Source: an uncultured Actinomycetota bacterium (GTDB lineage Bacteria; Actinomycetota; Actinomycetes; JAHEKZ01). From it: DNA of 64,000 nucleotides. Numbering within the stretch: position 1 is the stretch's first letter; every line of letters begins with the position of its first letter. The position numbers and the translations under genes are program-made. Shown piece after piece: positions 1 through 64,000 of the stretch. Below the pieces are notes generated by a model. The model did no database searches, had not been told where the DNA came from, and saw only the letters and a list, made by a program, of their open reading frames with translations. The stretch covers positions 1 to 64,000 of the forward strand of contig CAVQYR010000001.1 in assembly GCA_963718235.1 (NCBI GenBank), written 5' to 3'.

Positions 1-64
1 TAGCGGAGCTGGGAAGGAATGGCAAGGATCAAGGCGTCGGCCGGATTCGGCGTCCGGCCTCCCG

Positions 65-622
65 CTATCGCACGACGCGGTAGCGAGGAACACGTACCTC
101 GAGTTGAAGGTGCGGGTCTCGACGAGTTCGAGATCCACCCGACGCTCGCGGTGGGCGAAGAACGGGATGCCGCCGCCAACCAGCACTGGGTGGACCACGG
201 CCTGGTACTCGTCGATCAAACCCAGCGCGGCTGCCTCGGCGGCGAGCGTCGCGCCGCCGATCGCGATGTCGCCCTCCCCCGGCTCGGCTCGAAACCGCGC
301 GATCTCCTCGGCCAGGCCCCCGGAGGCCAGGCGGGCATTGCCCTGCACCGCCGACAGCGTGGTGGAGAACACCACCTTGGGCAGCGGCTTCCAGAGCGCG
401 GTCCACTCAAGCTCCGCCTCGTCGAGCGACGAGTCCTGGTCGGCGGTCTCCCAGTACAGCATCGTCTCGTACAGCCGGCGTCCCAACAGGTGCACGCCGA
501 CCTCGCGAATACTGTCGATCCAGAAGCGAAGACCTCCGGGTCAGGCGCCGTCGTCGAACTCACCGTCCGGCCACGATGTAGCCGTCGAGTGAGACACCCA
601 TCGAATAGGTCACGCTGCGCAT
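65..622 (-). CDS. Dihydrofolate reductase-like / RibD C-terminal domain protein (frameshifted in this sequence)
   Basis: Reverse strand starts MRSVTYSMGVSLDGYIV, has later segments resembling this family and ends ...RYRVVR*; the reading frame breaks more than once. Confidence 0.7.
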
Positions 623-814
623 CAGCAGTCCTCCTCCAACCCGGTTCGACAGTACTGACGCCTCACCAGCACTCACCGAGGCTAGCGGCAGTCGCTGGGC
701 ATTGAGTTGCCAACACAGACTCCGGGCGACCGACCGCGCCTTCGTCTGCTGCTCGGACCAGCCTCACCCACTCACCCAGCAAGCCAGGGAGACCGGCTCC
801 TGTGCCAATTCGGC

Positions 815-843
815 TTGACTGGGTGCCAGTTTGGCACCATCCT
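815..843 (+). promoter_or_regulatory. Probable leaderless promoter with a palindromic operator
   Basis: TTGACT(815-820)-17 nt-CATCCT(838-843), ATG at 850; inverted repeat GGTGCCA-gtt-TGGCACC (822-838) lies between the boxes. Confidence 0.5.
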
Positions 844-849
844 TGTGCC

Positions 850-1434
850 ATGCACCTCGATCGATATATCGACGACATCACCCGTCAGATGGCCGCGGCC
901 GCCGCGGCAGGTGGTCCCGAGGCGGAGTCGCTCGCCGAGCGCCTGGTTCTCCCGCTGCGGTCGGCGGTCCGCCTGGCGCTGCTCGAGTCCCTGTCCGCCG
1001 CGGCGGATGAGCTCACCCTCGAGTTGGCCCCCGGGTCGGTGGAGGTGCGGCTACGCGGCGGCGAACCCAGCTTCGTCATCCAGGGCGTGGCCGCGACGCC
1101 GCCGGCCAGCGAGCCGGTCCCGGCGCCGCTGTATGCCAACGCCGAGGACGCCATCTCCGCGGAGATTGACGCCGCCATGCGCACCTTCACGGCTCAGGAT
1201 GCCCTGTCCACGCCCCGCCGACGAGGGCGCCAGCCGATCAACCTGCGGATGCCCGACTCGTTGAAGGCCCGCGTCGAGGCTGCGGCCCTGCGCGAGGGTC
1301 GCTCGGTCAACGCCTGGCTCGTGCGCGCCGCCACCGCCGCGGTCAACCAGGCGGCTCCCATCCCCCCCAGCGCTCCCAGCCCGCCCGCCGCCTCCCGCCG
1401 CGGCTCCAAGCGGGTCACCGGCTGGGCACAGTGA
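850..1434 (+). CDS. Actinobacterial HicB-like / ribbon-helix-helix regulator heading a DUF4097-ABC operon
   Basis: MHLDRYIDDITRQ...LELAPGSVEVRLRG; C-terminal RHH-like INLRMPDSLKARVEAAALREGRSVNAWLVRA. Confidence 0.75.
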   Translation: MHLDRYIDDITRQMAAAAAAGGPEAESLAERLVLPLRSAVRLALLESLSAAADELTLELAPGSVEVRLRGGEPSFVIQGVAATPPASEPVPAPLYANAEDAISAEIDAAMRTFTAQDALSTPRRRGRQPINLRMPDSLKARVEAAALREGRSVNAWLVRAATAAVNQAAPIPPSAPSPPAASRRGSKRVTGWAQ

Positions 1435-1448
1435 ACGAGAGGAACAGC

Positions 1449-2325
1449 ATGAGGACCTTCCCCACACCCGCACCGATCGCGGTCACCGTCGAGGCCAACT
1501 TCGCCGACGTCCAGGTCGTGGCCGGCGACCGCTCCGACACCCTGGTCGACGTCCGCCCGACCGACCCGGACGACCGGGCGCATGTCGAGGTCGCGGAGGC
1601 CACCCGCGTCGAGCTGCTCGGCGACCAGCTGCGGGTGATCGCCCCGAAGCCAGCCTGCTGGCCCGGATCCTCAACTCCCCCTCGCTGGACATCACGATCA
1701 GCCTGCCGAGCGGATCGGCCGTACGCGCCGACCTGGGTGCGGGCAACGTCGCGGCCACGGGCACGCTGGGCCACTGCACGGTCCACACGGGCGCCGGCAA
1801 CATCCGCCTCGCAGACACCGGCGCACTCGATGCGCACAGCGGCACCGGCGACATCATCGTCGGCAACGTCACCGGCGACGCCACGATCGAGACACCAGCC
1901 GGCCACACCCAGATCGCCTCGGCAACTGGCGCGTCGATGTCAAGAACGGCAGCACCGGTCCTCGCATCGGGACGGTCGGTGGTGACCTGCGGGTCCGCGC
2001 CGGGCACGGCCGCATCGAGGTCGAGTCGGTGGCGGGCAGCGTCGAAGCCCGCACCGCCCACGGGGCCGTGGTGATCGGGGTCGCCACCGGGGCCGACGTC
2101 GACCTCAAGACCTCACACGGGGACCTCGAGGTCGGCATGCCCGACGGCCGAGCCGTGTGGTTGGACCTCGACACGAAGTACGGCCGGGTCGTCAGCGAGT
2201 TCGTCCCGACCGCCGCCGCGCCACCCACTGGCGGGCCCTCGGCGCGCATCGTCGGGCGCACCTCGTACGGCGACATCCGCATCCGGCGGATCGGCGACAC
2301 CCCGGACACCGACGGGACGGCGTGA
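1449..2325 (+). CDS. DUF4097 beta-strand-repeat protein (frameshifted)
   Basis: MRTFPTPAPIAVTVE... and C-terminal repeats ARTAHGAV, KTSHGDLEVG, RTSYGDIRI, split over several frames. Confidence 0.75.
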
Positions 2326-2327
2326 CC

Positions 2328-2798
2328 ATGAACGCCGGCACGCCAGCGATCGAGGCCGTCGGCCTCACCCGCCGCTACGGCGAGACCACCGTCCTCGACG
2401 TGGAGAACCTGCACGTCAGCCAGGGAGAGGCCGTGGCCCTACCTCGGCCCCAACGGCGCCGGCAAGACCACGATGGTGGACATCCTGTCCACCCTGATCC
2501 AGCCCACGGCCGAACCGGGCGCGTCCTGGGTCACGATGTCGTGCACGAGGCCGATGCGGTGCGCAGGCTGATCGGCGTCACCGGCCAGTTCTCCGCGGTG
2601 GACGACCTGCTCACCGGCCGGGAGAACCTGGCCCTTATGGCCGACCTGCACCACCTGCCCCGCCCCCAGGGTCGCAGCCGGACCGACGAGCTGCTCGAGA
2701 CGTTCGACCTCGTCGAGGCCGCCGACCGGGTGCCCACCACCTACTCCGGGGGCATGCGCCGCCGCCTGGACCTGGCGATGACCCTCATCGGGCCGTGA
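2328..2798 (+). pseudogene. ABC transporter ATP-binding subunit (DrrA-like), truncated by a transposon end
   Basis: Walker A GPNGAGKTT (frameshifted) and signature YSGGMRRRLDLA; stops at the inverted repeat before Walker B; no permease follows. Confidence 0.8.
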
Positions 2799-3374
2799 CT
2801 AACACGAATCGCAAAACCGCCGCTAAGGGGCAGGGACGGTGGTCGAGTTGGAGCTGTTCGTGGTGCTCGACGACCAGGACCGGGTGCTGATCGCGGGGCG
2901 GCGGCGCGATCCGGGCGGGTTGGGATCCGCGGGGCCGCTCCGTCGTGCACCTCGTCGCCCTCGGCGCAGAACTGCGCGAGCGCGGGGTCGGCCTGCACGT
3001 CCTCGAGCAGGGCATCGCCACCAGCACCATCGAGGGCCGCGCCATGTTCGGCATGCTCTCGGTGCTCGCTGAGCTGCGGCGGGAGCTGATCGTGGCCAGC
3101 ACCCGCGACGGCCCGGTGGCGGTGCGGGCACGGGGACGCACCGGCGGGCGACGACCGGCGTTCGGCCGGGACCAGATCGAGATCGCCCAAGGCCCCTACG
3201 ACGCGGGCGAGAAGGCCGTGCAACAGATAGCCGACATCCTCAAAGCCCCCCGGGCCACCGTGTACGGACACCGCGACCGCACCAAGAGCGCGCCGCGCCA
3301 GGCTGCAGGAACGGGCAACGCGAAGACCTGAGGACCTCTAGCGCCGGTTTTCCGATCCGTGTTAGTCACGGGCC
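2790..3374. mobile_element. Non-autonomous Tn3-family mini-element (585 bp)
   Basis: 38-bp terminal IRs: GGGCCGTGACTAACACGAATCGCAAAACCGCCGCTAAG (2790-2827) matches the reverse complement of 3337-3374 at 32/38; left IR ends in TAAG as Tn3 IRs do; contains a resolvase fragment. Confidence 0.75.
2945..3331 (+). pseudogene. C-terminal part of a serine resolvase/invertase
   Basis: LHVLEQGIATSTIEGRAMFGMLSVLAELRRELIV...ARGRTGGRRP plus HTH IADILKAPRATVY; catalytic N-terminus (YxRVS) absent. Confidence 0.8.
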
Positions 3375-3472
3375 TGACACAGGCCGCTCACGTAAGACCG
3401 TTTCTGAGACGGTCTCACAGTCCCCACCTGCCCTGCGGGCGCTAGGGGTTCGGTGGCAGGGTGGGAGATGGG

Positions 3473-4047
3473 ATGAGGTGGCCCGGAGATCCGGTCGGCG
3501 CGCTGGCCTACCTGCTCACCCGCGGCCCAAGGCCTGACCCCCCGAACCTGAGGAGCGCCACCACACGACGACAGACCGCAGCACCCTGGCCGCTGCCATC
3601 AACGCCAGCGGCCTATGGGCCGCGTACGGCGACGCAGCCGGCCCCCTCGGGTTCGGAGGCTCGGCCCGCGCCTGCGCCAGCGCAAACTGGGAGGTCAACG
3701 CCCGGCTCGCCCGAGCGGACGGCAGCACCGACTCCGGCGACCCGACCAAGGGCGAGGCGTGGGTCGCAGCCCACCCAGCCGAGGTCGCTGTCAGCGAGGC
3801 GCTCGGCTACCCAGAAGGCGAGCCGCTCCCACAGGAGTTGCGGCTGTCGGCCGCTGACGTGGAGGCGCTGGCCGGGCTGATCCCTTCGACCACCGACCTG
3901 CGCTTGCGGATCAGCGGGCAGACCCTGCAGCTTGAGGAGTGGCTCGAAGCCTCGCCAGCAGGCACACCCCACTCCGAGGCCGTGGCAGCAGCACTCGCCT
4001 CGGGCCGGGCGCTGCTGCGTGCCCTGGCCCCGCGTCCCAAGACCTGA
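3473..4047 (+). CDS. Hypothetical protein (probably frameshifted)
   Basis: Protein-like reading LAAAINASGLWAAYG...EEWLEASPAG...LRALAPRPKT*; start uncertain. Confidence 0.3.
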
Positions 4048-4535
4048 GCACCGGCTCAGACGACACGAGCAGTACCAATGCCCTCTACGCCACCAACTCC
4101 GCGGTCGACTTCAGCATGACCGACATCGCCACGAAGCGACCGCCTCCGCAGCTGGGTGAAGCGTCCTAAGTGGGTGCCGCATCTGTGTGGGCCGGGAAAC
4201 CGCGCCCTGGTGTCTCAGCATGGCCGTCGACGGCTGGGCTGGCCAGGCCGGTCGTCAGTCACACTGAGTTATCACTGGGAGCCCACACCCTAGTCCGACA
4301 GATTGGCGGTCAATCCAGCCTCGGGCATGGGCCGACCCGGCCTCGGTCACGCTGGGTGAGTTGAGCCGGGCGAGTGGCCGCCATGGTGATGTGCATCGAC
4401 GTGGAGTGGCGCTGAGCGGCTCTTGACAGTCCTTCGCGGCGATATGCAGCATCTTGCTCGCGACCCGGAATGTTCCGGGTGCGAGTCGACCTGCGGGAGA
4501 AGGCGAGGCGTGGGGCAACCCAGCATGATTGCGAC

Positions 4536-5049
4536 ATGGTCTGGCCGGACGTCACCCCCGTCGTGACCGCTCGCTGTCGCCTGCAGCCACTGGCCTCCAC
4601 CCACGCCGAGGCGATGCTGCCTGTCCTGGCCGACCCGGAACTGTACGAGTTCATGGGCGGTAACCCTCCACGGTCGATGAGTTGCGGCGCCGATACCAAG
4701 CCCAGTCCGTCGGTCACTCCCCGGACGGGCAGCAATGGTGGTGCAACTGGATCGTGACCGCACTCGACGACGGTCGCATGGTCGGCTACGTCCAGTCGAC
4801 GGTCAACGTTCGAGTGGCCGGCTGCAGGCCGATGTCGCGTGGGTCATTCAGTCAGGCGACCAGGGACGCGGCCTGGCCACCGACGCCGCCCGAGGGATGA
4901 TCCACTGGCTCGACCAACACGGCGTGGTTCGATACACCGCGTACATCCATCCGCGGCACACCGCGTCCGCACGTGTGGCTTCCAAGCTCGGAATGCACCG
5001 AACCTCCGCCACGCGCGGCGGCGAGATCCGATGGGAATCCAGCGACTGA
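4536..5049 (+). CDS. RimJ/RimL-type GNAT acetyltransferase (frameshifted)
   Basis: VLADPELYEFMGG / WCNWIV / DVAWVIQSGDQGRGLAT / IHPRHTASARVASKLG across three frames. Confidence 0.75.
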
Positions 5050-5167
5050 CCAGTCCCGGTCCGGGATCCCCACCGGGACACCTTCGGCTGCTGTGATGGC
5101 TGCCCCCAACGCGCGTTTCGCGGCGGAATGCCGCGCCTCGCCATTTCGGAAAGAGGCCGGTTGCGGT

Positions 5168-6403
5168 TCAGGCCTCCACTGCCTCTGCGTGGGCCACGTA
5201 CACAACTGGCGCCAGACCAGGGCGAGGGTCATGCCCGCGCCGACGAAGGCGAACCAGAACGGCGCGGTCAGGCCCCAACGCGACGCGATGACACCGCCGA
5301 GCGCCTGCCCGATCACCAGGCCACCGACCACAGCCACCATGTAGACGCTGCCCACCCGGCCCTGCAGTGCGGTGGGCGTGGCCCGCTGGCGCACCGTCGT
5401 GGACACCGCCGCCCACACGAACGCGTAGGCGCCGAACAGCACCATGATCATCAGCGCGACCCCGCCGGAGGGCGCGAGCGCGAGGCCCAGATGGGTGAAG
5501 ACCTCGAGCAGCAGGCACGTGCGCATGACCGTCGCAAGCTCGAACCGCCGCTCGATCCGGCCGTAGGCGGCCGTGCTCACCAGGCCGCCGATCGCGGCCG
5601 CAGCGGTGAGTAGCCCGAAGCCGACCTCGCCCATGCCCAGGTGGTCCAGAGCGTAGAGGACGAGCACCGACCACGCGGCTCCCCAGGTGATGTTGAACGA
5701 CACGATCACGAGCGCGAGCGTGCGCACCGCGTCGTTGTGTAGGACCCAGGAGACGCCCTCCTTGATGTCGCGGAGGACGTGAGTGCCGGCCACGTCGCGG
5801 ACCGCGCCCCGGGGGGTGGCGATACGCGCAATCAGGACCACGGAGGCCACGATCAGCAGCGCCTGGGCGGCGAACGGCCACACCATGCCCGCCGCGAAGA
5901 GGAATGCCCCCAGCGGTGGGCCGAGGATCTGGTTGGCCAGCAGGTAGCTGCCCTGCAGCCGCGCGTTTCCGATACCGAGGTCATCCGACCTGACAAGCAT
6001 CGGTAGCAGCGTCTGCGACGTCGTGTCGACGAACACCTCAGCGATGCCGAGCAGCAGCATCGCCACCAGGACGACGCCCGACGTTGACCCGGTCGGTCAC
6101 GATGGCCAGGCAGAGCACCGCCACCACAACAGCGCGCGCGAGGTTGGCGATGATGATCAGCCGCTTTCGGTCCACCCGGTCTGCCAGAGCGCCTGCATAC
6201 AGACCCAACAGCAGCCACGGCAGGCGCTGCAGCACCACCGCCATCGCCACAAGGAACGGCTCGCGGGTCTGCGAAGCGACGAGGAGGGGTCCGGCGGCCA
6301 GAGCGATCCCGTCGCTGATGTTGCTGACCCAGCTGGAGCCCAGCAGCCAGCGAAAGCTGGTTCCCATCCGCTCAGGCGCGACGCGCTCCACGATCCTGAC
6401 CAC
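5168..6403 (-). CDS. MFS transporter (frameshifted)
   Basis: Motif A GALADRVDRKR, many hydrophobic helices, RQRATPTALQGRVGSVY. Confidence 0.85.
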
Positions 6404-6699
6404 AATCGGGCAATTCTATCGGCGGAGGGGACCCCGATCGCCCGGTCACGCGTTCGCGGAGGCATCGCTCTCAACGCCTGACCTGACCGGCCCGGCACCG
6501 AGCCCGCATCTCCAGCGTCCCCGCCACATCCCCCAGGACTGCCAACAGCGGACCGCTGTCCCCTGCCCCCTACGTGCGCGACAGGCGGCGAAAATGGACG
6601 CGGCCACCGCCACCGGGTCTTGGTGCATCCTCCACGTGCGGGCCACGCTGGCCTCCGGTGACTGAGGACCCCGGGTCGCTGGGTAACGTCGGCGGCGTC

Positions 6700-7236
6700 G
6701 TCAATGTCGTGGAAGCGGATGCGATCAGGTTCCTTCCTGGTCCGCGGCTCGTAGCCCGCCTCCCGGAACACCGTGATCATCCGGGTGTTCGTGGGCAGCA
6801 CCTCGGCGACGAACCGCTCCACGCCGTTCTCGCGGGCCGCGGCCGCCAGGTGCTCGAGCAGGACCGACCCCAGCCCCCGGCCCTGGTAGTCGTCGCGGAT
6901 GGTGAAGGCGACCTCGGCCTCCCCTGACTCGAGCCGGTCGTAGCGGACGACCCCGATGAGGTCCTCGCCGACCGTCGCGACGATCGCCACCCGGTCCTCG
7001 TAGTCGACCTGGGTGAACCGGGCCACGTCCCGGTCGGTGAGCACCGGGTACGGCGCGAAAAACCGGTAGTAGATCGTCTCCTCGGAGAGCCGGGAGTGGA
7101 ACTCGCGCAGGCGGTCGGCGTCGTCCGGCCGGATCGGTCGCAGGTGCGCGGTCCCCCCGTCACGCAGCACGACGTCGGCCTCCCAGAGCGCCGGGTACGG
7201 ACGAGGCGCCGGGTCGGGACGATCCACGGCCTCCAC
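6700..7236 (-). CDS. GNAT domain resembling the N-terminus of actinobacterial GNAT/acyl-CoA-ligase fusion proteins; apparently truncated
   Basis: WEADVVLRDGGTAHLRPIRPDD...AEVAFTIRDDYQGRGLGSVLLEHLAAAARENGVERFVAEVLPTN; family-like sequence stops near 6740; end coordinate approximate. Confidence 0.65.
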
Positions 7237-7237
7237 G

Positions 7238-8625
7238 CTAGCCTGCGCGGACCGCGGCCAGGACCCTGACCACGGCGGCGACCGCCGCGTCCACGTCGCC
7301 CGGGGTGGTGGTCCAGTTGCTCACCGACACCCGCATCGCCCCTCGACCCCGGAACGTCGTCCCGGTCAGGTAGGCCGTGCCGTCGACCAGAAGCCCGGAG
7401 ACGACCGCGCGGGTCACCTCGTCGTCGTCGTCGAACCGGACGAGCACTTGGTTCAGGACCACGTCGTTGAGCACCTCGGCGCCGGGCACGGCCGCCATCC
7501 CGACCGCGAACCGTCTGGCGTGGCCGCAGGAGCGATCCACCAGGTCCGCCACGCCCTGCCGGCCCAGCGAGCGCAGCGCCGCGTAGACGGAGAAGCCGCG
7601 GGCCCGCCGGCTGAACTCCGGCACCAGCTCCATCGGGTCGGGCGGCCCGTCGGTGTGGATCAGATAGGCGGCCTGCACCCCCGGGGCGGCCCGGTGCGCG
7701 GCCGGATGCCGGGTGATCGCCAGTCCGCAGTCGTAGGGGACGTTGAGCCACTTGTGGGCGTCGGTGGCCCACGAGTCGGCTTCTTCGTGGCCGGTCACCA
7801 GCCGCCGGTACCGCGGCGACGCGGCCGCCCACAGGCCGAAAGCGCCGTCGACGTGCACCCACGCGCCCGCGCCGTGCGCCACTCGACCGCCTCGCCGAGG
7901 GGGTCGAACGAGCCGGTGTTCACGTTGCCCGCTGCCACGGTGACGATCGTCGGCTCCCCGGCGGCCTCGACCAGTGCCCTCGCGAGGTCGTCGAGCTCGA
8001 TCCGCCCCTGGTCGTCCGTGGTGACGCGACGCTGGGTGCCGACCCCGAGGCCGACGTAGCGCAGCGCGACGTCCACGGTCGCGTGCCGCTCCTCGGGCAC
8101 GATCACCCTGACCCGAGGCGCACCCTGCAGACCCCACTCCTCGACGTCCCAGCCCGCCTGCGCCAGCACGTGGTGGCGCGCGGCCAGGAGCCCGGTGGCG
8201 GTGGCCATGCAGCCCCCGGTCACGTAGCCGACCGAGCAGCCGGCCGGTAGACCGAGCAGGTCGAGCAGCCAGCCCGAGGCCACCGTCTCCGCCGCCGCAG
8301 CAGCGGGGGTCGGGGCGATCAGCCCGGCGTTCTGGTCCCAGGCGGAGGTCAGCCAGTCGGCGCCGAGCGCGGCCGGCAGCGATCCCCCGATGACGAAGCC
8401 GAAGAACCGCCCGGACGGCATGGCGGTGAGTCCCGGGTCGGCCGCCAGCGCCAGCGCGTCGACGACGTCCGCGGGGTTCATCGGCATCTCGGGCAGGTCG
8501 CCACCGAGCGCCTCGAGCATGCGGGGGTAGTCCGCTCGGGCGGCCACGGGTCGCTCCGGGAGACCCACCAGCCAGCTGCGTGCGTGCGCCGCGGCCCGGT
8601 CCAGCGCGTGCAGCGTCTCGTCCAT
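7238..8625 (-). CDS. PLP-dependent group II (aromatic-amino-acid-type) decarboxylase (one frameshift)
   Basis: RFFGFVIGGSLPAA, WVHVDGAFG, PLP-lysine motif SWATDAHKWLNVPYDCG. Confidence 0.88.
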
Positions 8626-8646
8626 GGGGTGACGATAGGGGGCCTG

Positions 8647-8680
8647 TCGAGGGGCGCCCCGGACGCAGGGCGCCCCTCGA
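8647..8680 (-). terminator. Intrinsic terminator-like hairpin
   Basis: 13-bp perfect stem TCGAGGGGCGCCC / GGGCGCCCCTCGA just downstream of the 8695-9363 gene. Confidence 0.6.
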
Positions 8681-8694
8681 TCGTTGCCGAGGCC

Positions 8695-9363
8695 CTACGG
8701 CGTGTAGGTGAACCTCAGGCTGTTACCGGGGTCCGGTGCCGGGAGGGCGTCGTTGCAGCTGCGCTGCGTGTAGTCGGTGAAGTAGAAGTTCTCGATGCCG
8801 ATGGTGGCCGAGGCGCCGTCACCGGACGCGTAGCGGGTCTCGAAGTACGGCTTGTTCTCGAAGAAGATGATCTCCGCTCGCACCGGGTCGTCGGCGGAGT
8901 TGAACAGGATCCCCTTCCAGCTGATGACGAACTTGCGCACCCCCGCCTTGCCGCTCACCTTGGTGAAGACGCCATCGCCGCTGGCGGCTTGCTGGCGGAT
9001 GAAGATGTCGTCCCAGTAGACGAGGACGCTCGGCCCGGACAGGATCCCGGTGGGCAGGCAGGTGTTGGACCACGCGGCGCTCGGGGTCTTGCCGAACTGC
9101 ACGTTCCCGTTGGAGCTGACCCACACCGATGTGCGTGGCCTGGAGCCGTACAGCGTCACGGAGAAGGGCAGCGTCACGCTCTTGACGGCGTCGTCGACGC
9201 CGGTGGGCCACAGGTTGTTCCCCGCGGTCAGGTAGGAGGCGGATCCGCGGACGATGGTGTAGCTGCTGAGGGCCGCGGTGGCCTGCGGCGCGACGAGCGC
9301 CGAGCCGGTCAGAGCCAGACCGATCCCGGCCACAAGCGCCAGGGACCGTCTGCTGATCTTCAT
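8695..9363 (-). CDS. Secreted protein with a nidogen (NIDO)-like beta domain
   Basis: Signal peptide MKISRRSLALVAG...ATA; DDAVKSVTLPFSVTLYG...VWVSSNGNVQF pattern. Confidence 0.6.
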   Translation of the reverse strand: MKISRRSLALVAGIGLALTGSALVAPQATAALSSYTIVRGSASYLTAGNNLWPTGVDDAVKSVTLPFSVTLYGSRPRTSVWVSSNGNVQFGKTPSAAWSNTCLPTGILSGPSVLVYWDDIFIRQQAASGDGVFTKVSGKAGVRKFVISWKGILFNSADDPVRAEIIFFENKPYFETRYASGDGASATIGIENFYFTDYTQRSCNDALPAPDPGNSLRFTYTP

Positions 9364-9493
9364 GGGATCTCCCCTCGTGACGGAGGGCGCCTCCCGGTTG
9401 GTGGCGGATCCGCCACTGACATCGCCATCGTGGTGCCGGGGGAGGTTCACCCACAAGGCCTAACGTCCCGCACCGGTCACTACGCTCGCCGCC

Positions 9494-10414
9494 ATGGACG
9501 CCGTCTCGATCCACCCCGAGGTCCACGCCGCCCTGCGCCGACGGGCTCCCGTCGTCGCGCTGGAGTCGACGATCATCAGCCACGGCCTGCCCCGGCCGGA
9601 GAACCTGGCGATCGCCAGGCGGATCGAGCAGGTGGTCCGTGACGAGGGAGCAGTCCCCGCGACCATCGCCGTCGTGGCAGGCCGGGTCTGCATCGGTCTG
9701 GAAGACGACCAGCTGCGGACCGTCGCGAGCAACGACGACGTCGTCAAGGTGTCCGTCCGCGACGTTGCGACCCTGGTGGCCCGCGGGGGCCACGGGGCGA
9801 CCACGGTGGCCTCGACGAGTCATCTGGCGCACCTGGTGGGGATCGGCGTGTTCGCCACCGGCGGTCTCGGCGGCGTCCACCGGCAGGCGCAGTCCTCGTG
9901 GGACGAGTCGGCCGACCTCGCCACGCTCGCGAGGACGCCCGTCACCGTGGTGTGTGCCGGGGTGAAGTCGATCCTCGACGTCCCGGCGACGCTGGAGCGG
10001 ATGGAGTCCCTCAGCATCGGCCTGCTCGGGTTCGCCACCGACCGCTTCCCCGGGTTCTACCTGACCGACTCCGGGCACCCGCTGGAGTTCCGGGTCGACT
10101 CCCCCGACGAGGTTGCCGCGGTGATCCGGGCCCGAGAGGAGCTGAGGCTGCCCGGGGCCCTGGTCGTGGCGAACCCCCTCCCCGCCGAGGAGGCGCTCGA
10201 CCTGACGCTGCACGACGCCGTCCTCGCGGACGGGCTGGCGGCGGCCGAGGCCGCCGGGGTCGCGGGGAAGGACGTCACACCGTTCCTGCTCGAGCACTTC
10301 CACCGCGGCACGAGCGGGGCCAGCCTGGCCGCCAACGTCACGATCGTCCTGCGCAACGCCGCACTGGCCGCCCGGATCGCGGTGGCGGCCGGCCCGGCAC
10401 CGCTGTCCGCCTGA
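9494..10414 (+). CDS. psuG: Pseudouridine-5'-phosphate glycosidase
   Basis: VVALESTIISHGLP, GATTVAST, FATGGLGGVHR, DESADL, GKDVTPFLL. Confidence 0.93.
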   Translation: MDAVSIHPEVHAALRRRAPVVALESTIISHGLPRPENLAIARRIEQVVRDEGAVPATIAVVAGRVCIGLEDDQLRTVASNDDVVKVSVRDVATLVARGGHGATTVASTSHLAHLVGIGVFATGGLGGVHRQAQSSWDESADLATLARTPVTVVCAGVKSILDVPATLERMESLSIGLLGFATDRFPGFYLTDSGHPLEFRVDSPDEVAAVIRAREELRLPGALVVANPLPAEEALDLTLHDAVLADGLAAAEAAGVAGKDVTPFLLEHFHRGTSGASLAANVTIVLRNAALAARIAVAAGPAPLSA

Positions 10415-10415
10415 G

Positions 10416-11111
10416 GTGGCGACCCGGCTGGTCGTCGTCGGCGACCTGATGACCGACGTGGTCGCTGTGGCGTCCGGACCGATGGCCTACGGCAGCGACA
10501 CCCGGTCGATGGTCCGGGTGACCGGCGGAGGCTCGGCCGCCAACACGGCCGCCTGGCTGGGCGTGTCCGGGGAGCCGGTCACCTACGTGGGCCGGGTGGG
10601 GGACGACCTGCTGGGTCGGGCCGCGCTGGCCGAGCTGACCGCCTGCGCCGTGGACGTCCGCGCGACGGTCGACCCGGCACGACCCACCGGCGCGTGCGTC
10701 GTCGTCGTGACCCCCGGCGGCGAGCGGTCGATGTTCCCGGACGCCGGGGCGAACGGCGCTCTCTCCCCCGCCGACCTGGCGTCCGACCTGTTCGTCCCCG
10801 GCGCCCACCTCCACCTGTCCGGCTACGCCCTGCTGAACGAGGGCTCGCGAACGGCCGCCCTGGCCGCCCTCAGGCTGGCCCGGGAGGCCGGCCTGACCGT
10901 CTCAGTCGACCCCGCGTCGGTCGACCCGCTGCGCCACGCCGGCGTCGACCGGGTGCTGGGCTGGCTGGCCGGGGTCGACCTGCTGGTGGCCAACGAGGCC
11001 GAGGTGCTGGCGCGTGCCTACCTCGTGCGGCTGGGCCAGGGTGCTCGGCGCGCGCCCCGAGCGCTTCGCCAGTGGCGCGACGCGCGACGCAGCACCAAGC
11101 CCTCGCGGTGA
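10416..11111 (+). CDS. PfkB-family kinase (probable pseudouridine kinase partner), C-terminally truncated or chimeric
   Basis: GGSAANTAAWL, VGRVGDD, NEAE; the C-terminal DTTGAGD signature is missing. Confidence 0.75.
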   Translation: MATRLVVVGDLMTDVVAVASGPMAYGSDTRSMVRVTGGGSAANTAAWLGVSGEPVTYVGRVGDDLLGRAALAELTACAVDVRATVDPARPTGACVVVVTPGGERSMFPDAGANGALSPADLASDLFVPGAHLHLSGYALLNEGSRTAALAALRLAREAGLTVSVDPASVDPLRHAGVDRVLGWLAGVDLLVANEAEVLARAYLVRLGQGARRAPRALRQWRDARRSTKPSR

Positions 11112-11116
11112 CCGGG

Positions 11117-11681
11117 CTACGCGGCCGCGCGCACCGTTGACAGGGCGTTCGTCCAGGCGACGACCTCGTCGAGCATCGCCGTCACGCGGGCCTCGTGGTA
11201 CTCGGCGGGGTTGAAGCTCGAGTAGTTCTCGAAGTCGGTGATCATCGACAGCGCGACCTGGCTGCGGACGTCGGCGACCTGGAGCTCACCCATGACCAGG
11301 CGCAGCTGCTCGACCGCTCGGGTGCCGCCCTGCATGCCGTAGCTGACGAAGCCCGCGGCCTTGTTGCTCCACTCGTGGTACAGGAAGTCGATGGCGTTCT
11401 TGAGCGCGGCCGAGGTGGAGTGGTTGTACTCCGGGGTGACGAACACGAACCCGTCGTACTGCCCGATCTTCTGCCGACCAGGCCTTGGTGTGGTCGTGGG
11501 TGTAGCGGCCCATCATCGGGGGGAAGGGCTCGTCGAGCAGGGGGAGGTCGAAGTCGGCCAGGTCGACGATCTCGTAGGTGGCGTCGTCGCGCTTGCTGGC
11601 CAGCCCGTGGACCCACTCGGCCACGGTCTGGGCCTTGCGGCCCGGGCGGGTGCTGCCGACGATGATGGCGATCGTGGTCAT
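11117..11681 (-). CDS. NADPH-dependent FMN reductase (frameshifted)
   Basis: IIVGSTRPGR; FVTPEYNHS...LKNAIDFLYHEW. Confidence 0.88.
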
Positions 11682-11703
11682 CGGGTGCCTCTTTCGACGT
11701 AGG

Positions 11704-11745
11704 ATGTTGATACGTCAGCATAGTTGAGAAAGTTGACGTGTCAAC
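11704..11745. promoter_or_regulatory. MarR-type operator pair in a divergent intergenic region
   Basis: Imperfect palindromes ATGTTGATACGTCAGCAT (11704-11721) and GTTGACGTGTCAAC (11732-11745). Confidence 0.6.
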
Positions 11746-11764
11746 ATCTAGGGAGGACCGGATC

Positions 11765-12253
11765 ATGGACCCTCGCTGGCTCGACGAGCGCGAGCAGCGG
11801 GCCTGGCGGGCCCTGATCGAGCTGGTCCGGGGCCTCGGCGCCGGGATGGAGCGCCAGCTGGCCGCCGACGGCGTCTCCGCAGCCGACTTCCAGCTGCTCG
11901 TCCCCCTCTCCGAGGGACCGCCCGAGGGCCTGCGGGCCCGCGACCTCGGCCTGGCCGTCGGCTGGGACCGCAGCCGGCTGTCCCACCAGCTGCGCCGGAT
12001 GGAGGAGCGCGGGCTGGTGCAGCGCGGCACCTGCGGCGACGACGCCCGTGGCGTGGTCGTGCGGATCACCGACGCCGGGCTCGACACCGTGCGGGCCGCG
12101 GCGCCGGGACACGTGGAGTGGGTGCGCACCCACGTGTTCGACGTGCTCAGCGACGCCGACGTCGACACGCTGACCACCCTGGCCGAGCGCCTGAGCGCGG
12201 GCCTCGGCCCGGCCGCAGCCACCGACTGCACACCCCCCTGCCCCCAGCCCTGA
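11765..12253 (+). CDS. MarR-family transcriptional regulator
   Basis: WLDEREQRAWR...WDRSRLSHQLRRMEERGLV...DARG. Confidence 0.9.
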   Translation: MDPRWLDEREQRAWRALIELVRGLGAGMERQLAADGVSAADFQLLVPLSEGPPEGLRARDLGLAVGWDRSRLSHQLRRMEERGLVQRGTCGDDARGVVVRITDAGLDTVRAAAPGHVEWVRTHVFDVLSDADVDTLTTLAERLSAGLGPAAATDCTPPCPQP

Positions 12254-12297
12254 CCCAGCCCAGCAGCAACGCGCTGATTCTGGCTACACTTGTGGCT

Positions 12298-12582
12298 ATG
12301 TTGGACGGTGAACACCTCCCCCTGGCCGACGTGAAGAACCGCCTCTCCGAGGTGGTGGATCGGCTGGAGCGCGAGCACGGACGGGTGGTCATCACCAAGC
12401 ACGGGCGTCCGGCCGCCGTCATGCTGAGCATCGCCGACCTGGAGTCGCTGCAGGAGACACTGCAGATCCTGAGCGATCCCGCCCTGGTCGCCGACATTCG
12501 TACGGCCGAGGCTGAGCTTGCTCGCGGCCAAGGCGATGCGCTCGACGAGGCTGCGGTCCGCCGGCTGATCGGCGAACGTTGA
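12298..12582 (+). CDS. Phd/YefM-family antitoxin
   Basis: LPLADVKNRLSEVVDRL...VVITKHGRPAAVM...LESLQETLQILSDP; TACACT -10 box 7 nt upstream suggests a leaderless start. Confidence 0.9.
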   Translation: MLDGEHLPLADVKNRLSEVVDRLEREHGRVVITKHGRPAAVMLSIADLESLQETLQILSDPALVADIRTAEAELARGQGDALDEAAVRRLIGER

Positions 12583-12854
12583 GCCAGCCCGATTTCGCGA
12601 TCGTCTGGACCTCCCCGGCCACTCGGGCCCTGGTCCGCCTCCCGGAGAAGGCCGCGTCGGCCGTCGTGGAGCTGCTCTACGGCTCGGTCTCGCAGAACCC
12701 GCAGCGCGTCGGGCGCGCACTGAGCTCCCCGCTCGACGGGCTGCATACCGCGCGGCGCGGCGACTACCGGGTCATCTACCGGATCGAGCGTGGCCCGCGG
12801 CGCGTCACCGTGGTCGCCATCGGGCACCGCTCGGACATCTACCGGCGACGCTGA
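12579..12854 (+). CDS. RelE/ParE-family toxin
   Basis: Overlaps the antitoxin stop; NPQRVG...ARRGDYRVIYRI...IGHRSDIYR. Confidence 0.9.
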   Translation: MSQPDFAIVWTSPATRALVRLPEKAASAVVELLYGSVSQNPQRVGRALSSPLDGLHTARRGDYRVIYRIERGPRRVTVVAIGHRSDIYRRR

Positions 12855-12930
12855 GGACACGCGCATGCTGGCCGGCGCCGCGCGCCCGACTTGAGCCGGA
12901 CCGACGCGCTCGCCACGTACCCTTTGGACC

Positions 12931-14379
12931 GTGGAAGCCGTCGTCCTGATCGCCCGCCTGGTGCTCGCCGTCACCTTCGTGGTGTCGGCCGTCGCCAAGC
13001 TGCGCGACCGCTCCGGCTCCCGCAAGGCCGTGGCCGACTTCGGCGTACCACCCGAGCTGGTGGGGCCGATCGCCGTCCTGCTCGCCCCGCTGGAGATCGC
13101 GTCGGCCGCCCTGCTGCTCACCGCCGGGTTCGGAGTGACCCTCGGGGCGCTGCTCGGCGCAGGGATGCTGCTGGCCTTCACCGTGGCGATCGTGATCAAC
13201 CTGATCCGCGGCAACCGGGTCGAGTGCCACTGCTTCGGCGCGATGTCCACCAAGCCCCTGTCGTGGTGGTCGGTCGTGCGCAACGTCGCGCTGATCGACG
13301 TCGCTCTGATCGTGCTCGCGGGAGGCGTGAGCCAACCGTGGCCCTGGGTCGCCGTCGCCGACCTGTTCTCACCGCTGTCGGTCTCCGAGCGCTGGCTGTG
13401 GGTGTTCGTGCTGGTTCTGGTCGCCGCGGTCGGTGTCCTGTCGTACCTGTTCTTCACTCTGCTGCGCCAGTACGGCCACGTGCTCGTGCGGCTCGAGGGC
13501 CTGGAGTCCACCGGACACATCGCCCACGCCCACGGGCATGCCCGTGACTTCGAGCCGTGGCAGGCGCCCGACCTCCAGGTCGTGGATTCCGCGGAGTCGT
13601 CGCTGGCGCTGGTCGACGTCCTCACCGCCGACCGAGCCTCGCTGTTCGTGTTCGTCAGCCCTGGGTGCGAGGCGTGCGGCGAGCTCGTCGACGACCTGGT
13701 GGCCTGGCAGGACGACGACGAAGGACCCAACGTCGTCGTGCTCTCACCCGGCGAGCGCTCCGCCATCGCCGCGAAGTTCGGCGAGGTGCACGTGCTCTCC
13801 CACGACGGCGCCGTCATCGACGACTACGGCATGGAGTACACGCCCGGTGCGCTCGTCGTGTCGACCGACGCCATGGTGACCACGCCCCCGGCGTACGGCT
13901 CGGACGACGTGCGCCGGCTCTACGACCTGCTGGCCGGTCGGGTCCCGCCGGCCGACGTCGAGATCGGACCACCCCCCGTGCGCGAGGGCGACCCGTTGCC
14001 GTCCTCGACGGTGACCTTCAAGGGGTCTTCGATGCCGATCGCGGCCGCCGTGTCCGCGGCGGTGGGCGACGACGACGCCGTCCTGCTGTTCTGGGACACC
14101 ACCTGCGGGTTCTGCCAGCAGATCACCTCTGACATCGCCCGGCGCTCCGGCACCGTTCCGCTGCTCGTCGTGCTCCGCGACGACGCGAGCTCCGAGCTCG
14201 CCGCCTCCGGGATCACCGCACCCGTGGTGCTGGACCCGGCGTTCGACGTCGGCAACGCACTTCAGGCGCCCGGAACGCCGTGCGCGGTGCGGGTGCGCGA
14301 CGGCGCCGTGGCCTCGACCGTGGCCGTAGGCGGCCCCGAGGTGCTCGACCTGCTGGCCGCCGTCCGCGTCTCGCGCTGA
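12931..14379 (+). CDS. MauE/DoxX membrane domain fused to two thioredoxin-like (MauD/TlpA) domains
   Basis: N-terminal TM bundle with SAVAKL and ECHCFG; FVSPGCEAC...YTPGA and FWDTTCGFC...GTPCA thioredoxin motifs. Confidence 0.85.
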   Translation: MEAVVLIARLVLAVTFVVSAVAKLRDRSGSRKAVADFGVPPELVGPIAVLLAPLEIASAALLLTAGFGVTLGALLGAGMLLAFTVAIVINLIRGNRVECHCFGAMSTKPLSWWSVVRNVALIDVALIVLAGGVSQPWPWVAVADLFSPLSVSERWLWVFVLVLVAAVGVLSYLFFTLLRQYGHVLVRLEGLESTGHIAHAHGHARDFEPWQAPDLQVVDSAESSLALVDVLTADRASLFVFVSPGCEACGELVDDLVAWQDDDEGPNVVVLSPGERSAIAAKFGEVHVLSHDGAVIDDYGMEYTPGALVVSTDAMVTTPPAYGSDDVRRLYDLLAGRVPPADVEIGPPPVREGDPLPSSTVTFKGSSMPIAAAVSAAVGDDDAVLLFWDTTCGFCQQITSDIARRSGTVPLLVVLRDDASSELAASGITAPVVLDPAFDVGNALQAPGTPCAVRVRDGAVASTVAVGGPEVLDLLAAVRVSR

Positions 14380-14386
14380 CCCCCCG

Positions 14387-14434
14387 CACCTGCTGAGGAA
14401 AGCGCCCTCAGCGGGCCCGATTTCTCAGCAGGTG
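14387..14434. repeat. REP-like palindrome, family A, copy 1
   Basis: CACCTGCTGAGGAAA...TTTCTCAGCAGGTG; similar copies at 28976 and 45887. Confidence 0.7.
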
Positions 14435-15078
14435 GCCGCTAACGCAGGATCTGGGCGCTCAGGGTGCTGTGCAGCCACTCCCGATAGGCGCGCTTGCTCC
14501 ACCGGCGGTTGCGGCGCAGCAGATGGTGCAGGTGCGGCGAGCCGAGGGCGTACAGGACGTCGGCTGCCGCGCTCGGAGTGCATCCCGGGGGCCAGAGCGC
14601 CCAGCCGGTCGAGGTGCTCGGTCAGCGCCAGGTAGTGGGCGTGGGTGGCCCGCGAGCCCGCCTCGGCCGCCGCCCGCATGTCCGGGTCGGCGCCCGCCGC
14701 CTCGACGCTGACCATGATCAGGTCGCCCGCCCGGTCGAGCAGGTCGGCTGCCTGGTCGAGGGTGACCGCCAGCACGGTGTGGGGGTCCTGCAGCGTCAGC
14801 ACCTCGTCGGCCATGCGGTCGCCCACCGACCGCTGGCCCTCGTCGCCGACGATCGCGACGTTCAGCGTGTGCTGGAACAGGGCTGCCTTGCTGGGAAACG
14901 CCAGGTAGACCGTCCGCTCGGCGACGCCGGCCGCCTGGGCCACCTGCCGGATGCTCGTCGCGACGTAGCCCTGGTCGACGAACAGCCGGGCCGCGGCCTC
15001 GCGCAGCGCGGCGCGGGTTGCCGCCGCCTGGGCGTCGCGGACCGAGGATCGGTACGACCTCTTGACGTCGTCGGGCAC
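14425..15078 (-). CDS. TetR-family regulator (probable 3' frameshift)
   Basis: RAALREAAARLFVDQGYVATSIRQVAQAAGVAERTVYLAFPSK. Confidence 0.88.
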   Translation of the reverse strand: MPDDVKRSYRSSVRDAQAAATRAALREAAARLFVDQGYVATSIRQVAQAAGVAERTVYLAFPSKAALFQHTLNVAIVGDEGQRSVGDRMADEVLTLQDPHTVLAVTLDQAADLLDRAGDLIMVSVEAAGADPDMRAAAEAGSRATHAHYLALTEHLDRLGALAPGMHSERGSRRPVRPRLAAPAPSAAPQPPVEQARLSGVAAQHPERPDPALAATC

Positions 15079-15100
15079 GGGGGTCCACACTCCCTTTCGA

Positions 15101-15115
15101 TACAGTGCCACTGTA
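15101..15115. promoter_or_regulatory. Probable TetR operator
   Basis: Perfect palindrome TACAGTG-C-CACTGTA between the divergent tetR and VOC genes. Confidence 0.65.
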
Positions 15116-15136
15116 GCCAATAACGAGGTGAGACCG

Positions 15137-15598
15137 ATGACCCGACCCGCACTCGACGGACTGTTCGGGGTCAAGCTGCCCGTGACCGACCTGACCCGGA
15201 GCCTGCGGTGGTACCAGGAGGTGTTCGGCCTCGAGGTGTACCTGGAGTTCCCCGACGACGACGGCGTGGTCCGAGGAGTGGCCTGCCGCGCGGCCGGCCT
15301 CGGGGACACCGCCATCGGGCTCCGGGAGAACCCAGCAGTGGCGCGCGGGATCGCCGGGTTCGACCCGGTGATCTGGGCCGTTCCCGACCAAGCAGCCCTC
15401 GAGGAGTGGGTCACCCACCTCGACACGCTCGGGATCGCGCACTCCCCCGTGATCGACGCGTCGATCGGATGGCTGCTGGTCTTCCACGACCCCGACGGCC
15501 TCGAGATCCACCTGTACACCCGAACCAAGCACGGCATCGACCAGGACGGCCGGAGCGGCTACGGCCGCCCAACCGAAACGGGCGCGGCGACCGCCTGA
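15137..15598 (+). CDS. VOC/glyoxalase family protein
   Basis: VKLPVTDLTRSLRWYQEVFG...FHDPDGLEIHL. Confidence 0.85.
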   Translation: MTRPALDGLFGVKLPVTDLTRSLRWYQEVFGLEVYLEFPDDDGVVRGVACRAAGLGDTAIGLRENPAVARGIAGFDPVIWAVPDQAALEEWVTHLDTLGIAHSPVIDASIGWLLVFHDPDGLEIHLYTRTKHGIDQDGRSGYGRPTETGAATA

Positions 15599-15741
15599 GC
15601 CCTTCTGCCGCAGGTGAGCGGCCCTACGGGGCTGAGCGATGCCCCCCGGCCCTGCGTCACCCAGATGGCGGAACGGGTCACGCTGGCGGTAGCCCTGGCG
15701 CCGTACAGTGGAGCCACCACTTCCCCGCTTCAGGAGCCACC

Positions 15742-16173
15742 GTGAGCAGCTGGCTGGATCGCTGGGCCAGGCGCGCGGCTACCCCGGATGACGATGCTGC
15801 CCTAGCTCAGCCGTCGGCGACCCCGAACGAGCCGGCAGCAGCGGCGCACCCGTCCCGGCGCGCCGTGCTGAAGAAGGCCGGCCTGGTCGGTGGGCTGGTG
15901 TGGACCGTTCCGGTGATCTCGACCGCGCTCGCGCCCGCCGCCTCGGCGTCCGGCGGGGGGCTCGGGCTGCCGTGCTCGCCCGAAGGAAGCACCTGCACGG
16001 GCGGGTCGGTCTGCTTCACCGGCATCTGTGGCGCCCCCGGAGCACCCTGCGCCGGAGGCTGCTACTCCAGCACCTGCGGCAAGGGTGTCTGCGGAGGCAA
16101 GAACGCGTCCTGCGGCGTCGGCGTCCTGTGCGCCCCTGGCCTGACCTGCGCCAAGAACGGCAAGTGCAAGTAG
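15742..16173 (+). CDS. Cys-rich twin-arginine precursor P1 (12 Cys)
   Basis: AGGAG RBS, GTG start; SSWLDRWARRA...SRRAVLKKAGLVGGLVWTVPVISTALAPAASAS, then three 4-Cys modules. Confidence 0.85.
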   Translation: MSSWLDRWARRAATPDDDAALAQPSATPNEPAAAAHPSRRAVLKKAGLVGGLVWTVPVISTALAPAASASGGGLGLPCSPEGSTCTGGSVCFTGICGAPGAPCAGGCYSSTCGKGVCGGKNASCGVGVLCAPGLTCAKNGKCK

Positions 16174-16336
16174 CTGCCCACCTGGGTCGACGAGGATCTC
16201 ACGCCGGATCGGGCCCGAATCGGGCGTGATCGGGCGAGGCCGGTGATCGTGGGCGTGCCGAGGGAGGCATCCCCTAAGCGTTTGACCCGAACGGCATACC
16301 GGGTCGACCCCTCGTGGACCCGGGTGAGGAGTGACT

Positions 16337-16932
16337 GTGGGCGGCTGGCTGGACCGCTGGGCCAAGCGTGCTGTTTCGACGTCCCGGACCACGACCCACG
16401 CCAACGGGCTCAACGACCGGCCTCGCCCATGGCCGGGTCGACGCCGTCCCGCTCACGGCGCGACTTCATGAAGAAGGCAGCCGTCGTCGGCACTGCGGTT
16501 TGGGCGGTTCCCGTCATCCAAAGCACCGTGGCGCCTGCAGCAGCAGCGTCAGGAACGGTGTGCTCGAGCCCCGATGGCACCTGCGGCACGCTCGTCTTAG
16601 GGCCGGGGCCCTGCGTCCCGTGCTCGATCGGGGTGGCGTGCGGCACCGATACGGACTGTGCCACCAGGGTCGGCTGCGCATCACGCTCCGGAAGCACCGT
16701 CTGCGGAGGCCCCGGCGCCACCTGCCGCAACGACTCTCACTGCCTGTACTCCAACTGCCGCAGCGGCACCTGCGGGTACGGGGCCACGTCCCAGGCGGCT
16801 TCCTGCGGCACGCCCACCGACCAAGCCGCCAACGGACCGGCCAACGACGACGCGTGCGAGACCGGGTGGTACTGCAAGCCGAGGGTGGTCGACGGCGACT
16901 CCGGCTTCCGTTGTCGCTCCACGACTCCCTAG
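16337..16932 (+). CDS. Cys-rich twin-arginine precursor P2 (16 Cys; frameshift in the linker)
   Basis: GAGGAG RBS, GTG GGC GGC TGG CTG GAC CGC TGG GCC AAG CGT GCT = MGGWLDRWAKRA in one frame; SRRDFMKKAAVVGTAVWAVPVIQSTVAPAAAAS and the Cys core in another. Confidence 0.8.
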
Positions 16933-16939
16933 CGCGCGG

Positions 16940-17911
16940 GTGAACCCGAAGGCAAGCCTCACTGACGCATCCGTGGCATCGGCGACCCTGGAGTTCATCC
17001 GTCGACGGCGGGGGCACTTGCTCCTGCACTCCGGCGGTCTGGCCACGGCGGAGGGTCGAGTGGTCGTGGTCCATGGCCAGTCCGGCTCGGGCAAGACCAC
17101 GCTCACCGCGGCGCTCGCAGCAGCCGGGCTGGCGTACGTGACCGACGAGACCGTGTGCCTGGATCCGGGCACTCTGGAGATCGAGCCGTTCCGCAAACCG
17201 CTGACGATCAAGACCGGCTCTCAACGAGTCCTGAAACACCTGGAACCGGGGCAGGATCGGATCGACCCGAGCAGTGGCAGCTGGCACGTCGACCCTGATG
17301 CCCTGCTGAGCTTCGGGGCGAGCGAGCTGCCGGATCGGCCCCTGCATCCGGCGGTCATCGTCTTCCCCGACTTCGAGCCCGACACCGACGGCGTCGACGT
17401 CCAGCCGGTCAGCCGGGCTCGAGCCGCCTTCGTGCTCGGTGAGCAGTCCAGTGCCCTGTGGGCGGTCGAACCGCGTCCGCTCGGAGCGCTGTGGAGGCTC
17501 GTGCACAGAGCACCGGCCTACCGGGTGAGCTACGCGAGTGCGTTCGACGCTGCCCCGATCGTCGTCCGCGAGCTGCTCGTGCCAGGAGACGCCAACCCCC
17601 CACCCCTACCGGGACCGGATGAACTATCCGCCCCCAGTACACCGGCCAGCACGCCGCTTCGAGGGCTCCCGGCCCCCAAACAGGGAGTCGACTGGCTGCT
17701 GCTGGACGGCGAGGCGGTGCTGTTCGACGGTAACCACCTGCATCACCTCGACGCGCCAGGTGCCGCGGTATGGGAACTGGTTGATGGCACCCGTGACCAG
17801 GCGCAGGTGGCCGCCGAACTGGCCGAGCGCTTCGGTGCCGACCCCGACACCGTGCTGCTCGACGTCGAGGACCTCGTGCGAGTGCTGCGACTTCAAGGCC
17901 TGCTCACCTGA
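16940..17911 (+). CDS. HPr-kinase-related P-loop protein fused to a C-terminal PqqD/RRE domain
   Basis: LLLHSGGL, Walker A GQSGSGKTT, YVTDE, PFRKPL; C-terminus LDGEAVLFD...HHLDAPGAAVWELVDG...LAERFGAD...DVEDLVRVLRLQGLL; start uncertain. Confidence 0.82.
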   Translation: MNPKASLTDASVASATLEFIRRRRGHLLLHSGGLATAEGRVVVVHGQSGSGKTTLTAALAAAGLAYVTDETVCLDPGTLEIEPFRKPLTIKTGSQRVLKHLEPGQDRIDPSSGSWHVDPDALLSFGASELPDRPLHPAVIVFPDFEPDTDGVDVQPVSRARAAFVLGEQSSALWAVEPRPLGALWRLVHRAPAYRVSYASAFDAAPIVVRELLVPGDANPPPLPGPDELSAPSTPASTPLRGLPAPKQGVDWLLLDGEAVLFDGNHLHHLDAPGAAVWELVDGTRDQAQVAAELAERFGADPDTVLLDVEDLVRVLRLQGLLT

Positions 17912-17995
17912 TCGGTGGCCCGGCGTGGCGCCGTGATCGGGCACGATCAGCCCGGGATGATCGAAGGTCAGAGTCGTCTCACGAAGGGTGTGGCC

Positions 17996-18565
17996 ATGGC
18001 CGGCTGGGTCGACCGCTGGGCGAAGCGCGCCGCTTCGTCCGCGCCGCGCCCGGAAGCGATGCCTGGCGACCCTTCGCCCGCCCCGTCTCCTCAGGCCAGC
18101 TCGCACTCGCGCCGCGCCTTCATGAAGAAGGCGGGCGTGGTCGGCGCCGCCGTCTGGACCGTCCCCGTCATCCAGAGCGCCGTGGCCCCTGCTGCCGCGG
18201 CCTCCGCCACGGTCTGCTCCGGCGGAGGCGGGACGTGCGGCGTGCTGCTCTCCGGGCCGGGGCCGTGCCCCAAGTGCGCCACGGGGGTTGCGTGCTCGAC
18301 GAACAACGACTGTGCCACCGGTGTGGGCTGCAGCTCACGGACCGGTACCACTGTGTGCGGCGGCCCCGGAGCCGCGTGCAACAACAGCGGCAACTGTCAG
18401 TACAACAACTGTACGAACAGCATCTGCGGGTACAGCGCCGGCTTCTTCGGGTCTGCCTGCGGAACACCGAACGGCTCCTTCAACGGCCCCCCGAGAAACG
18501 CCGCCTGCCGCTCCGGCTCGACCTGCAGGGTCGGGCCCACTGGCCAGTACCGCTGCCGCCCGTAG
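17996..18565 (+). CDS. Cys-rich twin-arginine precursor P3 (16 Cys)
   Basis: MAGWVDRWAKRA...SRRAFMKKAGVVGAAVWTVPVIQSAVAPAAAAS; Cys pattern collinear with P2. Confidence 0.85.
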   Translation: MAGWVDRWAKRAASSAPRPEAMPGDPSPAPSPQASSHSRRAFMKKAGVVGAAVWTVPVIQSAVAPAAAASATVCSGGGGTCGVLLSGPGPCPKCATGVACSTNNDCATGVGCSSRTGTTVCGGPGAACNNSGNCQYNNCTNSICGYSAGFFGSACGTPNGSFNGPPRNAACRSGSTCRVGPTGQYRCRP

Positions 18566-18588
18566 TCCAGCGCTCGAGCCAGACCCTG

Positions 18589-18620
18589 CCCCTCGAGCAC
18601 CCGATCCGGTGCTCAAGGGG
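18589..18620 (+). terminator. Stem-loop between P3 and P4
   Basis: CCCCTCGAGCACC-cgatcc-GGTGCTCAAGGGG, 12 of 13 positions paired. Confidence 0.5.
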
Positions 18621-18677
18621 TCGGCCTCGTGCGCCGACGTCCGTTGAGGGGTCGTGTACCGCGAGGTCGAGGTAGGT

Positions 18678-19781
18678 ATGAGCAGCTGGCTGGACGGTTG
18701 GGCGCGGCGTGCCGTGCGCCCGCCCGTCGGCGACCCCTCAGCCACCCCTTCGGCCAGCCCCTCGACCACCTCCCGGGCCGGCTCGGCGGCAGCCCCAACG
18801 CCTGCACTGAGCCGCCGCGACCTGATCAAGCGCGCCTCGGTGGTCGGCGCCGCTGCCTGGGCCACCCCCGTGCTGCAGACGGCCCTGGCTCCCGCGGCCT
18901 CGGCGTCCGGGCCGACCCCCGACCCCTGCCTCACCACCGGCACCTGCCCCCCCGGCGCCCCCTGCACCACGGACGCCGACTGCGGCTCCGACGACTGCAA
19001 CACCGGCACCGGCGTCTGCCGGGCCTCCGGCGTCGACGGCACGTGCTCAGCGAACGTCGACTGCCTGACCGCCAACTGCGCCTCCGGGGTCTGCGACGAG
19101 GCGTGGCCGGGCGGCCCGTGCCAGGCCAACGCCGACTGCATGTCCGGCATCTGCCAGGCCAACAAGACCTGCGCGAACAGCCCCCTCTACAAGCCGTGCC
19201 GGACGGCGGCCGACTGCGGGGCCGGGGTCTTCTGCGCGTCGACCGGTCTCGGCGGCGGCGTCTGCGCCACGGCCTGGCCCGGCTTCGGTACCTGTTCGGT
19301 CAACGCCGGATGCACGAGTAACAACTGCAACACCAAGGCCAACCCCAAGGTGTGTCGTCAGAACAACGCCGGCGGGACCTGCCGGATCAGCGCCGACTGC
19401 ACCACCGCCTTGTGCAACTTCGGCGCCGGTGTGTGCGCCAAGTCCAACGCCGGTGGGGTCTGCGCCGCCAACAAGGACTGCACGACCAACCAGTGCGTGG
19501 GTCCGAACGGTGCCAAGACCTGCGCCCAGCGCTACTCCGGTGGCAACTGCTCGGCCGACAGCGACTGCTACGCCGGGCACTGCCTCGCGACGGCGAAGTG
19601 CAGCAAGGGCGGCGCGGGTACACCGTGCAGCTCCGGCAAGCAGTGCTTCTCGAACAAGTGCACCGCTGGGCTCTGCACCACCAGCTCCAAGAAGCGGGGC
19701 TGCTGGACGACGTCGGACTGCACCGCCCCGCTTACCTGCGTTGGCGGCGACGGCGACCTCGTGAGCGGAACCTGCCAGTGA
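18678..19781 (+). CDS. Cys-rich twin-arginine precursor P4 (42 Cys; ten C-x5-C-x4/5-C-xn-C modules)
   Basis: MSSWLDGWARRA...SRRDLIKRASVVGAAAWATPVLQTALAPAASAS, followed by tandem GxxCxxxxDCxxxxC repeats. Confidence 0.87.
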   Translation: MSSWLDGWARRAVRPPVGDPSATPSASPSTTSRAGSAAAPTPALSRRDLIKRASVVGAAAWATPVLQTALAPAASASGPTPDPCLTTGTCPPGAPCTTDADCGSDDCNTGTGVCRASGVDGTCSANVDCLTANCASGVCDEAWPGGPCQANADCMSGICQANKTCANSPLYKPCRTAADCGAGVFCASTGLGGGVCATAWPGFGTCSVNAGCTSNNCNTKANPKVCRQNNAGGTCRISADCTTALCNFGAGVCAKSNAGGVCAANKDCTTNQCVGPNGAKTCAQRYSGGNCSADSDCYAGHCLATAKCSKGGAGTPCSSGKQCFSNKCTAGLCTTSSKKRGCWTTSDCTAPLTCVGGDGDLVSGTCQ

Positions 19782-19806
19782 CCGGCTCGGCCGAAGGACG
19801 GTGCCC

Positions 19807-22008
19807 ATGAGCGGCGAGCGCGTACGGCAGAGCCTCATGTTCGGAGTGGTTGTCGCGCTGGCGCTCGCGGTCGCCCCGGCGACCCCGGCAGCCGGCAAGA
19901 CCGCATCGACTCGCCCCGACCGGGTCGCTCGGTATGCCGTCGACTCGTTCGGCAACCACGGGCACGGCGAGATCCGGACCGTGGACGCCGCCGAGCTCGG
20001 ACCCCTCGGCCTGCCCGAGGCCACGCCGACTACCGCACGCGGCCGGGAGTCCGCCGCCGGAATCGCCACCCACCCGGTGACCGTCGTCCCCGTGAACTGG
20101 CCCGGGCTCGCCGCGGACGCGACCACCCCCGCCCAGCTCAGCAACACCGTTGACACCGCCATCGCCAGCTACTGGGACGACAACACCGGCGGCGCGGTCA
20201 AGTTCACCACCACGTCCGCACTCCCCTGGACCACGCTCAGCTCAGCGCCGTCCAACCCCTGCGGCAACCCCGGAGGGCTGGCCAACCAGATCGCCACCCA
20301 GCTCGGCTGGGTCTCGACCGCTCGCTCTCACCTCGTCATGTACCTGCCGTCACTGGGTTGCGGGTGGGCGGGTGTCGGCTCGGTCGGCGGAAGCACCGAC
20401 TCCGGCGGCTGGGCGCTGCTCAACGCCAACGCGAGCGTCTCGGTGCTCGGCCACGAGCTCGGCCACAACATCTCCCTCGAGCACAGCTGGCGCAGCACGT
20501 GCTTCGAGGCCGACGACGCGACCGGTGTCTTCGACGGGGCAGCCGCTCACTGCGGGTTCCGTGAGTACTACGACCTCTACGACATCATGGGATTCGCCCA
20601 CACGGCGATGCCCGGAGACCTCAACCCCGGGCACCTGCAGAAGCTCGGGCTGGCCTCGCTGGTCTCTCCCGTCACGGTCAACACCTTGACCATGACGGCA
20701 CCGGTCACGATCGACCTCGCACCCCGCTCGGCGGCAGCGGGCACCGAGGCGATCAAGCTCGTCGGTGGTGACACCTACTGGGTCGAGTACCGAACCGACG
20801 CCGGGCGCGACGCGTGGCTCAACGCGAGCTCGGCCTACGCCTTCCACCCCGGTGTCGTGGTGCGCCGGATGTTCAACCCGTCTCTCGTGGGCCGCAGCTA
20901 CCTGCCCGGTCTGCTCGACGCCACGCCGGTGAGCGGAGCCGGTGCCACACCGGGCACCTACGACCCGGTCGAGCTGGCCGTCGACACCGTCATGACCACG
21001 CAGGACGGCGTGCGGATCGTGGTCAAGGCCCAGGACGACGCCGGAGCCACCGTCAAGATCCTGCCGCCCACCGACACCACCGCACCGCCCGACGTCGACG
21101 TCACCCGACCCGCGCGCACCTACCGGACCGACGGCACCTGGGTGACCCCTGACTCGGCCTTCACCCTGAAGTGGCAGGCCGTGAAGGATGACGACAGCGG
21201 CGTCGACCACTACCTCGTGATGCTCGACGGCACGCCGGTGGCGACGGTCCCTCGCGCTGCCGGGGTGACCACCTACACCGAGCCCGTCGTCCTGACCGAG
21301 GGCCCCCACGTGCTCGGTGTGAAGGCGGTCGACGTCGCCGGCAACACGGGTGGCATGGGCGTACGTCTGCCCTACGAGCTGGACAGCTTCCCGCCCGTGG
21401 TCGATCGGGCGCTGGCGCTTCGGCTGCGGGCCGGTGCCTTCACCGCCGGGGACGCACCGGTGGCGGCGTCCTGGTCGGTCCGTGACCCCGGCTCTGGCCT
21501 GCGCACGCTCTCGCTTCGACACGGGAGCGCGTCTGCGCAGAAGCTCAAGCCGTCGGCGTCGTCTACCGCGACGCACCTGAGGCGCGGCCGCTACACCTCC
21601 ACGCTCGTCGCTCGGGACTGGGCCGGACGCAAGGTGACGTCGACGGTCGGCGTCGCACTCACCCGGCCGAGCGAGTCCGCGGCGAGCTACAGCCGGGGGT
21701 GGGGCCGCCGGGCCGTTCGCGGCTCCTTCGCCGGGCGCGAGCTCGTATCGACGTCACGGTCGGCCACGGCAACGTTCCGCTTCAACGGTCGGGCCGTCGC
21801 CTGGGTCGGCTCACGTGGCCCGGGCCGCGGCGTCGCCGTCGTCCGGGTCGACGGTGGAGCCCCGCAGCGGGTCACGCTGCGCGCCGACCGCACCCAGACC
21901 CGGCGTGCGCTCGTGGCCCGCAACTGGTCGACGTCGGGCGCGCACACGCTCACGATCACCGTGCGGCGGGGTTCGGTGGCGGTCGACGGCTTCGTCGTCC
22001 TGAAGTAG
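19807..22008 (+). CDS. Secreted zinc metalloprotease (M11/M6-like) with Ig-like and C-terminal beta-sandwich domains
   Basis: Signal peptide; HELGHNISLEH (HExxHxxxxxH); EYYDLYDIMG Met-turn; YWVEYR; AVDVAGN Ig-like motif. Confidence 0.8.
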   Translation: MSGERVRQSLMFGVVVALALAVAPATPAAGKTASTRPDRVARYAVDSFGNHGHGEIRTVDAAELGPLGLPEATPTTARGRESAAGIATHPVTVVPVNWPGLAADATTPAQLSNTVDTAIASYWDDNTGGAVKFTTTSALPWTTLSSAPSNPCGNPGGLANQIATQLGWVSTARSHLVMYLPSLGCGWAGVGSVGGSTDSGGWALLNANASVSVLGHELGHNISLEHSWRSTCFEADDATGVFDGAAAHCGFREYYDLYDIMGFAHTAMPGDLNPGHLQKLGLASLVSPVTVNTLTMTAPVTIDLAPRSAAAGTEAIKLVGGDTYWVEYRTDAGRDAWLNASSAYAFHPGVVVRRMFNPSLVGRSYLPGLLDATPVSGAGATPGTYDPVELAVDTVMTTQDGVRIVVKAQDDAGATVKILPPTDTTAPPDVDVTRPARTYRTDGTWVTPDSAFTLKWQAVKDDDSGVDHYLVMLDGTPVATVPRAAGVTTYTEPVVLTEGPHVLGVKAVDVAGNTGGMGVRLPYELDSFPPVVDRALALRLRAGAFTAGDAPVAASWSVRDPGSGLRTLSLRHGSASAQKLKPSASSTATHLRRGRYTSTLVARDWAGRKVTSTVGVALTRPSESAASYSRGWGRRAVRGSFAGRELVSTSRSATATFRFNGRAVAWVGSRGPGRGVAVVRVDGGAPQRVTLRADRTQTRRALVARNWSTSGAHTLTITVRRGSVAVDGFVVLK

Positions 22009-22037
22009 CCGCACTCACCGCGAGGTGAGCACTGCCG

Positions 22038-22616
22038 CTAGGGGGTGACGGGGGCAGCCGAGACGAGGTCGAGCAGGGCCTGGCAGGCGCCGAACAGGAC
22101 CAGCATCGCCGCCACAGCCAGGACGCCAACCACGATCCGTCTGCGCATCCTTCTCGACGTCGTCGGCACGCGCGGCACGGCCATCCGGACCGGCTGCTGC
22201 TGCGGGTTCATCGGAGCCCGCGGCTGCGCGGCGCGCGCGGAACCGGCCGGCGGCGGCACCGGAACGGAAGGCTGCGCAGCCGCAGGAGCCGTGGGTGGTG
22301 CGGGCACGAACTGCGTGGCGTCGAACTGATGGGGATCGGGCTGGGCCGGGCCAGTGGATCCCCCGGGCTGGCCCAGCGGCTCGAAGCTCGGCGACCGCAC
22401 GGCCGGCGCGCCGCCCTCGACCGGCGGCGCCGACCCGAGCACGGCGGGGCTGTCCGGCACCGGTACGGCGATTCCGCAGGTCGGGCACTCACCGACGACC
22501 GACGCCACGGTGTGCCCGTTGCTGCAGGTCACCCAAAGGGCCAGCCCGCACTGCGTGCAGTAGCGCTGCTTGTCGCCGTTGGCGTGTCCGTTCGGACAGG
22601 TGACGGAGTCCCCCAT
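22038..22616 (-). CDS. Double zinc-ribbon, Pro-rich, membrane-anchored protein
   Basis: CPNGH...YCTQCG...CSNGH...CPTCG, Pro/Ala linker, C-terminal TM segment. Confidence 0.65.
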   Translation of the reverse strand: MGDSVTCPNGHANGDKQRYCTQCGLALWVTCSNGHTVASVVGECPTCGIAVPVPDSPAVLGSAPPVEGGAPAVRSPSFEPLGQPGGSTGPAQPDPHQFDATQFVPAPPTAPAAAQPSVPVPPPAGSARAAQPRAPMNPQQQPVRMAVPRVPTTSRRMRRRIVVGVLAVAAMLVLFGACQALLDLVSAAPVTP

Positions 22617-22629
22617 GACCGACGCCCGA

Positions 22630-24714
22630 TCAGGGCATCTGCTGGAGGGCCTGGACCTGCTCGAGCGGTGCGGTCAGCGGGTCGAAGGCGGGCCGAGGAG
22701 TCGGCGGGATCCAGTCGACCGGGGGCTCGTCGCCGACATCGTCGAGCCCAGGACCGGGCGGCTCGACGATCACCCGCGGCGCAGACGCGGCCGGCGCTGG
22801 GGCGACCGGAGCGCCGGTGGCCCGAGCCGGCTGGGGCGGGGTGACCGGCCGGGGGGCGGCTACGGGCGAGGGGGCTGGTCGCATGGTCGCTGGTGCGCTG
22901 GCCGGGGCTGGTGTCGCTGGCGAGGGCACCGGGACCGACAGGGTCGCCGGCGCAGGGGTGGCCGGCGCAGGGGTCGCAGGGGTCGCGGGGGTCGCGGGGG
23001 TCGCGGGGGTCGCGGGCGCAGGGATCGCCGGAGTGGCCGGCGCTGGCTTCGCCGCCGCGGCCGGTGTCCGAACGGGCACCGACAGCGTGGCGGGAACCGG
23101 TGCTGCTGCGGGCTTCGAAGCCCCCGAAGCAGGGGCGGGTCGGGCGGGCACCGACAGCGTGGCGGGAACCGGCTGGCTGTTCGCACCAGCGCTGGGTGCG
23201 GGCACCGCGCCCGCCGGGGCCTTCGTCGCGGACGACGACCCGTTGGCCCCGTTGACCGCCGAGGCGGCCGCCCCGATGACCGGCGCTGCCGCCGTGGCGC
23301 GGGCCAAGGTCGGCACGAAGTCGGCGTCCAGCTTGCTGCGCTTGCCGCCCGGCGACTTGTAGTCGTAGTTGTAGCTGTACCCGTAGCGGTGCGCGTCAGG
23401 ACCCTTCTGTGGGGCCATGTTGAAGACGAGCCCGAGGATCCGCCCGCCGACGTTGGAGATGCTCTCCTCCGCCGTCCGCAGCTGCTCACGTCGCACCTTG
23501 CTGGCCGCGGCGACGATGATCGCCCCGCCGGACATCTTGGTGAGCACGGCACCGTCGGTGACGGGCAGCAGCGGGGGTGCGTCGATGATCACCAGCGCGC
23601 GCTGCTCGAGGTGGGCGATCAGGTCGGCCATCGCCTGCGAGCCGACCAGCTCGGCCGGGTTCGGCGGCAGCGGTCCAGCCGGCAGCACCCACAGGTTGCC
23701 CGTCGGCCCCCACGGCTGCAGCACCTCGTCGACGGTCGCGCGACCGATCAGGACGTCGGTGAGCCCGGCGTTGCCCTCGATGCCGAGGTACTCGGCCACC
23801 TTCGGACGACGCAGGTCGCCCTCGACCAGCAGCACGGGCTGGCCGGTCTGGGCGACGGTGATCGCGAGGTTGACCGCCGTCGTCGACTTGCCCTCACGTG
23901 GGATGGCCGATGCCACGACAAGGGACTTCGGTCGGTGGTCGATGTCGACGAACTGCAGGTTGGTGCGCAGCTGCCGGAATGACTCGGCGCGCTTGCCGCG
24001 CGAGGAGTCCTGGGTGATCAACGGCTTCTTCGCAGCCTCGTTGTCGTACCCGATGGCCGCGAGGATGGGGATGTCGAAGTGCTTCTGCAGCGCCTCGACG
24101 CTCTTGATCCGGGTGTCGAGGGTCTCCAGCAGCACCGCTGCACCCACACCGATCGCCAACCCGACGAGGAAGCCGAGCGCCAGGTTGATCTTGGTGCGCG
24201 GAGTGATCGGAGACGTCGGCAGGGTCGGTGGCTCGATCTCGCTCACGGTGACCAGTGACTGCCCACCGCCGGTCGGCTGGGTGAACTCCTGCGCGGCCTG
24301 CTGGAACTGCTTGGCAGCAGAGGCCGCGATCCGCTGCGCGACCTCGGGGTTGGGGTCGGTGGCCGAGATCTCGATCACCACGGTTTCCAGCGGGTTGTTG
24401 GCGCTGAGCTTGGCGGCCACCTGGTCGGGAGTGATCGACAGGTTGAGGTCGTCGACGACGGCCTGGGTGACTCGCTCGCTGGTGACGACGTCGATCAGGG
24501 AGGTGACCAGCTGCTGGGTGTAGAGGCTCCCGGTGTACGCGGTGCCGACGTTGAGCTGGGAGTCGGTCGCGGAGATGAACACCTTGGTGGTCGACTGGTA
24601 GATCGGGGTCGTCAGCATCGAGGCGAGCGCTGCGGCCAGCACGCCCACGAGCGTGGTTGCGGCGATCAGCCGCCAGCGCGCCCGCAGGACGTCGAGGTAG
24701 TCGCGCAGCTCCAC
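22630..24714 (-). CDS. Polysaccharide co-polymerase / tyrosine autokinase (Wzc/CpsCD-type) with a long Pro/Ala/Thr tail
   Basis: MELRDYLDVLRARW; AESFRQLRTNL; SAIPREGKST; EGDLRRP; IIDAPPLL; Tyr cluster YGYSYNYDY. Confidence 0.92.
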   Translation of the reverse strand: MELRDYLDVLRARWRLIAATTLVGVLAAALASMLTTPIYQSTTKVFISATDSQLNVGTAYTGSLYTQQLVTSLIDVVTSERVTQAVVDDLNLSITPDQVAAKLSANNPLETVVIEISATDPNPEVAQRIAASAAKQFQQAAQEFTQPTGGGQSLVTVSEIEPPTLPTSPITPRTKINLALGFLVGLAIGVGAAVLLETLDTRIKSVEALQKHFDIPILAAIGYDNEAAKKPLITQDSSRGKRAESFRQLRTNLQFVDIDHRPKSLVVASAIPREGKSTTAVNLAITVAQTGQPVLLVEGDLRRPKVAEYLGIEGNAGLTDVLIGRATVDEVLQPWGPTGNLWVLPAGPLPPNPAELVGSQAMADLIAHLEQRALVIIDAPPLLPVTDGAVLTKMSGGAIIVAAASKVRREQLRTAEESISNVGGRILGLVFNMAPQKGPDAHRYGYSYNYDYKSPGGKRSKLDADFVPTLARATAAAPVIGAAASAVNGANGSSSATKAPAGAVPAPSAGANSQPVPATLSVPARPAPASGASKPAAAPVPATLSVPVRTPAAAAKPAPATPAIPAPATPATPATPATPATPAPATPAPATLSVPVPSPATPAPASAPATMRPAPSPVAAPRPVTPPQPARATGAPVAPAPAASAPRVIVEPPGPGLDDVGDEPPVDWIPPTPRPAFDPLTAPLEQVQALQQMP
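22924..23172. repeat. Coding tandem and dispersed repeats in the autokinase tail
   Basis: 9-bp ggggtcgc(g/a) array near 22970-23015 (PAT)n; gggcaccgacagcgtggcgggaaccgg duplicated near 23074 and 23146 (VPATLSVP). Confidence 0.7.
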
Positions 24715-24846
24715 CGAGAGTGACCCTTCGTCCCCGTTCCTTCGAGGCGCCGTCGAGCCGACGGACCCCGTGCCCGGGTCGACGAACCGAGCCCGGCCTC
24801 TCAGGGTGACGCATGGCCCCCCCTGGGGACAACCCGGTGCGCCAGA

Positions 24847-25227
24847 ATGTCACAAATGCCCCCTGAGCCTCAGCCGTCACAGGAGGACGACCGGCCGGTC
24901 CGGCGTCCGCAGTGGGTCGCCCACGTCCTGGACGGCGAGCACGCGGTGCTGCTCCACCTGCCCAGCGCCCGCCGGGTCGCCCTGTCCCCTGAGGCGACCG
25001 CCGTGTGGGAGCTGGTGGTGGCCGCGGGCGGTGACGGCGTGCGCGCCGACGCCCTCGTGGCCGCTCTGGCCCCCCGCTACGACGCCGACCCCGAGGTGAT
25101 CGGTCGAGACGTCCGGGCCCTGCTCGACGACCTGGTCGGCGGCGGCTGGGTCGAGCCGGTCGAGCCAGATCCGGTCGCAGAGGCGACGACTCCGCCGGCC
25201 GACAAACCGGCCGGGGGCGACGCGTGA
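24847..25227 (+). CDS. Stand-alone PqqD/RRE-family protein
   Basis: VLDGEHAVLLHLPSARRVALSPEATAVWELV...LAPRYDADPEVIGRDVRALLDDLVGGGWV. Confidence 0.8.
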   Translation: MSQMPPEPQPSQEDDRPVRRPQWVAHVLDGEHAVLLHLPSARRVALSPEATAVWELVVAAGGDGVRADALVAALAPRYDADPEVIGRDVRALLDDLVGGGWVEPVEPDPVAEATTPPADKPAGGDA

Positions 25228-26183
25228 GGCGTTGGCTCGGCGTTCTAGGGGTCCTGGTCCTGCTGGTCGTCACCGGCGCGGTCGTGGTGCTGGCGTTGCG
25301 ACCCGCGGAGCCTCCCCCGACGCCTGACGCGCCTGCGGGCGCCGGCTCGCTCGCCGTCGTCGGCGACCGCATGTGGCGGTGGCTCGGGCCGAGCGAGTGC
25401 ACACCCGCCGCCGACGACGCCCCGCTCGAGCGCTGGGTGCGGGGTATGTGGCAGCCGGCCGACGTCCCGCTGGTGAACGTCACCGCGATCAGCTTCACCA
25501 ACGCACGTGACGGGATCGCGGTCGGCACGACGTCCAACTGCGCTCTCGGCCTGGTCGTGACCCGCGACGGTGGGGCGACCTGGGCATCGCCTCCGCAGTC
25601 ACCACCGATGCTCGACGCCGTGCTTGTCGGTCGCACGGTGTGGGCCGTCGTCCGAGGAACGGAGTCGGGGCAGACCCTGGTCACCGGCTACACGCTGGAC
25701 GGCGAGCCCGTGGACAGCACGCCGCCGATCGACACCTCACCGTGTGACGAGACCGACGGGACACCGACCCACGTCGCGGCGTTCACCGCCGACTTCGTCC
25801 TGCAGCTGTGCCAGCAAGGACCGAGCAACGGGCGCCTGCTCGCCCGCACGGTCGACGGCGGTGTCATCTGGGACCGGCTCACCGACAACCGCGTGCTGAC
25901 CGGGCTGGACGGCGACGGGACCTTCACCCGGCTCGAGGTCGCCGGCGTCTCGTCGGTCTGGGTGCTGTTCGTCGGCGGGGAGTGCTCCGAGGGGCAGCTG
26001 CGCCGCAGCGCGAACACCGGTCAGTCGTTCGAGCGCCTGCCCTGCCCCTCGAAGGGGGCCAACGTTGCCGAGGTGTTCGACGTCGCGTTCAGCTCCGCCA
26101 CCGACGGCACGTTGCTCGGGCTGGACTCTGCCGGCGAGCCCGTTGTCCTGACCTCGACGGATGCCGGCACCACCTGGGAGTAG
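25224..26183 (+). CDS. Membrane-anchored BNR/Asp-box beta-propeller protein
   Basis: N-terminal TM; TRDGGATW, TVDGGVIW, SANTGQSF, STDAGTTW; overlaps the PqqD stop. Confidence 0.75.
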   Translation: MRRWLGVLGVLVLLVVTGAVVVLALRPAEPPPTPDAPAGAGSLAVVGDRMWRWLGPSECTPAADDAPLERWVRGMWQPADVPLVNVTAISFTNARDGIAVGTTSNCALGLVVTRDGGATWASPPQSPPMLDAVLVGRTVWAVVRGTESGQTLVTGYTLDGEPVDSTPPIDTSPCDETDGTPTHVAAFTADFVLQLCQQGPSNGRLLARTVDGGVIWDRLTDNRVLTGLDGDGTFTRLEVAGVSSVWVLFVGGECSEGQLRRSANTGQSFERLPCPSKGANVAEVFDVAFSSATDGTLLGLDSAGEPVVLTSTDAGTTWE

Positions 26184-26319
26184 GGCGACTGCAGCCCCGC
26201 TCGAGGGCGTTGCCCGGGGCGTCCTCACCCGTGTTGCCAGCTACCCTCACTGCCACCGATCCCGGGAGTCGGAGGCGTCACGGCGCCTGTCCCCGAGCCC
26301 ACGTCCGAACTGGAGCAGC

Positions 26320-26670
26320 ATGGCCGCCCTCGAGCAACCGCTTGCACTTCCCGTCTCCACCACGTTCGAGATCGCCAACCGGACCATCTCCGAGCACATC
26401 GGGCCGGCGTTCGGCATCATCGCCTGGTCAGCCGGAACCGCCGCAGGGGTGAAGTCGTTCGGCCGACAGTTCAAGCGGGGCGAGATGACTGAGTTCACCG
26501 ACGTTCTCGCCGAGGCGCGCGAGATCACGTTGCAGCGTCTGGTCGCCCACGCACAAGCCCTGGGCGCCGACGCCGTGGTGGGAGTCCGCTTCGACTCCAA
26601 CACCATGGGCGAGTCCGCTGGCCTGGTCGAGATCCTGGCACTCGGCACGGCTGTCAAGCTCGCCAACTGA
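26320..26670 (+). CDS. YbjQ/UPF0145 family protein
   Basis: GEMTEFTDVLAEAR...LGADAVVGVRFD...GTAV. Confidence 0.88.
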   Translation: MAALEQPLALPVSTTFEIANRTISEHIGPAFGIIAWSAGTAAGVKSFGRQFKRGEMTEFTDVLAEAREITLQRLVAHAQALGADAVVGVRFDSNTMGESAGLVEILALGTAVKLAN

Positions 26671-26723
26671 GCCGCAACTCGCCGAGCCATGGTGCCGTGG
26701 TCGGGCCGAGGCATGCTCTCACC

Positions 26724-27296
26724 ATGAGTCTGGCTGATGCGCCCCGGGTGCACATCGAGTCGATCGAGCAATGGCGCGAATGGCTGGCGGCCCACCACCT
26801 CACGGAGACGGGCGTGTGGTTGGTGACCTGGCGAAGCGCCACCGGCCGAGCCGCTCCGACCTACGAGGAGCAGATCCAGGAGGCGCTGTGCGTCGGCTGG
26901 GTGGACAGCACCCGAAAGCGGATCGACGACGACCGCACCATGCTGTACTTCGCCCGCCGCCGCCCCGGGAGCCCATGGGCCCGCACGAACAAGGCGCGCA
27001 TCGCACGATTGGAGGCCGAGAGGCGGATGCTGCCGGCCGGTCAAGCGGTCGTGGACCGGGCTCGGGCCGACGGCTCATGGACGTTGCTCGACGCGGTGGA
27101 GGACCTCGTCGTCCCTGATGACCTTGCGGCAGCGCTTGCCCACCACAATGGTGCACGCGAGCAGTGGGAGGCCTACTCCGTCTCGGCGCGCAAGCAACTG
27201 CTCTGGTGGATCGTGCAGGCCAAGCGGCCTGCGACGCGCGCGGCACGGATCGAGCAGACCGCCCTCCGCGCATCACGCGGTGAGCCGGCACCATAG
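26724..27296 (+). CDS. YdeI/OmpD-associated family protein
   Basis: WREWLAAHH, EALCVGWVDS, SPWARTNK, AKRPATRAARI. Confidence 0.88.
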   Translation: MSLADAPRVHIESIEQWREWLAAHHLTETGVWLVTWRSATGRAAPTYEEQIQEALCVGWVDSTRKRIDDDRTMLYFARRRPGSPWARTNKARIARLEAERRMLPAGQAVVDRARADGSWTLLDAVEDLVVPDDLAAALAHHNGAREQWEAYSVSARKQLLWWIVQAKRPATRAARIEQTALRASRGEPAP

Positions 27297-27316
27297 TCAC
27301 GCCGTTACCCTCAGGT

Positions 27317-28346
27317 ATGGACGAGGCTTGCGACGTCGACCCGCTTCGGCGAGCGCAGTCCGAGCAGCTGATCGAGCGGCTCTCCCGCTCAGCCGACCCG
27401 GTACTGGCCTACAAGGCGGGACTCCTGGCCGGGAGAACCCCCGAGCACTGACAGAGGCACGAGCGCTGCGGGCGGAGATCCCCTCCTCGCCGACGGCACG
27501 CGCCCTGCTGCGTGTCTTCGAGCAGGGCGAGAAGACACTCCACCACGTCTACCGGAAGTGGCAGGGTCCGCACTGGACACTGACCAGTCTGGCCCTGATC
27601 GACTACCCGCCTGGCGACGAGCGCTGCGGCCTTTGGTGCAGCGCGTCTATGACTGGCTCTTCTCCAAGCACTTCCTCGAGCCGCCTTTGACCGCGGTCTA
27701 CCCGGGGCAGGGGGACCGCGTGCGCCACTGCGCGTCGATGGACGGCAACGCGATCTGGTACTGCGTCCGGCTCGGACTGGAGGACGAACGCACGCGGGCG
27801 GCGGTCGACCGGCTGATCGACTGGCAGTGGCCAGACGGGGGCTGGAACTGCGACAAGCGCCTCCAGTGCACGACGTCCTCGTTCCAGGAGACGCTGATCC
27901 CGGCACGCGGCCTTTGGGCGTACGGGAGTCGCCACCACCACCAACCCGCCAGGGATGCCGCCCAGCGCGCAGCCGACCTCCTGCTCTCCCGCCGGCTTCT
28001 GTGGCACCTGCGTGACGGGGCTCTGATCGTGCCCGCCTGGGGTGGTCGTCCGGACCGGATCCACTACCCGATCCAGTTCTTCGACGTGCTCTTCGCCCTG
28101 CAGGTGATGGTCGAGCTGGGTCGAATCGAAGACCCGCGATGCGCAGATGCGCTCGCCCTGCTTGAATCCAAGCGACTTCCTGACGGCGGCTTCCCGCTGG
28201 AGGAGGCGAACGCTCCCGCGGCCGATCGGGTGGCCAGTCGCCACAGCTATGCCGACTGGGGCCCGTCAGGACTACGGCGAAGCAACCCACTGGTCAGCCT
28301 GGCCGCGCTGGCAGTGCTGGGGCAAGCCAGCCAGCACGTTCTGTGA
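27317..28346 (+). CDS. Prenyltransferase/squalene-cyclase-repeat-like hypothetical protein (frameshifted)
   Basis: YRKWQGPHWTL, WQWPDGGWNCD, KRLPDGGF. Confidence 0.65.
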
Positions 28347-28497
28347 GCCGCGGCCCCGTGAGTCGACGATCTGCTGGCCAGAGGTACGGCATCATGGGCA
28401 AGCACTCATGCCGGCCCGTGCATCGCGTCGAGAGAATGGTTCTGTCGATCGTCGTTCGGCGCGGCCATGCGACGTTGCTGACTATTCGGAGGTGCCC

Positions 28498-28962
28498 GTG
28501 TCGTACGTAGTCGACTTCCAAACGGTGTCCACCGCCGGGCTGGAGTCGTCCCCCGTTGCAGTTGCCCTCGCGGGGCTGAGAGCCAACGAGGCCCGGTACT
28601 TCAAGAACAAGTACGACCACGTGTTCACGGTCGAACCCGCGAGTAAGGCGACGGCAACGATCGACTGGGTCGGCCGCATCCTCAGGGACGAGCGCGACAT
28701 CGTCATCGCCTCCCCACCGCTCGAGGCGACCGCCTTCGTCGCTGGGGGGATCCGGTTCGCCTACGTGTTCTACGAGTCCGGACTCGCGATCAACGTGATG
28801 TACACCCTGGACGACCAAGGCAAGCGCGCGGTCGGGTTCAAGCTGTCCGAAGGGATGGGTGTACCAGAAGAGCTCGCGTCGCGGTTCAAGTTCGCGACCC
28901 AGAAGTCCAAGTTGGCCGGGACGATCCGCGGCTCCTTCTTCGTCATCAAGGGTGAGTACTGA
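28498..28962 (+). CDS. Conserved hypothetical protein
   Basis: GGAGG RBS; VSTAGLESSPVAVALAGLRANEARYFKNKY...RAVGFKLSEG. Confidence 0.7.
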   Translation: MSYVVDFQTVSTAGLESSPVAVALAGLRANEARYFKNKYDHVFTVEPASKATATIDWVGRILRDERDIVIASPPLEATAFVAGGIRFAYVFYESGLAINVMYTLDDQGKRAVGFKLSEGMGVPEELASRFKFATQKSKLAGTIRGSFFVIKGEY

Positions 28963-28975
28963 GGTTCACAGCAGT

Positions 28976-29020
28976 TGCTGAGGAAACTCGCCACTTGAGG
29001 GCCTGTTTCCTCAGCAGGTG
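28976..29020. repeat. REP-like palindrome, family A, copy 2
   Basis: TGCTGAGGAAAC...GTTTCCTCAGCA between convergent genes. Confidence 0.7.
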
Positions 29021-29038
29021 CCCGTCCAGCCCGGGCGG

Positions 29039-29392
29039 CTAGGCGCGCTTGCTTGACAGCACGCAGAACTCGTTGCCTTCGGGATCTGCCAGCACGACCC
29101 AGGACTGCTGCCCTTGGCCGATGTCCGCATGGCGCGCCCCGAGGCCCAGGAGGCGCGCGACCTCGGCCTGCTGGTCGTCGGGCCGGAAGTCCAGGTGCAG
29201 GCGGTTCTTGCCGCCCTTCGCCTCACCGACCGGTTCGAAGATCATTCCGGGCAGCCGATCCGAAGCGGGCCGGATCTCAAACTCATCCGGCGCGTCATTC
29301 AGCACGACCCATCCGAGCGCGTTCGCCCACCACCGGCCCAACATCACCGGGTCCGCGGCGTCGACGACCACCTGCTCCCATTCCAAACTCAC
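29039..29392 (-). CDS. VOC/glyoxalase-like protein
   Basis: KNRLHLDF...WVVLADPEGNEFCVL. Confidence 0.9.
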   Translation of the reverse strand: MSLEWEQVVVDAADPVMLGRWWANALGWVVLNDAPDEFEIRPASDRLPGMIFEPVGEAKGGKNRLHLDFRPDDQQAEVARLLGLGARHADIGQGQQSWVVLADPEGNEFCVLSSKRA

Positions 29393-29475
29393 CCCCGGGA
29401 ACCTACCGCCTCCACACTGCTGCCGGCTTCAGACGGATCTGACCGCAGCGTCTAGAGCATTGCTACGGTCGGGTC

Positions 29476-30015
29476 ATGACCTTCGGCGCCAAGGACCGTG
29501 TCGACCCACCCCTCGCGCAAGATGAGGCGGCCACCCTGTTGGGCTTCCTCGACTACCAACGCGACACGCTGCGGTGGAAGTGTGCAGGCCTGACCGACAC
29601 TCAACTCGCAACGACGTTGGCACCGACCACGATGACTCTGGGTGGCCTGCTGAAGCACCTTGCCGTGGTGGAGGCAGGGTGGCTCAACCAGACGTTTGCC
29701 GGCGGAGTCGTCAAGCCGTCGTGGTTCGATGACCTGGTCCACGGGGACCCGGATTGGTCGTTCAGGTCGGCGGCGGAGGCCTCACCGGAGCAGCTGTTCG
29801 CCTGGTTCGACGAGTCGATCGAGGTTTCGAATCGGGTCATCAACAAGGCGATCGCCAGCCCCGACGGCCTCGGATCCCTCTCGGATGAGGTGCTCGAGGA
29901 CGGGCAGCGGTTCTCGTTGCGGTGGATCATGTGCCACCTGATCGAGGAGTACGCGCGCCACAACGGTCATGCCGACCTGCTCCGAGAGTCGATCGACGGG
30001 GTCACCGGCGAGTAG
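29476..30015 (+). CDS. DinB/DUF664 family protein
   Basis: TLGGLLKHLAVVE...HLIEEYARHNGHADLLRE. Confidence 0.9.
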   Translation: MTFGAKDRVDPPLAQDEAATLLGFLDYQRDTLRWKCAGLTDTQLATTLAPTTMTLGGLLKHLAVVEAGWLNQTFAGGVVKPSWFDDLVHGDPDWSFRSAAEASPEQLFAWFDESIEVSNRVINKAIASPDGLGSLSDEVLEDGQRFSLRWIMCHLIEEYARHNGHADLLRESIDGVTGE

Positions 30016-30025
30016 GGGCCCACGA

Positions 30026-30100
30026 ATGACCGGTCTCGGGTCGCCCGACCCGGCCACCGTCATCGACAACCGTGGCGACAAGGCGGTCCTCACCGACGGT
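30026..30100 (+). pseudogene. YciI-family gene fragment (5' side of the DGP motif)
   Basis: GLGSPDPATVIDNRGDKAVLTDG. Confidence 0.45.
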
Positions 30101-30138
30101 GGGAGAGCGGACTTCGCGGAGTTCCTGCTCGGGGTGCC

Positions 30139-30981
30139 CTACTTCGTGCCGACGATGCAGCGGGCCACGCCCGGAATCCTCACCTTGCCGTCGTCCTCGT
30201 AGGTACTGACCTTGGCGATGACGTCGTCGGCGATCCGCTCCCGCACCGCCTCGTCGACCTGCTGGAGCGCTGCAACTGCGAGCGAGACGTGCTCGCTGAT
30301 CATCTCCCAGTACTGGGCCGGCGACTCCGTCACGAGTTCGAGGTCGACGTCCCACTCGGCCACGGCGCGCAGCCCCGCAGCCTCGTACAGGGCACTGACG
30401 TATCCCGGGGCAGCGCACCGGAACATGCCTGGCCCGTCCGGGTCGGGGGGCGCCAGCTCCGCCTCCGTCGCGATCGCCTGCATGGCGAGCGTCGTCCACG
30501 GGTTTTCCTCGGGCTTGACCCATACCGACGAGCAGAGACGTCCGCCCGGCTTGAGCACTCGCGCGAACTCACGGGTCGCTTTGGTGACATCGGGAAGGAA
30601 CATGTAACCGAACCGCACCGAGACAGTGTCGAAGGTCGCGTCGCCGAACGGCAGGTCGTCGGCGCTGCACACCCTGGTCTCGAAGTTGCTGATCCCTTGC
30701 GCGTTTCCTCGTCGAGTCGCGATGTCGAGCATCTCAGCCGCAAGGTCGGTCAGAACGACATGTCCCCTTGGCGCACGCTGGGCGACCGTCAGCCCCGGCT
30801 CGCCAGTCCCCGCGGCGATGTCGAGATGCAGCTGATCATCGGCGATGTCGAGACGGTCGATCATCGCCGTGCTGACCGGGCCCAGCTGATCCATGATCAG
30901 TGCGTCCCACTTCTCCCAGCCCGCAGAGAGCCCGGCCCACGTCGCGCGCTGAGCGTCTCGGATCTCATCGTCGTTCGTCAT
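30139..30981 (-). CDS. Class I SAM-dependent methyltransferase
   Basis: LDIAAGTGEPG motif I; RVLKPGGR. Confidence 0.9.
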   Translation of the reverse strand: MTNDDEIRDAQRATWAGLSAGWEKWDALIMDQLGPVSTAMIDRLDIADDQLHLDIAAGTGEPGLTVAQRAPRGHVVLTDLAAEMLDIATRRGNAQGISNFETRVCSADDLPFGDATFDTVSVRFGYMFLPDVTKATREFARVLKPGGRLCSSVWVKPEENPWTTLAMQAIATEAELAPPDPDGPGMFRCAAPGYVSALYEAAGLRAVAEWDVDLELVTESPAQYWEMISEHVSLAVAALQQVDEAVRERIADDVIAKVSTYEDDGKVRIPGVARCIVGTK

Positions 30982-31052
30982 GGGCCCTCCGGGTGTGGGT
31001 GCATCCATCGAACACGAAGGATCCCGTCGGCGGGAGTGGATCGTGCTGGCTC

Positions 31053-31130
31053 GGGCCGTACCCGGAGACCAAGGAGGTCATCGGCGGGTTCTCGATCATC
31101 GAGGTCCCCACGTGCGAGGAGGCACTGAGC
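31053..31130 (+). pseudogene. YciI (DGPFAETKE) family fragment
   Basis: GPYPETKEVIGGFSIIEVPTCEEAL. Confidence 0.6.
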
Positions 31131-31177
31131 GCTTACCGTCGTTGCCGCCTAAGGACTGGTGGGGCTTCCTAACCTCC

Positions 31178-32107
31178 CTAGCGGAGCAACCGCTGGAGCT
31201 TCCGGTTGAATGTGTTGGCTATCTTCTGATGGCCCCTCGGGTTCGCGTGCGGATCGGTGAAGGAGTCCGGTGAGCAGAACCATGTCCATCGGCAGGTAAG
31301 GGCGACGTTCACAGGGAGCCTGCCCCTGCCTCGCACCACGGCCGTGTGCCTGAAATCGTCGATCCGGAAAGTTGCCGCTACATCCGCCACTTTGGCCCCA
31401 CTGCCCTCGAACGCGGTTGTCAGCCCGGCGTTCAGTACCTTCCACGCCCGCTGGTCGGCTCGCGCCAAGGCGCGACCTCCGGGGATCAGTCCCCATAGTC
31501 CCAGGAACGGGTCGTAGTAGGTCATGCCGACAATAGGCACACCCTCTCCGGCCGCAGAACTCAAGGAACCGACGATGCGTTCCAGCCTCCTCTGCAGCCG
31601 AGGGCGTTGGTCGACCGCGCAGGCCTTGTCGATCAGGCCGGTACGCCCGTCGAAGCAACGATTCACCAGGTCGTTTGCACCGACCTCGACCGTGATGAAC
31701 GCGACCTGCCCTGGGTGTGCCCTCAAGAAGGAGACCGCAGCGTCGAGTTGTGAACCGGCTCGGTAGTGGCAGCGCGAGTTCTCACCGGTGATCATCGAAC
31801 GGCTGGTCTCGCCACGACAACTCACATTGCGGAGGTCGAGCCCAGGGATCTGCTGCCGGGTGTTTCGCCAGAGCTCGTCTACGAATCCCTGTTTGGTCTT
31901 GCCCTTGCCTGGCTGGTAGCCGAGCGAAAGCGACGTTCCGAGCGAGAGATAGGAGATGGACCCACTGCGCGCAGCACCATCGACGACCGACGGGGCCTTG
32001 GGGGCTGACTCCGCAGCCAAGCCGATGGCAGGATCTAGCAGGAGCACCCCAACCGCGGCGCCGAGGAGAGCCATTCGCAGGTGGTGGGGCGTTCGCGAGA
32101 TCCTCAT
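31178..32107 (-). CDS. Secreted SGNH/GDSL hydrolase
   Basis: Signal peptide; YLSLGTSLS, SCRGETS, VGANDL, DPHAN. Confidence 0.82.
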   Translation of the reverse strand: MRISRTPHHLRMALLGAAVGVLLLDPAIGLAAESAPKAPSVVDGAARSGSISYLSLGTSLSLGYQPGKGKTKQGFVDELWRNTRQQIPGLDLRNVSCRGETSRSMITGENSRCHYRAGSQLDAAVSFLRAHPGQVAFITVEVGANDLVNRCFDGRTGLIDKACAVDQRPRLQRRLERIVGSLSSAAGEGVPIVGMTYYDPFLGLWGLIPGGRALARADQRAWKVLNAGLTTAFEGSGAKVADVAATFRIDDFRHTAVVRGRGRLPVNVALTCRWTWFCSPDSFTDPHANPRGHQKIANTFNRKLQRLLR

Positions 32108-32295
32108 GAGGGGTTCCTCCTCGACCGGCGTGCTTGCGGTCCGGGCCAGTCTGTGCCGGTGGCGCGACCCTTGGCAAGGGAGGACGCCGGCGGATGCAGT
32201 GAAGAGCGCTGGGGGAGCGTAGGCCGGTCAGGATCAAAGCCTCTTCTCGGTTCTCCACGACCGGCGGTACGGTCCGATCAGGGAAGGGACACACG

Positions 32296-33270
32296 ATGAA
32301 GGCGATCGTCCAGCAAGAGTACGGCGCACCGCAGGATGTCCTGAAGCTCGCAGAGGTCGACCTGCCCGCGGTTGGGGACGAAGACGTGTTGGTGGCGGTG
32401 CGGGCCAGCTCGGCCAACCCATGGGACTGGCACTTCATCCGCGGCGAACCAGTCCTGATGCGCCCCACCGGCCTCGGCGGCGTCCGCAAACCGACATTTC
32501 TCATCCCCGGCGGAGATGTGGCAGGAACGGTCGAGCGGGTCGGCGCACAGGTGAGCGGATTCACCGTCGGCGATCAGGTCTACGGCTTCGGCCATGGCGC
32601 GTTCGCCGAGTACGTCTCAGTCCCTCAGGGGAACCTCGCCCACATGCCGGCGAGCCTGACCTTCGAGCAGGCCGCGGCAGTGCCCCTCGGGGCTGTCACC
32701 GCCCTGCAAGGGTTGCGGGCCGGCGGCCTCCAGGCCGGGCAGCACGTCCTCATCATCGGCGCCTCCGGCGGCGTCGGGACGTTCGCCGTCCAGATGGCCA
32801 AGCACCTCGGTGCGGAAGTCACCGGCGTCTGCAGCACCCGCAACGTCGACCTCGTGCGTCGACTCGGGGCCGACCACGTCATCGACTACACGACCCAGGA
32901 CGTCTTCAGTGGTCCCACGCGCTACGACCTGGTGCTCCAGCTCGGGGGGACCTACCGCCCGACGGCGATCCGCAAGGCCCTCACTCCTCGGGGCACACTG
33001 ATCCAGTCCTATGGTGACGGCAACCGCTGGTGGGGGCCCCTCGGCAACATCGTGGCAGCCGCGGCGCTCAGCCCGTTCATCGGCCAGACCCTCAAGACCT
33101 TCGTTGCCAAGGAGACGACCGAGACTCTCGACGAGATCACCGAGCTCATCGAGTCCAGGAACCTGATCCCGTCATCGACCGGAGCTTTCCCGCTCGCCGA
33201 CGCCGCACAGGCCGTAATGCTGGTCGAACAGGGTCACCCGGCTGGCAAGGTCACCGTCACCGTCCCCTAG
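32296..33270 (+). CDS. NAD(P)-dependent MDR-family (quinone oxidoreductase-like) dehydrogenase
   Basis: GASGGVGTFAVQ; LGADHVIDY. Confidence 0.9.
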   Translation: MKAIVQQEYGAPQDVLKLAEVDLPAVGDEDVLVAVRASSANPWDWHFIRGEPVLMRPTGLGGVRKPTFLIPGGDVAGTVERVGAQVSGFTVGDQVYGFGHGAFAEYVSVPQGNLAHMPASLTFEQAAAVPLGAVTALQGLRAGGLQAGQHVLIIGASGGVGTFAVQMAKHLGAEVTGVCSTRNVDLVRRLGADHVIDYTTQDVFSGPTRYDLVLQLGGTYRPTAIRKALTPRGTLIQSYGDGNRWWGPLGNIVAAAALSPFIGQTLKTFVAKETTETLDEITELIESRNLIPSSTGAFPLADAAQAVMLVEQGHPAGKVTVTVP

Positions 33271-33328
33271 CAGACCGAGGCGGGTGAACGGCCAGCTGCG
33301 GACTGCACGAGCGTCTTGTGCAGGACAG

Positions 33329-33520
33329 TCATCTGCTGCCCGTTCCGCGTCGTGATGTCTCTTGCCGGACCCAGCCACACCGCTGGTAGAGCGCGAGGGC
33401 GAGTTCAGTGCCGACCCAGGCTTCGTCGATGCCATGCCCGGCTGCCCGCTGTTCCGGGTACTGCATCAGTGCACGCCCCACTCCCTCTCCCCGGCGGCCG
33501 GTGCAGTACGCCCAACCCAC
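33329..33520 (-). pseudogene. GNAT acetyltransferase remnant
   Basis: RRGEGVGRALM...ALYQRCGW C-terminal GNAT motifs only. Confidence 0.45.
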
Positions 33521-33756
33521 CGAGGAGGGCGCATGACACCGGCCCCCGCGCAGCTTCGTGAGTTCGCCGAGGGCTTGTAAGGGGAGAGCCCCGGACGGCG
33601 CTCACGCCCGCTCGATCCGGGCGAGTTTGCCCACGGGCCGCGGAGCACGCCGCCTCCGTCTGACGCCACGTCGCTGCGCGATCCCAAGAGAAGTCCTTCG
33701 ACCCTGACGCGACCGGATCGTTCGCGAAAGAATTGGGGTGACTGGAGGTGCACGCC

Positions 33757-34491
33757 ATGAATGGAAGGCGTGAACACAAGGCCGCCGCTACCACAGCGGG
33801 GATCCTCTACATCACCGGAACGCTGGCCGGAGTCCTCAGTGGAGTAGTCCTTGCGCCAGTCAGTGACGCGCAGGACCCACTGGCTTCCGCCGCAGAGCAC
33901 TCGAGCAGCGTGGCAACCGGCGCGCTGCTCGTGCTCGTCATGGGGCTGTCTCTCGCGTTCGTCCCCATCGTGCTGTTCCCGGTGCTGAGCCAGGTGAACC
34001 AGGCGCTGGCACTCGGCTACCTGATCCTGCGTGGGGCGGTGGAGACCGTCTTCTACATCGTCCTCGCGATCAGTCTGTTGTTCCTCGCACCGATGGGTGA
34101 GGCCCTGGTTGCAGGCGGGAACACGACATCACCGGCAGGCGTCCGACTCGGTAGTCTCGTCATCGACGCTGACGCCACGAATGCCGTGGGCGCCCTTGTG
34201 TTCTGCCTGGGTGCCGCCCTGTTCTACGTACTGCTCTACTGGTCGCAGATCGTTCCGCGCTGGATCTCGATCTGGGGACTTGCGGCGATCCCCGTGTACG
34301 TAGCTGCGGACCTCCTCGCCATGTATGGCGTCGTCAGTGCGAACTCCTCCGAGCAGGTCATGTTGTTCATGCCGCTGGCTGTGCAGGAAATGGTGCTGGC
34401 GGTCTGGATGATCGCGCGCGGCTTCCGGCCGTCGGTGGTCCCCACCACGTCCGAGGTCGAGCGCCCCTCACTGGCCGTCGCCTCGCGGTAG
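33757..34491 (+). CDS. DUF4386-like membrane protein
   Basis: AGILYI, multiple TM segments, VPRWISIWGL, EMVLAVWMIARGF. Confidence 0.75.
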   Translation: MNGRREHKAAATTAGILYITGTLAGVLSGVVLAPVSDAQDPLASAAEHSSSVATGALLVLVMGLSLAFVPIVLFPVLSQVNQALALGYLILRGAVETVFYIVLAISLLFLAPMGEALVAGGNTTSPAGVRLGSLVIDADATNAVGALVFCLGAALFYVLLYWSQIVPRWISIWGLAAIPVYVAADLLAMYGVVSANSSEQVMLFMPLAVQEMVLAVWMIARGFRPSVVPTTSEVERPSLAVASR

Positions 34492-34537
34492 GACCTTGGC
34501 CTCTGGCCGTCGACGACGGTGGCACGACTCTGGAGGT

Positions 34538-35747
34538 GTGGCTACGGGTGCGCGAGACCCTGCCCGTGGGCCCGCGCCGAGGCGGCACGGTTCTGCGGCG
34601 GAGCAGTGGGCAGTCGGGCGTCGGCTCTACGTGGACAACCTCAAGGTTCTCCTGATCGCGGCCATCATTGCTGGGCACGCCTTGGGCAGCTACACGTCGA
34701 TGGAGTTGTGGTCGTACGCCGACGTGCGCGAGGTGACGCTGACCCCGGCCACCGAAGGCGCCCTGCTCGCGGTTCTCGCTCCGTTCGCGCTGTTCATGAT
34801 TCCTCTTCTGTTCCTGATCGCCGGCTTGCTCACCCCGCCCTCGGTGGAACGAAAGGGCCACGCAGGGTACGTCCGGGACCGGCTGCTACGACTGGGCGTT
34901 CCGTTCGCGGTGTTCGTCCTCTTGCTGTGGCCCCTGCTGCTGTACGCCTTGTACCGCCCATTGGGCAACGCCGCAGGCTCTTACTGGACCGAGTTCATCG
35001 GAACCCGGGAGGAGAGCCTCGACACCGGCTATCTCTGGTTCATCGGTGACCTCCTGATCTTCTCGCTCGCCTACGTGGCTTGGCGCAAGCTGCGTCCCGG
35101 TCACACCGGGGGCCGCGACCCGTCCGAGCTGCACTTCGGCCACCTGATGGCGATCGTCGCTGCGGTGACCGTCGCGACCTTCCTCGTCCGACTGGGCTTC
35201 CCCTTCAACAGCGAGAACATCGTTGACCTCAACCTGTACCAGTGGCCGGAGTGCGTGGCACTCTTCGCGCTCGGCATCGCAGCCTCCAGCAGGGACTGGC
35301 TGCGGTACGTGCCGGACCGGCTCCGAAGGCAGTGTCGTACCGCAACCCTCACGGCAGTGGGTGGCTTTGCCCTCTTCGTGGTCTTGGGGGCGGTGTTCGG
35401 GGCGATCGACGAAGAAGGGTGGCGAGGCGGCTGGAGCCTGGGCGCTCTGGTCGTTCGCCACGCTGGAAGCAGCCCTCGCTGTGTTCGGGCCGGTGTGGCT
35501 GCTCGGCGCCGCACAACGACACCTCGACCGTCCGTTGCGATGGGCCGGCCCTCAGGTCAGCCGCAGCGCCTACGGTGCGTTCCTGGTGCAAGGTCTGGTG
35601 CTGATCGGACTAGCCGTCGCCCTGCGTCCAGCACCGGTCCCGGCAGAGGTCAAGGCGCTCCTCGTGGCGTGCGGTGGCGTCGTGGCATCGTTCGTGGTCG
35701 CCTGGCTCCTGGTCAGCCGAGTACCAGGGGTGGCCCGCGTCGTGTAG
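34538..35747 (+). CDS. Acyltransferase-3 family membrane protein (frameshifted)
   Basis: RLYVDNLKV, DRLLRLGVP, YLWFI; continues in a second frame to RVPGVARVV; start approximate. Confidence 0.8.
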
Positions 35748-35848
35748 AGCGCGAGGCGGCACCGATGACGTGACCACCGGCCCATGCGGGACCGCCCTTC
35801 GGTGCGGGAGAATGGGACCCGGCAAGGCCATCGTCGAATGGAGTCACC

Positions 35849-36628
35849 GTGCCCGAGACCCCGGCTGGCTGGTACCCAGACCCCCAGGACCCGAGTTACC
35901 TCCGCTACTGGAACGGTGTGGCGTGGACCGAACAGCGAGCGCCCCTTCAGCCGGCCCCACTGCCGCCTATGCCGGCCCCCGTGGCGCCGGTGGCTGCAGC
36001 GACGCCCTATCCAGCCCGGCTCCAGGTGGACCACGCCGCGTCGTACAACCGGCTGACGACGTTCTTCCGGCTGGTGCTGATCATCCCGATCGCCATCATC
36101 TTGAGCATCCTCACCGCAGGCGGCACGCAGACCGTCTCCGACGAGGCAGGAAGGACGGTCACGACAACCACCGGTGGGATCGTCTCCGGACTGTTCTTCG
36201 CCACGCTCCTGATGATCCTGTTCCGCAAGCGCTACCCGCGCTGGTGGTTCGACTTCGCGCAGGAGCTGGCCCGGTTCTCCACCCGCATCGGCGCGTACCT
36301 GGCACTGCTGACCGATGAGTACCCGTCGACCGTCGACCACCAGCGAGTCCACCTCGACCTCGACTACCCCGATGCCGAAGCGGACCTCAAACGCGGGCTG
36401 CCGCTCGTCAAGTGGTTCTTGGCGATCCCCCACTTCATCGTGCTGTTCGCGCTCACCATTGCGGCGTTCTTCGCCGTCGTCGCTGCATGGTTCGCCATCC
36501 TCTTCACCGGCCGCTACCCCCGCGGCCTCTTCGACTTCGTCGTCGGGGTTGGTCGCTGGTGGCTGCGCGTGGACGCCTACGCGTTCCTGCTCGTGACCGA
36601 CCGCTACCCACCCTTCTCCTTGAACTGA
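35849..36628 (+). CDS. DUF2510 + DUF4389 membrane protein
   Basis: PAGWYPDP...RYWNGVAWT; LTDEYP and VTDRYPPFSL repeats. Confidence 0.85.
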   Translation: MPETPAGWYPDPQDPSYLRYWNGVAWTEQRAPLQPAPLPPMPAPVAPVAAATPYPARLQVDHAASYNRLTTFFRLVLIIPIAIILSILTAGGTQTVSDEAGRTVTTTTGGIVSGLFFATLLMILFRKRYPRWWFDFAQELARFSTRIGAYLALLTDEYPSTVDHQRVHLDLDYPDAEADLKRGLPLVKWFLAIPHFIVLFALTIAAFFAVVAAWFAILFTGRYPRGLFDFVVGVGRWWLRVDAYAFLLVTDRYPPFSLN

Positions 36629-36689
36629 CGGCGCCGGGGCACCGGCCCCTGGCGTACTTGGAAGCGTCGCCCCTACGGGAGGTTCCACC

Positions 36690-37166
36690 ATGACCAACGC
36701 GACAGCTCAACCCCCGAAGATGCCACCAACCTGGTTCATGCACACGTTCTGGCGCGTTCACCGCACACTCAACCGACTCAGCGGCGGCCGGTTCCTGTGG
36801 ACCACAGCGAGCAAGCGCGGCTGGGGGGCGCTGCGTCTCACGACCATCGGGCGCAAGTCGGGGCAGCAGCGCAACGTCATCGTCGGCTACCTCGAGGACG
36901 GCCCCAACCTCGTCACCCTCGCGATGAACGGCTGGGGTGAGGGCCACCCCGCGTGGTGGCTCAACCTGGAGGCACACCCCGACGCCGTCGTGCGTCTGTC
37001 CCACCAACCGCCGCGCCCGGTGCGGGCCCACGCGGCGACGGGCGAGGAGCGCGAGCGGCTCTGGCAGCTCTGGGCGACCGTCGACGACGATCTCGACGGG
37101 TACGCCGGCCTGCGGTCGACCGAGACGCCCGTCGTCGTCCTCGAGCCGCGTGAAGAGCCCGTCTAG
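36690..37166 (+). CDS. F420-dependent (Ddn-like) nitroreductase family oxidoreductase
   Basis: LTTIGRKSGQQR; HPAWWLNLEAHP; PVVVLEP. Confidence 0.88.
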   Translation: MTNATAQPPKMPPTWFMHTFWRVHRTLNRLSGGRFLWTTASKRGWGALRLTTIGRKSGQQRNVIVGYLEDGPNLVTLAMNGWGEGHPAWWLNLEAHPDAVVRLSHQPPRPVRAHAATGEERERLWQLWATVDDDLDGYAGLRSTETPVVVLEPREEPV

Positions 37167-37179
37167 CTACTGTCGGGCC

Positions 37180-37986
37180 ATGACTGAGTTCACCGACGAA
37201 GACATGGCGGGCGCCAGGTTCCAGCATGTCGACTTGAGGAACGCCCGGTTCGAACGGGTGAACCTGAGCGGGGCCGAGGTTCGCATGACCACCCTCGCCG
37301 GCGCAACGTTCCACGCGGTCGAGATGACCAACGTCGTCATGCACGGCGTCGAGCTGGTCGACGTCGAAATCCACGGCGAGATCGAGAACCTGACGATCAA
37401 CGGCGTCGACGTCGGGCCTCTGATCGACGCGGAGCTGGACCAGCGCCATCCCGGCCGAGCCCTGATGCGCCCGGTCGACGCCGAGGGGTTCCGCGAGGCA
37501 TGGGGCCTCATCGAGCGGCTGTGGGCCGAGACCGTCGAGCGCGCGCGTCACCTGCCTCCGCAGCTGCTGCACGAGTCCGTCGGGGGTGAGTGGTCGTTCA
37601 TCGAGACGCTGCGGCACTTGAGCTTCGCCACCGACTCCTGGATCCGACGCGCCGTCCTCGGCGACCCGTCGCCCTGGGACCCCCTGGACCTCCCCTGGGA
37701 CGAGATGCCCGACACCCCGGGCGTCCCGCGCGACCGAGACGTGCGACCGTCACTCGACGTCGTACTCGCCCTGCGTCACGACCGGATGTCGACCGTGCGG
37801 GCCGTCCTCGACGACCTGACCGACGAGTCCTTGGCCGCGGACACCGAACCGGTTCACGGACCGGGGTGGCCGGAGCCCCGCAGCTACCCGGTGCGTGAGT
37901 GTCTGCGCTGCATCCTCAACGAGGAGTGGGAACACCGGCTGTACGCCGAGCGCGACCTGGACGCGTTGGAGGCGCGCACCATCTAG
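37180..37986 (+). CDS. Pentapeptide-repeat + DinB family protein
   Basis: DMAGARF/DLRNARF/NLSGAEV; EWSFIETLRHL; EEWEHRLYAERDL. Confidence 0.85.
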   Translation: MTEFTDEDMAGARFQHVDLRNARFERVNLSGAEVRMTTLAGATFHAVEMTNVVMHGVELVDVEIHGEIENLTINGVDVGPLIDAELDQRHPGRALMRPVDAEGFREAWGLIERLWAETVERARHLPPQLLHESVGGEWSFIETLRHLSFATDSWIRRAVLGDPSPWDPLDLPWDEMPDTPGVPRDRDVRPSLDVVLALRHDRMSTVRAVLDDLTDESLAADTEPVHGPGWPEPRSYPVRECLRCILNEEWEHRLYAERDLDALEARTI

Positions 37987-38001
37987 CGCTGTGGCCTTGC
38001 G

Positions 38002-38580
38002 CTACGGCGTGCGACCGATGCTCTCGTGGAAGCCCGGCTCGTCGGCGACCGGCGGCCACAAGTAGCTGTGACCGAGATCCTCACCCCACTTCGTGGCGCG
38101 GGCGCTCTCACCGTCGACCAGATTCGAGTGCCGGTCCACCAGGAAGCTCTCGGGGTCAGCCGCGATCGTGAAGCCGTGCTTGACGAGTCGGTGGCTGATT
38201 CCGCGCGACGCGCGTCCGGTCAGGATCGCGGCGGTGTCGATGCGGGTGTCGAAAGCGGCGGCTCTCTTGTCCTCGACCGGGCGGAGTGCGTCGAACCAGT
38301 CACGCAGCCCCGGGCCCGCCGCGTCGGGGTCGACGTGCAAGGTGCTCTCCGGCTTGTCCGTGGCCTCGACGGCGCTCTTGCGCGACATGGCCGAGGTCAT
38401 GCCGTGGGCGTGGGTGGGGCCACCGACCACCACCAGGTCGGCCCAGGCCACCTCCTGGTCGGTGGCGTCAGTGACCGACGCCACGTGGACCTCGCCGCGC
38501 GGACGAAGCCCCTCGGCGATGTGGTCGGCGATCTCGTGGGTGTTGCCGTACATGGACTCGTAGACGATCAGCGTACGCAT
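38002..38580 (-). CDS. Flavodoxin-family protein
   Basis: IVYESMYGNT; VVGGPTH; AAAFDTR. Confidence 0.88.
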   Translation of the reverse strand: MRTLIVYESMYGNTHEIADHIAEGLRPRGEVHVASVTDATDQEVAWADLVVVGGPTHAHGMTSAMSRKSAVEATDKPESTLHVDPDAAGPGLRDWFDALRPVEDKRAAAFDTRIDTAAILTGRASRGISHRLVKHGFTIAADPESFLVDRHSNLVDGESARATKWGEDLGHSYLWPPVADEPGFHESIGRTP

Positions 38581-38695
38581 GATCCACCTCCCTGCGTGCT
38601 GCTCCGAGCATGCGACTCCGCAGCGCCGACGGCCAGGGCCGGACGTCCCCCACCCGCGCAGGCGCGCGCCCCCCAGCGACTGGGACACTCAGGCC

Positions 38696-39388
38696 ATGTT
38701 GAACACTTCTGTGACCAGGGTGGACTTCGGCTACTTCGTTCGTCCGGCTGAGGAGACCCTGACCGGCTCCCCTCGCGTGGAGCCGTGCCTGGGCTATGTG
38801 GTGAGGCACCGTCATGGAGCACTGCTCTTCGACACGGGCATGGGCACCCACCCCGACGTCGACGCCCACTACCGACCCCGTCGAAGGGGGCTCGAGGAGG
38901 CGCTTCACAGCAGCGGACTGCGGCTCGAGGAGGTCACCGAGGTGGCGAACTGCCATCTGCACTTCGACCACTGCGGCGGCAACCCACGACTGGCGGGGCG
39001 GCCCTTCTTCACCCAGACCAGCGAGCTCGCCGCCGCCAGGGGAACCCAGGACTACACCCTGCCGGAGCTGGTGGACCCACCGGGCACTCGATGGGAGGAG
39101 CTGGACGGCGAGACCGAGATCCTCCCCGGCGTCGTCCTCATGCCGACTCCCGGGCACACCGAGGGGCACCAGTCACTCGTCGTCCGGCGCAGCGACGGAG
39201 TCGTGATCGTCGCCGGGCAGAGCCACGACACGGCCAGCCAGTACGCCGCGGATGCTCTTGCCCTGAGGGCCCACAAGGACGGGCACGGAGCACCGTTGCC
39301 CGTTCCGCCGGTGTGGCAGGAAGCACTGCAGCGACTGGACCCTTCCCGCGTCGTGTTTGCGCACGACCACTCCGTCTGGGTGCCCTGA
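38696..39388 (+). CDS. Metallo-beta-lactamase-fold hydrolase (AHL-lactonase-like)
   Basis: HLHFDHCGG, TPGHTEGH, C-terminal FAHD. Confidence 0.85.
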   Translation: MLNTSVTRVDFGYFVRPAEETLTGSPRVEPCLGYVVRHRHGALLFDTGMGTHPDVDAHYRPRRRGLEEALHSSGLRLEEVTEVANCHLHFDHCGGNPRLAGRPFFTQTSELAAARGTQDYTLPELVDPPGTRWEELDGETEILPGVVLMPTPGHTEGHQSLVVRRSDGVVIVAGQSHDTASQYAADALALRAHKDGHGAPLPVPPVWQEALQRLDPSRVVFAHDHSVWVP

Positions 39389-39418
39389 GGCGCGAGGGCA
39401 GTCAGCCATACTCCGCGG

Positions 39419-39946
39419 ATGGCTGAGCAGCTCGCCGAAGCGACCACCGACGACGACTACGCGGCCTTCGGCACCCTCGTGCGCGAGTACTGGCAGTGGC
39501 TCCACGCGCGTTATGCCGACCTACCGGGGTTCATCGACGCCGTGGGTGGCCACCAGGCACTGGACGCCGAGCTGAGCTCACTGCGCGAGACCTACGGTCC
39601 CCCGGCGGGCAAGACGCTCCTCGCCGTCCGCGAGGGTGAGGTCAGCGGGGGGATCGCGTACCGAGACCTCGGCGACGGGGCGTGCGAGATGAAGCGGCTG
39701 TTCGTCCCCGACCAGTTCCAGGGACAGGGCATCGGCCGCAGACTGTGCCAAGCGTTGGTCGACGTGGCCACAGCTGATGGCTACCGGCTCATGCGCCTGG
39801 ACACCGGCAACCAGAACACCGAGGCGATCACGATGTACGAGTCACTCGGCTTCCGTGAGTGCCCGCCCTACCACCAGTACCCGGCCGAGCTCATGGCCCA
39901 CCTGCGGTTCATGGAGAGGCCGCTGGACAACCGCGACTCAGGCTAG
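39419..39946 (+). CDS. GNAT acetyltransferase
   Basis: CEMKRLFV...QGQGIGR...AITMYESLGF. Confidence 0.9.
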   Translation: MAEQLAEATTDDDYAAFGTLVREYWQWLHARYADLPGFIDAVGGHQALDAELSSLRETYGPPAGKTLLAVREGEVSGGIAYRDLGDGACEMKRLFVPDQFQGQGIGRRLCQALVDVATADGYRLMRLDTGNQNTEAITMYESLGFRECPPYHQYPAELMAHLRFMERPLDNRDSG

Positions 39947-40587
39947 GCGTCGCGGCGACGGCGCGCGGCGAGCAGCAGCGCGGTGCCGCCGGCCAGCAGC
40001 ACGCCGGCCACGAGCAGGGTCGAGGCGATCTGCCCACCGGTACGGGGCAGCGCTCCGTTGATGATCGGGATGCCGCTGCCGGCTGTGTCACCGGCGGTGG
40101 TCGAGCCGCCGGACCCACCGGTCCCACCGGCGGTGCCGGACCCGCCCGACCCGCCGTTGCCGCCGTTGCCCGCCGGGTCGGCGGTGGTGACCGTGACGCT
40201 GGTGACCAGCTCGAGGGGCCCACCCTCGGACGCGGTGCCGCTGAACGCGACTCGGTTGACCCCGGCCTGGTCGAAGGTGATGCCCTGCCGGACCACGCCC
40301 TTGGCGTCTGCGGCACCCGTGCCGCTGGCTGCCTGACCGGTCGGGGCGGTCACCGCGTAGGTGACCGACGAGCCCGGCACGAACGTCTGGACCCGGAAGG
40401 TCAGCACCCCACCGCGGGCCACCACGAACGAGGAGGCGGAGATCTGGTTGAACACCGGCGGGTAGTCGGGCTCGGCCCACGCGGGCGCGGCAGCAGGGAC
40501 GGCGACCACGGCGGTCGCAAGGGCTACGGCCAGCGCCCGGCGCACCCCGAACCGGCCCAGGGGCGAGCCCTTGGTCGAGTCAGTCAT
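39943..40587 (-). CDS. Sortase-type LPXTG cell-wall-anchored protein
   Basis: Signal peptide ending AWA, Gly/Ser linker, LPRTG + TM + RRRR tail. Confidence 0.88.
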   Translation of the reverse strand: MTDSTKGSPLGRFGVRRALAVALATAVVAVPAAAPAWAEPDYPPVFNQISASSFVVARGGVLTFRVQTFVPGSSVTYAVTAPTGQAASGTGAADAKGVVRQGITFDQAGVNRVAFSGTASEGGPLELVTSVTVTTADPAGNGGNGGSGGSGTAGGTGGSGGSTTAGDTAGSGIPIINGALPRTGGQIASTLLVAGVLLAGGTALLLAARRRRDA

Positions 40588-40687
40588 CGGGTGTCCCCAA
40601 TCTGGGTCGTTGGGCCGTGCAGCCGTCACCGGCCGGCGCCGGTCGAGCCGTTCGTAGCCTAGCGCGGGAGGGCCCGCACAGCCGGGA

Positions 40688-42562
40688 TCAGCACCCTGGA
40701 TCATCGGCACGCACGACGATCGGCTTGACCAGGGGGCTCACGAAGGTCCGCGGGGTCGGATCGACCCCCTCCGGGCGTGGGGGCTCCAGGACGTCGAAGG
40801 TCAGCCGGGCCGCACGCCCGGCCGGGATCGCCACCGGCACCCGGAACACCGGCCGGCCCCGCTCGACGCCCGGCGCCACGGCCACCGGACGCCCGTCCAG
40901 CTCGGCCTTCACCAGAGCGGCGTCCTGGGCGGCGTAGACCTGCGCGTAGACGAAGTGGTCGCCGCCCCGGCTGACCCCCACCCCGCCGGGTCCGAGCGGG
41001 AGGTCGAGCCGCTGGTCGACGTAGAGCGGGAGGGTGCCCCGCTTGGGCGCCTCGTTACGCAGCGTGACCGTGATCCGGGTCAACGAGGAGCCGTCGGCAT
41101 TGCACCGCACCGTCTCGTAGTCCAGCTCCTGGGCCAGGTAGTAGTCGAGCTTGTTGCCCGACCCGTTGATCACCGCGAGCCCGGCGAAAGGCCCTGGCCC
41201 CTCGGGCACCACCCCGCCGACCGACGTCGTCTCGAGCAGTGCCTGCTCGTCGGGGACGGCGGAGTACACGAGCAGCCGCCGATCGTCGGCAGCGTGGCCC
41301 AGTGCGTCGAGCAGCGCCTGGGGGTCACCCTCACCGCTGAGCATCCGGCGCAGCACCGTCTTGCCGACCTCCTGCAGGTAGAGGTCACGCTTGCCGTCGT
41401 TCCGGATCACCGAGTAGACCTCGTTCTCGGTGAACGGGACGACGTTGTCCGCCGAGATCACCCGACCGTCAGCCATGGCTGCCGGACCGGTGACGGCGAG
41501 CAGGTACTTCATGGTGACCGGGTCGAGGGTGATCACGCCGTCGAGCTGGTCGCCGGTGCGGTCGGCGTACATCTGCAGCCACAGCTGCGCCGCGTATGGG
41601 TAGTGGGGCGACAGGTTCGCGCTCGCCCAGGTGCCCGGCTCGTCGCCGTACAGCGCCGCGTAGTCGGGGCCGAAGTCCAGCGGCGGCTTGTCGTAGACCA
41701 GCGGGTCGAGGTCGGAGCGGGGCGCGACCTTCTCGACGGTCACCTTGCCGTCGTCGGCGCGGATGATCCCGTACGCGCCGAGGAACCCCCCGGTCCCCCT
41801 CGCCTCGTTGTTGCTCTGGATGGCCAGGAAGTACCGGCGCGGGCCGTCGGCCCCGAGCATGGGTGGCAGCAGCCGGACCGCCTTGAGTGCCGCCTCGGTG
41901 GTGGCTGTCGTGTCGTCAAGCTGGCTGGTGAGGTCGTCGACCGCCCGGCCGACCCGTGCGGGGGTGAACCCGAGCTCGAGGTCGGCGAGCTGGGCCTGGG
42001 CGTCCGCCAACCCGACCAACGCCTGTTCCAGGGGCGGCCCGGCCCGCTCGAAGGCCGCGAGGTCGATCCGGTTGCCCGCAGACCTCAGCGTGCGCGGGTC
42101 GAGAGCCGCTCCGGCGTCGACGAGGTCAGCCAGCGCGCCGTCGGCCAGGTCGTCGGCGGTCTCGGCGACGGTGGACACGGCCGCTGGCGTCTGCCCCAGC
42201 AGCGGGACGGCGGCCGCCACCGCGAAGACCGGGTCGGAGGTGAGGTCTCGCGCGCGCTGGGTGTTGCCCTGCGCGGCCGCCAGCGACTGCTCGGCGGCGG
42301 GAACGTCGCCCTGGCGCAGCGCCGCGCTCGTGGCCGAGAGGTCGTCCTGCGCTGCCGTGAGGGCGTCGGCCGCGCTCGAACCCCGCACGTACAGCCAGGC
42401 CGCTGAGGCAACGGCGAGCACGAGCAGGACGGTGCATCCGGCCAGCAGGTACAGCGCAGTGCGCCGCCCTCCGGAGCGACGTCGTCCCGACGACTCAGCA
42501 GACGACTCAGCAGACGACTGGGCAGACGACTCGGTGTCGCGGGACCGCCCGTGCTTGGCCAT
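40688..42562 (-). CDS. DUF4012 domain protein
   Basis: LPPMLGADGPRRY...QSNNEARGTGG, NLSPHYP, GNKLDYY; N-terminal TM. Confidence 0.88.
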   Translation of the reverse strand: MAKHGRSRDTESSAQSSAESSAESSGRRRSGGRRTALYLLAGCTVLLVLAVASAAWLYVRGSSAADALTAAQDDLSATSAALRQGDVPAAEQSLAAAQGNTQRARDLTSDPVFAVAAAVPLLGQTPAAVSTVAETADDLADGALADLVDAGAALDPRTLRSAGNRIDLAAFERAGPPLEQALVGLADAQAQLADLELGFTPARVGRAVDDLTSQLDDTTATTEAALKAVRLLPPMLGADGPRRYFLAIQSNNEARGTGGFLGAYGIIRADDGKVTVEKVAPRSDLDPLVYDKPPLDFGPDYAALYGDEPGTWASANLSPHYPYAAQLWLQMYADRTGDQLDGVITLDPVTMKYLLAVTGPAAMADGRVISADNVVPFTENEVYSVIRNDGKRDLYLQEVGKTVLRRMLSGEGDPQALLDALGHAADDRRLLVYSAVPDEQALLETTSVGGVVPEGPGPFAGLAVINGSGNKLDYYLAQELDYETVRCNADGSSLTRITVTLRNEAPKRGTLPLYVDQRLDLPLGPGGVGVSRGGDHFVYAQVYAAQDAALVKAELDGRPVAVAPGVERGRPVFRVPVAIPAGRAARLTFDVLEPPRPEGVDPTPRTFVSPLVKPIVVRADDPGC

Positions 42563-42563
42563 G

Positions 42564-43481
42564 TCAGGCCTCGACGATCACGTCTTGGGCGGCCGAGACC
42601 GGCTCGGCGTCACCGACCTCGACCGTGAGCACCGCATCGATCGGAACGTTGCGCTTCACCAGCGCCAGCGCGACCGGACCCAGCTCGTAGTGCTGCACCG
42701 CAGTCCCGACGAAGCCGACCGCGCGGCCGTCGAGCGACACCTGCGCGGCGTGCGCCGGCAGCACGTTCGTCGAGCCGTCCAGGTGCAGCCGCACGAGACG
42801 ACGCGGCGGGCGGCCGAGGTTCTGCACGCGGGCTACCGTCTCCTGTCCGCGGTAGCAGCCCTTGTCGAGGTGCACGGCGGGGCCGATCCAACCGACCTCG
42901 TGCGGGATCGTGCGGTGGTCGGTCTCCAGGCCGAGGCGAGGTCGGCCGGCCGCGACGCGCAGTGCCTCGTGGGCCCAGACCCCGGCCGGGTCGCCGGCTT
43001 GTGTGCGGTACTCGTCGAGCCGAGGGCGCTCGACCAGCTCGAGGTGGTCGTCGCCGTCCATGCCGTGGGGGCCGGGCCGCCACAGGACCGCCCAGGTGTC
43101 GCTGACCTCGGCGATGTCGACGTCGGACCAGAACTTCATCCGCTGGAGGTACTCGACCAGCGCCTCGGCGGTGCCGGGCTCGACGACCGCCCACGCGGTC
43201 TCGCCGTCGTCGACGAGGGTCAGGTGGTGCTCGACGTGCCCGTTGGGGCTGAGCACGAGTGCCTCGGTCCAGGTGTGCGGCGGCAGCTCGGTGAGGTGCT
43301 GGGAGGTGATCGAGTGCAGCCAGGTGAGCCGGTCCGGGCCGCTCACCCGGACGACCGGGTGGTGGGACAGGTCGACGTAGCCCTCGCCGTCGTCGAGTCT
43401 GCGCTGCTCACGCAGCGGGTCGCCGTAGTGCCACACCGCCCCGTGGTCGAGACCCTCGGCGTCGACCGTCACCGCGGTCAT
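42564..43481 (-). CDS. ygfZ: Folate-binding YgfZ/GcvT-like protein
   Basis: Signature KGCYRGQE; WHYGDPLREQR. Confidence 0.9.
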   Translation of the reverse strand: MTAVTVDAEGLDHGAVWHYGDPLREQRRLDDGEGYVDLSHHPVVRVSGPDRLTWLHSITSQHLTELPPHTWTEALVLSPNGHVEHHLTLVDDGETAWAVVEPGTAEALVEYLQRMKFWSDVDIAEVSDTWAVLWRPGPHGMDGDDHLELVERPRLDEYRTQAGDPAGVWAHEALRVAAGRPRLGLETDHRTIPHEVGWIGPAVHLDKGCYRGQETVARVQNLGRPPRRLVRLHLDGSTNVLPAHAAQVSLDGRAVGFVGTAVQHYELGPVALALVKRNVPIDAVLTVEVGDAEPVSAAQDVIVEA

Positions 43482-43954
43482 ACGTCGCCCCGCGCCAGGC
43501 ACTCGGAGCAACGGCCGTACAGCGCGAAGTGCCGGACGTCGGCCTCGAAGCCGTGCTCGTCACGCAGTGCGGCCTCCAACGGTCGGGCCACCGACTCGTC
43601 GACGTGCTGCACGACGCCGCAGTCGCGGCACACCAGGTGGAGGTGGTCGGCGTCGTCGGCCACATGGTACGTCGGCGCACCATGGCCCAGATGGGTGTGC
43701 GTGACGAGCCCGAGCTGCTCGAGCAGGTCGAGGGCGCGGTAGACCGTCGAGACGTTGACTCCGGACGCCGTCCGCTGCACCTCGGCTGCGATCTCGTCGG
43801 GTGTGGAGTGCCCGAGCGTGCCCACCGCCTGGAGGACCAGTTGACGTTGGGGGGTCAGCCGGTAGCCGCCGTCGTGCAAGGTCTGCTGCAGGTCGTCGCT
43901 TCTCTGCTCAGGGGGCTGCCCAGTGGCCCGCTCAGGGGACTGCTCAGTGGCCAT
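43478..43954 (-). CDS. nur: Fur-family regulator, Nur (nickel uptake regulator)-like
   Basis: GYRLTPQRQLVL...STVYRALDLL...HTHLGHGAPTYH...HLVCRDC...HFALYGRCSEC, resembling Streptomyces Nur. Confidence 0.8.
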   Translation of the reverse strand: MATEQSPERATGQPPEQRSDDLQQTLHDGGYRLTPQRQLVLQAVGTLGHSTPDEIAAEVQRTASGVNVSTVYRALDLLEQLGLVTHTHLGHGAPTYHVADDADHLHLVCRDCGVVQHVDESVARPLEAALRDEHGFEADVRHFALYGRCSECLARGDV

Positions 43955-43961
43955 GGGGCGG

Positions 43962-44495
43962 CTACTCGGGCGAGCGCACGAGGCGCGCCCACAGGTGAGG
44001 CTGCAGTGGTTGTCCGACGGCGGCCATGTCGTAGGCCCACATGAGCTCGCCGTCGACCAGGCCGTAGAGCCGGTGCCCGGCGGTGTACTCCTTGGCGGAC
44101 TCGGTGCGGGCCACGAGGTCGGTGCGCAGCTCGATCTTCGGCCCGTCGACCTCACCGAGCCAGATCTCGACGTAGCCGGTGGGGTGGGAGAGCAGCACCT
44201 CGACCGGGAACGGCGCCCGCGCCGCTCGGGCGTCGTCGGCGTCGACGCCGGGCATGGGCCGCCAGAAGCCGGTCTCGGTCGCGAGCGGGCGGACGAGCTG
44301 GTCGTCGTCGTCCAGCAGCCACGTCTTCGACCGGTAGCTGACGAAGGGCTTGCCGTTCTGCTCGAAGACGACCTCCTGGGCGAACCGGAACGGCTCGATC
44401 GTGGGGTAGTCGCCGTGACCCTGCCCCTCCCAGCGGCCGAGCAGCCAGGCCAGAGGGGCGCACTGCGGCGCGAGGTCGGCGGGGAAGTCGAACAC
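43962..44495 (-). CDS. FABP/nitrobindin (DUF1794) family protein
   Basis: LAWLLGRWEG.G.GDYPTI; ETGFWR; RLYGLV. Confidence 0.88.
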   Translation of the reverse strand: MFDFPADLAPQCAPLAWLLGRWEGQGHGDYPTIEPFRFAQEVVFEQNGKPFVSYRSKTWLLDDDDQLVRPLATETGFWRPMPGVDADDARAARAPFPVEVLLSHPTGYVEIWLGEVDGPKIELRTDLVARTESAKEYTAGHRLYGLVDGELMWAYDMAAVGQPLQPHLWARLVRSPE

Positions 44496-44506
44496 GGTCG
44501 GCCGGA

Positions 44507-44608
44507 TCAGTCCTGGCCCTTGTAGAGCTTGTACACGACGTAGACCGAGAACCAGCCGATCAGCAGCGCGACGGCGACGAGCAAGCCCGTGTAAACGATT
44601 TCCAGCAC
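44507..44608 (-). CDS. 33-aa small membrane protein (below the ORF-track cutoff)
   Basis: MLEIVYTGLLVAVALLIGWFSVYVVYKLYKGQD*, single TM, stop 11 nt upstream of the FABP gene. Confidence 0.65.
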   Translation of the reverse strand: MLEIVYTGLLVAVALLIGWFSVYVVYKLYKGQD

Positions 44609-44626
44609 GTCGGGCAGTCTATCCCG

Positions 44627-45151
44627 GTGAGCTCACCCGAACCGCCGCCGTCGGCGGACCCGTCGTCCACGATCAGTCGACACGAGGCCGAGCGGGTGTC
44701 CGGCGCGGTCTACGGCACGATCGTCGCCACAGGCGTGGTTGCCGCCTCCGCCGGGCCGGCGGCCGACCCCGCACGCATCATCGGCCTGCTGCTCGGCACC
44801 TCGGCGGTCTTCTGGCTCGCGCACGTCTACGCACGCTCGGTGGCCGCCTCGATGGTGCTCGGGCGAGCAGTCACCCGCCGCGAACGTCGTCACCTGGCGA
44901 CTCAGGAGTGGCCCATGCTGCAGTCGGCCCTTCCGTTGGTCGTCGCCCTGGTGCCGGGCAAGCTGGGCTGGATCCCGGTGGCGTCGTCCCTATGGCTAGC
45001 GGTCGGCGTCGGCGTTGCCGCGCTGGTGGTCTGGGGCATCCGGATCGGCCAGCTGGAGCGCCGCGGTACGTGGAACCTCTGGCGCAACGCCCTGGTGACC
45101 GCGAGCTTCGGGTTCGTGATCGTGGTGATGAAGGCCTGGATCAGCCACTAG
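44627..45151 (+). CDS. Hypothetical membrane protein
   Basis: GAVYGTIV...VFWLAHVYA; about five TM segments. Confidence 0.7.
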   Translation: MSSPEPPPSADPSSTISRHEAERVSGAVYGTIVATGVVAASAGPAADPARIIGLLLGTSAVFWLAHVYARSVAASMVLGRAVTRRERRHLATQEWPMLQSALPLVVALVPGKLGWIPVASSLWLAVGVGVAALVVWGIRIGQLERRGTWNLWRNALVTASFGFVIVVMKAWISH

Positions 45152-45866
45152 CCCGGTGTGCGGCGTGCCGGACGAGCACTTCGGCCGTGTGCCGCCGCAT
45201 CGCCGCTGTGGTCGGGCGGCGCAGCTCGAGGGTGACCGCCGACTTGTGCGGGTACAGGTCGTTGAACCACGTGGTCATGTTGCCGCCGGAGGAGCCCAGC
45301 CTGCGGGCCGGGAGCCCCAGACGATCGGCCAGCCAGAGCGTGTGCTGCCGGTTCGCACCCTGCGAGAAGTCGACACAGGCCAGCGGCTGGTGCATCGAGG
45401 TGATCGTGTGCGGCTGCAGGTCGGTGAGGAACCGGGTCATGACCCGCGCCTCCCGCTCGCTCAACGGCTCGGGGCCGGAGTAGATGCTCGTGCCCTCGCC
45501 CTGCACCTTCCAGTGCGGGCCGTCGAAGTTGCGGTTCAGGTCGACGCCGTGGGCGTTGGTACGCCGTCCGACGGCCAGGCCGTCGGGGTTGATCGTCGGG
45601 ACGAGCCACAGCTGGACCCCACGAGGGGCGGAGCGGCGCAGCAGGTGCTGGCGCACGACCTGGGTTCCCGCGGGCTCCTCGCCGTGCATGCACCCGACCA
45701 CCAGGTAGCGGCTGGGTGCGTCGTCCGGGCCGATCCGGTAGGCGACGATCGGACGGTCCTTCACCGAGTGGCCGATCCGGTAGCGGGTGAGCTCGTGGCG
45801 GGGGCCGGAGCCGGGCACCAGGAGTGCACCGACCCCACCGAGGAACTGGCCGCGGGAGAGGTCCAT
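45141..45866 (-). CDS. M14 zinc carboxypeptidase (MpaA-like)
   Basis: MHGEE, NPDG, NAHGVDLNRNF, SEREA. Confidence 0.85.
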   Translation of the reverse strand: MDLSRGQFLGGVGALLVPGSGPRHELTRYRIGHSVKDRPIVAYRIGPDDAPSRYLVVGCMHGEEPAGTQVVRQHLLRRSAPRGVQLWLVPTINPDGLAVGRRTNAHGVDLNRNFDGPHWKVQGEGTSIYSGPEPLSEREARVMTRFLTDLQPHTITSMHQPLACVDFSQGANRQHTLWLADRLGLPARRLGSSGGNMTTWFNDLYPHKSAVTLELRRPTTAAMRRHTAEVLVRHAAHRASG

Positions 45867-45886
45867 CAGGGCATGATCCCCGATCC

Positions 45887-45927
45887 GCTGAGAAATCAGG
45901 CCCTCAGCCGGCGCATTTCCTCAGCAG
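45887..45927. repeat. REP-like palindrome, family A, copy 3
   Basis: Reverse complement CTGCTGAGGAAATGCGCCGGCTGAGGGCCTGATTTCTCAGC closely matches copy 2. Confidence 0.7.
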
Positions 45928-46070
45928 TGTCGCCCGGATCTGGGCGGTCACGTCGTCCGGGCGCCGGGTCAGGTCGTCCCAGGTGAAGCGCAGCACCGTG
46001 TACCCCGCGGCGATCAGCCGGTTCTGCTTCGCGCGGTCGCGCTGGAAGGCCGCGCGCCGACCGTGGACCC
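45905..46070 (-). pseudogene. DUF559 (Vsr-like endonuclease) C-terminal remnant
   Basis: HGRRAAFQRDRAKQNRLIAAGYTVLRFTWDDL. Confidence 0.65.
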
Positions 46071-46466
46071 GACGCGCCGGCTGAGCAGGTAGACCTCGCA
46101 GCCCAGGCAGTAGCCGAACGCGGCGTTGAGGAAGGCAGCAGCCAGCGCCGCGGCGACGGCGACCTGCCCGACGAGCGTGGCGCCGGCGAGCAGCGCAACG
46201 GTCCCGACCACGGCGAAGCCGAGGCCGACGAGCTGGGCGAAGCGCGGCGGCTGCTCGGCCTCGAGCGCGGCGGGCGGGGCGAGCCGGGGGCGCACGAAGC
46301 GACGGAACAGCACGCCATAGGGCGCGCGCTGCAGCCCGGCGAACGCGCCGACGGCGAAGACCACGGCCTGCGCAGCGAGCAGCCAGGTGCTGCCAGTGAG
46401 CAGGACGAGGGCGAGGACGACGGTCGTGAGCGCTGCGGCGAAACGAGGACCACGGGGGTCGATCAT
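46014..46466 (-). CDS. DUF4395 membrane protein
   Basis: MIDPRGPRFAA...PPRFAQLVG...NAAFGYCLGCEVY. Confidence 0.88.
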   Translation of the reverse strand: MIDPRGPRFAAALTTVVLALVLLTGSTWLLAAQAVVFAVGAFAGLQRAPYGVLFRRFVRPRLAPPAALEAEQPPRFAQLVGLGFAVVGTVALLAGATLVGQVAVAAALAAAFLNAAFGYCLGCEVYLLSRRVGSTVGARPSSATARSRTG

Positions 46467-46535
46467 GGGGACTCCTTGCCGCCGAGGGCGGACGGGAGGG
46501 TCGTCAGGGACGACGGAGGGCGGGCGGACGTGGCG

Positions 46536-46613
46536 TCAGCGCGCGCAACACAGGCAGGTGGCGACGCGGCACAGGTCGACCGCGCGTCGCTGGGTGAGCA
46601 TCACCGGCTGCAT
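46536..46613 (-). CDS. Cys-rich leader (attenuator) peptide, Ms5788A-type
   Basis: MQPVMLTQRRAVDLCRVATCLCCAR*; TACGGT -10 box 7 nt before ATG (leaderless); directly upstream of DUF4395. Confidence 0.8.
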   Translation of the reverse strand: MQPVMLTQRRAVDLCRVATCLCCAR

Positions 46614-46689
46614 GGGCCCGACCGTACTGCCGATCCGGACGCCTGAGACCCCGGTGTCCAGGATGCGAGACAGGGTCTCGGTCGTCCAG

Positions 46690-47107
46690 TCATCGGACCG
46701 CGTGCCCCAGCGCCGCGATCACGTCGGCCTTGCGCGGCTGGCCGCTAGCCCGCCGCACCACGTGCCCCTCCTGGTCGAGTACGAGCACGGTCGGTGTCCG
46801 CAAGATGTCGAGCCGGCGCACGAGCTCCAGGCTGCGCCTCGGCGTCGATCTCGACGTGCGAGACGCCGTCGACCTGGCCGGCCACGTCGTCGAGCACCTG
46901 CCGGGTCGCCCGGCACGGCTGGCAGAACGCGCTGGAGAACTGCACCAGGGTGGCGCGCGGCCCGAGATCGGCGCCGAGGTCGGCTGCGGTCAGGCGGGGC
47001 CCGGACGGCGACCCCACCACGCGACCGTCGGTGCGCCGCCGGTACAGGCCGAACGCCGTGCCGGCCGCGAGGACGGCCACGACGAGGAGCACTCCGGTCG
47101 GGTCCAC
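46690..47107 (-). CDS. Membrane-anchored thioredoxin-family protein (frameshifted)
   Basis: N-terminal TM; FSSAFCQPCR; LRTPTVLVLD in the shifted frame. Confidence 0.82.
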
Positions 47108-47150
47108 GGGAGTCTCAAGCCCTGGCGCCCCGCCGTCCATTCCCCCCGCC

Positions 47151-47218
47151 CAAGTTGATCAAGGAGAAGATGAGGCCCCAGGCGGTCGAACTGGCAGATC
47201 AAGTCCAAGATCAACTTG
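47151..47218. repeat. 68-bp palindrome-ended repeat, family B, copy 1
   Basis: CAAGTTGATC...GATCAACTTG; 62/68 identical to 55785-55852. Confidence 0.85.
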
Positions 47219-50099
47219 GGGGGGTGGTGTAGAAGGCGCGGCGGACCGGCTTGACCGGGCGCATCAGGAACTCCGGACGCCGCAGGCCCGACGCGCTGGG
47301 ACCCGGACGGGTCTTGGCCAGCCACTCGCGGTAGACCTCGGTCGACTTCGTCGTGTCGACCACGACGTCGCCATACCGGTCGTCATCGTGCGCCTTCTCC
47401 ACGCGCACCTGCTGGTGCCAGCAGTGCATGCCCGACCAGGGGTCGGGGTGCACGGCGAACGCCAGGTTCTGGTGCACGCCCGGGTCGTCCCAGTAGATCC
47501 GCGAGGAGTCGGGGTCGTCGCTGGCGAACGGCTGCACGTGGTCCTTGTAGCGCAGCCGCCAACGGCCGTCGGGCAGGCGCCCCACGTCGACCAGACCCAT
47601 CACCCATCGGCTGCCCGCGTTCTCCGACGTCCGCCACCGCCCCATGTGGTGCGACAGCGCGATGACCCCGGGCCGGATCGCCTCGGTCGCCCACACCCGC
47701 GCGACGAAGTGCCCGATCTCGGTGTTCACCCGCGCCAGGTCGCCGGTGGCGAAGCCGAGCCGTTCGGCGTCCTTGGCGTTGACCCACAGCGGGTGGGTGT
47801 TGGAGATCTCGTTGAGGTACTTCGCATTGCCCGACCGGGTGTGGATCATCGTCGGCAGCCGGAAGGTGGGCATCAGCACCATCTCGCCCTGCCCGGCGTC
47901 GAGTGCACGGTGTCCCACGTGTGACTCGATGTAACCCGGCGTCGCGTACTCCGGCCAGCCGAAGTCGACCATCGTCGGGGAGAACAGCTCAAGACGTCGC
48001 GACGGCGTCAGCCAGCCGGCCACCTGCGACCCGTCAGCGAGCTGGACGCCGACCGCGCCCGCCTCACCGACCAGCGGCGGCGTGGAGTCCATCGTCGTCG
48101 GCTTGCGCAGCACGCCGTCGTCGTCGGGCTTCGCGCCCTCGAGCTCGGATGGTGTGAGTGCGCGCTCGTCGAGCCGGTACATGTCGTGCCCGAGCTCGTA
48201 GACCCCGTACCGACGCATGTACTCCAGCGGCGTGAGGTCGTGCTGGGCTGCCTTCTCGGGCAGCCCGGGCACCTGGTTGTCGAAGACCCAGCCGTAGTAG
48301 TCGTCGACCGTCACCTTCTCGCCGGGACGGTCGGGCGCCTCGAAGTACTTGCGGATGCCGAGCGAGCCGTCTGGGTCGATTCGCCAGGACAGCTCGAACC
48401 AGAACTCGTTCTCCTCCCACACCTGTCCGGGGTTGGCGTCACGGGTGTCGTCGACGCCCTGCCCGAGTCGCTCCATCGCGACGCGCCGCACGGGCTGGCG
48501 GAAGCCCAGCCACTTGCCGCCGTACTGCTCGTAGGACTGGGTGTCGTGCCGCTCAGGACCGTGGCCCATCGGGAGCACGTAGTCGGCGAACATCGCCGTC
48601 TCCGACCAGGTCGGCGTGAGCGCGACGTGCAGCCCGACCAGGCTCTCGTCGGTGAGCGCCTCGATCCAGCTGAAGCCGTCGGGGTTGGTCCAGATCGGGT
48701 TGTAGACGCGGGAGAAGTAGACGTCGACCTTGCCACGCCCCTCCTTCAGGAAGTGCGGCAGCAGGATCGACATCTCGTTGGTCGACAGCGGGTACTCCGC
48801 CGGCCACAGCTTCTCGTTCCACAGGTCGTGCCCGCCCGGCATGCTCGGCCCGTGCGGGATGAACTTGTTCCACCCGTTCGGGCTGGTGCCACCCACCGTC
48901 CCGACGCTGCCGGTGAGCACGGTGAGGAAGAACATCGCACGCGAGACCATCCAGCCGCCGAGGTTGCCCGCGGTGGCCGCCCGCCACGTGTGCGCGGCCA
49001 GCCGCCCTGCGGAGGACGCAACCACCTTGGCCAGCTCCTCGACCTGCTCGACAGGAACCTGCGCCTCTTCGGCCGCGAACTCGAAGGTGTACTTCGCGTA
49101 CTCCTCGGTGAGCGCGGTCTTGAACGCCTCGAAGTCGTCGGGGGCAGCATCCGGCTGAAGGGCAGCCAGGTAGGTGTCCCAGTTGACCCAGCGCCGCACG
49201 TAGTCCCACGCGACCTGGTCGGTGCGCAGCAGGTACGACGCGACCGCGAGCAGGATCGCCGCCTCACTGCCCGGCCACGGGCTCATCCAGAGGTCGGCGT
49301 GGGCGGCCGTGTTGGACAGCCGGGGGTCGAGCACGACGAGCTTGGCGTTGCCGTGGACCTTGCCCTCCATGATCCGCTGGGCGTGCGGGTTGAAGTAGTG
49401 ACCCGTCTCCAGGTGGCTGGAGATGAGCAGAATGACGCGGGCGTTGGCGTAGTCCGGCGACGGCCGGTCGTACCCGCCCCACAGGGTGTAGCCGAGCCGC
49501 GCGCCCGCGGAGCAGATGTTGGTGTGGCTGTTGTGCCCGTCGACGCCCCATGCGAGCAGCACCCGCTCGGCGAAGCCGTCCTCTCCGGGACGGCCGACGT
49601 GGTAGATCACCTCGTCCTTGCGGTCCTCGACGATGGCGGTGCGGATACGGCCGGCGATGTCGTCGAGCGCGTCGTCCCATGTCACGGGCTCGAACTGCCC
49701 GTTGCCCCGCTCGCCGACCCGGCGCAGCGGCGTCATGATCCGCTCGGGGTCGTTGACCTGGTTGACCGTGGCCGGCCCCTTGGCACAGTTGCGCCCGCGC
49801 GATCCGGGGTGCGCAGGGTTGCCCTCCAGCTTCTTGATGGTCAGGTCGTCGCGGTCGACGTAGGCGAGCAGCCCGCAGGCTGACTCGCAGTTGAAGCATG
49901 TTGTCGGCACGAGCATGTAGTGCTTCTCGACCTTGCGTGGGTGCGCCTTCGCGTCGTTGAGCACGACGTCGTCCCACGACTCGACGGGCGGGAAGTTGGA
50001 GACGGTCTCGCGCCTTCGCAGCCCGAAGTGCTCCGGGCTGTCGGGGCCGACTGCAGCGGCTGCAGGGGCCGCGGGGCGGGGGTCACGGGGGGGTGTCAT
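47211..50099 (-). CDS. Molybdopterin (DMSO-reductase superfamily) oxidoreductase catalytic subunit, no Tat signal
   Basis: 4Fe-4S motif CFNCESAC...NCAKG; NSHTNICS candidate Mo-ligand Cys; ADYVLP; C-terminal bis-MGD-binding domain. Confidence 0.9.
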
Positions 50100-50108
50100 C
50101 TGGGCTCC

Positions 50109-51626
50109 TCAGGAGAGCGGAACGTCTTGTGCGGCCTTGACGAACACCGACTCGTAGGCGAGCAGGGGCACCTGGACCAGGAGCCCGACCACCACGCCGA
50201 TCCAGACCGAGGCGCCGAGTGACAGCGCCAACCCACCACCCAGGACGACGATGGAGAGCAGCACCGCCCCGTACCAGAAGGTCCTGGCATACCGGCCTCG
50301 CACGATGATGTGCGCGGCCACCTCGGCGTTGCGGGTCGAGTGCTTGCCGCCCAGCTCGACGGCGAGCATGGCCAGGTGAGCGGTGGTCGCCACGGTGAAG
50401 GCGATGGCGACCCCGACCACGGTGCTCGAGGGGACGTCGAACAGGGGCGCGAGCAGCAGCAGGACTCCGCCACCGGCCATCACCGCCTGTGCCTGCAGGT
50501 GCCAGAACAGCACCGGCGACTGCCACAGGTCGCGGCCCTCGGCCTGCCCGAACAGGAAGGCGGTGTAGCCGGCCGTCATGATCGCGGCTGGCACGGCGAG
50601 CCAGGCCATCGCCTCGACGAGACCGTCGGCACCGAACACCCCGCCCAGGAACCACAGTCCGACGACCGCCGCGAAGACGCCGAGGATGATCCCGCCCCAG
50701 ACCAGCCACGAGGTCGGGTTGGGCTTGGTCAGCAGGTAGTAGAAGCGCTCCGGCCGCTTGAGGTCGGCGATCAGCAGGACGGCGGTCGTGGCTGCGAAGA
50801 CCGCCCCGACGAGCGGTGCGACGACACCGGTGAACGTGCTGGGGGCCTGGTCGAGGATCAGCAGGAACGCGGCGAGCAGCACGGCACCGGCGGCGATCGA
50901 CTTGGTCCACAGGTACGTCCACACCTTCCAGCCCCACGGCCGGGGGTGGGCGGTGTTGAGCGTCGTCCGGGCGTTGGTCGTCGGGTCGACCGCGACGTCG
51001 CCTCGGTTCTGCGCGCGCTGAGGGTCGGGCTGGGCCCAGATGTAGGTGTCGTCGACCGGCGCGGCCAAGGGGTCGAGCACGGCCTCGCTGGCTCCGACGT
51101 AGAACACGTTGGGACCGGTGCCCTGCTCGGGCGTACGCGTCTGTACCGGCTGGAGACTGAGGAACGTGCGGATGCCGCTGGTGGGGTCGTCGAGGTCGCC
51201 CATCCAGATCGACTCGGTAGGGCACACGACGACGCAGGCCGGCTCGAGCCCCTGGTCGATCCGATGGGCGCAGAAGTTGCACTTCGCCGCGGTGTGCGTG
51301 TCCTCGTCGATGTAGAGCGCGTCGTACGGACAGGCCTGCATGCAGCTCTTGCAGCCGATGCAGCGGTCGCCGTCGAAGTCGACGATGCCGTCATCGCGCT
51401 TGAACAGTGCTCCCGTCGGGCAGATCGCCACACAGGGCGCGTCGGTGCAGTGGTTGCAGCGCATCACGCCGAACTCGCGCGTCGTCGCCGGGTACTCACC
51501 CTTGTCGACGTACTTCACCCAGGTGCGGAACTGGCCCAGCGGAACCTCGTGCTCGGTCTTGCAGGCGACCGTGCAGGCGTGACACCCGATGCACGTGCGC
51601 TGGTCGATGGCGAAGCCGTACTGCAC
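50109..51626 (-). CDS. 4Fe-4S ferredoxin (NrfC/PsrB-type) fused to an NrfD/PsrC membrane anchor
   Basis: CIGCHACTVAC, CNHCTDAPC, CIGCKSCMQAC, CNFC; DLKRPERF plus about eight TM segments. Confidence 0.9.
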   Translation of the reverse strand: MQYGFAIDQRTCIGCHACTVACKTEHEVPLGQFRTWVKYVDKGEYPATTREFGVMRCNHCTDAPCVAICPTGALFKRDDGIVDFDGDRCIGCKSCMQACPYDALYIDEDTHTAAKCNFCAHRIDQGLEPACVVVCPTESIWMGDLDDPTSGIRTFLSLQPVQTRTPEQGTGPNVFYVGASEAVLDPLAAPVDDTYIWAQPDPQRAQNRGDVAVDPTTNARTTLNTAHPRPWGWKVWTYLWTKSIAAGAVLLAAFLLILDQAPSTFTGVVAPLVGAVFAATTAVLLIADLKRPERFYYLLTKPNPTSWLVWGGIILGVFAAVVGLWFLGGVFGADGLVEAMAWLAVPAAIMTAGYTAFLFGQAEGRDLWQSPVLFWHLQAQAVMAGGGVLLLLAPLFDVPSSTVVGVAIAFTVATTAHLAMLAVELGGKHSTRNAEVAAHIIVRGRYARTFWYGAVLLSIVVLGGGLALSLGASVWIGVVVGLLVQVPLLAYESVFVKAAQDVPLS

Positions 51627-51632
51627 TTCAGC

Positions 51633-51866
51633 TCACTTCTTCCGAATGGTGTACGTGAAGACCGGCCCGGCCGTCTCGCTGGACACGAGCTCGTGCCCCA
51701 TGTCCCGGGTCCAGGAGGGGATGTCGCTCTTCGAGCCGGCGTCGGTGGACTCCACGAGCATCATCTGCCCTGACTCGATCTCGTCGATGCCCTTACGTGC
51801 CAGCAGCACGGGCATCGGGCACGACTTGCCTTTGGCGTCGACGATCTTGCTGATCTCGTCCGACAT
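51633..51866 (-). CDS. tusA: TusA-family sulfur carrier
   Basis: VDAKGKSCPMPV...STDAGSKSDIPSW. Confidence 0.88.
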   Translation of the reverse strand: MSDEISKIVDAKGKSCPMPVLLARKGIDEIESGQMMLVESTDAGSKSDIPSWTRDMGHELVSSETAGPVFTYTIRKK

Positions 51867-51913
51867 GCTTCCTCCCGAGGCTCTTTGGACGGTACCCGTC
51901 GATTCGACGTAGC

Positions 51914-52405
51914 TCAGATGAACAGCTGGATCTGCGAGCGCGACATCTCGCTCAGAGCGGTGGCAGCGCCGGCCGGGTCGCCGAGCCCGGGTCGCATCTG
52001 GTCGGGGCGGATCCCCAGCAGGTCCATGGTCATCTGGCAGGGCCAGAGCTTGACCCCCATCTCCTGACAGATCGCGAAGAGCTCCTCTGGCGGTGCCACG
52101 TTGTGCTGTCCGGCCAGCTTGCGCATCATCCACTGGCCAGCGCCACCCATGTTCAGCTTGGACAGCTTCGCGCGCGAGAAGGCCGGCGGGTTCATCACCG
52201 ACAGCATCTTGGTCATCGGGTTGTCGCCGGTGATCCGGACGTCGTCGCGCACCAGGGGGAACAGCCCCCAGAAGGTGAAGAACACCGTCACGTCCATGCC
52301 GTAGGCGGCTCCCGTGGAACTGAGGATCATCGTCGGCCAGAGCTTGTCGAGGTCACCGCTGAAGGCGATGATCGTCATCTTCTCCTGTGTCTCGGGCTCA
52401 GGCAC
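51914..52405 (-). CDS. DsrE/DsrF/DrsH-like (DsrE2) sulfur-relay protein
   Basis: IIAFSGDLDK, VFFTFWGL, LSKLNMGGAG, CQMTMDLLG. Confidence 0.88.
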   Translation of the reverse strand: MPEPETQEKMTIIAFSGDLDKLWPTMILSSTGAAYGMDVTVFFTFWGLFPLVRDDVRITGDNPMTKMLSVMNPPAFSRAKLSKLNMGGAGQWMMRKLAGQHNVAPPEELFAICQEMGVKLWPCQMTMDLLGIRPDQMRPGLGDPAGAATALSEMSRSQIQLFI

Positions 52406-52465
52406 GGCACCTCCCGTGTTCAGGCGCCCCCACGGACACCGGACCCCACGACCGTAGTTGCACAG

Positions 52466-52556
52466 TTGCGCATATATCAAGGGTCTGAGTCCCCCAAGGG
52501 CTGCGGTCTTTCGCCCTTCCGGTTCGCCGCTGCGTGCATTAGCGTTTGCGCATCTA
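52466..52556. promoter_or_regulatory. Candidate ArsR-family operator half-sites
   Basis: TTGCGCATATAT (52466) and TTGCGCATCTA (52546); same motif at 55325-55342. Confidence 0.45.
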
Positions 52557-52588
52557 CTCAGCACTCGTGATCCCCAATGGGAGGCGTC

Positions 52589-53719
52589 GTGGCGCGCACC
52601 GTGACCCCCACCGAGCTGTTCGCCGAGATCGAGCACGGGCACGTCCCGTACATCCTCGACGTCCGGAACCCCGACGAGTTCGAGAGCTGGCAGGTCGAGG
52701 GCTCGCAGGCCGTCGCCACGCGTAACCTGCCCATCTGGCGGGCCATGGACGCGCTGGAGGAGCTGGCGACCGACCTCCCCGACAACTCGGTGCTGATCTG
52801 CGCCCAGGGCAACGGCAGCGAGCTGCTGGTAGACCTCCTGGCCGAGCGGGGGAAGGACACGCGCAACCTGGTCGGGGGGACGGAGGCATGGGCGCGGCTC
52901 CTGGTGCCGCGCCCGCTGACCGGGCTGCCCGAGGGTCTTCTGGGCTGGCAGATCCAGCGCCCGGCCAAGGCTTGCCTTTCCTACCTGTTCGGCGTCCCAG
53001 GGCATGGCGCGGTCGTCGTCGACCCGGCGCGGTTCCCCGACCCCTACGTCGAGCTGGCCACCGAGCACGCCATGACGATCACGCACGTGATCGACACCCA
53101 CGTGCACGCCGACCACATCACCGGGGGGCCGGCCCTGGCCGACGCCGTCGGCGCCGCGTACTCGGTGCCGATCGAGGACACCGGAGGCCCGACGCCGTTC
53201 CCCAACCACCCGCTGCAGGACGGCGAGCAGCTCGACCTCGGGGCCGTGCAGCTGGAGATTCTCGGCATCCGGCTCCCTGGTCACACCCCCGGGACGACGT
53301 GCCTGCACGTGCCCGGCTACGCGCTGCTGTCCGGGGACACCGTGTTCGTGCGCGGCGTCGGACGCCCCGACCTCACCGGAAAGGCGGAGGAGCTCGCCCG
53401 TGAGCTGTTCCACACCGTGCACGAGAAGCTGCGGCCACTCGTCCCGACCACGCAGGTCCTGCCCGCCCACTGGTCGACGGCCGAGGAGATGAGCGACGAT
53501 GGCCTGGTTCGCACGACGCTTGGCCACGTCTTCGAGTCGACCCTGATGAACGAGGACGACCTCGTGCGTTTCGTCGAGGAGATCGTCACGTCGCTGCCCT
53601 CCGCACCGGCCGTCTACGACACGATCCGCGAGGTGAACTCCGGCAAGCAGGTCTCGGTCGAGGAGCTCGAGGTGCTGGAGATCGGCAAGAACCAGTGCGC
53701 GGCGTCGACCACCGTGTGA
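52589..53719 (+). CDS. Rhodanese + MBL-fold persulfide dioxygenase-like protein
   Basis: ILDVRNPDEF, ICAQGN; CLSYL, DTHVHADHITG, PGHTPG, SGDTVF, PAH. Confidence 0.85.
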   Translation: MARTVTPTELFAEIEHGHVPYILDVRNPDEFESWQVEGSQAVATRNLPIWRAMDALEELATDLPDNSVLICAQGNGSELLVDLLAERGKDTRNLVGGTEAWARLLVPRPLTGLPEGLLGWQIQRPAKACLSYLFGVPGHGAVVVDPARFPDPYVELATEHAMTITHVIDTHVHADHITGGPALADAVGAAYSVPIEDTGGPTPFPNHPLQDGEQLDLGAVQLEILGIRLPGHTPGTTCLHVPGYALLSGDTVFVRGVGRPDLTGKAEELARELFHTVHEKLRPLVPTTQVLPAHWSTAEEMSDDGLVRTTLGHVFESTLMNEDDLVRFVEEIVTSLPSAPAVYDTIREVNSGKQVSVEELEVLEIGKNQCAASTTV

Positions 53720-53732
53720 GCCAGAAGCATCG

Positions 53733-55292
53733 TCACCCCGACGCGTCGTCGTCCTCGGCCATCTGCGCCCGGCACTCCTCGGCGACGTCGTCGGCCAGCA
53801 CGCGACGCACGACACGACGCAGCTGGGGCGGCACCGTGCACAGGTCGGCCTCGATACCGGCGTCGCGTGCCTCGCGCAGCAGCGTCTTGAGGGCCATCGC
53901 CCCGGTCACGTCGAGTCGGCCGAGCCCGTCGAGGTGCACCCGCATCCGAACAGTGTCGGGGTACCGGGCGAGCAGGTTGTTCCACGAGTCCTCGAGGCCG
54001 GGAGCGGACGCGAAGTACAGCACCCCGGACGGGCGGATGTTGAGCACACCCTCCTCGTAGTCAGCCGGCACCTGGATGTGGAGCTCGCGCCACAGGTGCA
54101 CGAGCGTGGCCAACGCGACGCCGATGACCACGGCGAGGTCGAGCCGCGGCGCCAGCACCAGGGTCGCGACGAACGTGATGGCGGCGGTGGCGAACTGCAC
54201 CCGTCCGAGACTCCAGAACCGCAGCACGGGGCGCGGGTCGACGAGACGGAGGACGGACGCGATGACGATGCCTGCGAGCACCGACTTCGGCAGGTTCTCC
54301 AGCAGCGACGCGAAGGGTAGGAACGCCAGCACCAGCACACCGGCGACCAGTCCGTTCCACCGGGTGCGGGCACCGGTCGAGCGGGCGAGGGTACTGCGCG
54401 AGAACGAACCACCGACCGGGTATCCACCGGCGACGCCGGCCGCCAGGTTCGCCACACCCTGCGAGACGAGCTCACGGTCAGCGCTCCAGCGCTGGCGGTC
54501 CTCCGCGGCCAGCTTGCGTGAGATCGCCGCGGGCTCGGCGAACCCGACCAGCGCGATGACGAGTGCAGGCAGGAGCAGGCGTACCGAGTCCGACCACGGC
54601 AGGGACAGCGGGTTCGGGATGCCCTCGACCGACACCGCGCCCACGTCCGGACCACCGAGCCCGGTGGTGGACGACAGCACGAGGGCCAGCACGACGATGA
54701 TCGGGACGATCGGGAAGGTCGCGGGCAGGCGTCGAACGACGAGCATCGCAGCGACGGTGACGACCGAGAACAGCACCGCGGAGGCGCTCCACGAGCCGGG
54801 GTCGGTCAGCGCGTCGAACGCCGCCTGTCCCGGCCGGCCGCTGTCCGGAGGAACGCCGACCGCAGCGGGGACCTGCGAGAACAGGATGAGCAGGGCGGCC
54901 GCGGCGGTGAACGCGACCAGGACCGGCTGTGACATCAGGTAGGCGAGGACGCCACCTCCCGCGACGCCGAGCACCAGGCGGACCACGCCGACGAACAGGG
55001 CGAGCAGTGCTGCCAGGGCCACGTAGTCGGCCGAGCCGGCGTCGGCAAGTCCGGTGAGTCCGCCGAGCACGAGCAGTGACGTGATCGCCACCGGACCGGT
55101 GGCCAGGTACGGCGACGACGCGAAGAAGGCAGCGGCGATCGGCGCAGCGAACGCGGCCAGCAGCCCAGTGGTCGGCGGGAGTCCGGCGAGCGAGGCATAG
55201 GCCACGGCCTGCGGGATGAGGACGACTGCGACGCTGATCCCGGCAACGACGTCACCGAGGACGGGCCTCCTCGGCACGTCACGTGGCGGCAC
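53733..55292 (-). CDS. SulP-family anion transporter with STAS domain
   Basis: DVVAGISVAVVLIPQAVAYASLAG; GSFSRS; GVLYFAS. Confidence 0.92.
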   Translation of the reverse strand: MPPRDVPRRPVLGDVVAGISVAVVLIPQAVAYASLAGLPPTTGLLAAFAAPIAAAFFASSPYLATGPVAITSLLVLGGLTGLADAGSADYVALAALLALFVGVVRLVLGVAGGGVLAYLMSQPVLVAFTAAAALLILFSQVPAAVGVPPDSGRPGQAAFDALTDPGSWSASAVLFSVVTVAAMLVVRRLPATFPIVPIIVVLALVLSSTTGLGGPDVGAVSVEGIPNPLSLPWSDSVRLLLPALVIALVGFAEPAAISRKLAAEDRQRWSADRELVSQGVANLAAGVAGGYPVGGSFSRSTLARSTGARTRWNGLVAGVLVLAFLPFASLLENLPKSVLAGIVIASVLRLVDPRPVLRFWSLGRVQFATAAITFVATLVLAPRLDLAVVIGVALATLVHLWRELHIQVPADYEEGVLNIRPSGVLYFASAPGLEDSWNNLLARYPDTVRMRVHLDGLGRLDVTGAMALKTLLREARDAGIEADLCTVPPQLRRVVRRVLADDVAEECRAQMAEDDDASG

Positions 55293-55324
55293 GAAGCGTC
55301 CTCCCGTCGTCGTCGTCCTCTACG

Positions 55325-55342
55325 TTACGCATATATGCGCAG
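55325..55342. promoter_or_regulatory. Palindromic operator between sulP and arsR
   Basis: TTACGCATATATGCGCAG with core palindrome CGCATATATGCG. Confidence 0.55.
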
Positions 55343-55411
55343 ACTCTGAAGGGTCGATCGGGTCTGTACCGGGCCGTGCCGTCGTACACTGAACGCCGAC
55401 TGGGAGGTGCC

Positions 55412-55771
55412 GTGGACCGCGAGACCGCGCTGGAGATTCACGAGCTGCACGCCCGTATCTGCAAGGCCATCGCTGACCCGAAACGACTGCTCATCATCAA
55501 CGAGCTGCGCGACGGGCCGATGACGGTCGGCGAGCTGTCCGAGGCGTTGGAGATCAGCCAGTCGAACTGCAGCCAGCACCTGGCGATCCTGCGCGACCGC
55601 GGCGTCGTCACCGCCGAGCGGGCGGGCACCAGCGTGAGCTACTCGCTGCGCAGCAAGAAGGTGCTGCAGGCGGTCGACCTGCTGCGGGAGTTCATGGCCG
55701 AGGACCTCGGCACCCGCAGCAAGCTCGGAAAGGCCGCGACCCGCACCCCCCGCCGACTCGCCCGCCGCTGA
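55412..55771 (+). CDS. ArsR/SmtB-family regulator
   Basis: ICKAIADPKRLLII...SQSNCSQHLAILR. Confidence 0.9.
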   Translation: MDRETALEIHELHARICKAIADPKRLLIINELRDGPMTVGELSEALEISQSNCSQHLAILRDRGVVTAERAGTSVSYSLRSKKVLQAVDLLREFMAEDLGTRSKLGKAATRTPRRLARR

Positions 55772-55784
55772 CCCCCCACTCCCC

Positions 55785-55852
55785 CAAGTTGATCATGGAG
55801 AAGATGCGGTCCCAGAGGGTCGAACTGGCACATCAAGTCCAAGATCAACTTG
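55785..55852. repeat. 68-bp palindrome-ended repeat, family B, copy 2
   Basis: Direct repeat of 47151-47218. Confidence 0.85.
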
Positions 55853-55866
55853 AAGGACGGGGTGGG

Positions 55867-56655
55867 CTAGAGGGTGAGGCGAAGGGCGAGGTAGACCAGG
55901 GGCGCGGCCACCAGTACGGGCACCGCGCCGGTCATCAGCCAGCGCAGCCGGAACACCGTGGTCGCCCCGCGGACGAAGGCGTCGCACACACCGACGGCAA
56001 CCCCGCACGCGACGCCGATGGCCACCCCCGTCGCACCCCCGGTCGACCCGTCACCAGCGAGCAGGACCACGGACAGCCACCCGCCGAGGATTCCGGCGAC
56101 CACGGCCACCCAAGGGGCCCACGCGTCCAGAGGGACCCACCGCCCCGCTGACGCGGCGGCCAGGGCGAGCCCGGCCACCCACAGCGGCACGTCGTCGCGT
56201 TGCACCTGAGCCACCACGAGCCAGGAGGCCCCCAACGTCGTCAGGGCGGTCAGCGACACCGTGGCGGACATGCTCACGATCACGCCCTTGCGGTCGTCGC
56301 GCCGGGCCAGCTGTTGGACGACGACGACAAGGAACCCCACACCCAGGACGGCGATCGGCACCTCGAGGGTCACGGAATCCTGGGCCAGCACCAGCGCATC
56401 GGCCACCAGTCCGAGGCCGAGCCCGGCCAGCGCACCGACCACGGGCTGCTCGGCCCGCACACCCAGGTGCCAACCCGACGCCACCAGGAGCTGCGCGGCC
56501 ACCACGACGAGCAGGGCCACCGCCACCGGCGGGGCCCAACGGCCCGTCGCCAGGCCCAGCCCCAGCAGCACCCCGACCAGGGGAGAGGTCCAGCCCACCC
56601 ACTGGTCGACCGAGCGCCGGGCATGTGCGGTGGCGGGCGGGAGGACGTCGGACAC
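55867..56655 (-). CDS. Multi-pass membrane hypothetical protein
   Basis: About eight hydrophobic segments; downstream of moaD; start approximate. Confidence 0.65.
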   Translation of the reverse strand: MSDVLPPATAHARRSVDQWVGWTSPLVGVLLGLGLATGRWAPPVAVALLVVVAAQLLVASGWHLGVRAEQPVVGALAGLGLGLVADALVLAQDSVTLEVPIAVLGVGFLVVVVQQLARRDDRKGVIVSMSATVSLTALTTLGASWLVVAQVQRDDVPLWVAGLALAAASAGRWVPLDAWAPWVAVVAGILGGWLSVVLLAGDGSTGGATGVAIGVACGVAVGVCDAFVRGATTVFRLRWLMTGAVPVLVAAPLVYLALRLTL

Positions 56656-56715
56656 GGGGTGATCGTGCCAGTCCGCGGCCCCCGACATCGAGGTGTCGAC
56701 CGAGTTGGCCACCGC

Positions 56716-56988
56716 TCAGCCGCCCGCGAAGGGGGGCAGCACGTCGACGACGGCGCCGTCGACCAGCTCGACCGACCCCGGATCACGGGTTCCCACCGGC
56801 TGCTCGTCGACGAGGAACGAGCAGATCCCGAGCACCCGGGCGAACTCGGCGTCGCGCGTGGAACGGGCGACACCGAGGGCCACGGCGAGGGTCGCAGCGG
56901 TCACCGACTCCTCGGGGGTGCCCGCCGCCTGGCGCGCCCCCGCCCAGTACCTCAGCACCACCCGCGGACCTGCCGACGACTCAGTCAC
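56716..56988 (-). CDS. MoaD/ThiS-family sulfur carrier
   Basis: [12 protein letters not shown]...[11 protein letters not shown]-terminal di-Gly. Confidence 0.88.
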
Positions 56989-57025
56989 GCCGGATATCCT
57001 GCCCGCACCGACCGAGAGGAGCGAC

Positions 57026-57751
57026 ATGGCCAGGCTGCTCCTGCTCGTCGACCCCGCTCGTCCCACGGCTGAGGTCCTGCCCGCGCTGGGCCTGCTCGCC
57101 CACCAGGTGCGCACCGCCCCCACCGAGGCCACGGCGCTGATCGACGTCCCCCCCGTCGACGTCATCGTGGTCGACGGACGCCGCGACCTCCCCCACATCC
57201 GCTCGCTGTGCCGGCTCATCCGCACCACCGGGGTCAACGTCCCGGTGCTGCTCGTCGTCACCGAGGGCGGCCTGGCTGCGGTCAACGCCGACTGGGGCGT
57301 CGACGACGTCATCCTGAGCACGGCCGGACCCGCCGAGCTGGAGGCACGCCTGCGCCTCACGGTCGGGCGCCTGGCCAAGGACGACGCCGACGAGCTGCCC
57401 GACGTGATCCGCAACGGCGACCTCACCGTCGACGAGGCCAGCTACACGGTGAAGCTGCGCGGCCGACCCCTCGACCTCACCTACAAGGAGTTCGAGCTGC
57501 TGAAGTACCTCGTGCAGCACCCCGGACGTGTGTTCACCCGAGCGCAGCTGCTGCAGGAGGTGTGGGGCTACGACTACTTCGGCGGTACGCGCACCGTCGA
57601 CGTCCACGTGCGTCGGCTGCGCGCGAAGCTCGGTGCGGAGCACGAGCAGCTGATCGGAACCGTCCGCAACGTCGGCTACCGGTTCGTGACTCCATCAGAG
57701 CCCGAGTCGGGGACGAGCGCTCGCGTCGACGCCCCCTCGTCCAAGGCATGA
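57026..57751 (+). CDS. glnR: Nitrogen-metabolism orphan response regulator GlnR
   Basis: EVLPALGLL...VDGRRDL...VTEGGLAAV...[12 protein letters not shown]; OmpR w[27 protein letters not shown]; adjacent to mshD. Confidence 0.88.
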
Positions 57752-58785
57752 CCGAGGACCACGGCCCGTCGCACGCCCAGCTGGAGATCCTCGGACGCCT
57801 CGATGCCGACGAGACCGCAGCCGTGTCGCTCCTGGTCGAGCGGGCCACTGAGTCCGACGGCGTCCGCCCCCTGTCCGAGCACGTCATGCTGCACCTTCGC
57901 TACGGCGGTGACGAGCCCGTACGCAACCTCCTGGTCTACGGCGAGGGACGCGGTGACCGCCCCCACCTCGCCGGTTACGCCCACCTCGACGTCACCGACT
58001 CCGTGGCAGGCGCCAGCGCCGAGCTGGTGGTCGACCCGGCGTGGCGAGAGCGCGGGGTCGGGCGCCTGCTCGGCGACGCGTTGCTCCTCGAGTCCCCCGA
58101 CGGCCGGCTGCGGCTGTGGGCCCACGGCGAGCACCCGGGCGCCACCGCTCTGGCCCGTTCGATGGGCCTGGTCCGCACCCGGCACCTGATGCAGATGCGA
58201 CGCTCACTGTTCGCTCCCCTGCCGCGGCCGGTGCTTCCGGACGGCGTGAGGGTGCGCACCTTCCGTCCGGGCGCGGACGACGACGCCTGGCTCGCGCTGA
58301 ACGCCCGGGCCTTCGCCGACCACACGGAGCAGGGTGGCTGGACCTTGGAGGACCTGCGCCGGCGGCTAACCGAACCGTGGTTCGACCCGGGCGGGTTCTT
58401 CCTGGCCGAGCGGCACGGGAGCGAGGGTGCATACCTGGTCGGCTTCCACTGGACGAAGGCCCACGGCGACGATCCCGGCCGGGCCCACCGTCACCACGGG
58501 GGTGAGGACGGTCACGGCGAACGTCACAGCGAACAACACGACCCGGATCACAGCCACGGGCACGAGCCGATCGGCGAGGTCTACGTGGTCGGGATCGACC
58601 CGGCGGAACAGGGCCACGGCCTCGGACGCGCTCTGACCCTCGTCGGCCTGCAGCACCTGCGCAGCCTTCGACTGTCCGAGGCGATGCTCTACGTCGACGC
58701 GGACAACGAGGCCGCGATCAGGCTGTACCGCAGTCTCGGCTTCACCGACTGGGACGTCGACGTCATGTACACCCGGGTGCCCTGA
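57748..58785 (+). CDS. mshD: Mycothiol synthase (tandem GNAT)
   Basis: [45 protein letters not shown]. Confidence 0.92.
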
Positions 58786-58803
58786 GCCGAGCGGCGCTGC
58801 CTC

Positions 58804-59928
58804 TCACACCGTTGGCACCGACGGTGACGTCCCCGCACCGGCCACGGCGCCAAACCGGCGGCGCAGCCACAGCGACACGTAGACGAGCGTGACCAGTGCG
58901 GGAACCTCGATCAGCGGGCCGATCACGCCGGCCAGGGCCTGGCCAGAGGTGACGCCCCACACCCCGATGCTCACCGCGATCGCCAGCTCGAAGTTATTGC
59001 CGGCCGCGGTGAAGGCCAGGGTCGCGGTCTTGGGGTAGCCCAGGTGCGCCCGAGCGCCGAGGAAGAAGGACACGCTCCACATCACCGCGAAGTAGGCGAG
59101 GAGCGGGAGGGCGATCTGGGCCACCGAGACCGGGTCGGACAGGATCGCGTCGCCCTGCAGCGCGAACATCACCACGATCGTGAACAGCAGCCCGTAGAGG
59201 GCGAACGGGCTGATCCGCGGGATGAACACCCGCTCGTACCAGTCACGCCCCTTGACCCGCAGGCCGATCCGGCGCGTGACGTAGCCGGCGACCAGTGGGA
59301 TGCCCAGGAAGATGAGCACGGCCTTGGTGATCTCCCAGGTGGAGAACTGCACGTCCTGGCTGTTCAGTCCGAGCCAACCGGGGAGGATCTTGAGGTAGAA
59401 CGTGCCGAGCAGCGCGTACGCCAGGATCTGGAACACCGAGTTGAGCGCGACGAGCAATGCCGCTGCCTCCCGGTCTCCGCAGGCGAGGTCGTTCCAGATC
59501 AGCACCATGGCGATGCACCGGGCCAGCCCGATGACGATCAGCCCGGTGCGGAACGCCGGCTGGTCGGCGAGGAAGACCCAGGCCAGGGCGAACATGAGGG
59601 CCGGGCCGATCACCCAGTTGAGCAGCAGGCTCAGCCACAGCAGGCGACGGTCGCCGGTGACGTGCCCCATGTCCTCGTAGCGGACCTTGGCCAGCACCGG
59701 GTACATCATCAGCAGCAGCCCGAGTGCGATCGGCAGCGACGTCTGACCGACCTTGACCGCATCCAGGGTCGCCTGGACCGACGGGACCAGCCTGCCCAGC
59801 AGGAGCCCTCCCGCCATGGCCGCGAGGATCCACAACGGCAGGAAGCGGTCGAGCAGGGACAGTCGCCGGATGACGGTCTGTTCCTCCGCGTCTCGCTCGA
59901 CAGGGGAGGGAGCCATGGGTCTCGCCAC
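58804..59928 (-). CDS. acr3: Acr3-family arsenite efflux transporter
   Basis: LDRFLPLWI, MMYPVLAKV, GLARCIAMV, GNNFELAIAV, GPLIEVP. Confidence 0.93.
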   Translation of the reverse strand: MARPMAPSPVERDAEEQTVIRRLSLLDRFLPLWILAAMAGGLLLGRLVPSVQATLDAVKVGQTSLPIALGLLLMMYPVLAKVRYEDMGHVTGDRRLLWLSLLLNWVIGPALMFALAWVFLADQPAFRTGLIVIGLARCIAMVLIWNDLACGDREAAALLVALNSVFQILAYALLGTFYLKILPGWLGLNSQDVQFSTWEITKAVLIFLGIPLVAGYVTRRIGLRVKGRDWYERVFIPRISPFALYGLLFTIVVMFALQGDAILSDPVSVAQIALPLLAYFAVMWSVSFFLGARAHLGYPKTATLAFTAAGNNFELAIAVSIGVWGVTSGQALAGVIGPLIEVPALVTLVYVSLWLRRRFGAVAGAGTSPSVPTV

Positions 59929-60171
59929 TCATCCGCTGTTGGCGGTGAGGATTTCGCGAACCGCGGACGGGGTGGGAACTCGGCCAGCGACGACGACCTT
60001 CTCGTCGACGACGAGGGCAGGGGTGGACATCACGCCGTAGCCGACGATGGTCGGGTAGTCCTCGACCTTCTCGATGGTGGCGTCGATGCCGAGTGCGTCG
60101 ACGGCTTCGCGGGTGACGCGCTCGAGGTTCTTGCAGTTGGTGCAGCCCGGGCCGAGCACTTTGATGATCAC
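59929..60171 (-). CDS. Small redox-active disulfide (thioredoxin-like) protein
   Basis: IKVLGPGCTNC...YGVMSTPALVVD. Confidence 0.9.
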   Translation of the reverse strand: MIIKVLGPGCTNCKNLERVTREAVDALGIDATIEKVEDYPTIVGYGVMSTPALVVDEKVVVAGRVPTPSAVREILTANSG

Positions 60172-60181
60172 GGTCGTGTCC

Positions 60182-61234
60182 TTACGTTGCCAGCAGGAGG
60201 TTGAACAGGTAGCCGACGGCGACGATGCCGGTGGCGACGACGCCGACGAACATGGCGAGCAGCTGGGGCTTGAGTACCCGGCGGAGCAGGATCATCTCCG
60301 GCAGGGACAGGGCGACGACGCTCATCATGAAGGCGAGCAGGGTGCCCATCGGCAGGCCCTTCTCGTGCAGCGCCTGCACCATCGGCATGATCCCGGCGGC
60401 GTTGGAGTACAGCGGGACGCCGATCCCGACGGCCACCAGGACACCGAAGGCGTTGCCAGGGCCGGCGTAGGTGTTGAAGAAGTCGGTCGGCACCCAGCCG
60501 TGGATGACCGCGCCCAGGCCGATGCCGACGAGCAGGTACGGCCAGATCTTGCGCAGGATGGTGGCGACCTCCTCGACCCCCATCTGGATCCGCTGGTCGA
60601 AGGTCAGACCGGCGGTGGAGTCGATGACCTGTCCACCAAGCGTGGTCTCGAACACGAACGGCTCCACCCACCGCTGCACACCGAGTCGGCCGAGGACCCA
60701 GCCGGCGACGATCGCGATCAGCAGGCCGGCAACGATGTAGACGGCGGTGACCTGCCAGCCGAACAGGCTGAACAGCATCCCGATCGCGATCTCGTTGACC
60801 AGCGGGCTGGCGATCAGGAAGGACAGCGTGACCCCGATCGGCACCCCCGCGGCGACGAACCCGATGAACGCCGGGACCGCGCTGCAGGAGCAGAAGGGGG
60901 TGACCACGCCCAACCCGGCGGCCATCACGTTGCCGACGCCTTCACGCTTGCCGCCCAGCAGGGCACGGGTGCGCTCGATGCTCATGTAGGAGCGCAGCAC
61001 CGTGACGATGAAGATGATCCCAACCAGCAGCAGGCCGATCTTGATCGTGTCGTACAGGAAGAAGTGGACCGTCTCGGTCACCCGAGCCTCGGGGTCCATC
61101 CCGAGGCCGTCGTACAGGACCCGGTCCCACAACCAGCCGTTCACCCAGTACGCCATCACCCAGGCCGATGCGCCGCCCGCCAGCGTCAGCCACTGGCCGC
61201 GCCTGGAGGTGTGCAGACGCTCGACGACGCTCAT
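60182..61234 (-). CDS. ArsP/DUF318-family permease
   Basis: TPFCSCSAVP, SPLVNE, GVPLYSNAAG, LSLPE. Confidence 0.9.
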   Translation of the reverse strand: MSVVERLHTSRRGQWLTLAGGASAWVMAYWVNGWLWDRVLYDGLGMDPEARVTETVHFFLYDTIKIGLLLVGIIFIVTVLRSYMSIERTRALLGGKREGVGNVMAAGLGVVTPFCSCSAVPAFIGFVAAGVPIGVTLSFLIASPLVNEIAIGMLFSLFGWQVTAVYIVAGLLIAIVAGWVLGRLGVQRWVEPFVFETTLGGQVIDSTAGLTFDQRIQMGVEEVATILRKIWPYLLVGIGLGAVIHGWVPTDFFNTYAGPGNAFGVLVAVGIGVPLYSNAAGIMPMVQALHEKGLPMGTLLAFMMSVVALSLPEMILLRRVLKPQLLAMFVGVVATGIVAVGYLFNLLLAT

Positions 61235-61560
61235 GACTGCACCCCCAGCCGTTCACTGCCGGGCAAAGCGGCGACAAGGCGCTCGAACGCACCATCGGCC
61301 AAGGCGTAGTCGATCCACCGACCCCGCCGGCTCGTGGTCACCAGTCCGGAGTCCCGCAGCACCTTCAGGTGGTAGCTGAGCAGGTTCGCCGCGATCGGGG
61401 TGTGCTCCTGCAAGCGGCACACACAGGCCGGACCCGCCGCCAGCCGCTCGAGGACGGCCCATCGGGTCGGGTCGGCGACCACCGCGAGCAGGGAGGTTGC
61501 CTCGTCGGCCACCAGAACCGACGACGAGCCTGCGACCGCCGTCCTGCTCATATCAAGCAT
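61231..61560 (-). CDS. arsR: ArsR-family repressor of the ars cluster
   Basis: ADPTRWAVL...ACVC...LSYHLKVLRDSGLV...RRGRW. Confidence 0.88.
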   Translation of the reverse strand: MLDMSRTAVAGSSSVLVADEATSLLAVVADPTRWAVLERLAAGPACVCRLQEHTPIAANLLSYHLKVLRDSGLVTTSRRGRWIDYALADGAFERLVAALPGSERLGVQS

Positions 61561-61566
61561 GCTTGA
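61553..61566. promoter_or_regulatory. Probable ArsR operator
   Basis: Perfect 14-bp palindrome TCAAGCATGCTTGA at the arsR start. Confidence 0.55.
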
Positions 61567-61755
61567 ACTGTCGCACTAGGCACCTGCGGCCCGACAGGGT
61601 CGAAGGTCCGCCTCCATGACGTCGACGCAGTGAGCTCCCGTCATCACCCCAGTCGGGTGAGTCGGGACCAAGGACCATGCCCTGTTCACCTGCAGGTGAG
61701 ACGATGGAGGATCATCCGCCCGACCGGGCGGAACGCTGTCTGACGAAGGAGCCCG

Positions 61756-63915
61756 GTGAGCAGCCAGGTGCGTGCCGAGACGAGCGAGGCCGAGGTTGCG
61801 GTCGTCGACACCGCGCCGCAGGTGCCCGAGGAGGAGGAGACCCCCCTTCCGGACGACCGCTTCTCCGAGCGTGAGCTCAGCTGGCTGGCCTTCAACCAGC
61901 GGGTGCTCGAGCTGACCGAGGACCCGAAGGCCCCCCCGCTCGAGCGGGCCAAGTTCCTCGCCATCTTCGCGAGCAACATGGACGAGTTCTACATGGTCCG
62001 GGTGGCCGGGCTGAAGCGGCGGATCGCCGCCGGCATCGCCGTTCGCAGCGCCAGCGGGGCCAGCCCGCGTGAGGTGATCGAGGCCATCCAGGAGCGCACC
62101 GAAGAGCTGATGGTCCGCCAGTCGCAGGTCTTCCGCAAGCAGGTCCTGCCCGAGCTGCGCGAGCACGGCATCGACGTCGTCCGGTGGAACGGGCTCGACG
62201 CCGCCGAGCGGGGCCGTCTGGCCGAGCTGTTCCGCGACCAGGTGTTCGCGGTGCTCACCCCGTTGGCCGTCGACCCGGCCCACCCCTTCCCCTACATCTC
62301 CGGGCTCTCGCTCAACCTGGCCGTGGTCGTTCGCAACCCCGAGACCGGGGCCGAGCACTTCGCCCGGGTCAAGGTGCCACCGACCCTGCCGCGCTTCGTC
62401 CCCGCCGGAGAGCAGCGGTTCGTCCCGCTCGAGGACGTCATCGCCGCCCACCTGGACATGCTGTTCCCCGGCATGGAGGTCCTCCAGCACCACACCTTCC
62501 GGGTCACCCGCAACGAGGACCTCGACGTCGAGGAGGACGACGCGGAGAACCTGCTCAAGGCGCTGGAGAAGGAGCTCATGCGCCGCCGCTTCGGCCCCGC
62601 GGTGCGCCTGGAGGTCGAGGAGACCATCGACCCGCACGTGCTCGAGCTGCTGATCGAGGAGCTGGAGGTCACCCGCGGCGAGGTGGTCATGCTGCCCGGA
62701 CCGGTCGACCTCACCGGCCTGTGGGGCATCTACGCCCTCGACCGTCCTGACCTCAAGGACCCGCCGTTCGTCCCGGTGACCAGTCCCGAGCTGAGCGAGT
62801 TCGAGACCAACGAGGCGCCCGAGGTCCTCGATGTCATGCAGCGCCGGGACGTCTTGCTCCACCACCCGTACGACTCGTTCTCGACCAGCGTCCAGGCGTT
62901 CCTGGAGCAGGCCGCCGACGACCCGGCTGTGCTGGCCATCAAGCAGACCCTGTACCGCACCTCCGGCGACTCACCGATCGTGCATGCCCTGATCCGGGCG
63001 GCCGAGGCGGGCAAGCAGGTCCTGGTCCTGGTCGAGATCAAGGCGCGGTTCGACGAGCAGGCCAACATCACCTGGGCCCGCAAGCTCGAGCAGGCCGGGT
63101 GCCACGTGGTCTACGGCGTGGTCGGACTCAAGACGCACAGCAAGCTCAGCATGGTGGTCCGCCAGGACGACGACGGCATCATGCGCCGCTACACCCACAT
63201 CGGCACCGGCAACTACCACCCCAAGACGGCTCGCCTCTACGAGGACCTCGGGCTGCTCACCACCGACGCAGCCATCGGTGAGGACGTCTCCAACCTGTTC
63301 AACGTCTTGTCCGGGTACTCGATGAACACCGAGTACGAGCGGCTGCTGGTGGCGCCGCACTCGATCCGGGCCGGTCTGGTCGAGCGGATCGAGCGCGAGG
63401 TCGACAACCACCGGAAAGGTCTTCCGGCCCGGGTCGTCTTCAAGGTCAACTCGATCGTCGACGAGGCCACGATCGACGCGCTGTACCGAGCCTCACGAGC
63501 CGGTGTCCCGGTCGACGTCTGGGTGCGCGGCATCTGCGCGGTCAAGGCCGGTGTCGAGGGCCTCTCGGAGAACGTCCGGGTGCGCAGCATCCTCGGGCGC
63601 TTCCTGGAGCACTCGCGGATCTACTGGTTCGCCAACGCGGGCGAGCCCGAGGTATGGATCGGTTCGGCCGACCTCATGCACCGCAACCTGGACCGAAGGG
63701 TCGAGGCGCTGGTCCAGATCGCCGGGGCCGACCACGTGGAGCGGCTCACCGAGCTGGTCGAGCTCGGCTTCGACGACTCGATCGCCTCCTGGCACCTCAG
63801 GCCAAACGGCGACTGGGAGTACGTCGGGCTCGCTCCCGACGGCACCCCGCTGACCGACCTGCAGGAGCTGACCATCCGCCGCAAGCGCGAAGCGATGCGA
63901 ACCCCCCTGCGTTGA
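61756..63915 (+). CDS. ppk1: Polyphosphate kinase 1
   Basis: [52 protein letters not shown]. Confidence 0.96.
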
Positions 63916-63919
63916 CCTG

Positions 63920-64000
63920 ATGGCCGCCAAGACCGTTCGCGAGCACGAGCGCAAGTTCGCCGTCGAGGCCGACTTCGCCATGCCCGACCTCGCCCTCGCC
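63920..64000 (+). CDS. Start of a CYTH(/CHAD)-domain protein (runs off the window)
   Basis: MAAKTVREHERKFAV, ExExK motif, immediately after ppk1. Confidence 0.65.
   Translation, partial: MAAKTVREHERKFAVEADFAMPDLALA

Follow-up and report, generated by a model that had tools for sequence, protein, structure and literature searches.

Peptide modification guided by an RRE is usually seen as small-peptide chemistry with dedicated leaders. Paeninodin-type lasso peptide kinases were reportedly described by Zhu et al. 2016. In exopolysaccharide loci, HprK-related kinase A (TIGR04352) has PqqD-family proteins and nucleotidyltransferases as its partners, and to our knowledge no substrate or leader of this system has so far been described. 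MauE and MauD mature the Tat-exported, six-disulfide small subunit of methylamine dehydrogenase.

The LPP clusters of Bacillota comprise LppA/K/B/S/D/N (PMC13381572, Nat Commun 2026). There, LppK and the RRE LppB polyphosphorylate Ser3 of the core, the precursor leader reads YxxPxVL...T-xx-S, the clusters lie in capsule loci, the HprK-like kinases of both the LPP and the paeninodin systems do phosphorylate, and both LPPs and paeninodins are, according to the authors, confined to Bacillota. A preliminary description of the locus studied here had concluded that it fits no RiPP class, which we revise because the LPPs and the paeninodin-type kinases have the same logic of a kinase with an RRE. We lean towards the view that the locus is an actinobacterial variant of this HprK-like-kinase/RRE peptide modification of the LPP and paeninodin type, acting on whole secretory proteins.

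The locus occupies positions 12931-26183 of the window, by which we mean the whole 64,000-nucleotide stretch of DNA from an uncultured actinobacterium that was analysed. Its genes, and one related pair further on, are as follows:

12931-14379, forward strand: MauE-Trx, a MauE protein (five predicted transmembrane segments) fused to two thioredoxin-like domains (PF07291, TIGR02661)
15742-16173, forward strand: P1, leader and 74-aa core with 12 Cys
16337-16932 (in-frame ATG at 16429), forward strand: P2, core with 16 Cys
16940-17911, forward strand: HprK/PEPCK-fold P-loop kinase (residues 1-220) fused to a lasso-type PqqD/RRE domain (residues 245-323; TIGR04352, PF05402)
17996-18565, forward strand: P3, leader and core with 16 Cys
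18678-19781, forward strand: P4, leader and a core of 291 aa whose 42 Cys fall into about ten 4-Cys modules
19837-22008, forward strand: secreted M11-like zinc protease with a HELGH motif and Ig-like domains (PF05548, E 3.8e-8)
22630-24714, reverse strand: Wzc-type tyrosine autokinase with Wzz domain, P-loop, Tyr cluster YGYSYNYDY and Pro/Ala-rich tail (TIGR01007, 149.8 bits)
24856-25227, forward strand: free PqqD-family protein, divergent from Wzc (PF05402, E 8.9e-11)
25224-26183, forward strand: BNR/Ycf48-like membrane-anchored protein (weak PF14870/PF02012 matches)
39943-42421, reverse strand: LPXTG-anchored protein (39943-40587) and DUF4012 protein (40688-42421)

Every element named in the preliminary description was found where that description had placed it. 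The four Cys-rich paralogs do have a common leader, P2 to P4 being 42-48% identical to P1 with 28 invariant columns in the alignment, and the P family and the kinase-PqqD fusion occur at this locus only within the 3.17-Mb genome. The HprK-like kinase fused to a PqqD domain between P2 and P3 was likewise recovered (TIGR04352 E 9e-23, PF05402 E 7e-13), with a TIGR04352 score of 80.7 bits that falls short of the equivalog cut-off of 200, as were the MauE/thioredoxin fusion upstream of P1 (PF07291, 97 bits against a cut-off of 27) and the second, free PqqD next to Wzc, which is 41% identical to the fused one over 70 aa. In P2, the N-terminal motif, with its GTG at 16337, and the gene's own RR motif lie in different reading frames, and two 1-nt shifts are needed to join them; base 16416 is missing from one short-read contig (X1 record 3), and with that reading one of the two shifts disappears.

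We found the leader to be tripartite, with MxxW[LI]DxxA[KR] as its N-terminal motif, a twin-arginine motif, and an invariant W-x-x-P-[VA]-[LIV] box within the hydrophobic stretch. The preliminary description was right about a common leader; it had not set the second, N-terminal motif apart from the Tat part. Across 14 aligned leaders (alignment A2), M1, W4, D6, A9, R39, R40, W54, P57, A64, P65 and A66 are invariant. Of the 33 leader proteins examined that are encoded beside a kinase, none is without WxxP: the pattern picked up 31, and the other 2, which it missed, were judged by eye. The spacing from RR to W is 15-16 residues in 30 of 31 leaders. The box fits the [Y/W]xxPx[LVI] motif that is bound by lasso and LPP RREs. 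The Tat-type nature of the signal, also proposed earlier, is supported by TIGR01409 scores above the cut-off of 16.7 for P2 and P3 (18.0 and 18.1; P1 and P4 are not among the matches listed) and by a TatC in the genome (225 bits). The S/T-R-R-x-F-L-K motif with its invariant RR is present, as are a stretch of moderate hydrophobicity and an AxA site. Export of the P proteins by Tat is predicted.

In the fusion, H30, G51, K52, D69 and E70, in an H...GxSGxGKT...DE pattern, are invariant across 57 diverse sequences. In the structural model (pLDDT 94.7) the kinase domain resembles PEPCK (Z 11.7) and HprK/P (Z 10.7-10.8; 1ko7, Z 10.8, rmsd 3.3 over 134 residues), and the RRE domain superposes on TbiB1-leader complexes with Z 12.5 and an rmsd of 1.6 for 82 residues. 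Co-folding of the leader with PqqD, a check named in the preliminary description, gave ipSAE values of 0.73, 0.72 and 0.74 for the fusion with the P3 leader, compared to 0.02 for the best of three controls (range 0.00-0.02); the mark applied is reached by 116 of 157 solved complexes and by 2 of 215 mismatched pairs, and because RRE-leader complexes have already been solved, likeness alone may account for the pass. At least 53% of contacts are common to the runs, which have a leader pLDDT of 44 and place leader residues 52-66 against RRE strand 262-274, helix 294-319 and kinase residues 164 and 167-174, the N-terminal motif being placed without confidence. Collectively, the invariant WxxP box, the genome-wide co-localisation and the controlled co-fold support the earlier proposal that the RRE reads the common leader.

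The same interface bears on a different explanation, in which the fusion is no protein kinase at all but a chaperone for export timing or proofreading, the RRE masking the signal peptide and the P-loop domain spending ATP only on its release after folding or oxidation of the Cys-rich core. Dedicated chaperones that bind the signal are common among Tat substrates whose folding is complex, the signal peptide's own hydrophobic stretch lies in the co-fold interface, and the window's family is without every downstream LPP enzyme. We nevertheless consider this explanation unlikely: the HprK-type residues H30, K52, D69 and E70 are invariant across the 57 sequences, a Ser at fixed spacing, W+16 or W+17 at the junction of leader and core, is found in 29 of 31 leaders, and the homologous LPP and paeninodin kinases phosphorylate (PMC13381572). 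The proposed behaviour can be likened to that of the Tat signal-binding chaperones of redox enzymes.

Under the preferred reading, a kinase acting on precursors, phosphorylation of the P proteins by the kinase domain is suggested by analogy. The Ser/Thr-rich cores had been put forward as its target; the conserved candidate is instead the single junction Ser, 16-17 residues past W. This Ser sits in an Ala/Ser-rich, AxA-type cleavage region and could be conserved for signal peptidase alone.

Next we consider how widely leader and kinase occur together. All nine relatives that possess a close kinase ortholog carry P genes within 3 kb of it. A leader-profile search with a neighbourhood test, as the preliminary description had suggested, revealed the association well beyond these: in a class sample of 401 genomes, 78 of 149 leader-profile matches lie 5 kb or less from a kinase/PqqD match, in 42 genomes of which 32 are outside the window's own family, and in a phylum sample 37 of 57 leader matches lie within 3 kb of one, in 25 of the 31 leader-positive genomes (5 of the 25 are unpublished). 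The distribution is patchy even inside the genus; a same-genus genome (G001, 99% complete) has neither kinase nor P genes. If the neighbourhood were coincidence, with some small, unannotated peptide as the substrate of the kinase-RRE and with the P proteins as ordinary Tat substrates, synteny inside one family could simply be inherited rather than selected, and the small-ORF search was non-exhaustive. However, the association spans many families and other classes despite rearranged gene order, the ordinary Tat signal of a lipoprotein encoded close to one of the loci (L051:15906-17345) is without WxxP, and the co-fold controls stay near zero, so that we regard coincidence as highly improbable.

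The neighbours are also retained. The cluster is conserved, and three of its neighbours, MauE-Trx, Wzc and the free PqqD, accompany it in both family f1 and family f20 as well as in MAG loci whose kinases are 40-44% identical, so down to 40% kinase identity. In 7 of the 8 f1 loci that could be evaluated, MauE-Trx is the gene immediately upstream of either the first P gene or the kinase, as it is in L045, L055, L067 and L068; among the compared loci, only in the window do a TetR gene and a glyoxalase gene separate it from P1. This synteny, in two families and more distant MAGs, supports the functional tie to MauE-Trx that had been suggested. The protein has a conserved C99-H-C101 and CxxC at 246/249 and 392/395, six Cys conserved among 10 orthologs, and a MauD match below the family cut-off (TIGR02661, E 1.6e-5, 24.5 bits against 188.6). 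MauE-Trx may be a candidate for disulfide formation in the P cores. The methylamine dehydrogenase light chain profile PF02975 has no match in the genome, and likewise none in any control genome.

The free PqqD is kept beside Wzc in 10 of 12 loci. The BNR-like gene overlaps the stop codon of the free PqqD gene, and its orthologs follow that gene in relatives and in L045 and L055. In relatives the LPXTG and DUF4012 genes stand directly behind the BNR gene, and the 26.2-39.9 kb region of the window looks like an insertion relative to related loci. The protease, in contrast to its earlier inclusion as a general part of the system, is present in only 2 of 15 loci, with no relatives found in loci L026-L040 and a single cluster-embedded relative in L055 (29% identity); it is an occasional accessory.

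The cores behind the common leader vary widely, from Cys-rich to CarboxypepD_reg Ig-like to PT-rich with an LPNTG signal. Multi-copy genes with hypervariable Cys-rich cores and a constant leader recall many bacteriocin families, and with the patchy distribution they would suit secreted antimicrobial or competition factors (a defensin-like, RiPP-like cluster) beside an unrelated Wzc/PqqD/BNR envelope locus. We find this distinctly improbable: all 12 loci that could be evaluated have Wzc next to the cluster, among them f1, f20 and the paralogous copies in G005, immunity or ABC-export genes are absent among the locus genes, and outside the window's family the same leader is carried by an LPNTG-anchored protein and an Ig-like protein.

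On the basis of sequence, context and co-fold, we propose that the cytoplasmic fusion would grip each precursor via its PqqD/RRE domain, the binding site being the W-x-x-P-[VA]-[LIV] box in the hydrophobic stretch of the twin-arginine signal peptide. By analogy with the LPP core Ser3, the kinase domain would then phosphorylate the junction Ser. Once let go by the RRE, the signal peptide would become available for export through Tat and would be cleaved by a general signal peptidase. Synteny suggests that MauE-2xTrx, a putative membrane thiol-disulfide oxidoreductase with its six conserved Cys, handles the 6 to 21 core disulfides, and links the products, as proteins of the envelope or secreted ones, to the Wzc/free PqqD/BNR/LPXTG/DUF4012 module. 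Against this reading stand, besides the low TIGR04352 score, the limits of the co-fold, the setting of the junction Ser and the genome G001, the following points: by sitting on the hydrophobic stretch an RRE would get in the way of the translocase, classical RiPPs are unlike these cores, which are proteins of 74-291 aa, and the window's family is without the LPP NTP transferase, dedicated peptidase and exporter. For the last, the NTP transferase PF14907 has no match in the genome, no SipW-like signal peptidase I (S24/S26 peptidase) is found among the window genes, the genome's PF10502 matches all being on contig 2, and no MsbA-like/ABC exporter lies in 12.9-26.2 kb. PF14907 is present in the related loci L043, L045, L052, L058 and L067.

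A wider version, to which we give little credence, is a phylum-wide pre-export tagging in Actinomycetota, in which the signal peptide of selected secretory proteins doubles as a RiPP-type leader and phospho-Ser couples the protein to envelope polysaccharide. The kinase-RRE would mark a residue of the future new N-terminal region, and nucleotidyl- or glycosyl-transferases under Wzc control would use the phospho-Ser as a handle, resulting in a protein-primed or protein-capped glycan or in an N-terminal counterpart of the PEP-CTERM/exosortase sorting signal. For the branch to which the window belongs, disulfides would be made by MauE-2xTrx at the cytoplasmic face, which would explain the use of Tat.

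The precursor-modifying kinase-RRE that we prefer differs from small-peptide chemistry in that the RRE box lies within the twin-arginine signal peptide carried by secreted and wall-anchored proteins of ordinary size, an arrangement that recurs across Actinomycetota. If it is correct, a modification enzyme can read a signal peptide ahead of the translocase, the newly described Bacillota kinase/RRE system reaches a second phylum, and the uncharacterised HprK-like/PqqD genes of polysaccharide loci gain a concrete substrate and a testable site. The MauE-Trx partner offers a handle on the role of the MauE family for disulfide-rich Tat substrates.

Compared with the mau operons, the locus similarly places a MauE membrane protein and a MauD-like thioredoxin fold beside disulfide-rich twin-arginine proteins, whereas here MauE and MauD are fused and a second Trx domain is added. 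TIGR04352 is the best NCBIfam match of the fusion's kinase domain, yet the score is under the family cut-off; in distant loci of actinobacteria the kinase is accompanied by PqqD, PF14907 and Wzc-like genes. As in the paeninodin type, there is an HprK-like kinase for a leader-bearing precursor and a lasso B1-type RRE; the Pfam families of the lasso macrolactam cyclase (C) and the B2 peptidase are absent among the window genes, and the P products cannot be lasso peptides. Among the defining LPP features we find the HprK-like kinase and a lasso/PqqD-type RRE with predicted binding to the [Y/W]xxPx[LVI] box. LPP clusters (PMC13381572) and this locus have in common an HprK-like kinase working with an RRE, a [Y/W]xxPx[VLI] leader box with a Ser 16-18 residues on, possibly long precursors (35-200 aa) with variable C-termini and several per cluster, a polysaccharide-locus setting, and leader removal, predicted for this locus, by signal-peptidase-type chemistry. 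In contrast to LPP clusters, the RRE here is fused to the kinase and not discrete, the box forms part of a twin-arginine signal peptide, proteins rich in disulfides make up the cores, MauE-Trx is added, and the host phylum is Actinomycetota rather than Bacillota. Among known systems, the Bacillota LPP/paeninodin kinase-RRE comes closest, and the actinobacterial cluster is a variant of it.

The window has ~70% G+C, and genes were therefore called by codon statistics. Domain searches identified the MauE-Trx protein, the M11-like protease, Wzc and the fusion of an HprK/PEPCK-fold P-loop kinase to a lasso-type PqqD domain (RiPP recognition element, RRE). The cluster around the four paralogous Cys-rich proteins P1-P4 is arranged as follows.

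Genes of the cluster
12931-14379, + strand, MauE-Trx
14425-15090, - strand, TetR gene, between MauE-Trx and P1
15137-15598, glyoxalase gene, between MauE-Trx and P1
15742-16173, + strand, P1
16337/16429-16932, + strand, P2 (two candidate starts)
16940-17911, + strand, kinase-PqqD fusion
17996-18565, + strand, P3
18678-19781, + strand, P4
19837-22008, + strand, M11-like protease
22630-24714, - strand, Wzc
24856-25227, divergent from Wzc, free PqqD gene, overlapping the BNR-like gene
25224-26183, BNR-like gene, overlapping the free PqqD gene

Elsewhere in the window, an antitoxin-toxin pair (Phd/YefM and ParE, 12298-12854) directly precedes MauE-Trx, and an ORF of 57 aa, Arg-rich at its N-terminus and with one membrane helix and no family match, lies just downstream of Wzc (22038-22211, - strand). 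A secreted-looking 212-aa protein without a Pfam match is encoded at 8695-9333 (- strand), and a sulfur-related block at 47211-55277 holds a molybdopterin oxidoreductase (962 aa), a fused 4Fe-4S dicluster/NrfD protein, TusA, a DsrE-like protein, a rhodanese-metallo-beta-lactamase protein, a SulP/STAS transporter and an ArsR regulator.

P2, P3 and P4 are 42-48% identical to P1, and the cores that follow the leaders of P1, P2, P3 and P4 contain 12, 16, 16 and 42 Cys, respectively. Searching the 3.17-Mb genome, we found the P family and the fusion at this sole locus. P1-P4 match no Pfam or NCBIfam family except the Tat signal model, and for the P4 core the Atlas offers weak leads only (0.80 and 0.75, the second being a Dickkopf_N/EB-module cluster). 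A promoter and terminator scan gave 0 promoter-like sites and 1 terminator-like site against 2.3 expected. DNA alignment places a common box, (T/G)(C/G)ACC(C/T)(G/A)A..CGG-like and of CACC(C/T)..-type, ~80 nt upstream of every P start (15658, 16286, 17905, 18598). A loose version of the pattern shows no specificity for these sites: it has 13 matches in the window against 4.6 expected, mostly away from the P genes.

To describe the leader we aligned 14 intact examples from the window and its relatives over 68 positions, of which M1, W4, D6, A9, R39, R40, W54, P57, A64, P65 and A66 are invariant. The first of its three parts is an N-terminal M-x-x-W-[LI]-D-x-x-A-[KR] motif beginning at the initiator codon, with a purine-rich ribosome-binding stretch upstream. 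A Pro/Ala/Ser-rich spacer then leads to S/T-R-R-x-[FL]-[LM]-[KR]-[KR], and the third part is a hydrophobic stretch that contains W-x-x-P-[VA]-[LIV]-Q-[ST] and ends in A-P-A-A-[SA]-A-S. The W-x-x-P element fits the box [Y/W]xxPx[L/V/I/A/F], which is recognised by the RREs of lasso peptides and of linear polyphosphorylated peptides (LPP; PMC13381572). The N-motif is translated: among 12 metagenomic P homologs retrieved, it is in frame with the RR motif in all 10 that have an N-terminus. It was seen only alongside MauE-Trx and Cys-rich cores.

In P2 the N-motif, a middle stretch and the RR motif each occupy a frame of their own. A short-read contig with 2 differences in 200 bases starts with a match to 16405-16415 and resumes at 16417; base 16416 is absent from it, by our reading from the contig's loose end, and its absence joins the last two P2 frames. 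The read runs over P2 are low-depth contigs, none of which spans 16332-16405, where the first frameshift falls. Because similar shifts are frequent in other genes, both here and in several relatives, we regard the P2 breaks as probable assembly errors and a pseudogene as the less probable reading, which keeps some weight. Genes that look split or nonsense-tailed occur at 4852-6403, 7795-8625, 10416-11111 and 2541-3331: an MFS transporter spread over two ORFs, fragments of ABC and resolvase genes, and a PLP decarboxylase and a sugar kinase whose C-termini are odd. The same splitting pattern affects the relatives' kinase, MauE-Trx and Wzc genes, and it looks like single-base indel error in the assemblies.

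Next we examined the fusion protein. Its N-terminal 220 residues resemble HprK-related kinase A (E 9e-23) at 80.7 bits, below the cut-off of 200. H30, G51, K52, D69 and E70 are invariant in 57 diverse homologs, and the pattern H...GxSGxGK[ST]...D-[DE] is what we take to be the arrangement of HPr kinases. An initial model built on only 5 aligned sequences had low confidence over the kinase (pLDDT 59) and was replaced by one from the 57-sequence alignment, with a mean pLDDT of 94.7. The structural matches of the two domains are as follows.

Structural matches of the fusion domains
C-terminal RRE domain, TbiB1-leader complex: Z 12.5, rmsd 1.6 Å, 82 residues
C-terminal RRE domain, lasso B1 (6jx3): Z 12.3, rmsd 1.9 Å, 82 residues
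Kinase domain, ATP-PEPCK nucleotide domains: Z 11.7, rmsd 4.3 Å, about 205 residues
Kinase domain, HprK/P (1ko7): Z 10.8, rmsd 3.3 Å, 134 residues
Kinase domain, HprK/P (1kkl): Z 10.7, rmsd 3.6 Å, 138 of 167 residues

A PDB sequence search with the fusion alignment returned matches limited to PqqD/TbiB1 and P-loop scraps. Public databases hold 87 relatives of the fusion (E <= 0.001), the closest of them mostly fused, which are either without a name or labelled 'PqqD family peptide modification chaperone'. In protein P0094 (Demequina sediminis per one source) a kinase-like domain and a low-molecular-weight phosphotyrosine phosphatase (LMW-PTP) domain form a fusion, and in another locus an LMW-PTP gene adjoins the kinase/PqqD pair (L041:7381-7932); both are further ties of these kinases to Wzc/Wzb-type tyrosine phosphorylation systems.

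That the RRE reads the shared leader had been proposed from the DNA alone. We co-folded the fusion with residues 1-70 of the P3 leader, supplying both alignments, and obtained ipSAE values of 0.73, 0.72 and 0.74, while the best of three controls reached 0.02. Of 157 solved complexes 116 reach the mark applied, as do 2 of 215 mismatched pairs; because RRE-leader complexes have already been solved, the pass of our co-fold speaks for likeness and is not proof. Contact agreement between runs was at least 53% and the partner pLDDT was 44. On the leader side the confident interface comprises residues 52-66, the W54-P57 box together with the residues that follow, which touch RRE strand 262-274 and helix 294-319 as well as kinase residues 164 and 167-174, the latter within a segment that is invariant in the alignment (FVLGEQSSA.W). 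The N-motif received no confident placement in this co-fold. The predicted binding is the canonical RRE-leader mode, and sequence, context and controlled co-fold together support the proposal for the fusion RRE and the P3 leader.

A fusion ortholog (54-63% identity) is present in 9 of 61 related genomes, and each of the nine carries P genes on that contig at a distance of no more than 3 kb; neither fusion nor P genes were found in the same-genus genome G001. Comparing the window proteins with 15 loci by tblastn, we found that the family shares a single gene order: MauE-Trx, P genes, fusion, P, Wzc on the opposite strand, free PqqD, BNR-like gene and an LPXTG protein with its homolog at window 39943-40587. 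In 7 of the 8 loci that could be evaluated, MauE-Trx immediately precedes the first P gene or the kinase (G019, whose contig is too short, was left out); within the 20 kb examined in G003 there is none. Genome G005 carries extra Wzc/PqqD/P copies, one also with BNR and MauE-Trx (L039, L040). Two loci of family f20 (L045, L055) keep P with full leader, kinase, PqqD, Wzc, second PqqD, BNR-like gene, DUF4012 and MauE-Trx in a partly rearranged order. At 40-44% kinase identity, MAG loci keep MauE-Trx (L067, L068) and Wzc (L066-L068), with glycosyltransferases after Wzc and, in L067, a PF14907 nucleotidyltransferase. The tie of the cluster to Wzc, free PqqD, BNR, LPXTG and DUF4012 is one of synteny only. 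The protease, which the preliminary description had listed with the system, is not a general part of it: it has no tblastn match in the loci of the window's family, and an M11-like protease is embedded in the cluster in just 2 of 15 loci, the window and L055 (29% identity). In relatives the LPXTG protein and DUF4012 directly follow the BNR-like gene; in the window ~13.7 kb intervenes (26200-39900), probably through insertion or rearrangement, with lower G+C (65-69%) and miscellaneous genes including a mycothiol S-transferase, a methyltransferase, ADH, DinB and an F420H2-dependent reductase.

Furthermore, the association of leader with kinase extends beyond the Cys-rich branch, as searches for the proposed neighbourhood of kinase and PqqD genes showed. 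In a 401-genome class sample, leader and fusion profiles matched in 71 and 72 genomes, and 78 of 149 leader matches lie within 5 kb of a kinase/PqqD match, spread over 42 genomes, of which 32 are not in the family of the window. In a phylum sample, also of 401 genomes, 37 of 57 leader matches (E <= 1e-5, own genome excluded) lie within 3 kb of such a match, in 25 of 31 genomes, 5 of these 25 being unpublished. As a 10-kb span is ~0.3% of these genomes, chance predicts almost no such pairs. Kinase-adjacent proteins keep RR and, at a fixed distance of 15-16 residues, the W-x-x-P box, with Ser at W+16 or W+17 in 29 of 31; an ordinary Tat lipoprotein signal found nearby has no such box. The cores behind this leader are unrelated: other Cys-rich domains, a CarboxypepD_reg Ig-like protein, and a Pro/Thr-rich protein that ends in LPNTG and a membrane anchor. 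In these loci kinase and PqqD are separate genes, often accompanied by PF14907, glycosyltransferase, LMW phosphotyrosine phosphatase, Wzc-like or sugar-transferase genes.

We propose that the RRE reads the box within the signal peptide, a step to which sequence, context and co-fold lend support. By analogy with LPP, the kinase may then phosphorylate the Ser at the leader/core junction; in LPP the Y-to-Ser spacing is 18 and Ser3 is polyphosphorylated (PMC13381572). Tat would export the protein and a general signal peptidase would cleave it: TIGR01409 scores above cut-off for P2 and P3, TatC is present in the genome, and the S26 peptidases of the genome are located away from the locus. MauE-Trx had been proposed to mature the disulfides. 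Its link to the system is supported by strong synteny and six conserved Cys, and it may handle the disulfides of the cores. K+R counts over 10 orthologs place loop 1, loop 3 and the segment following TM5 in the cytoplasm by rule of thumb; the Trx domains may accordingly be cytoplasmic, a low-weight indication that would fit oxidation before Tat export. A search for the MADH light chain gave no match, the control genomes being equally silent. The genome has one more MauE-domain gene (C1:1627354-1627746; L072 8355-8747), flanked by trpA and by the gene of a membrane-anchored DsbA-like protein, after which comes lgt. In this organism, proteins of the MauE type may thus serve more generally as membrane partners for thioredoxin folds.

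Finally, we compared the system with those already described. In the literature searched, we found no description of an actinobacterial kinase-RRE/Tat-leader system, and 'kinase', 'HPr' and 'twin-arginine' are absent from the RRE-Finder main text. The earlier statement that the system fits no RiPP class has to be revised: among described systems, the LPP family and the paeninodin kinases of Bacillota come closest (PMC13381572). These combine an HprK-like kinase with an RRE, a YxxP leader and multiple long precursors, they lie in capsule loci, and the authors of that study consider them restricted to Bacillota (PMC13381572). In contrast to them, the window system has its RRE fused to the kinase, a leader that is a signal peptide, protein-sized, disulfide-rich cores and an additional MauE-Trx; unlike LPP, it is without a SipW-like peptidase, an exporter and, in this genome, an NTP transferase. 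Because of these differences in fusion, leader, core, MauE-Trx and missing enzymes it stands outside LPP proper, and it is a variant of the LPP/paeninodin kind, neither an LPP member nor categorically new.
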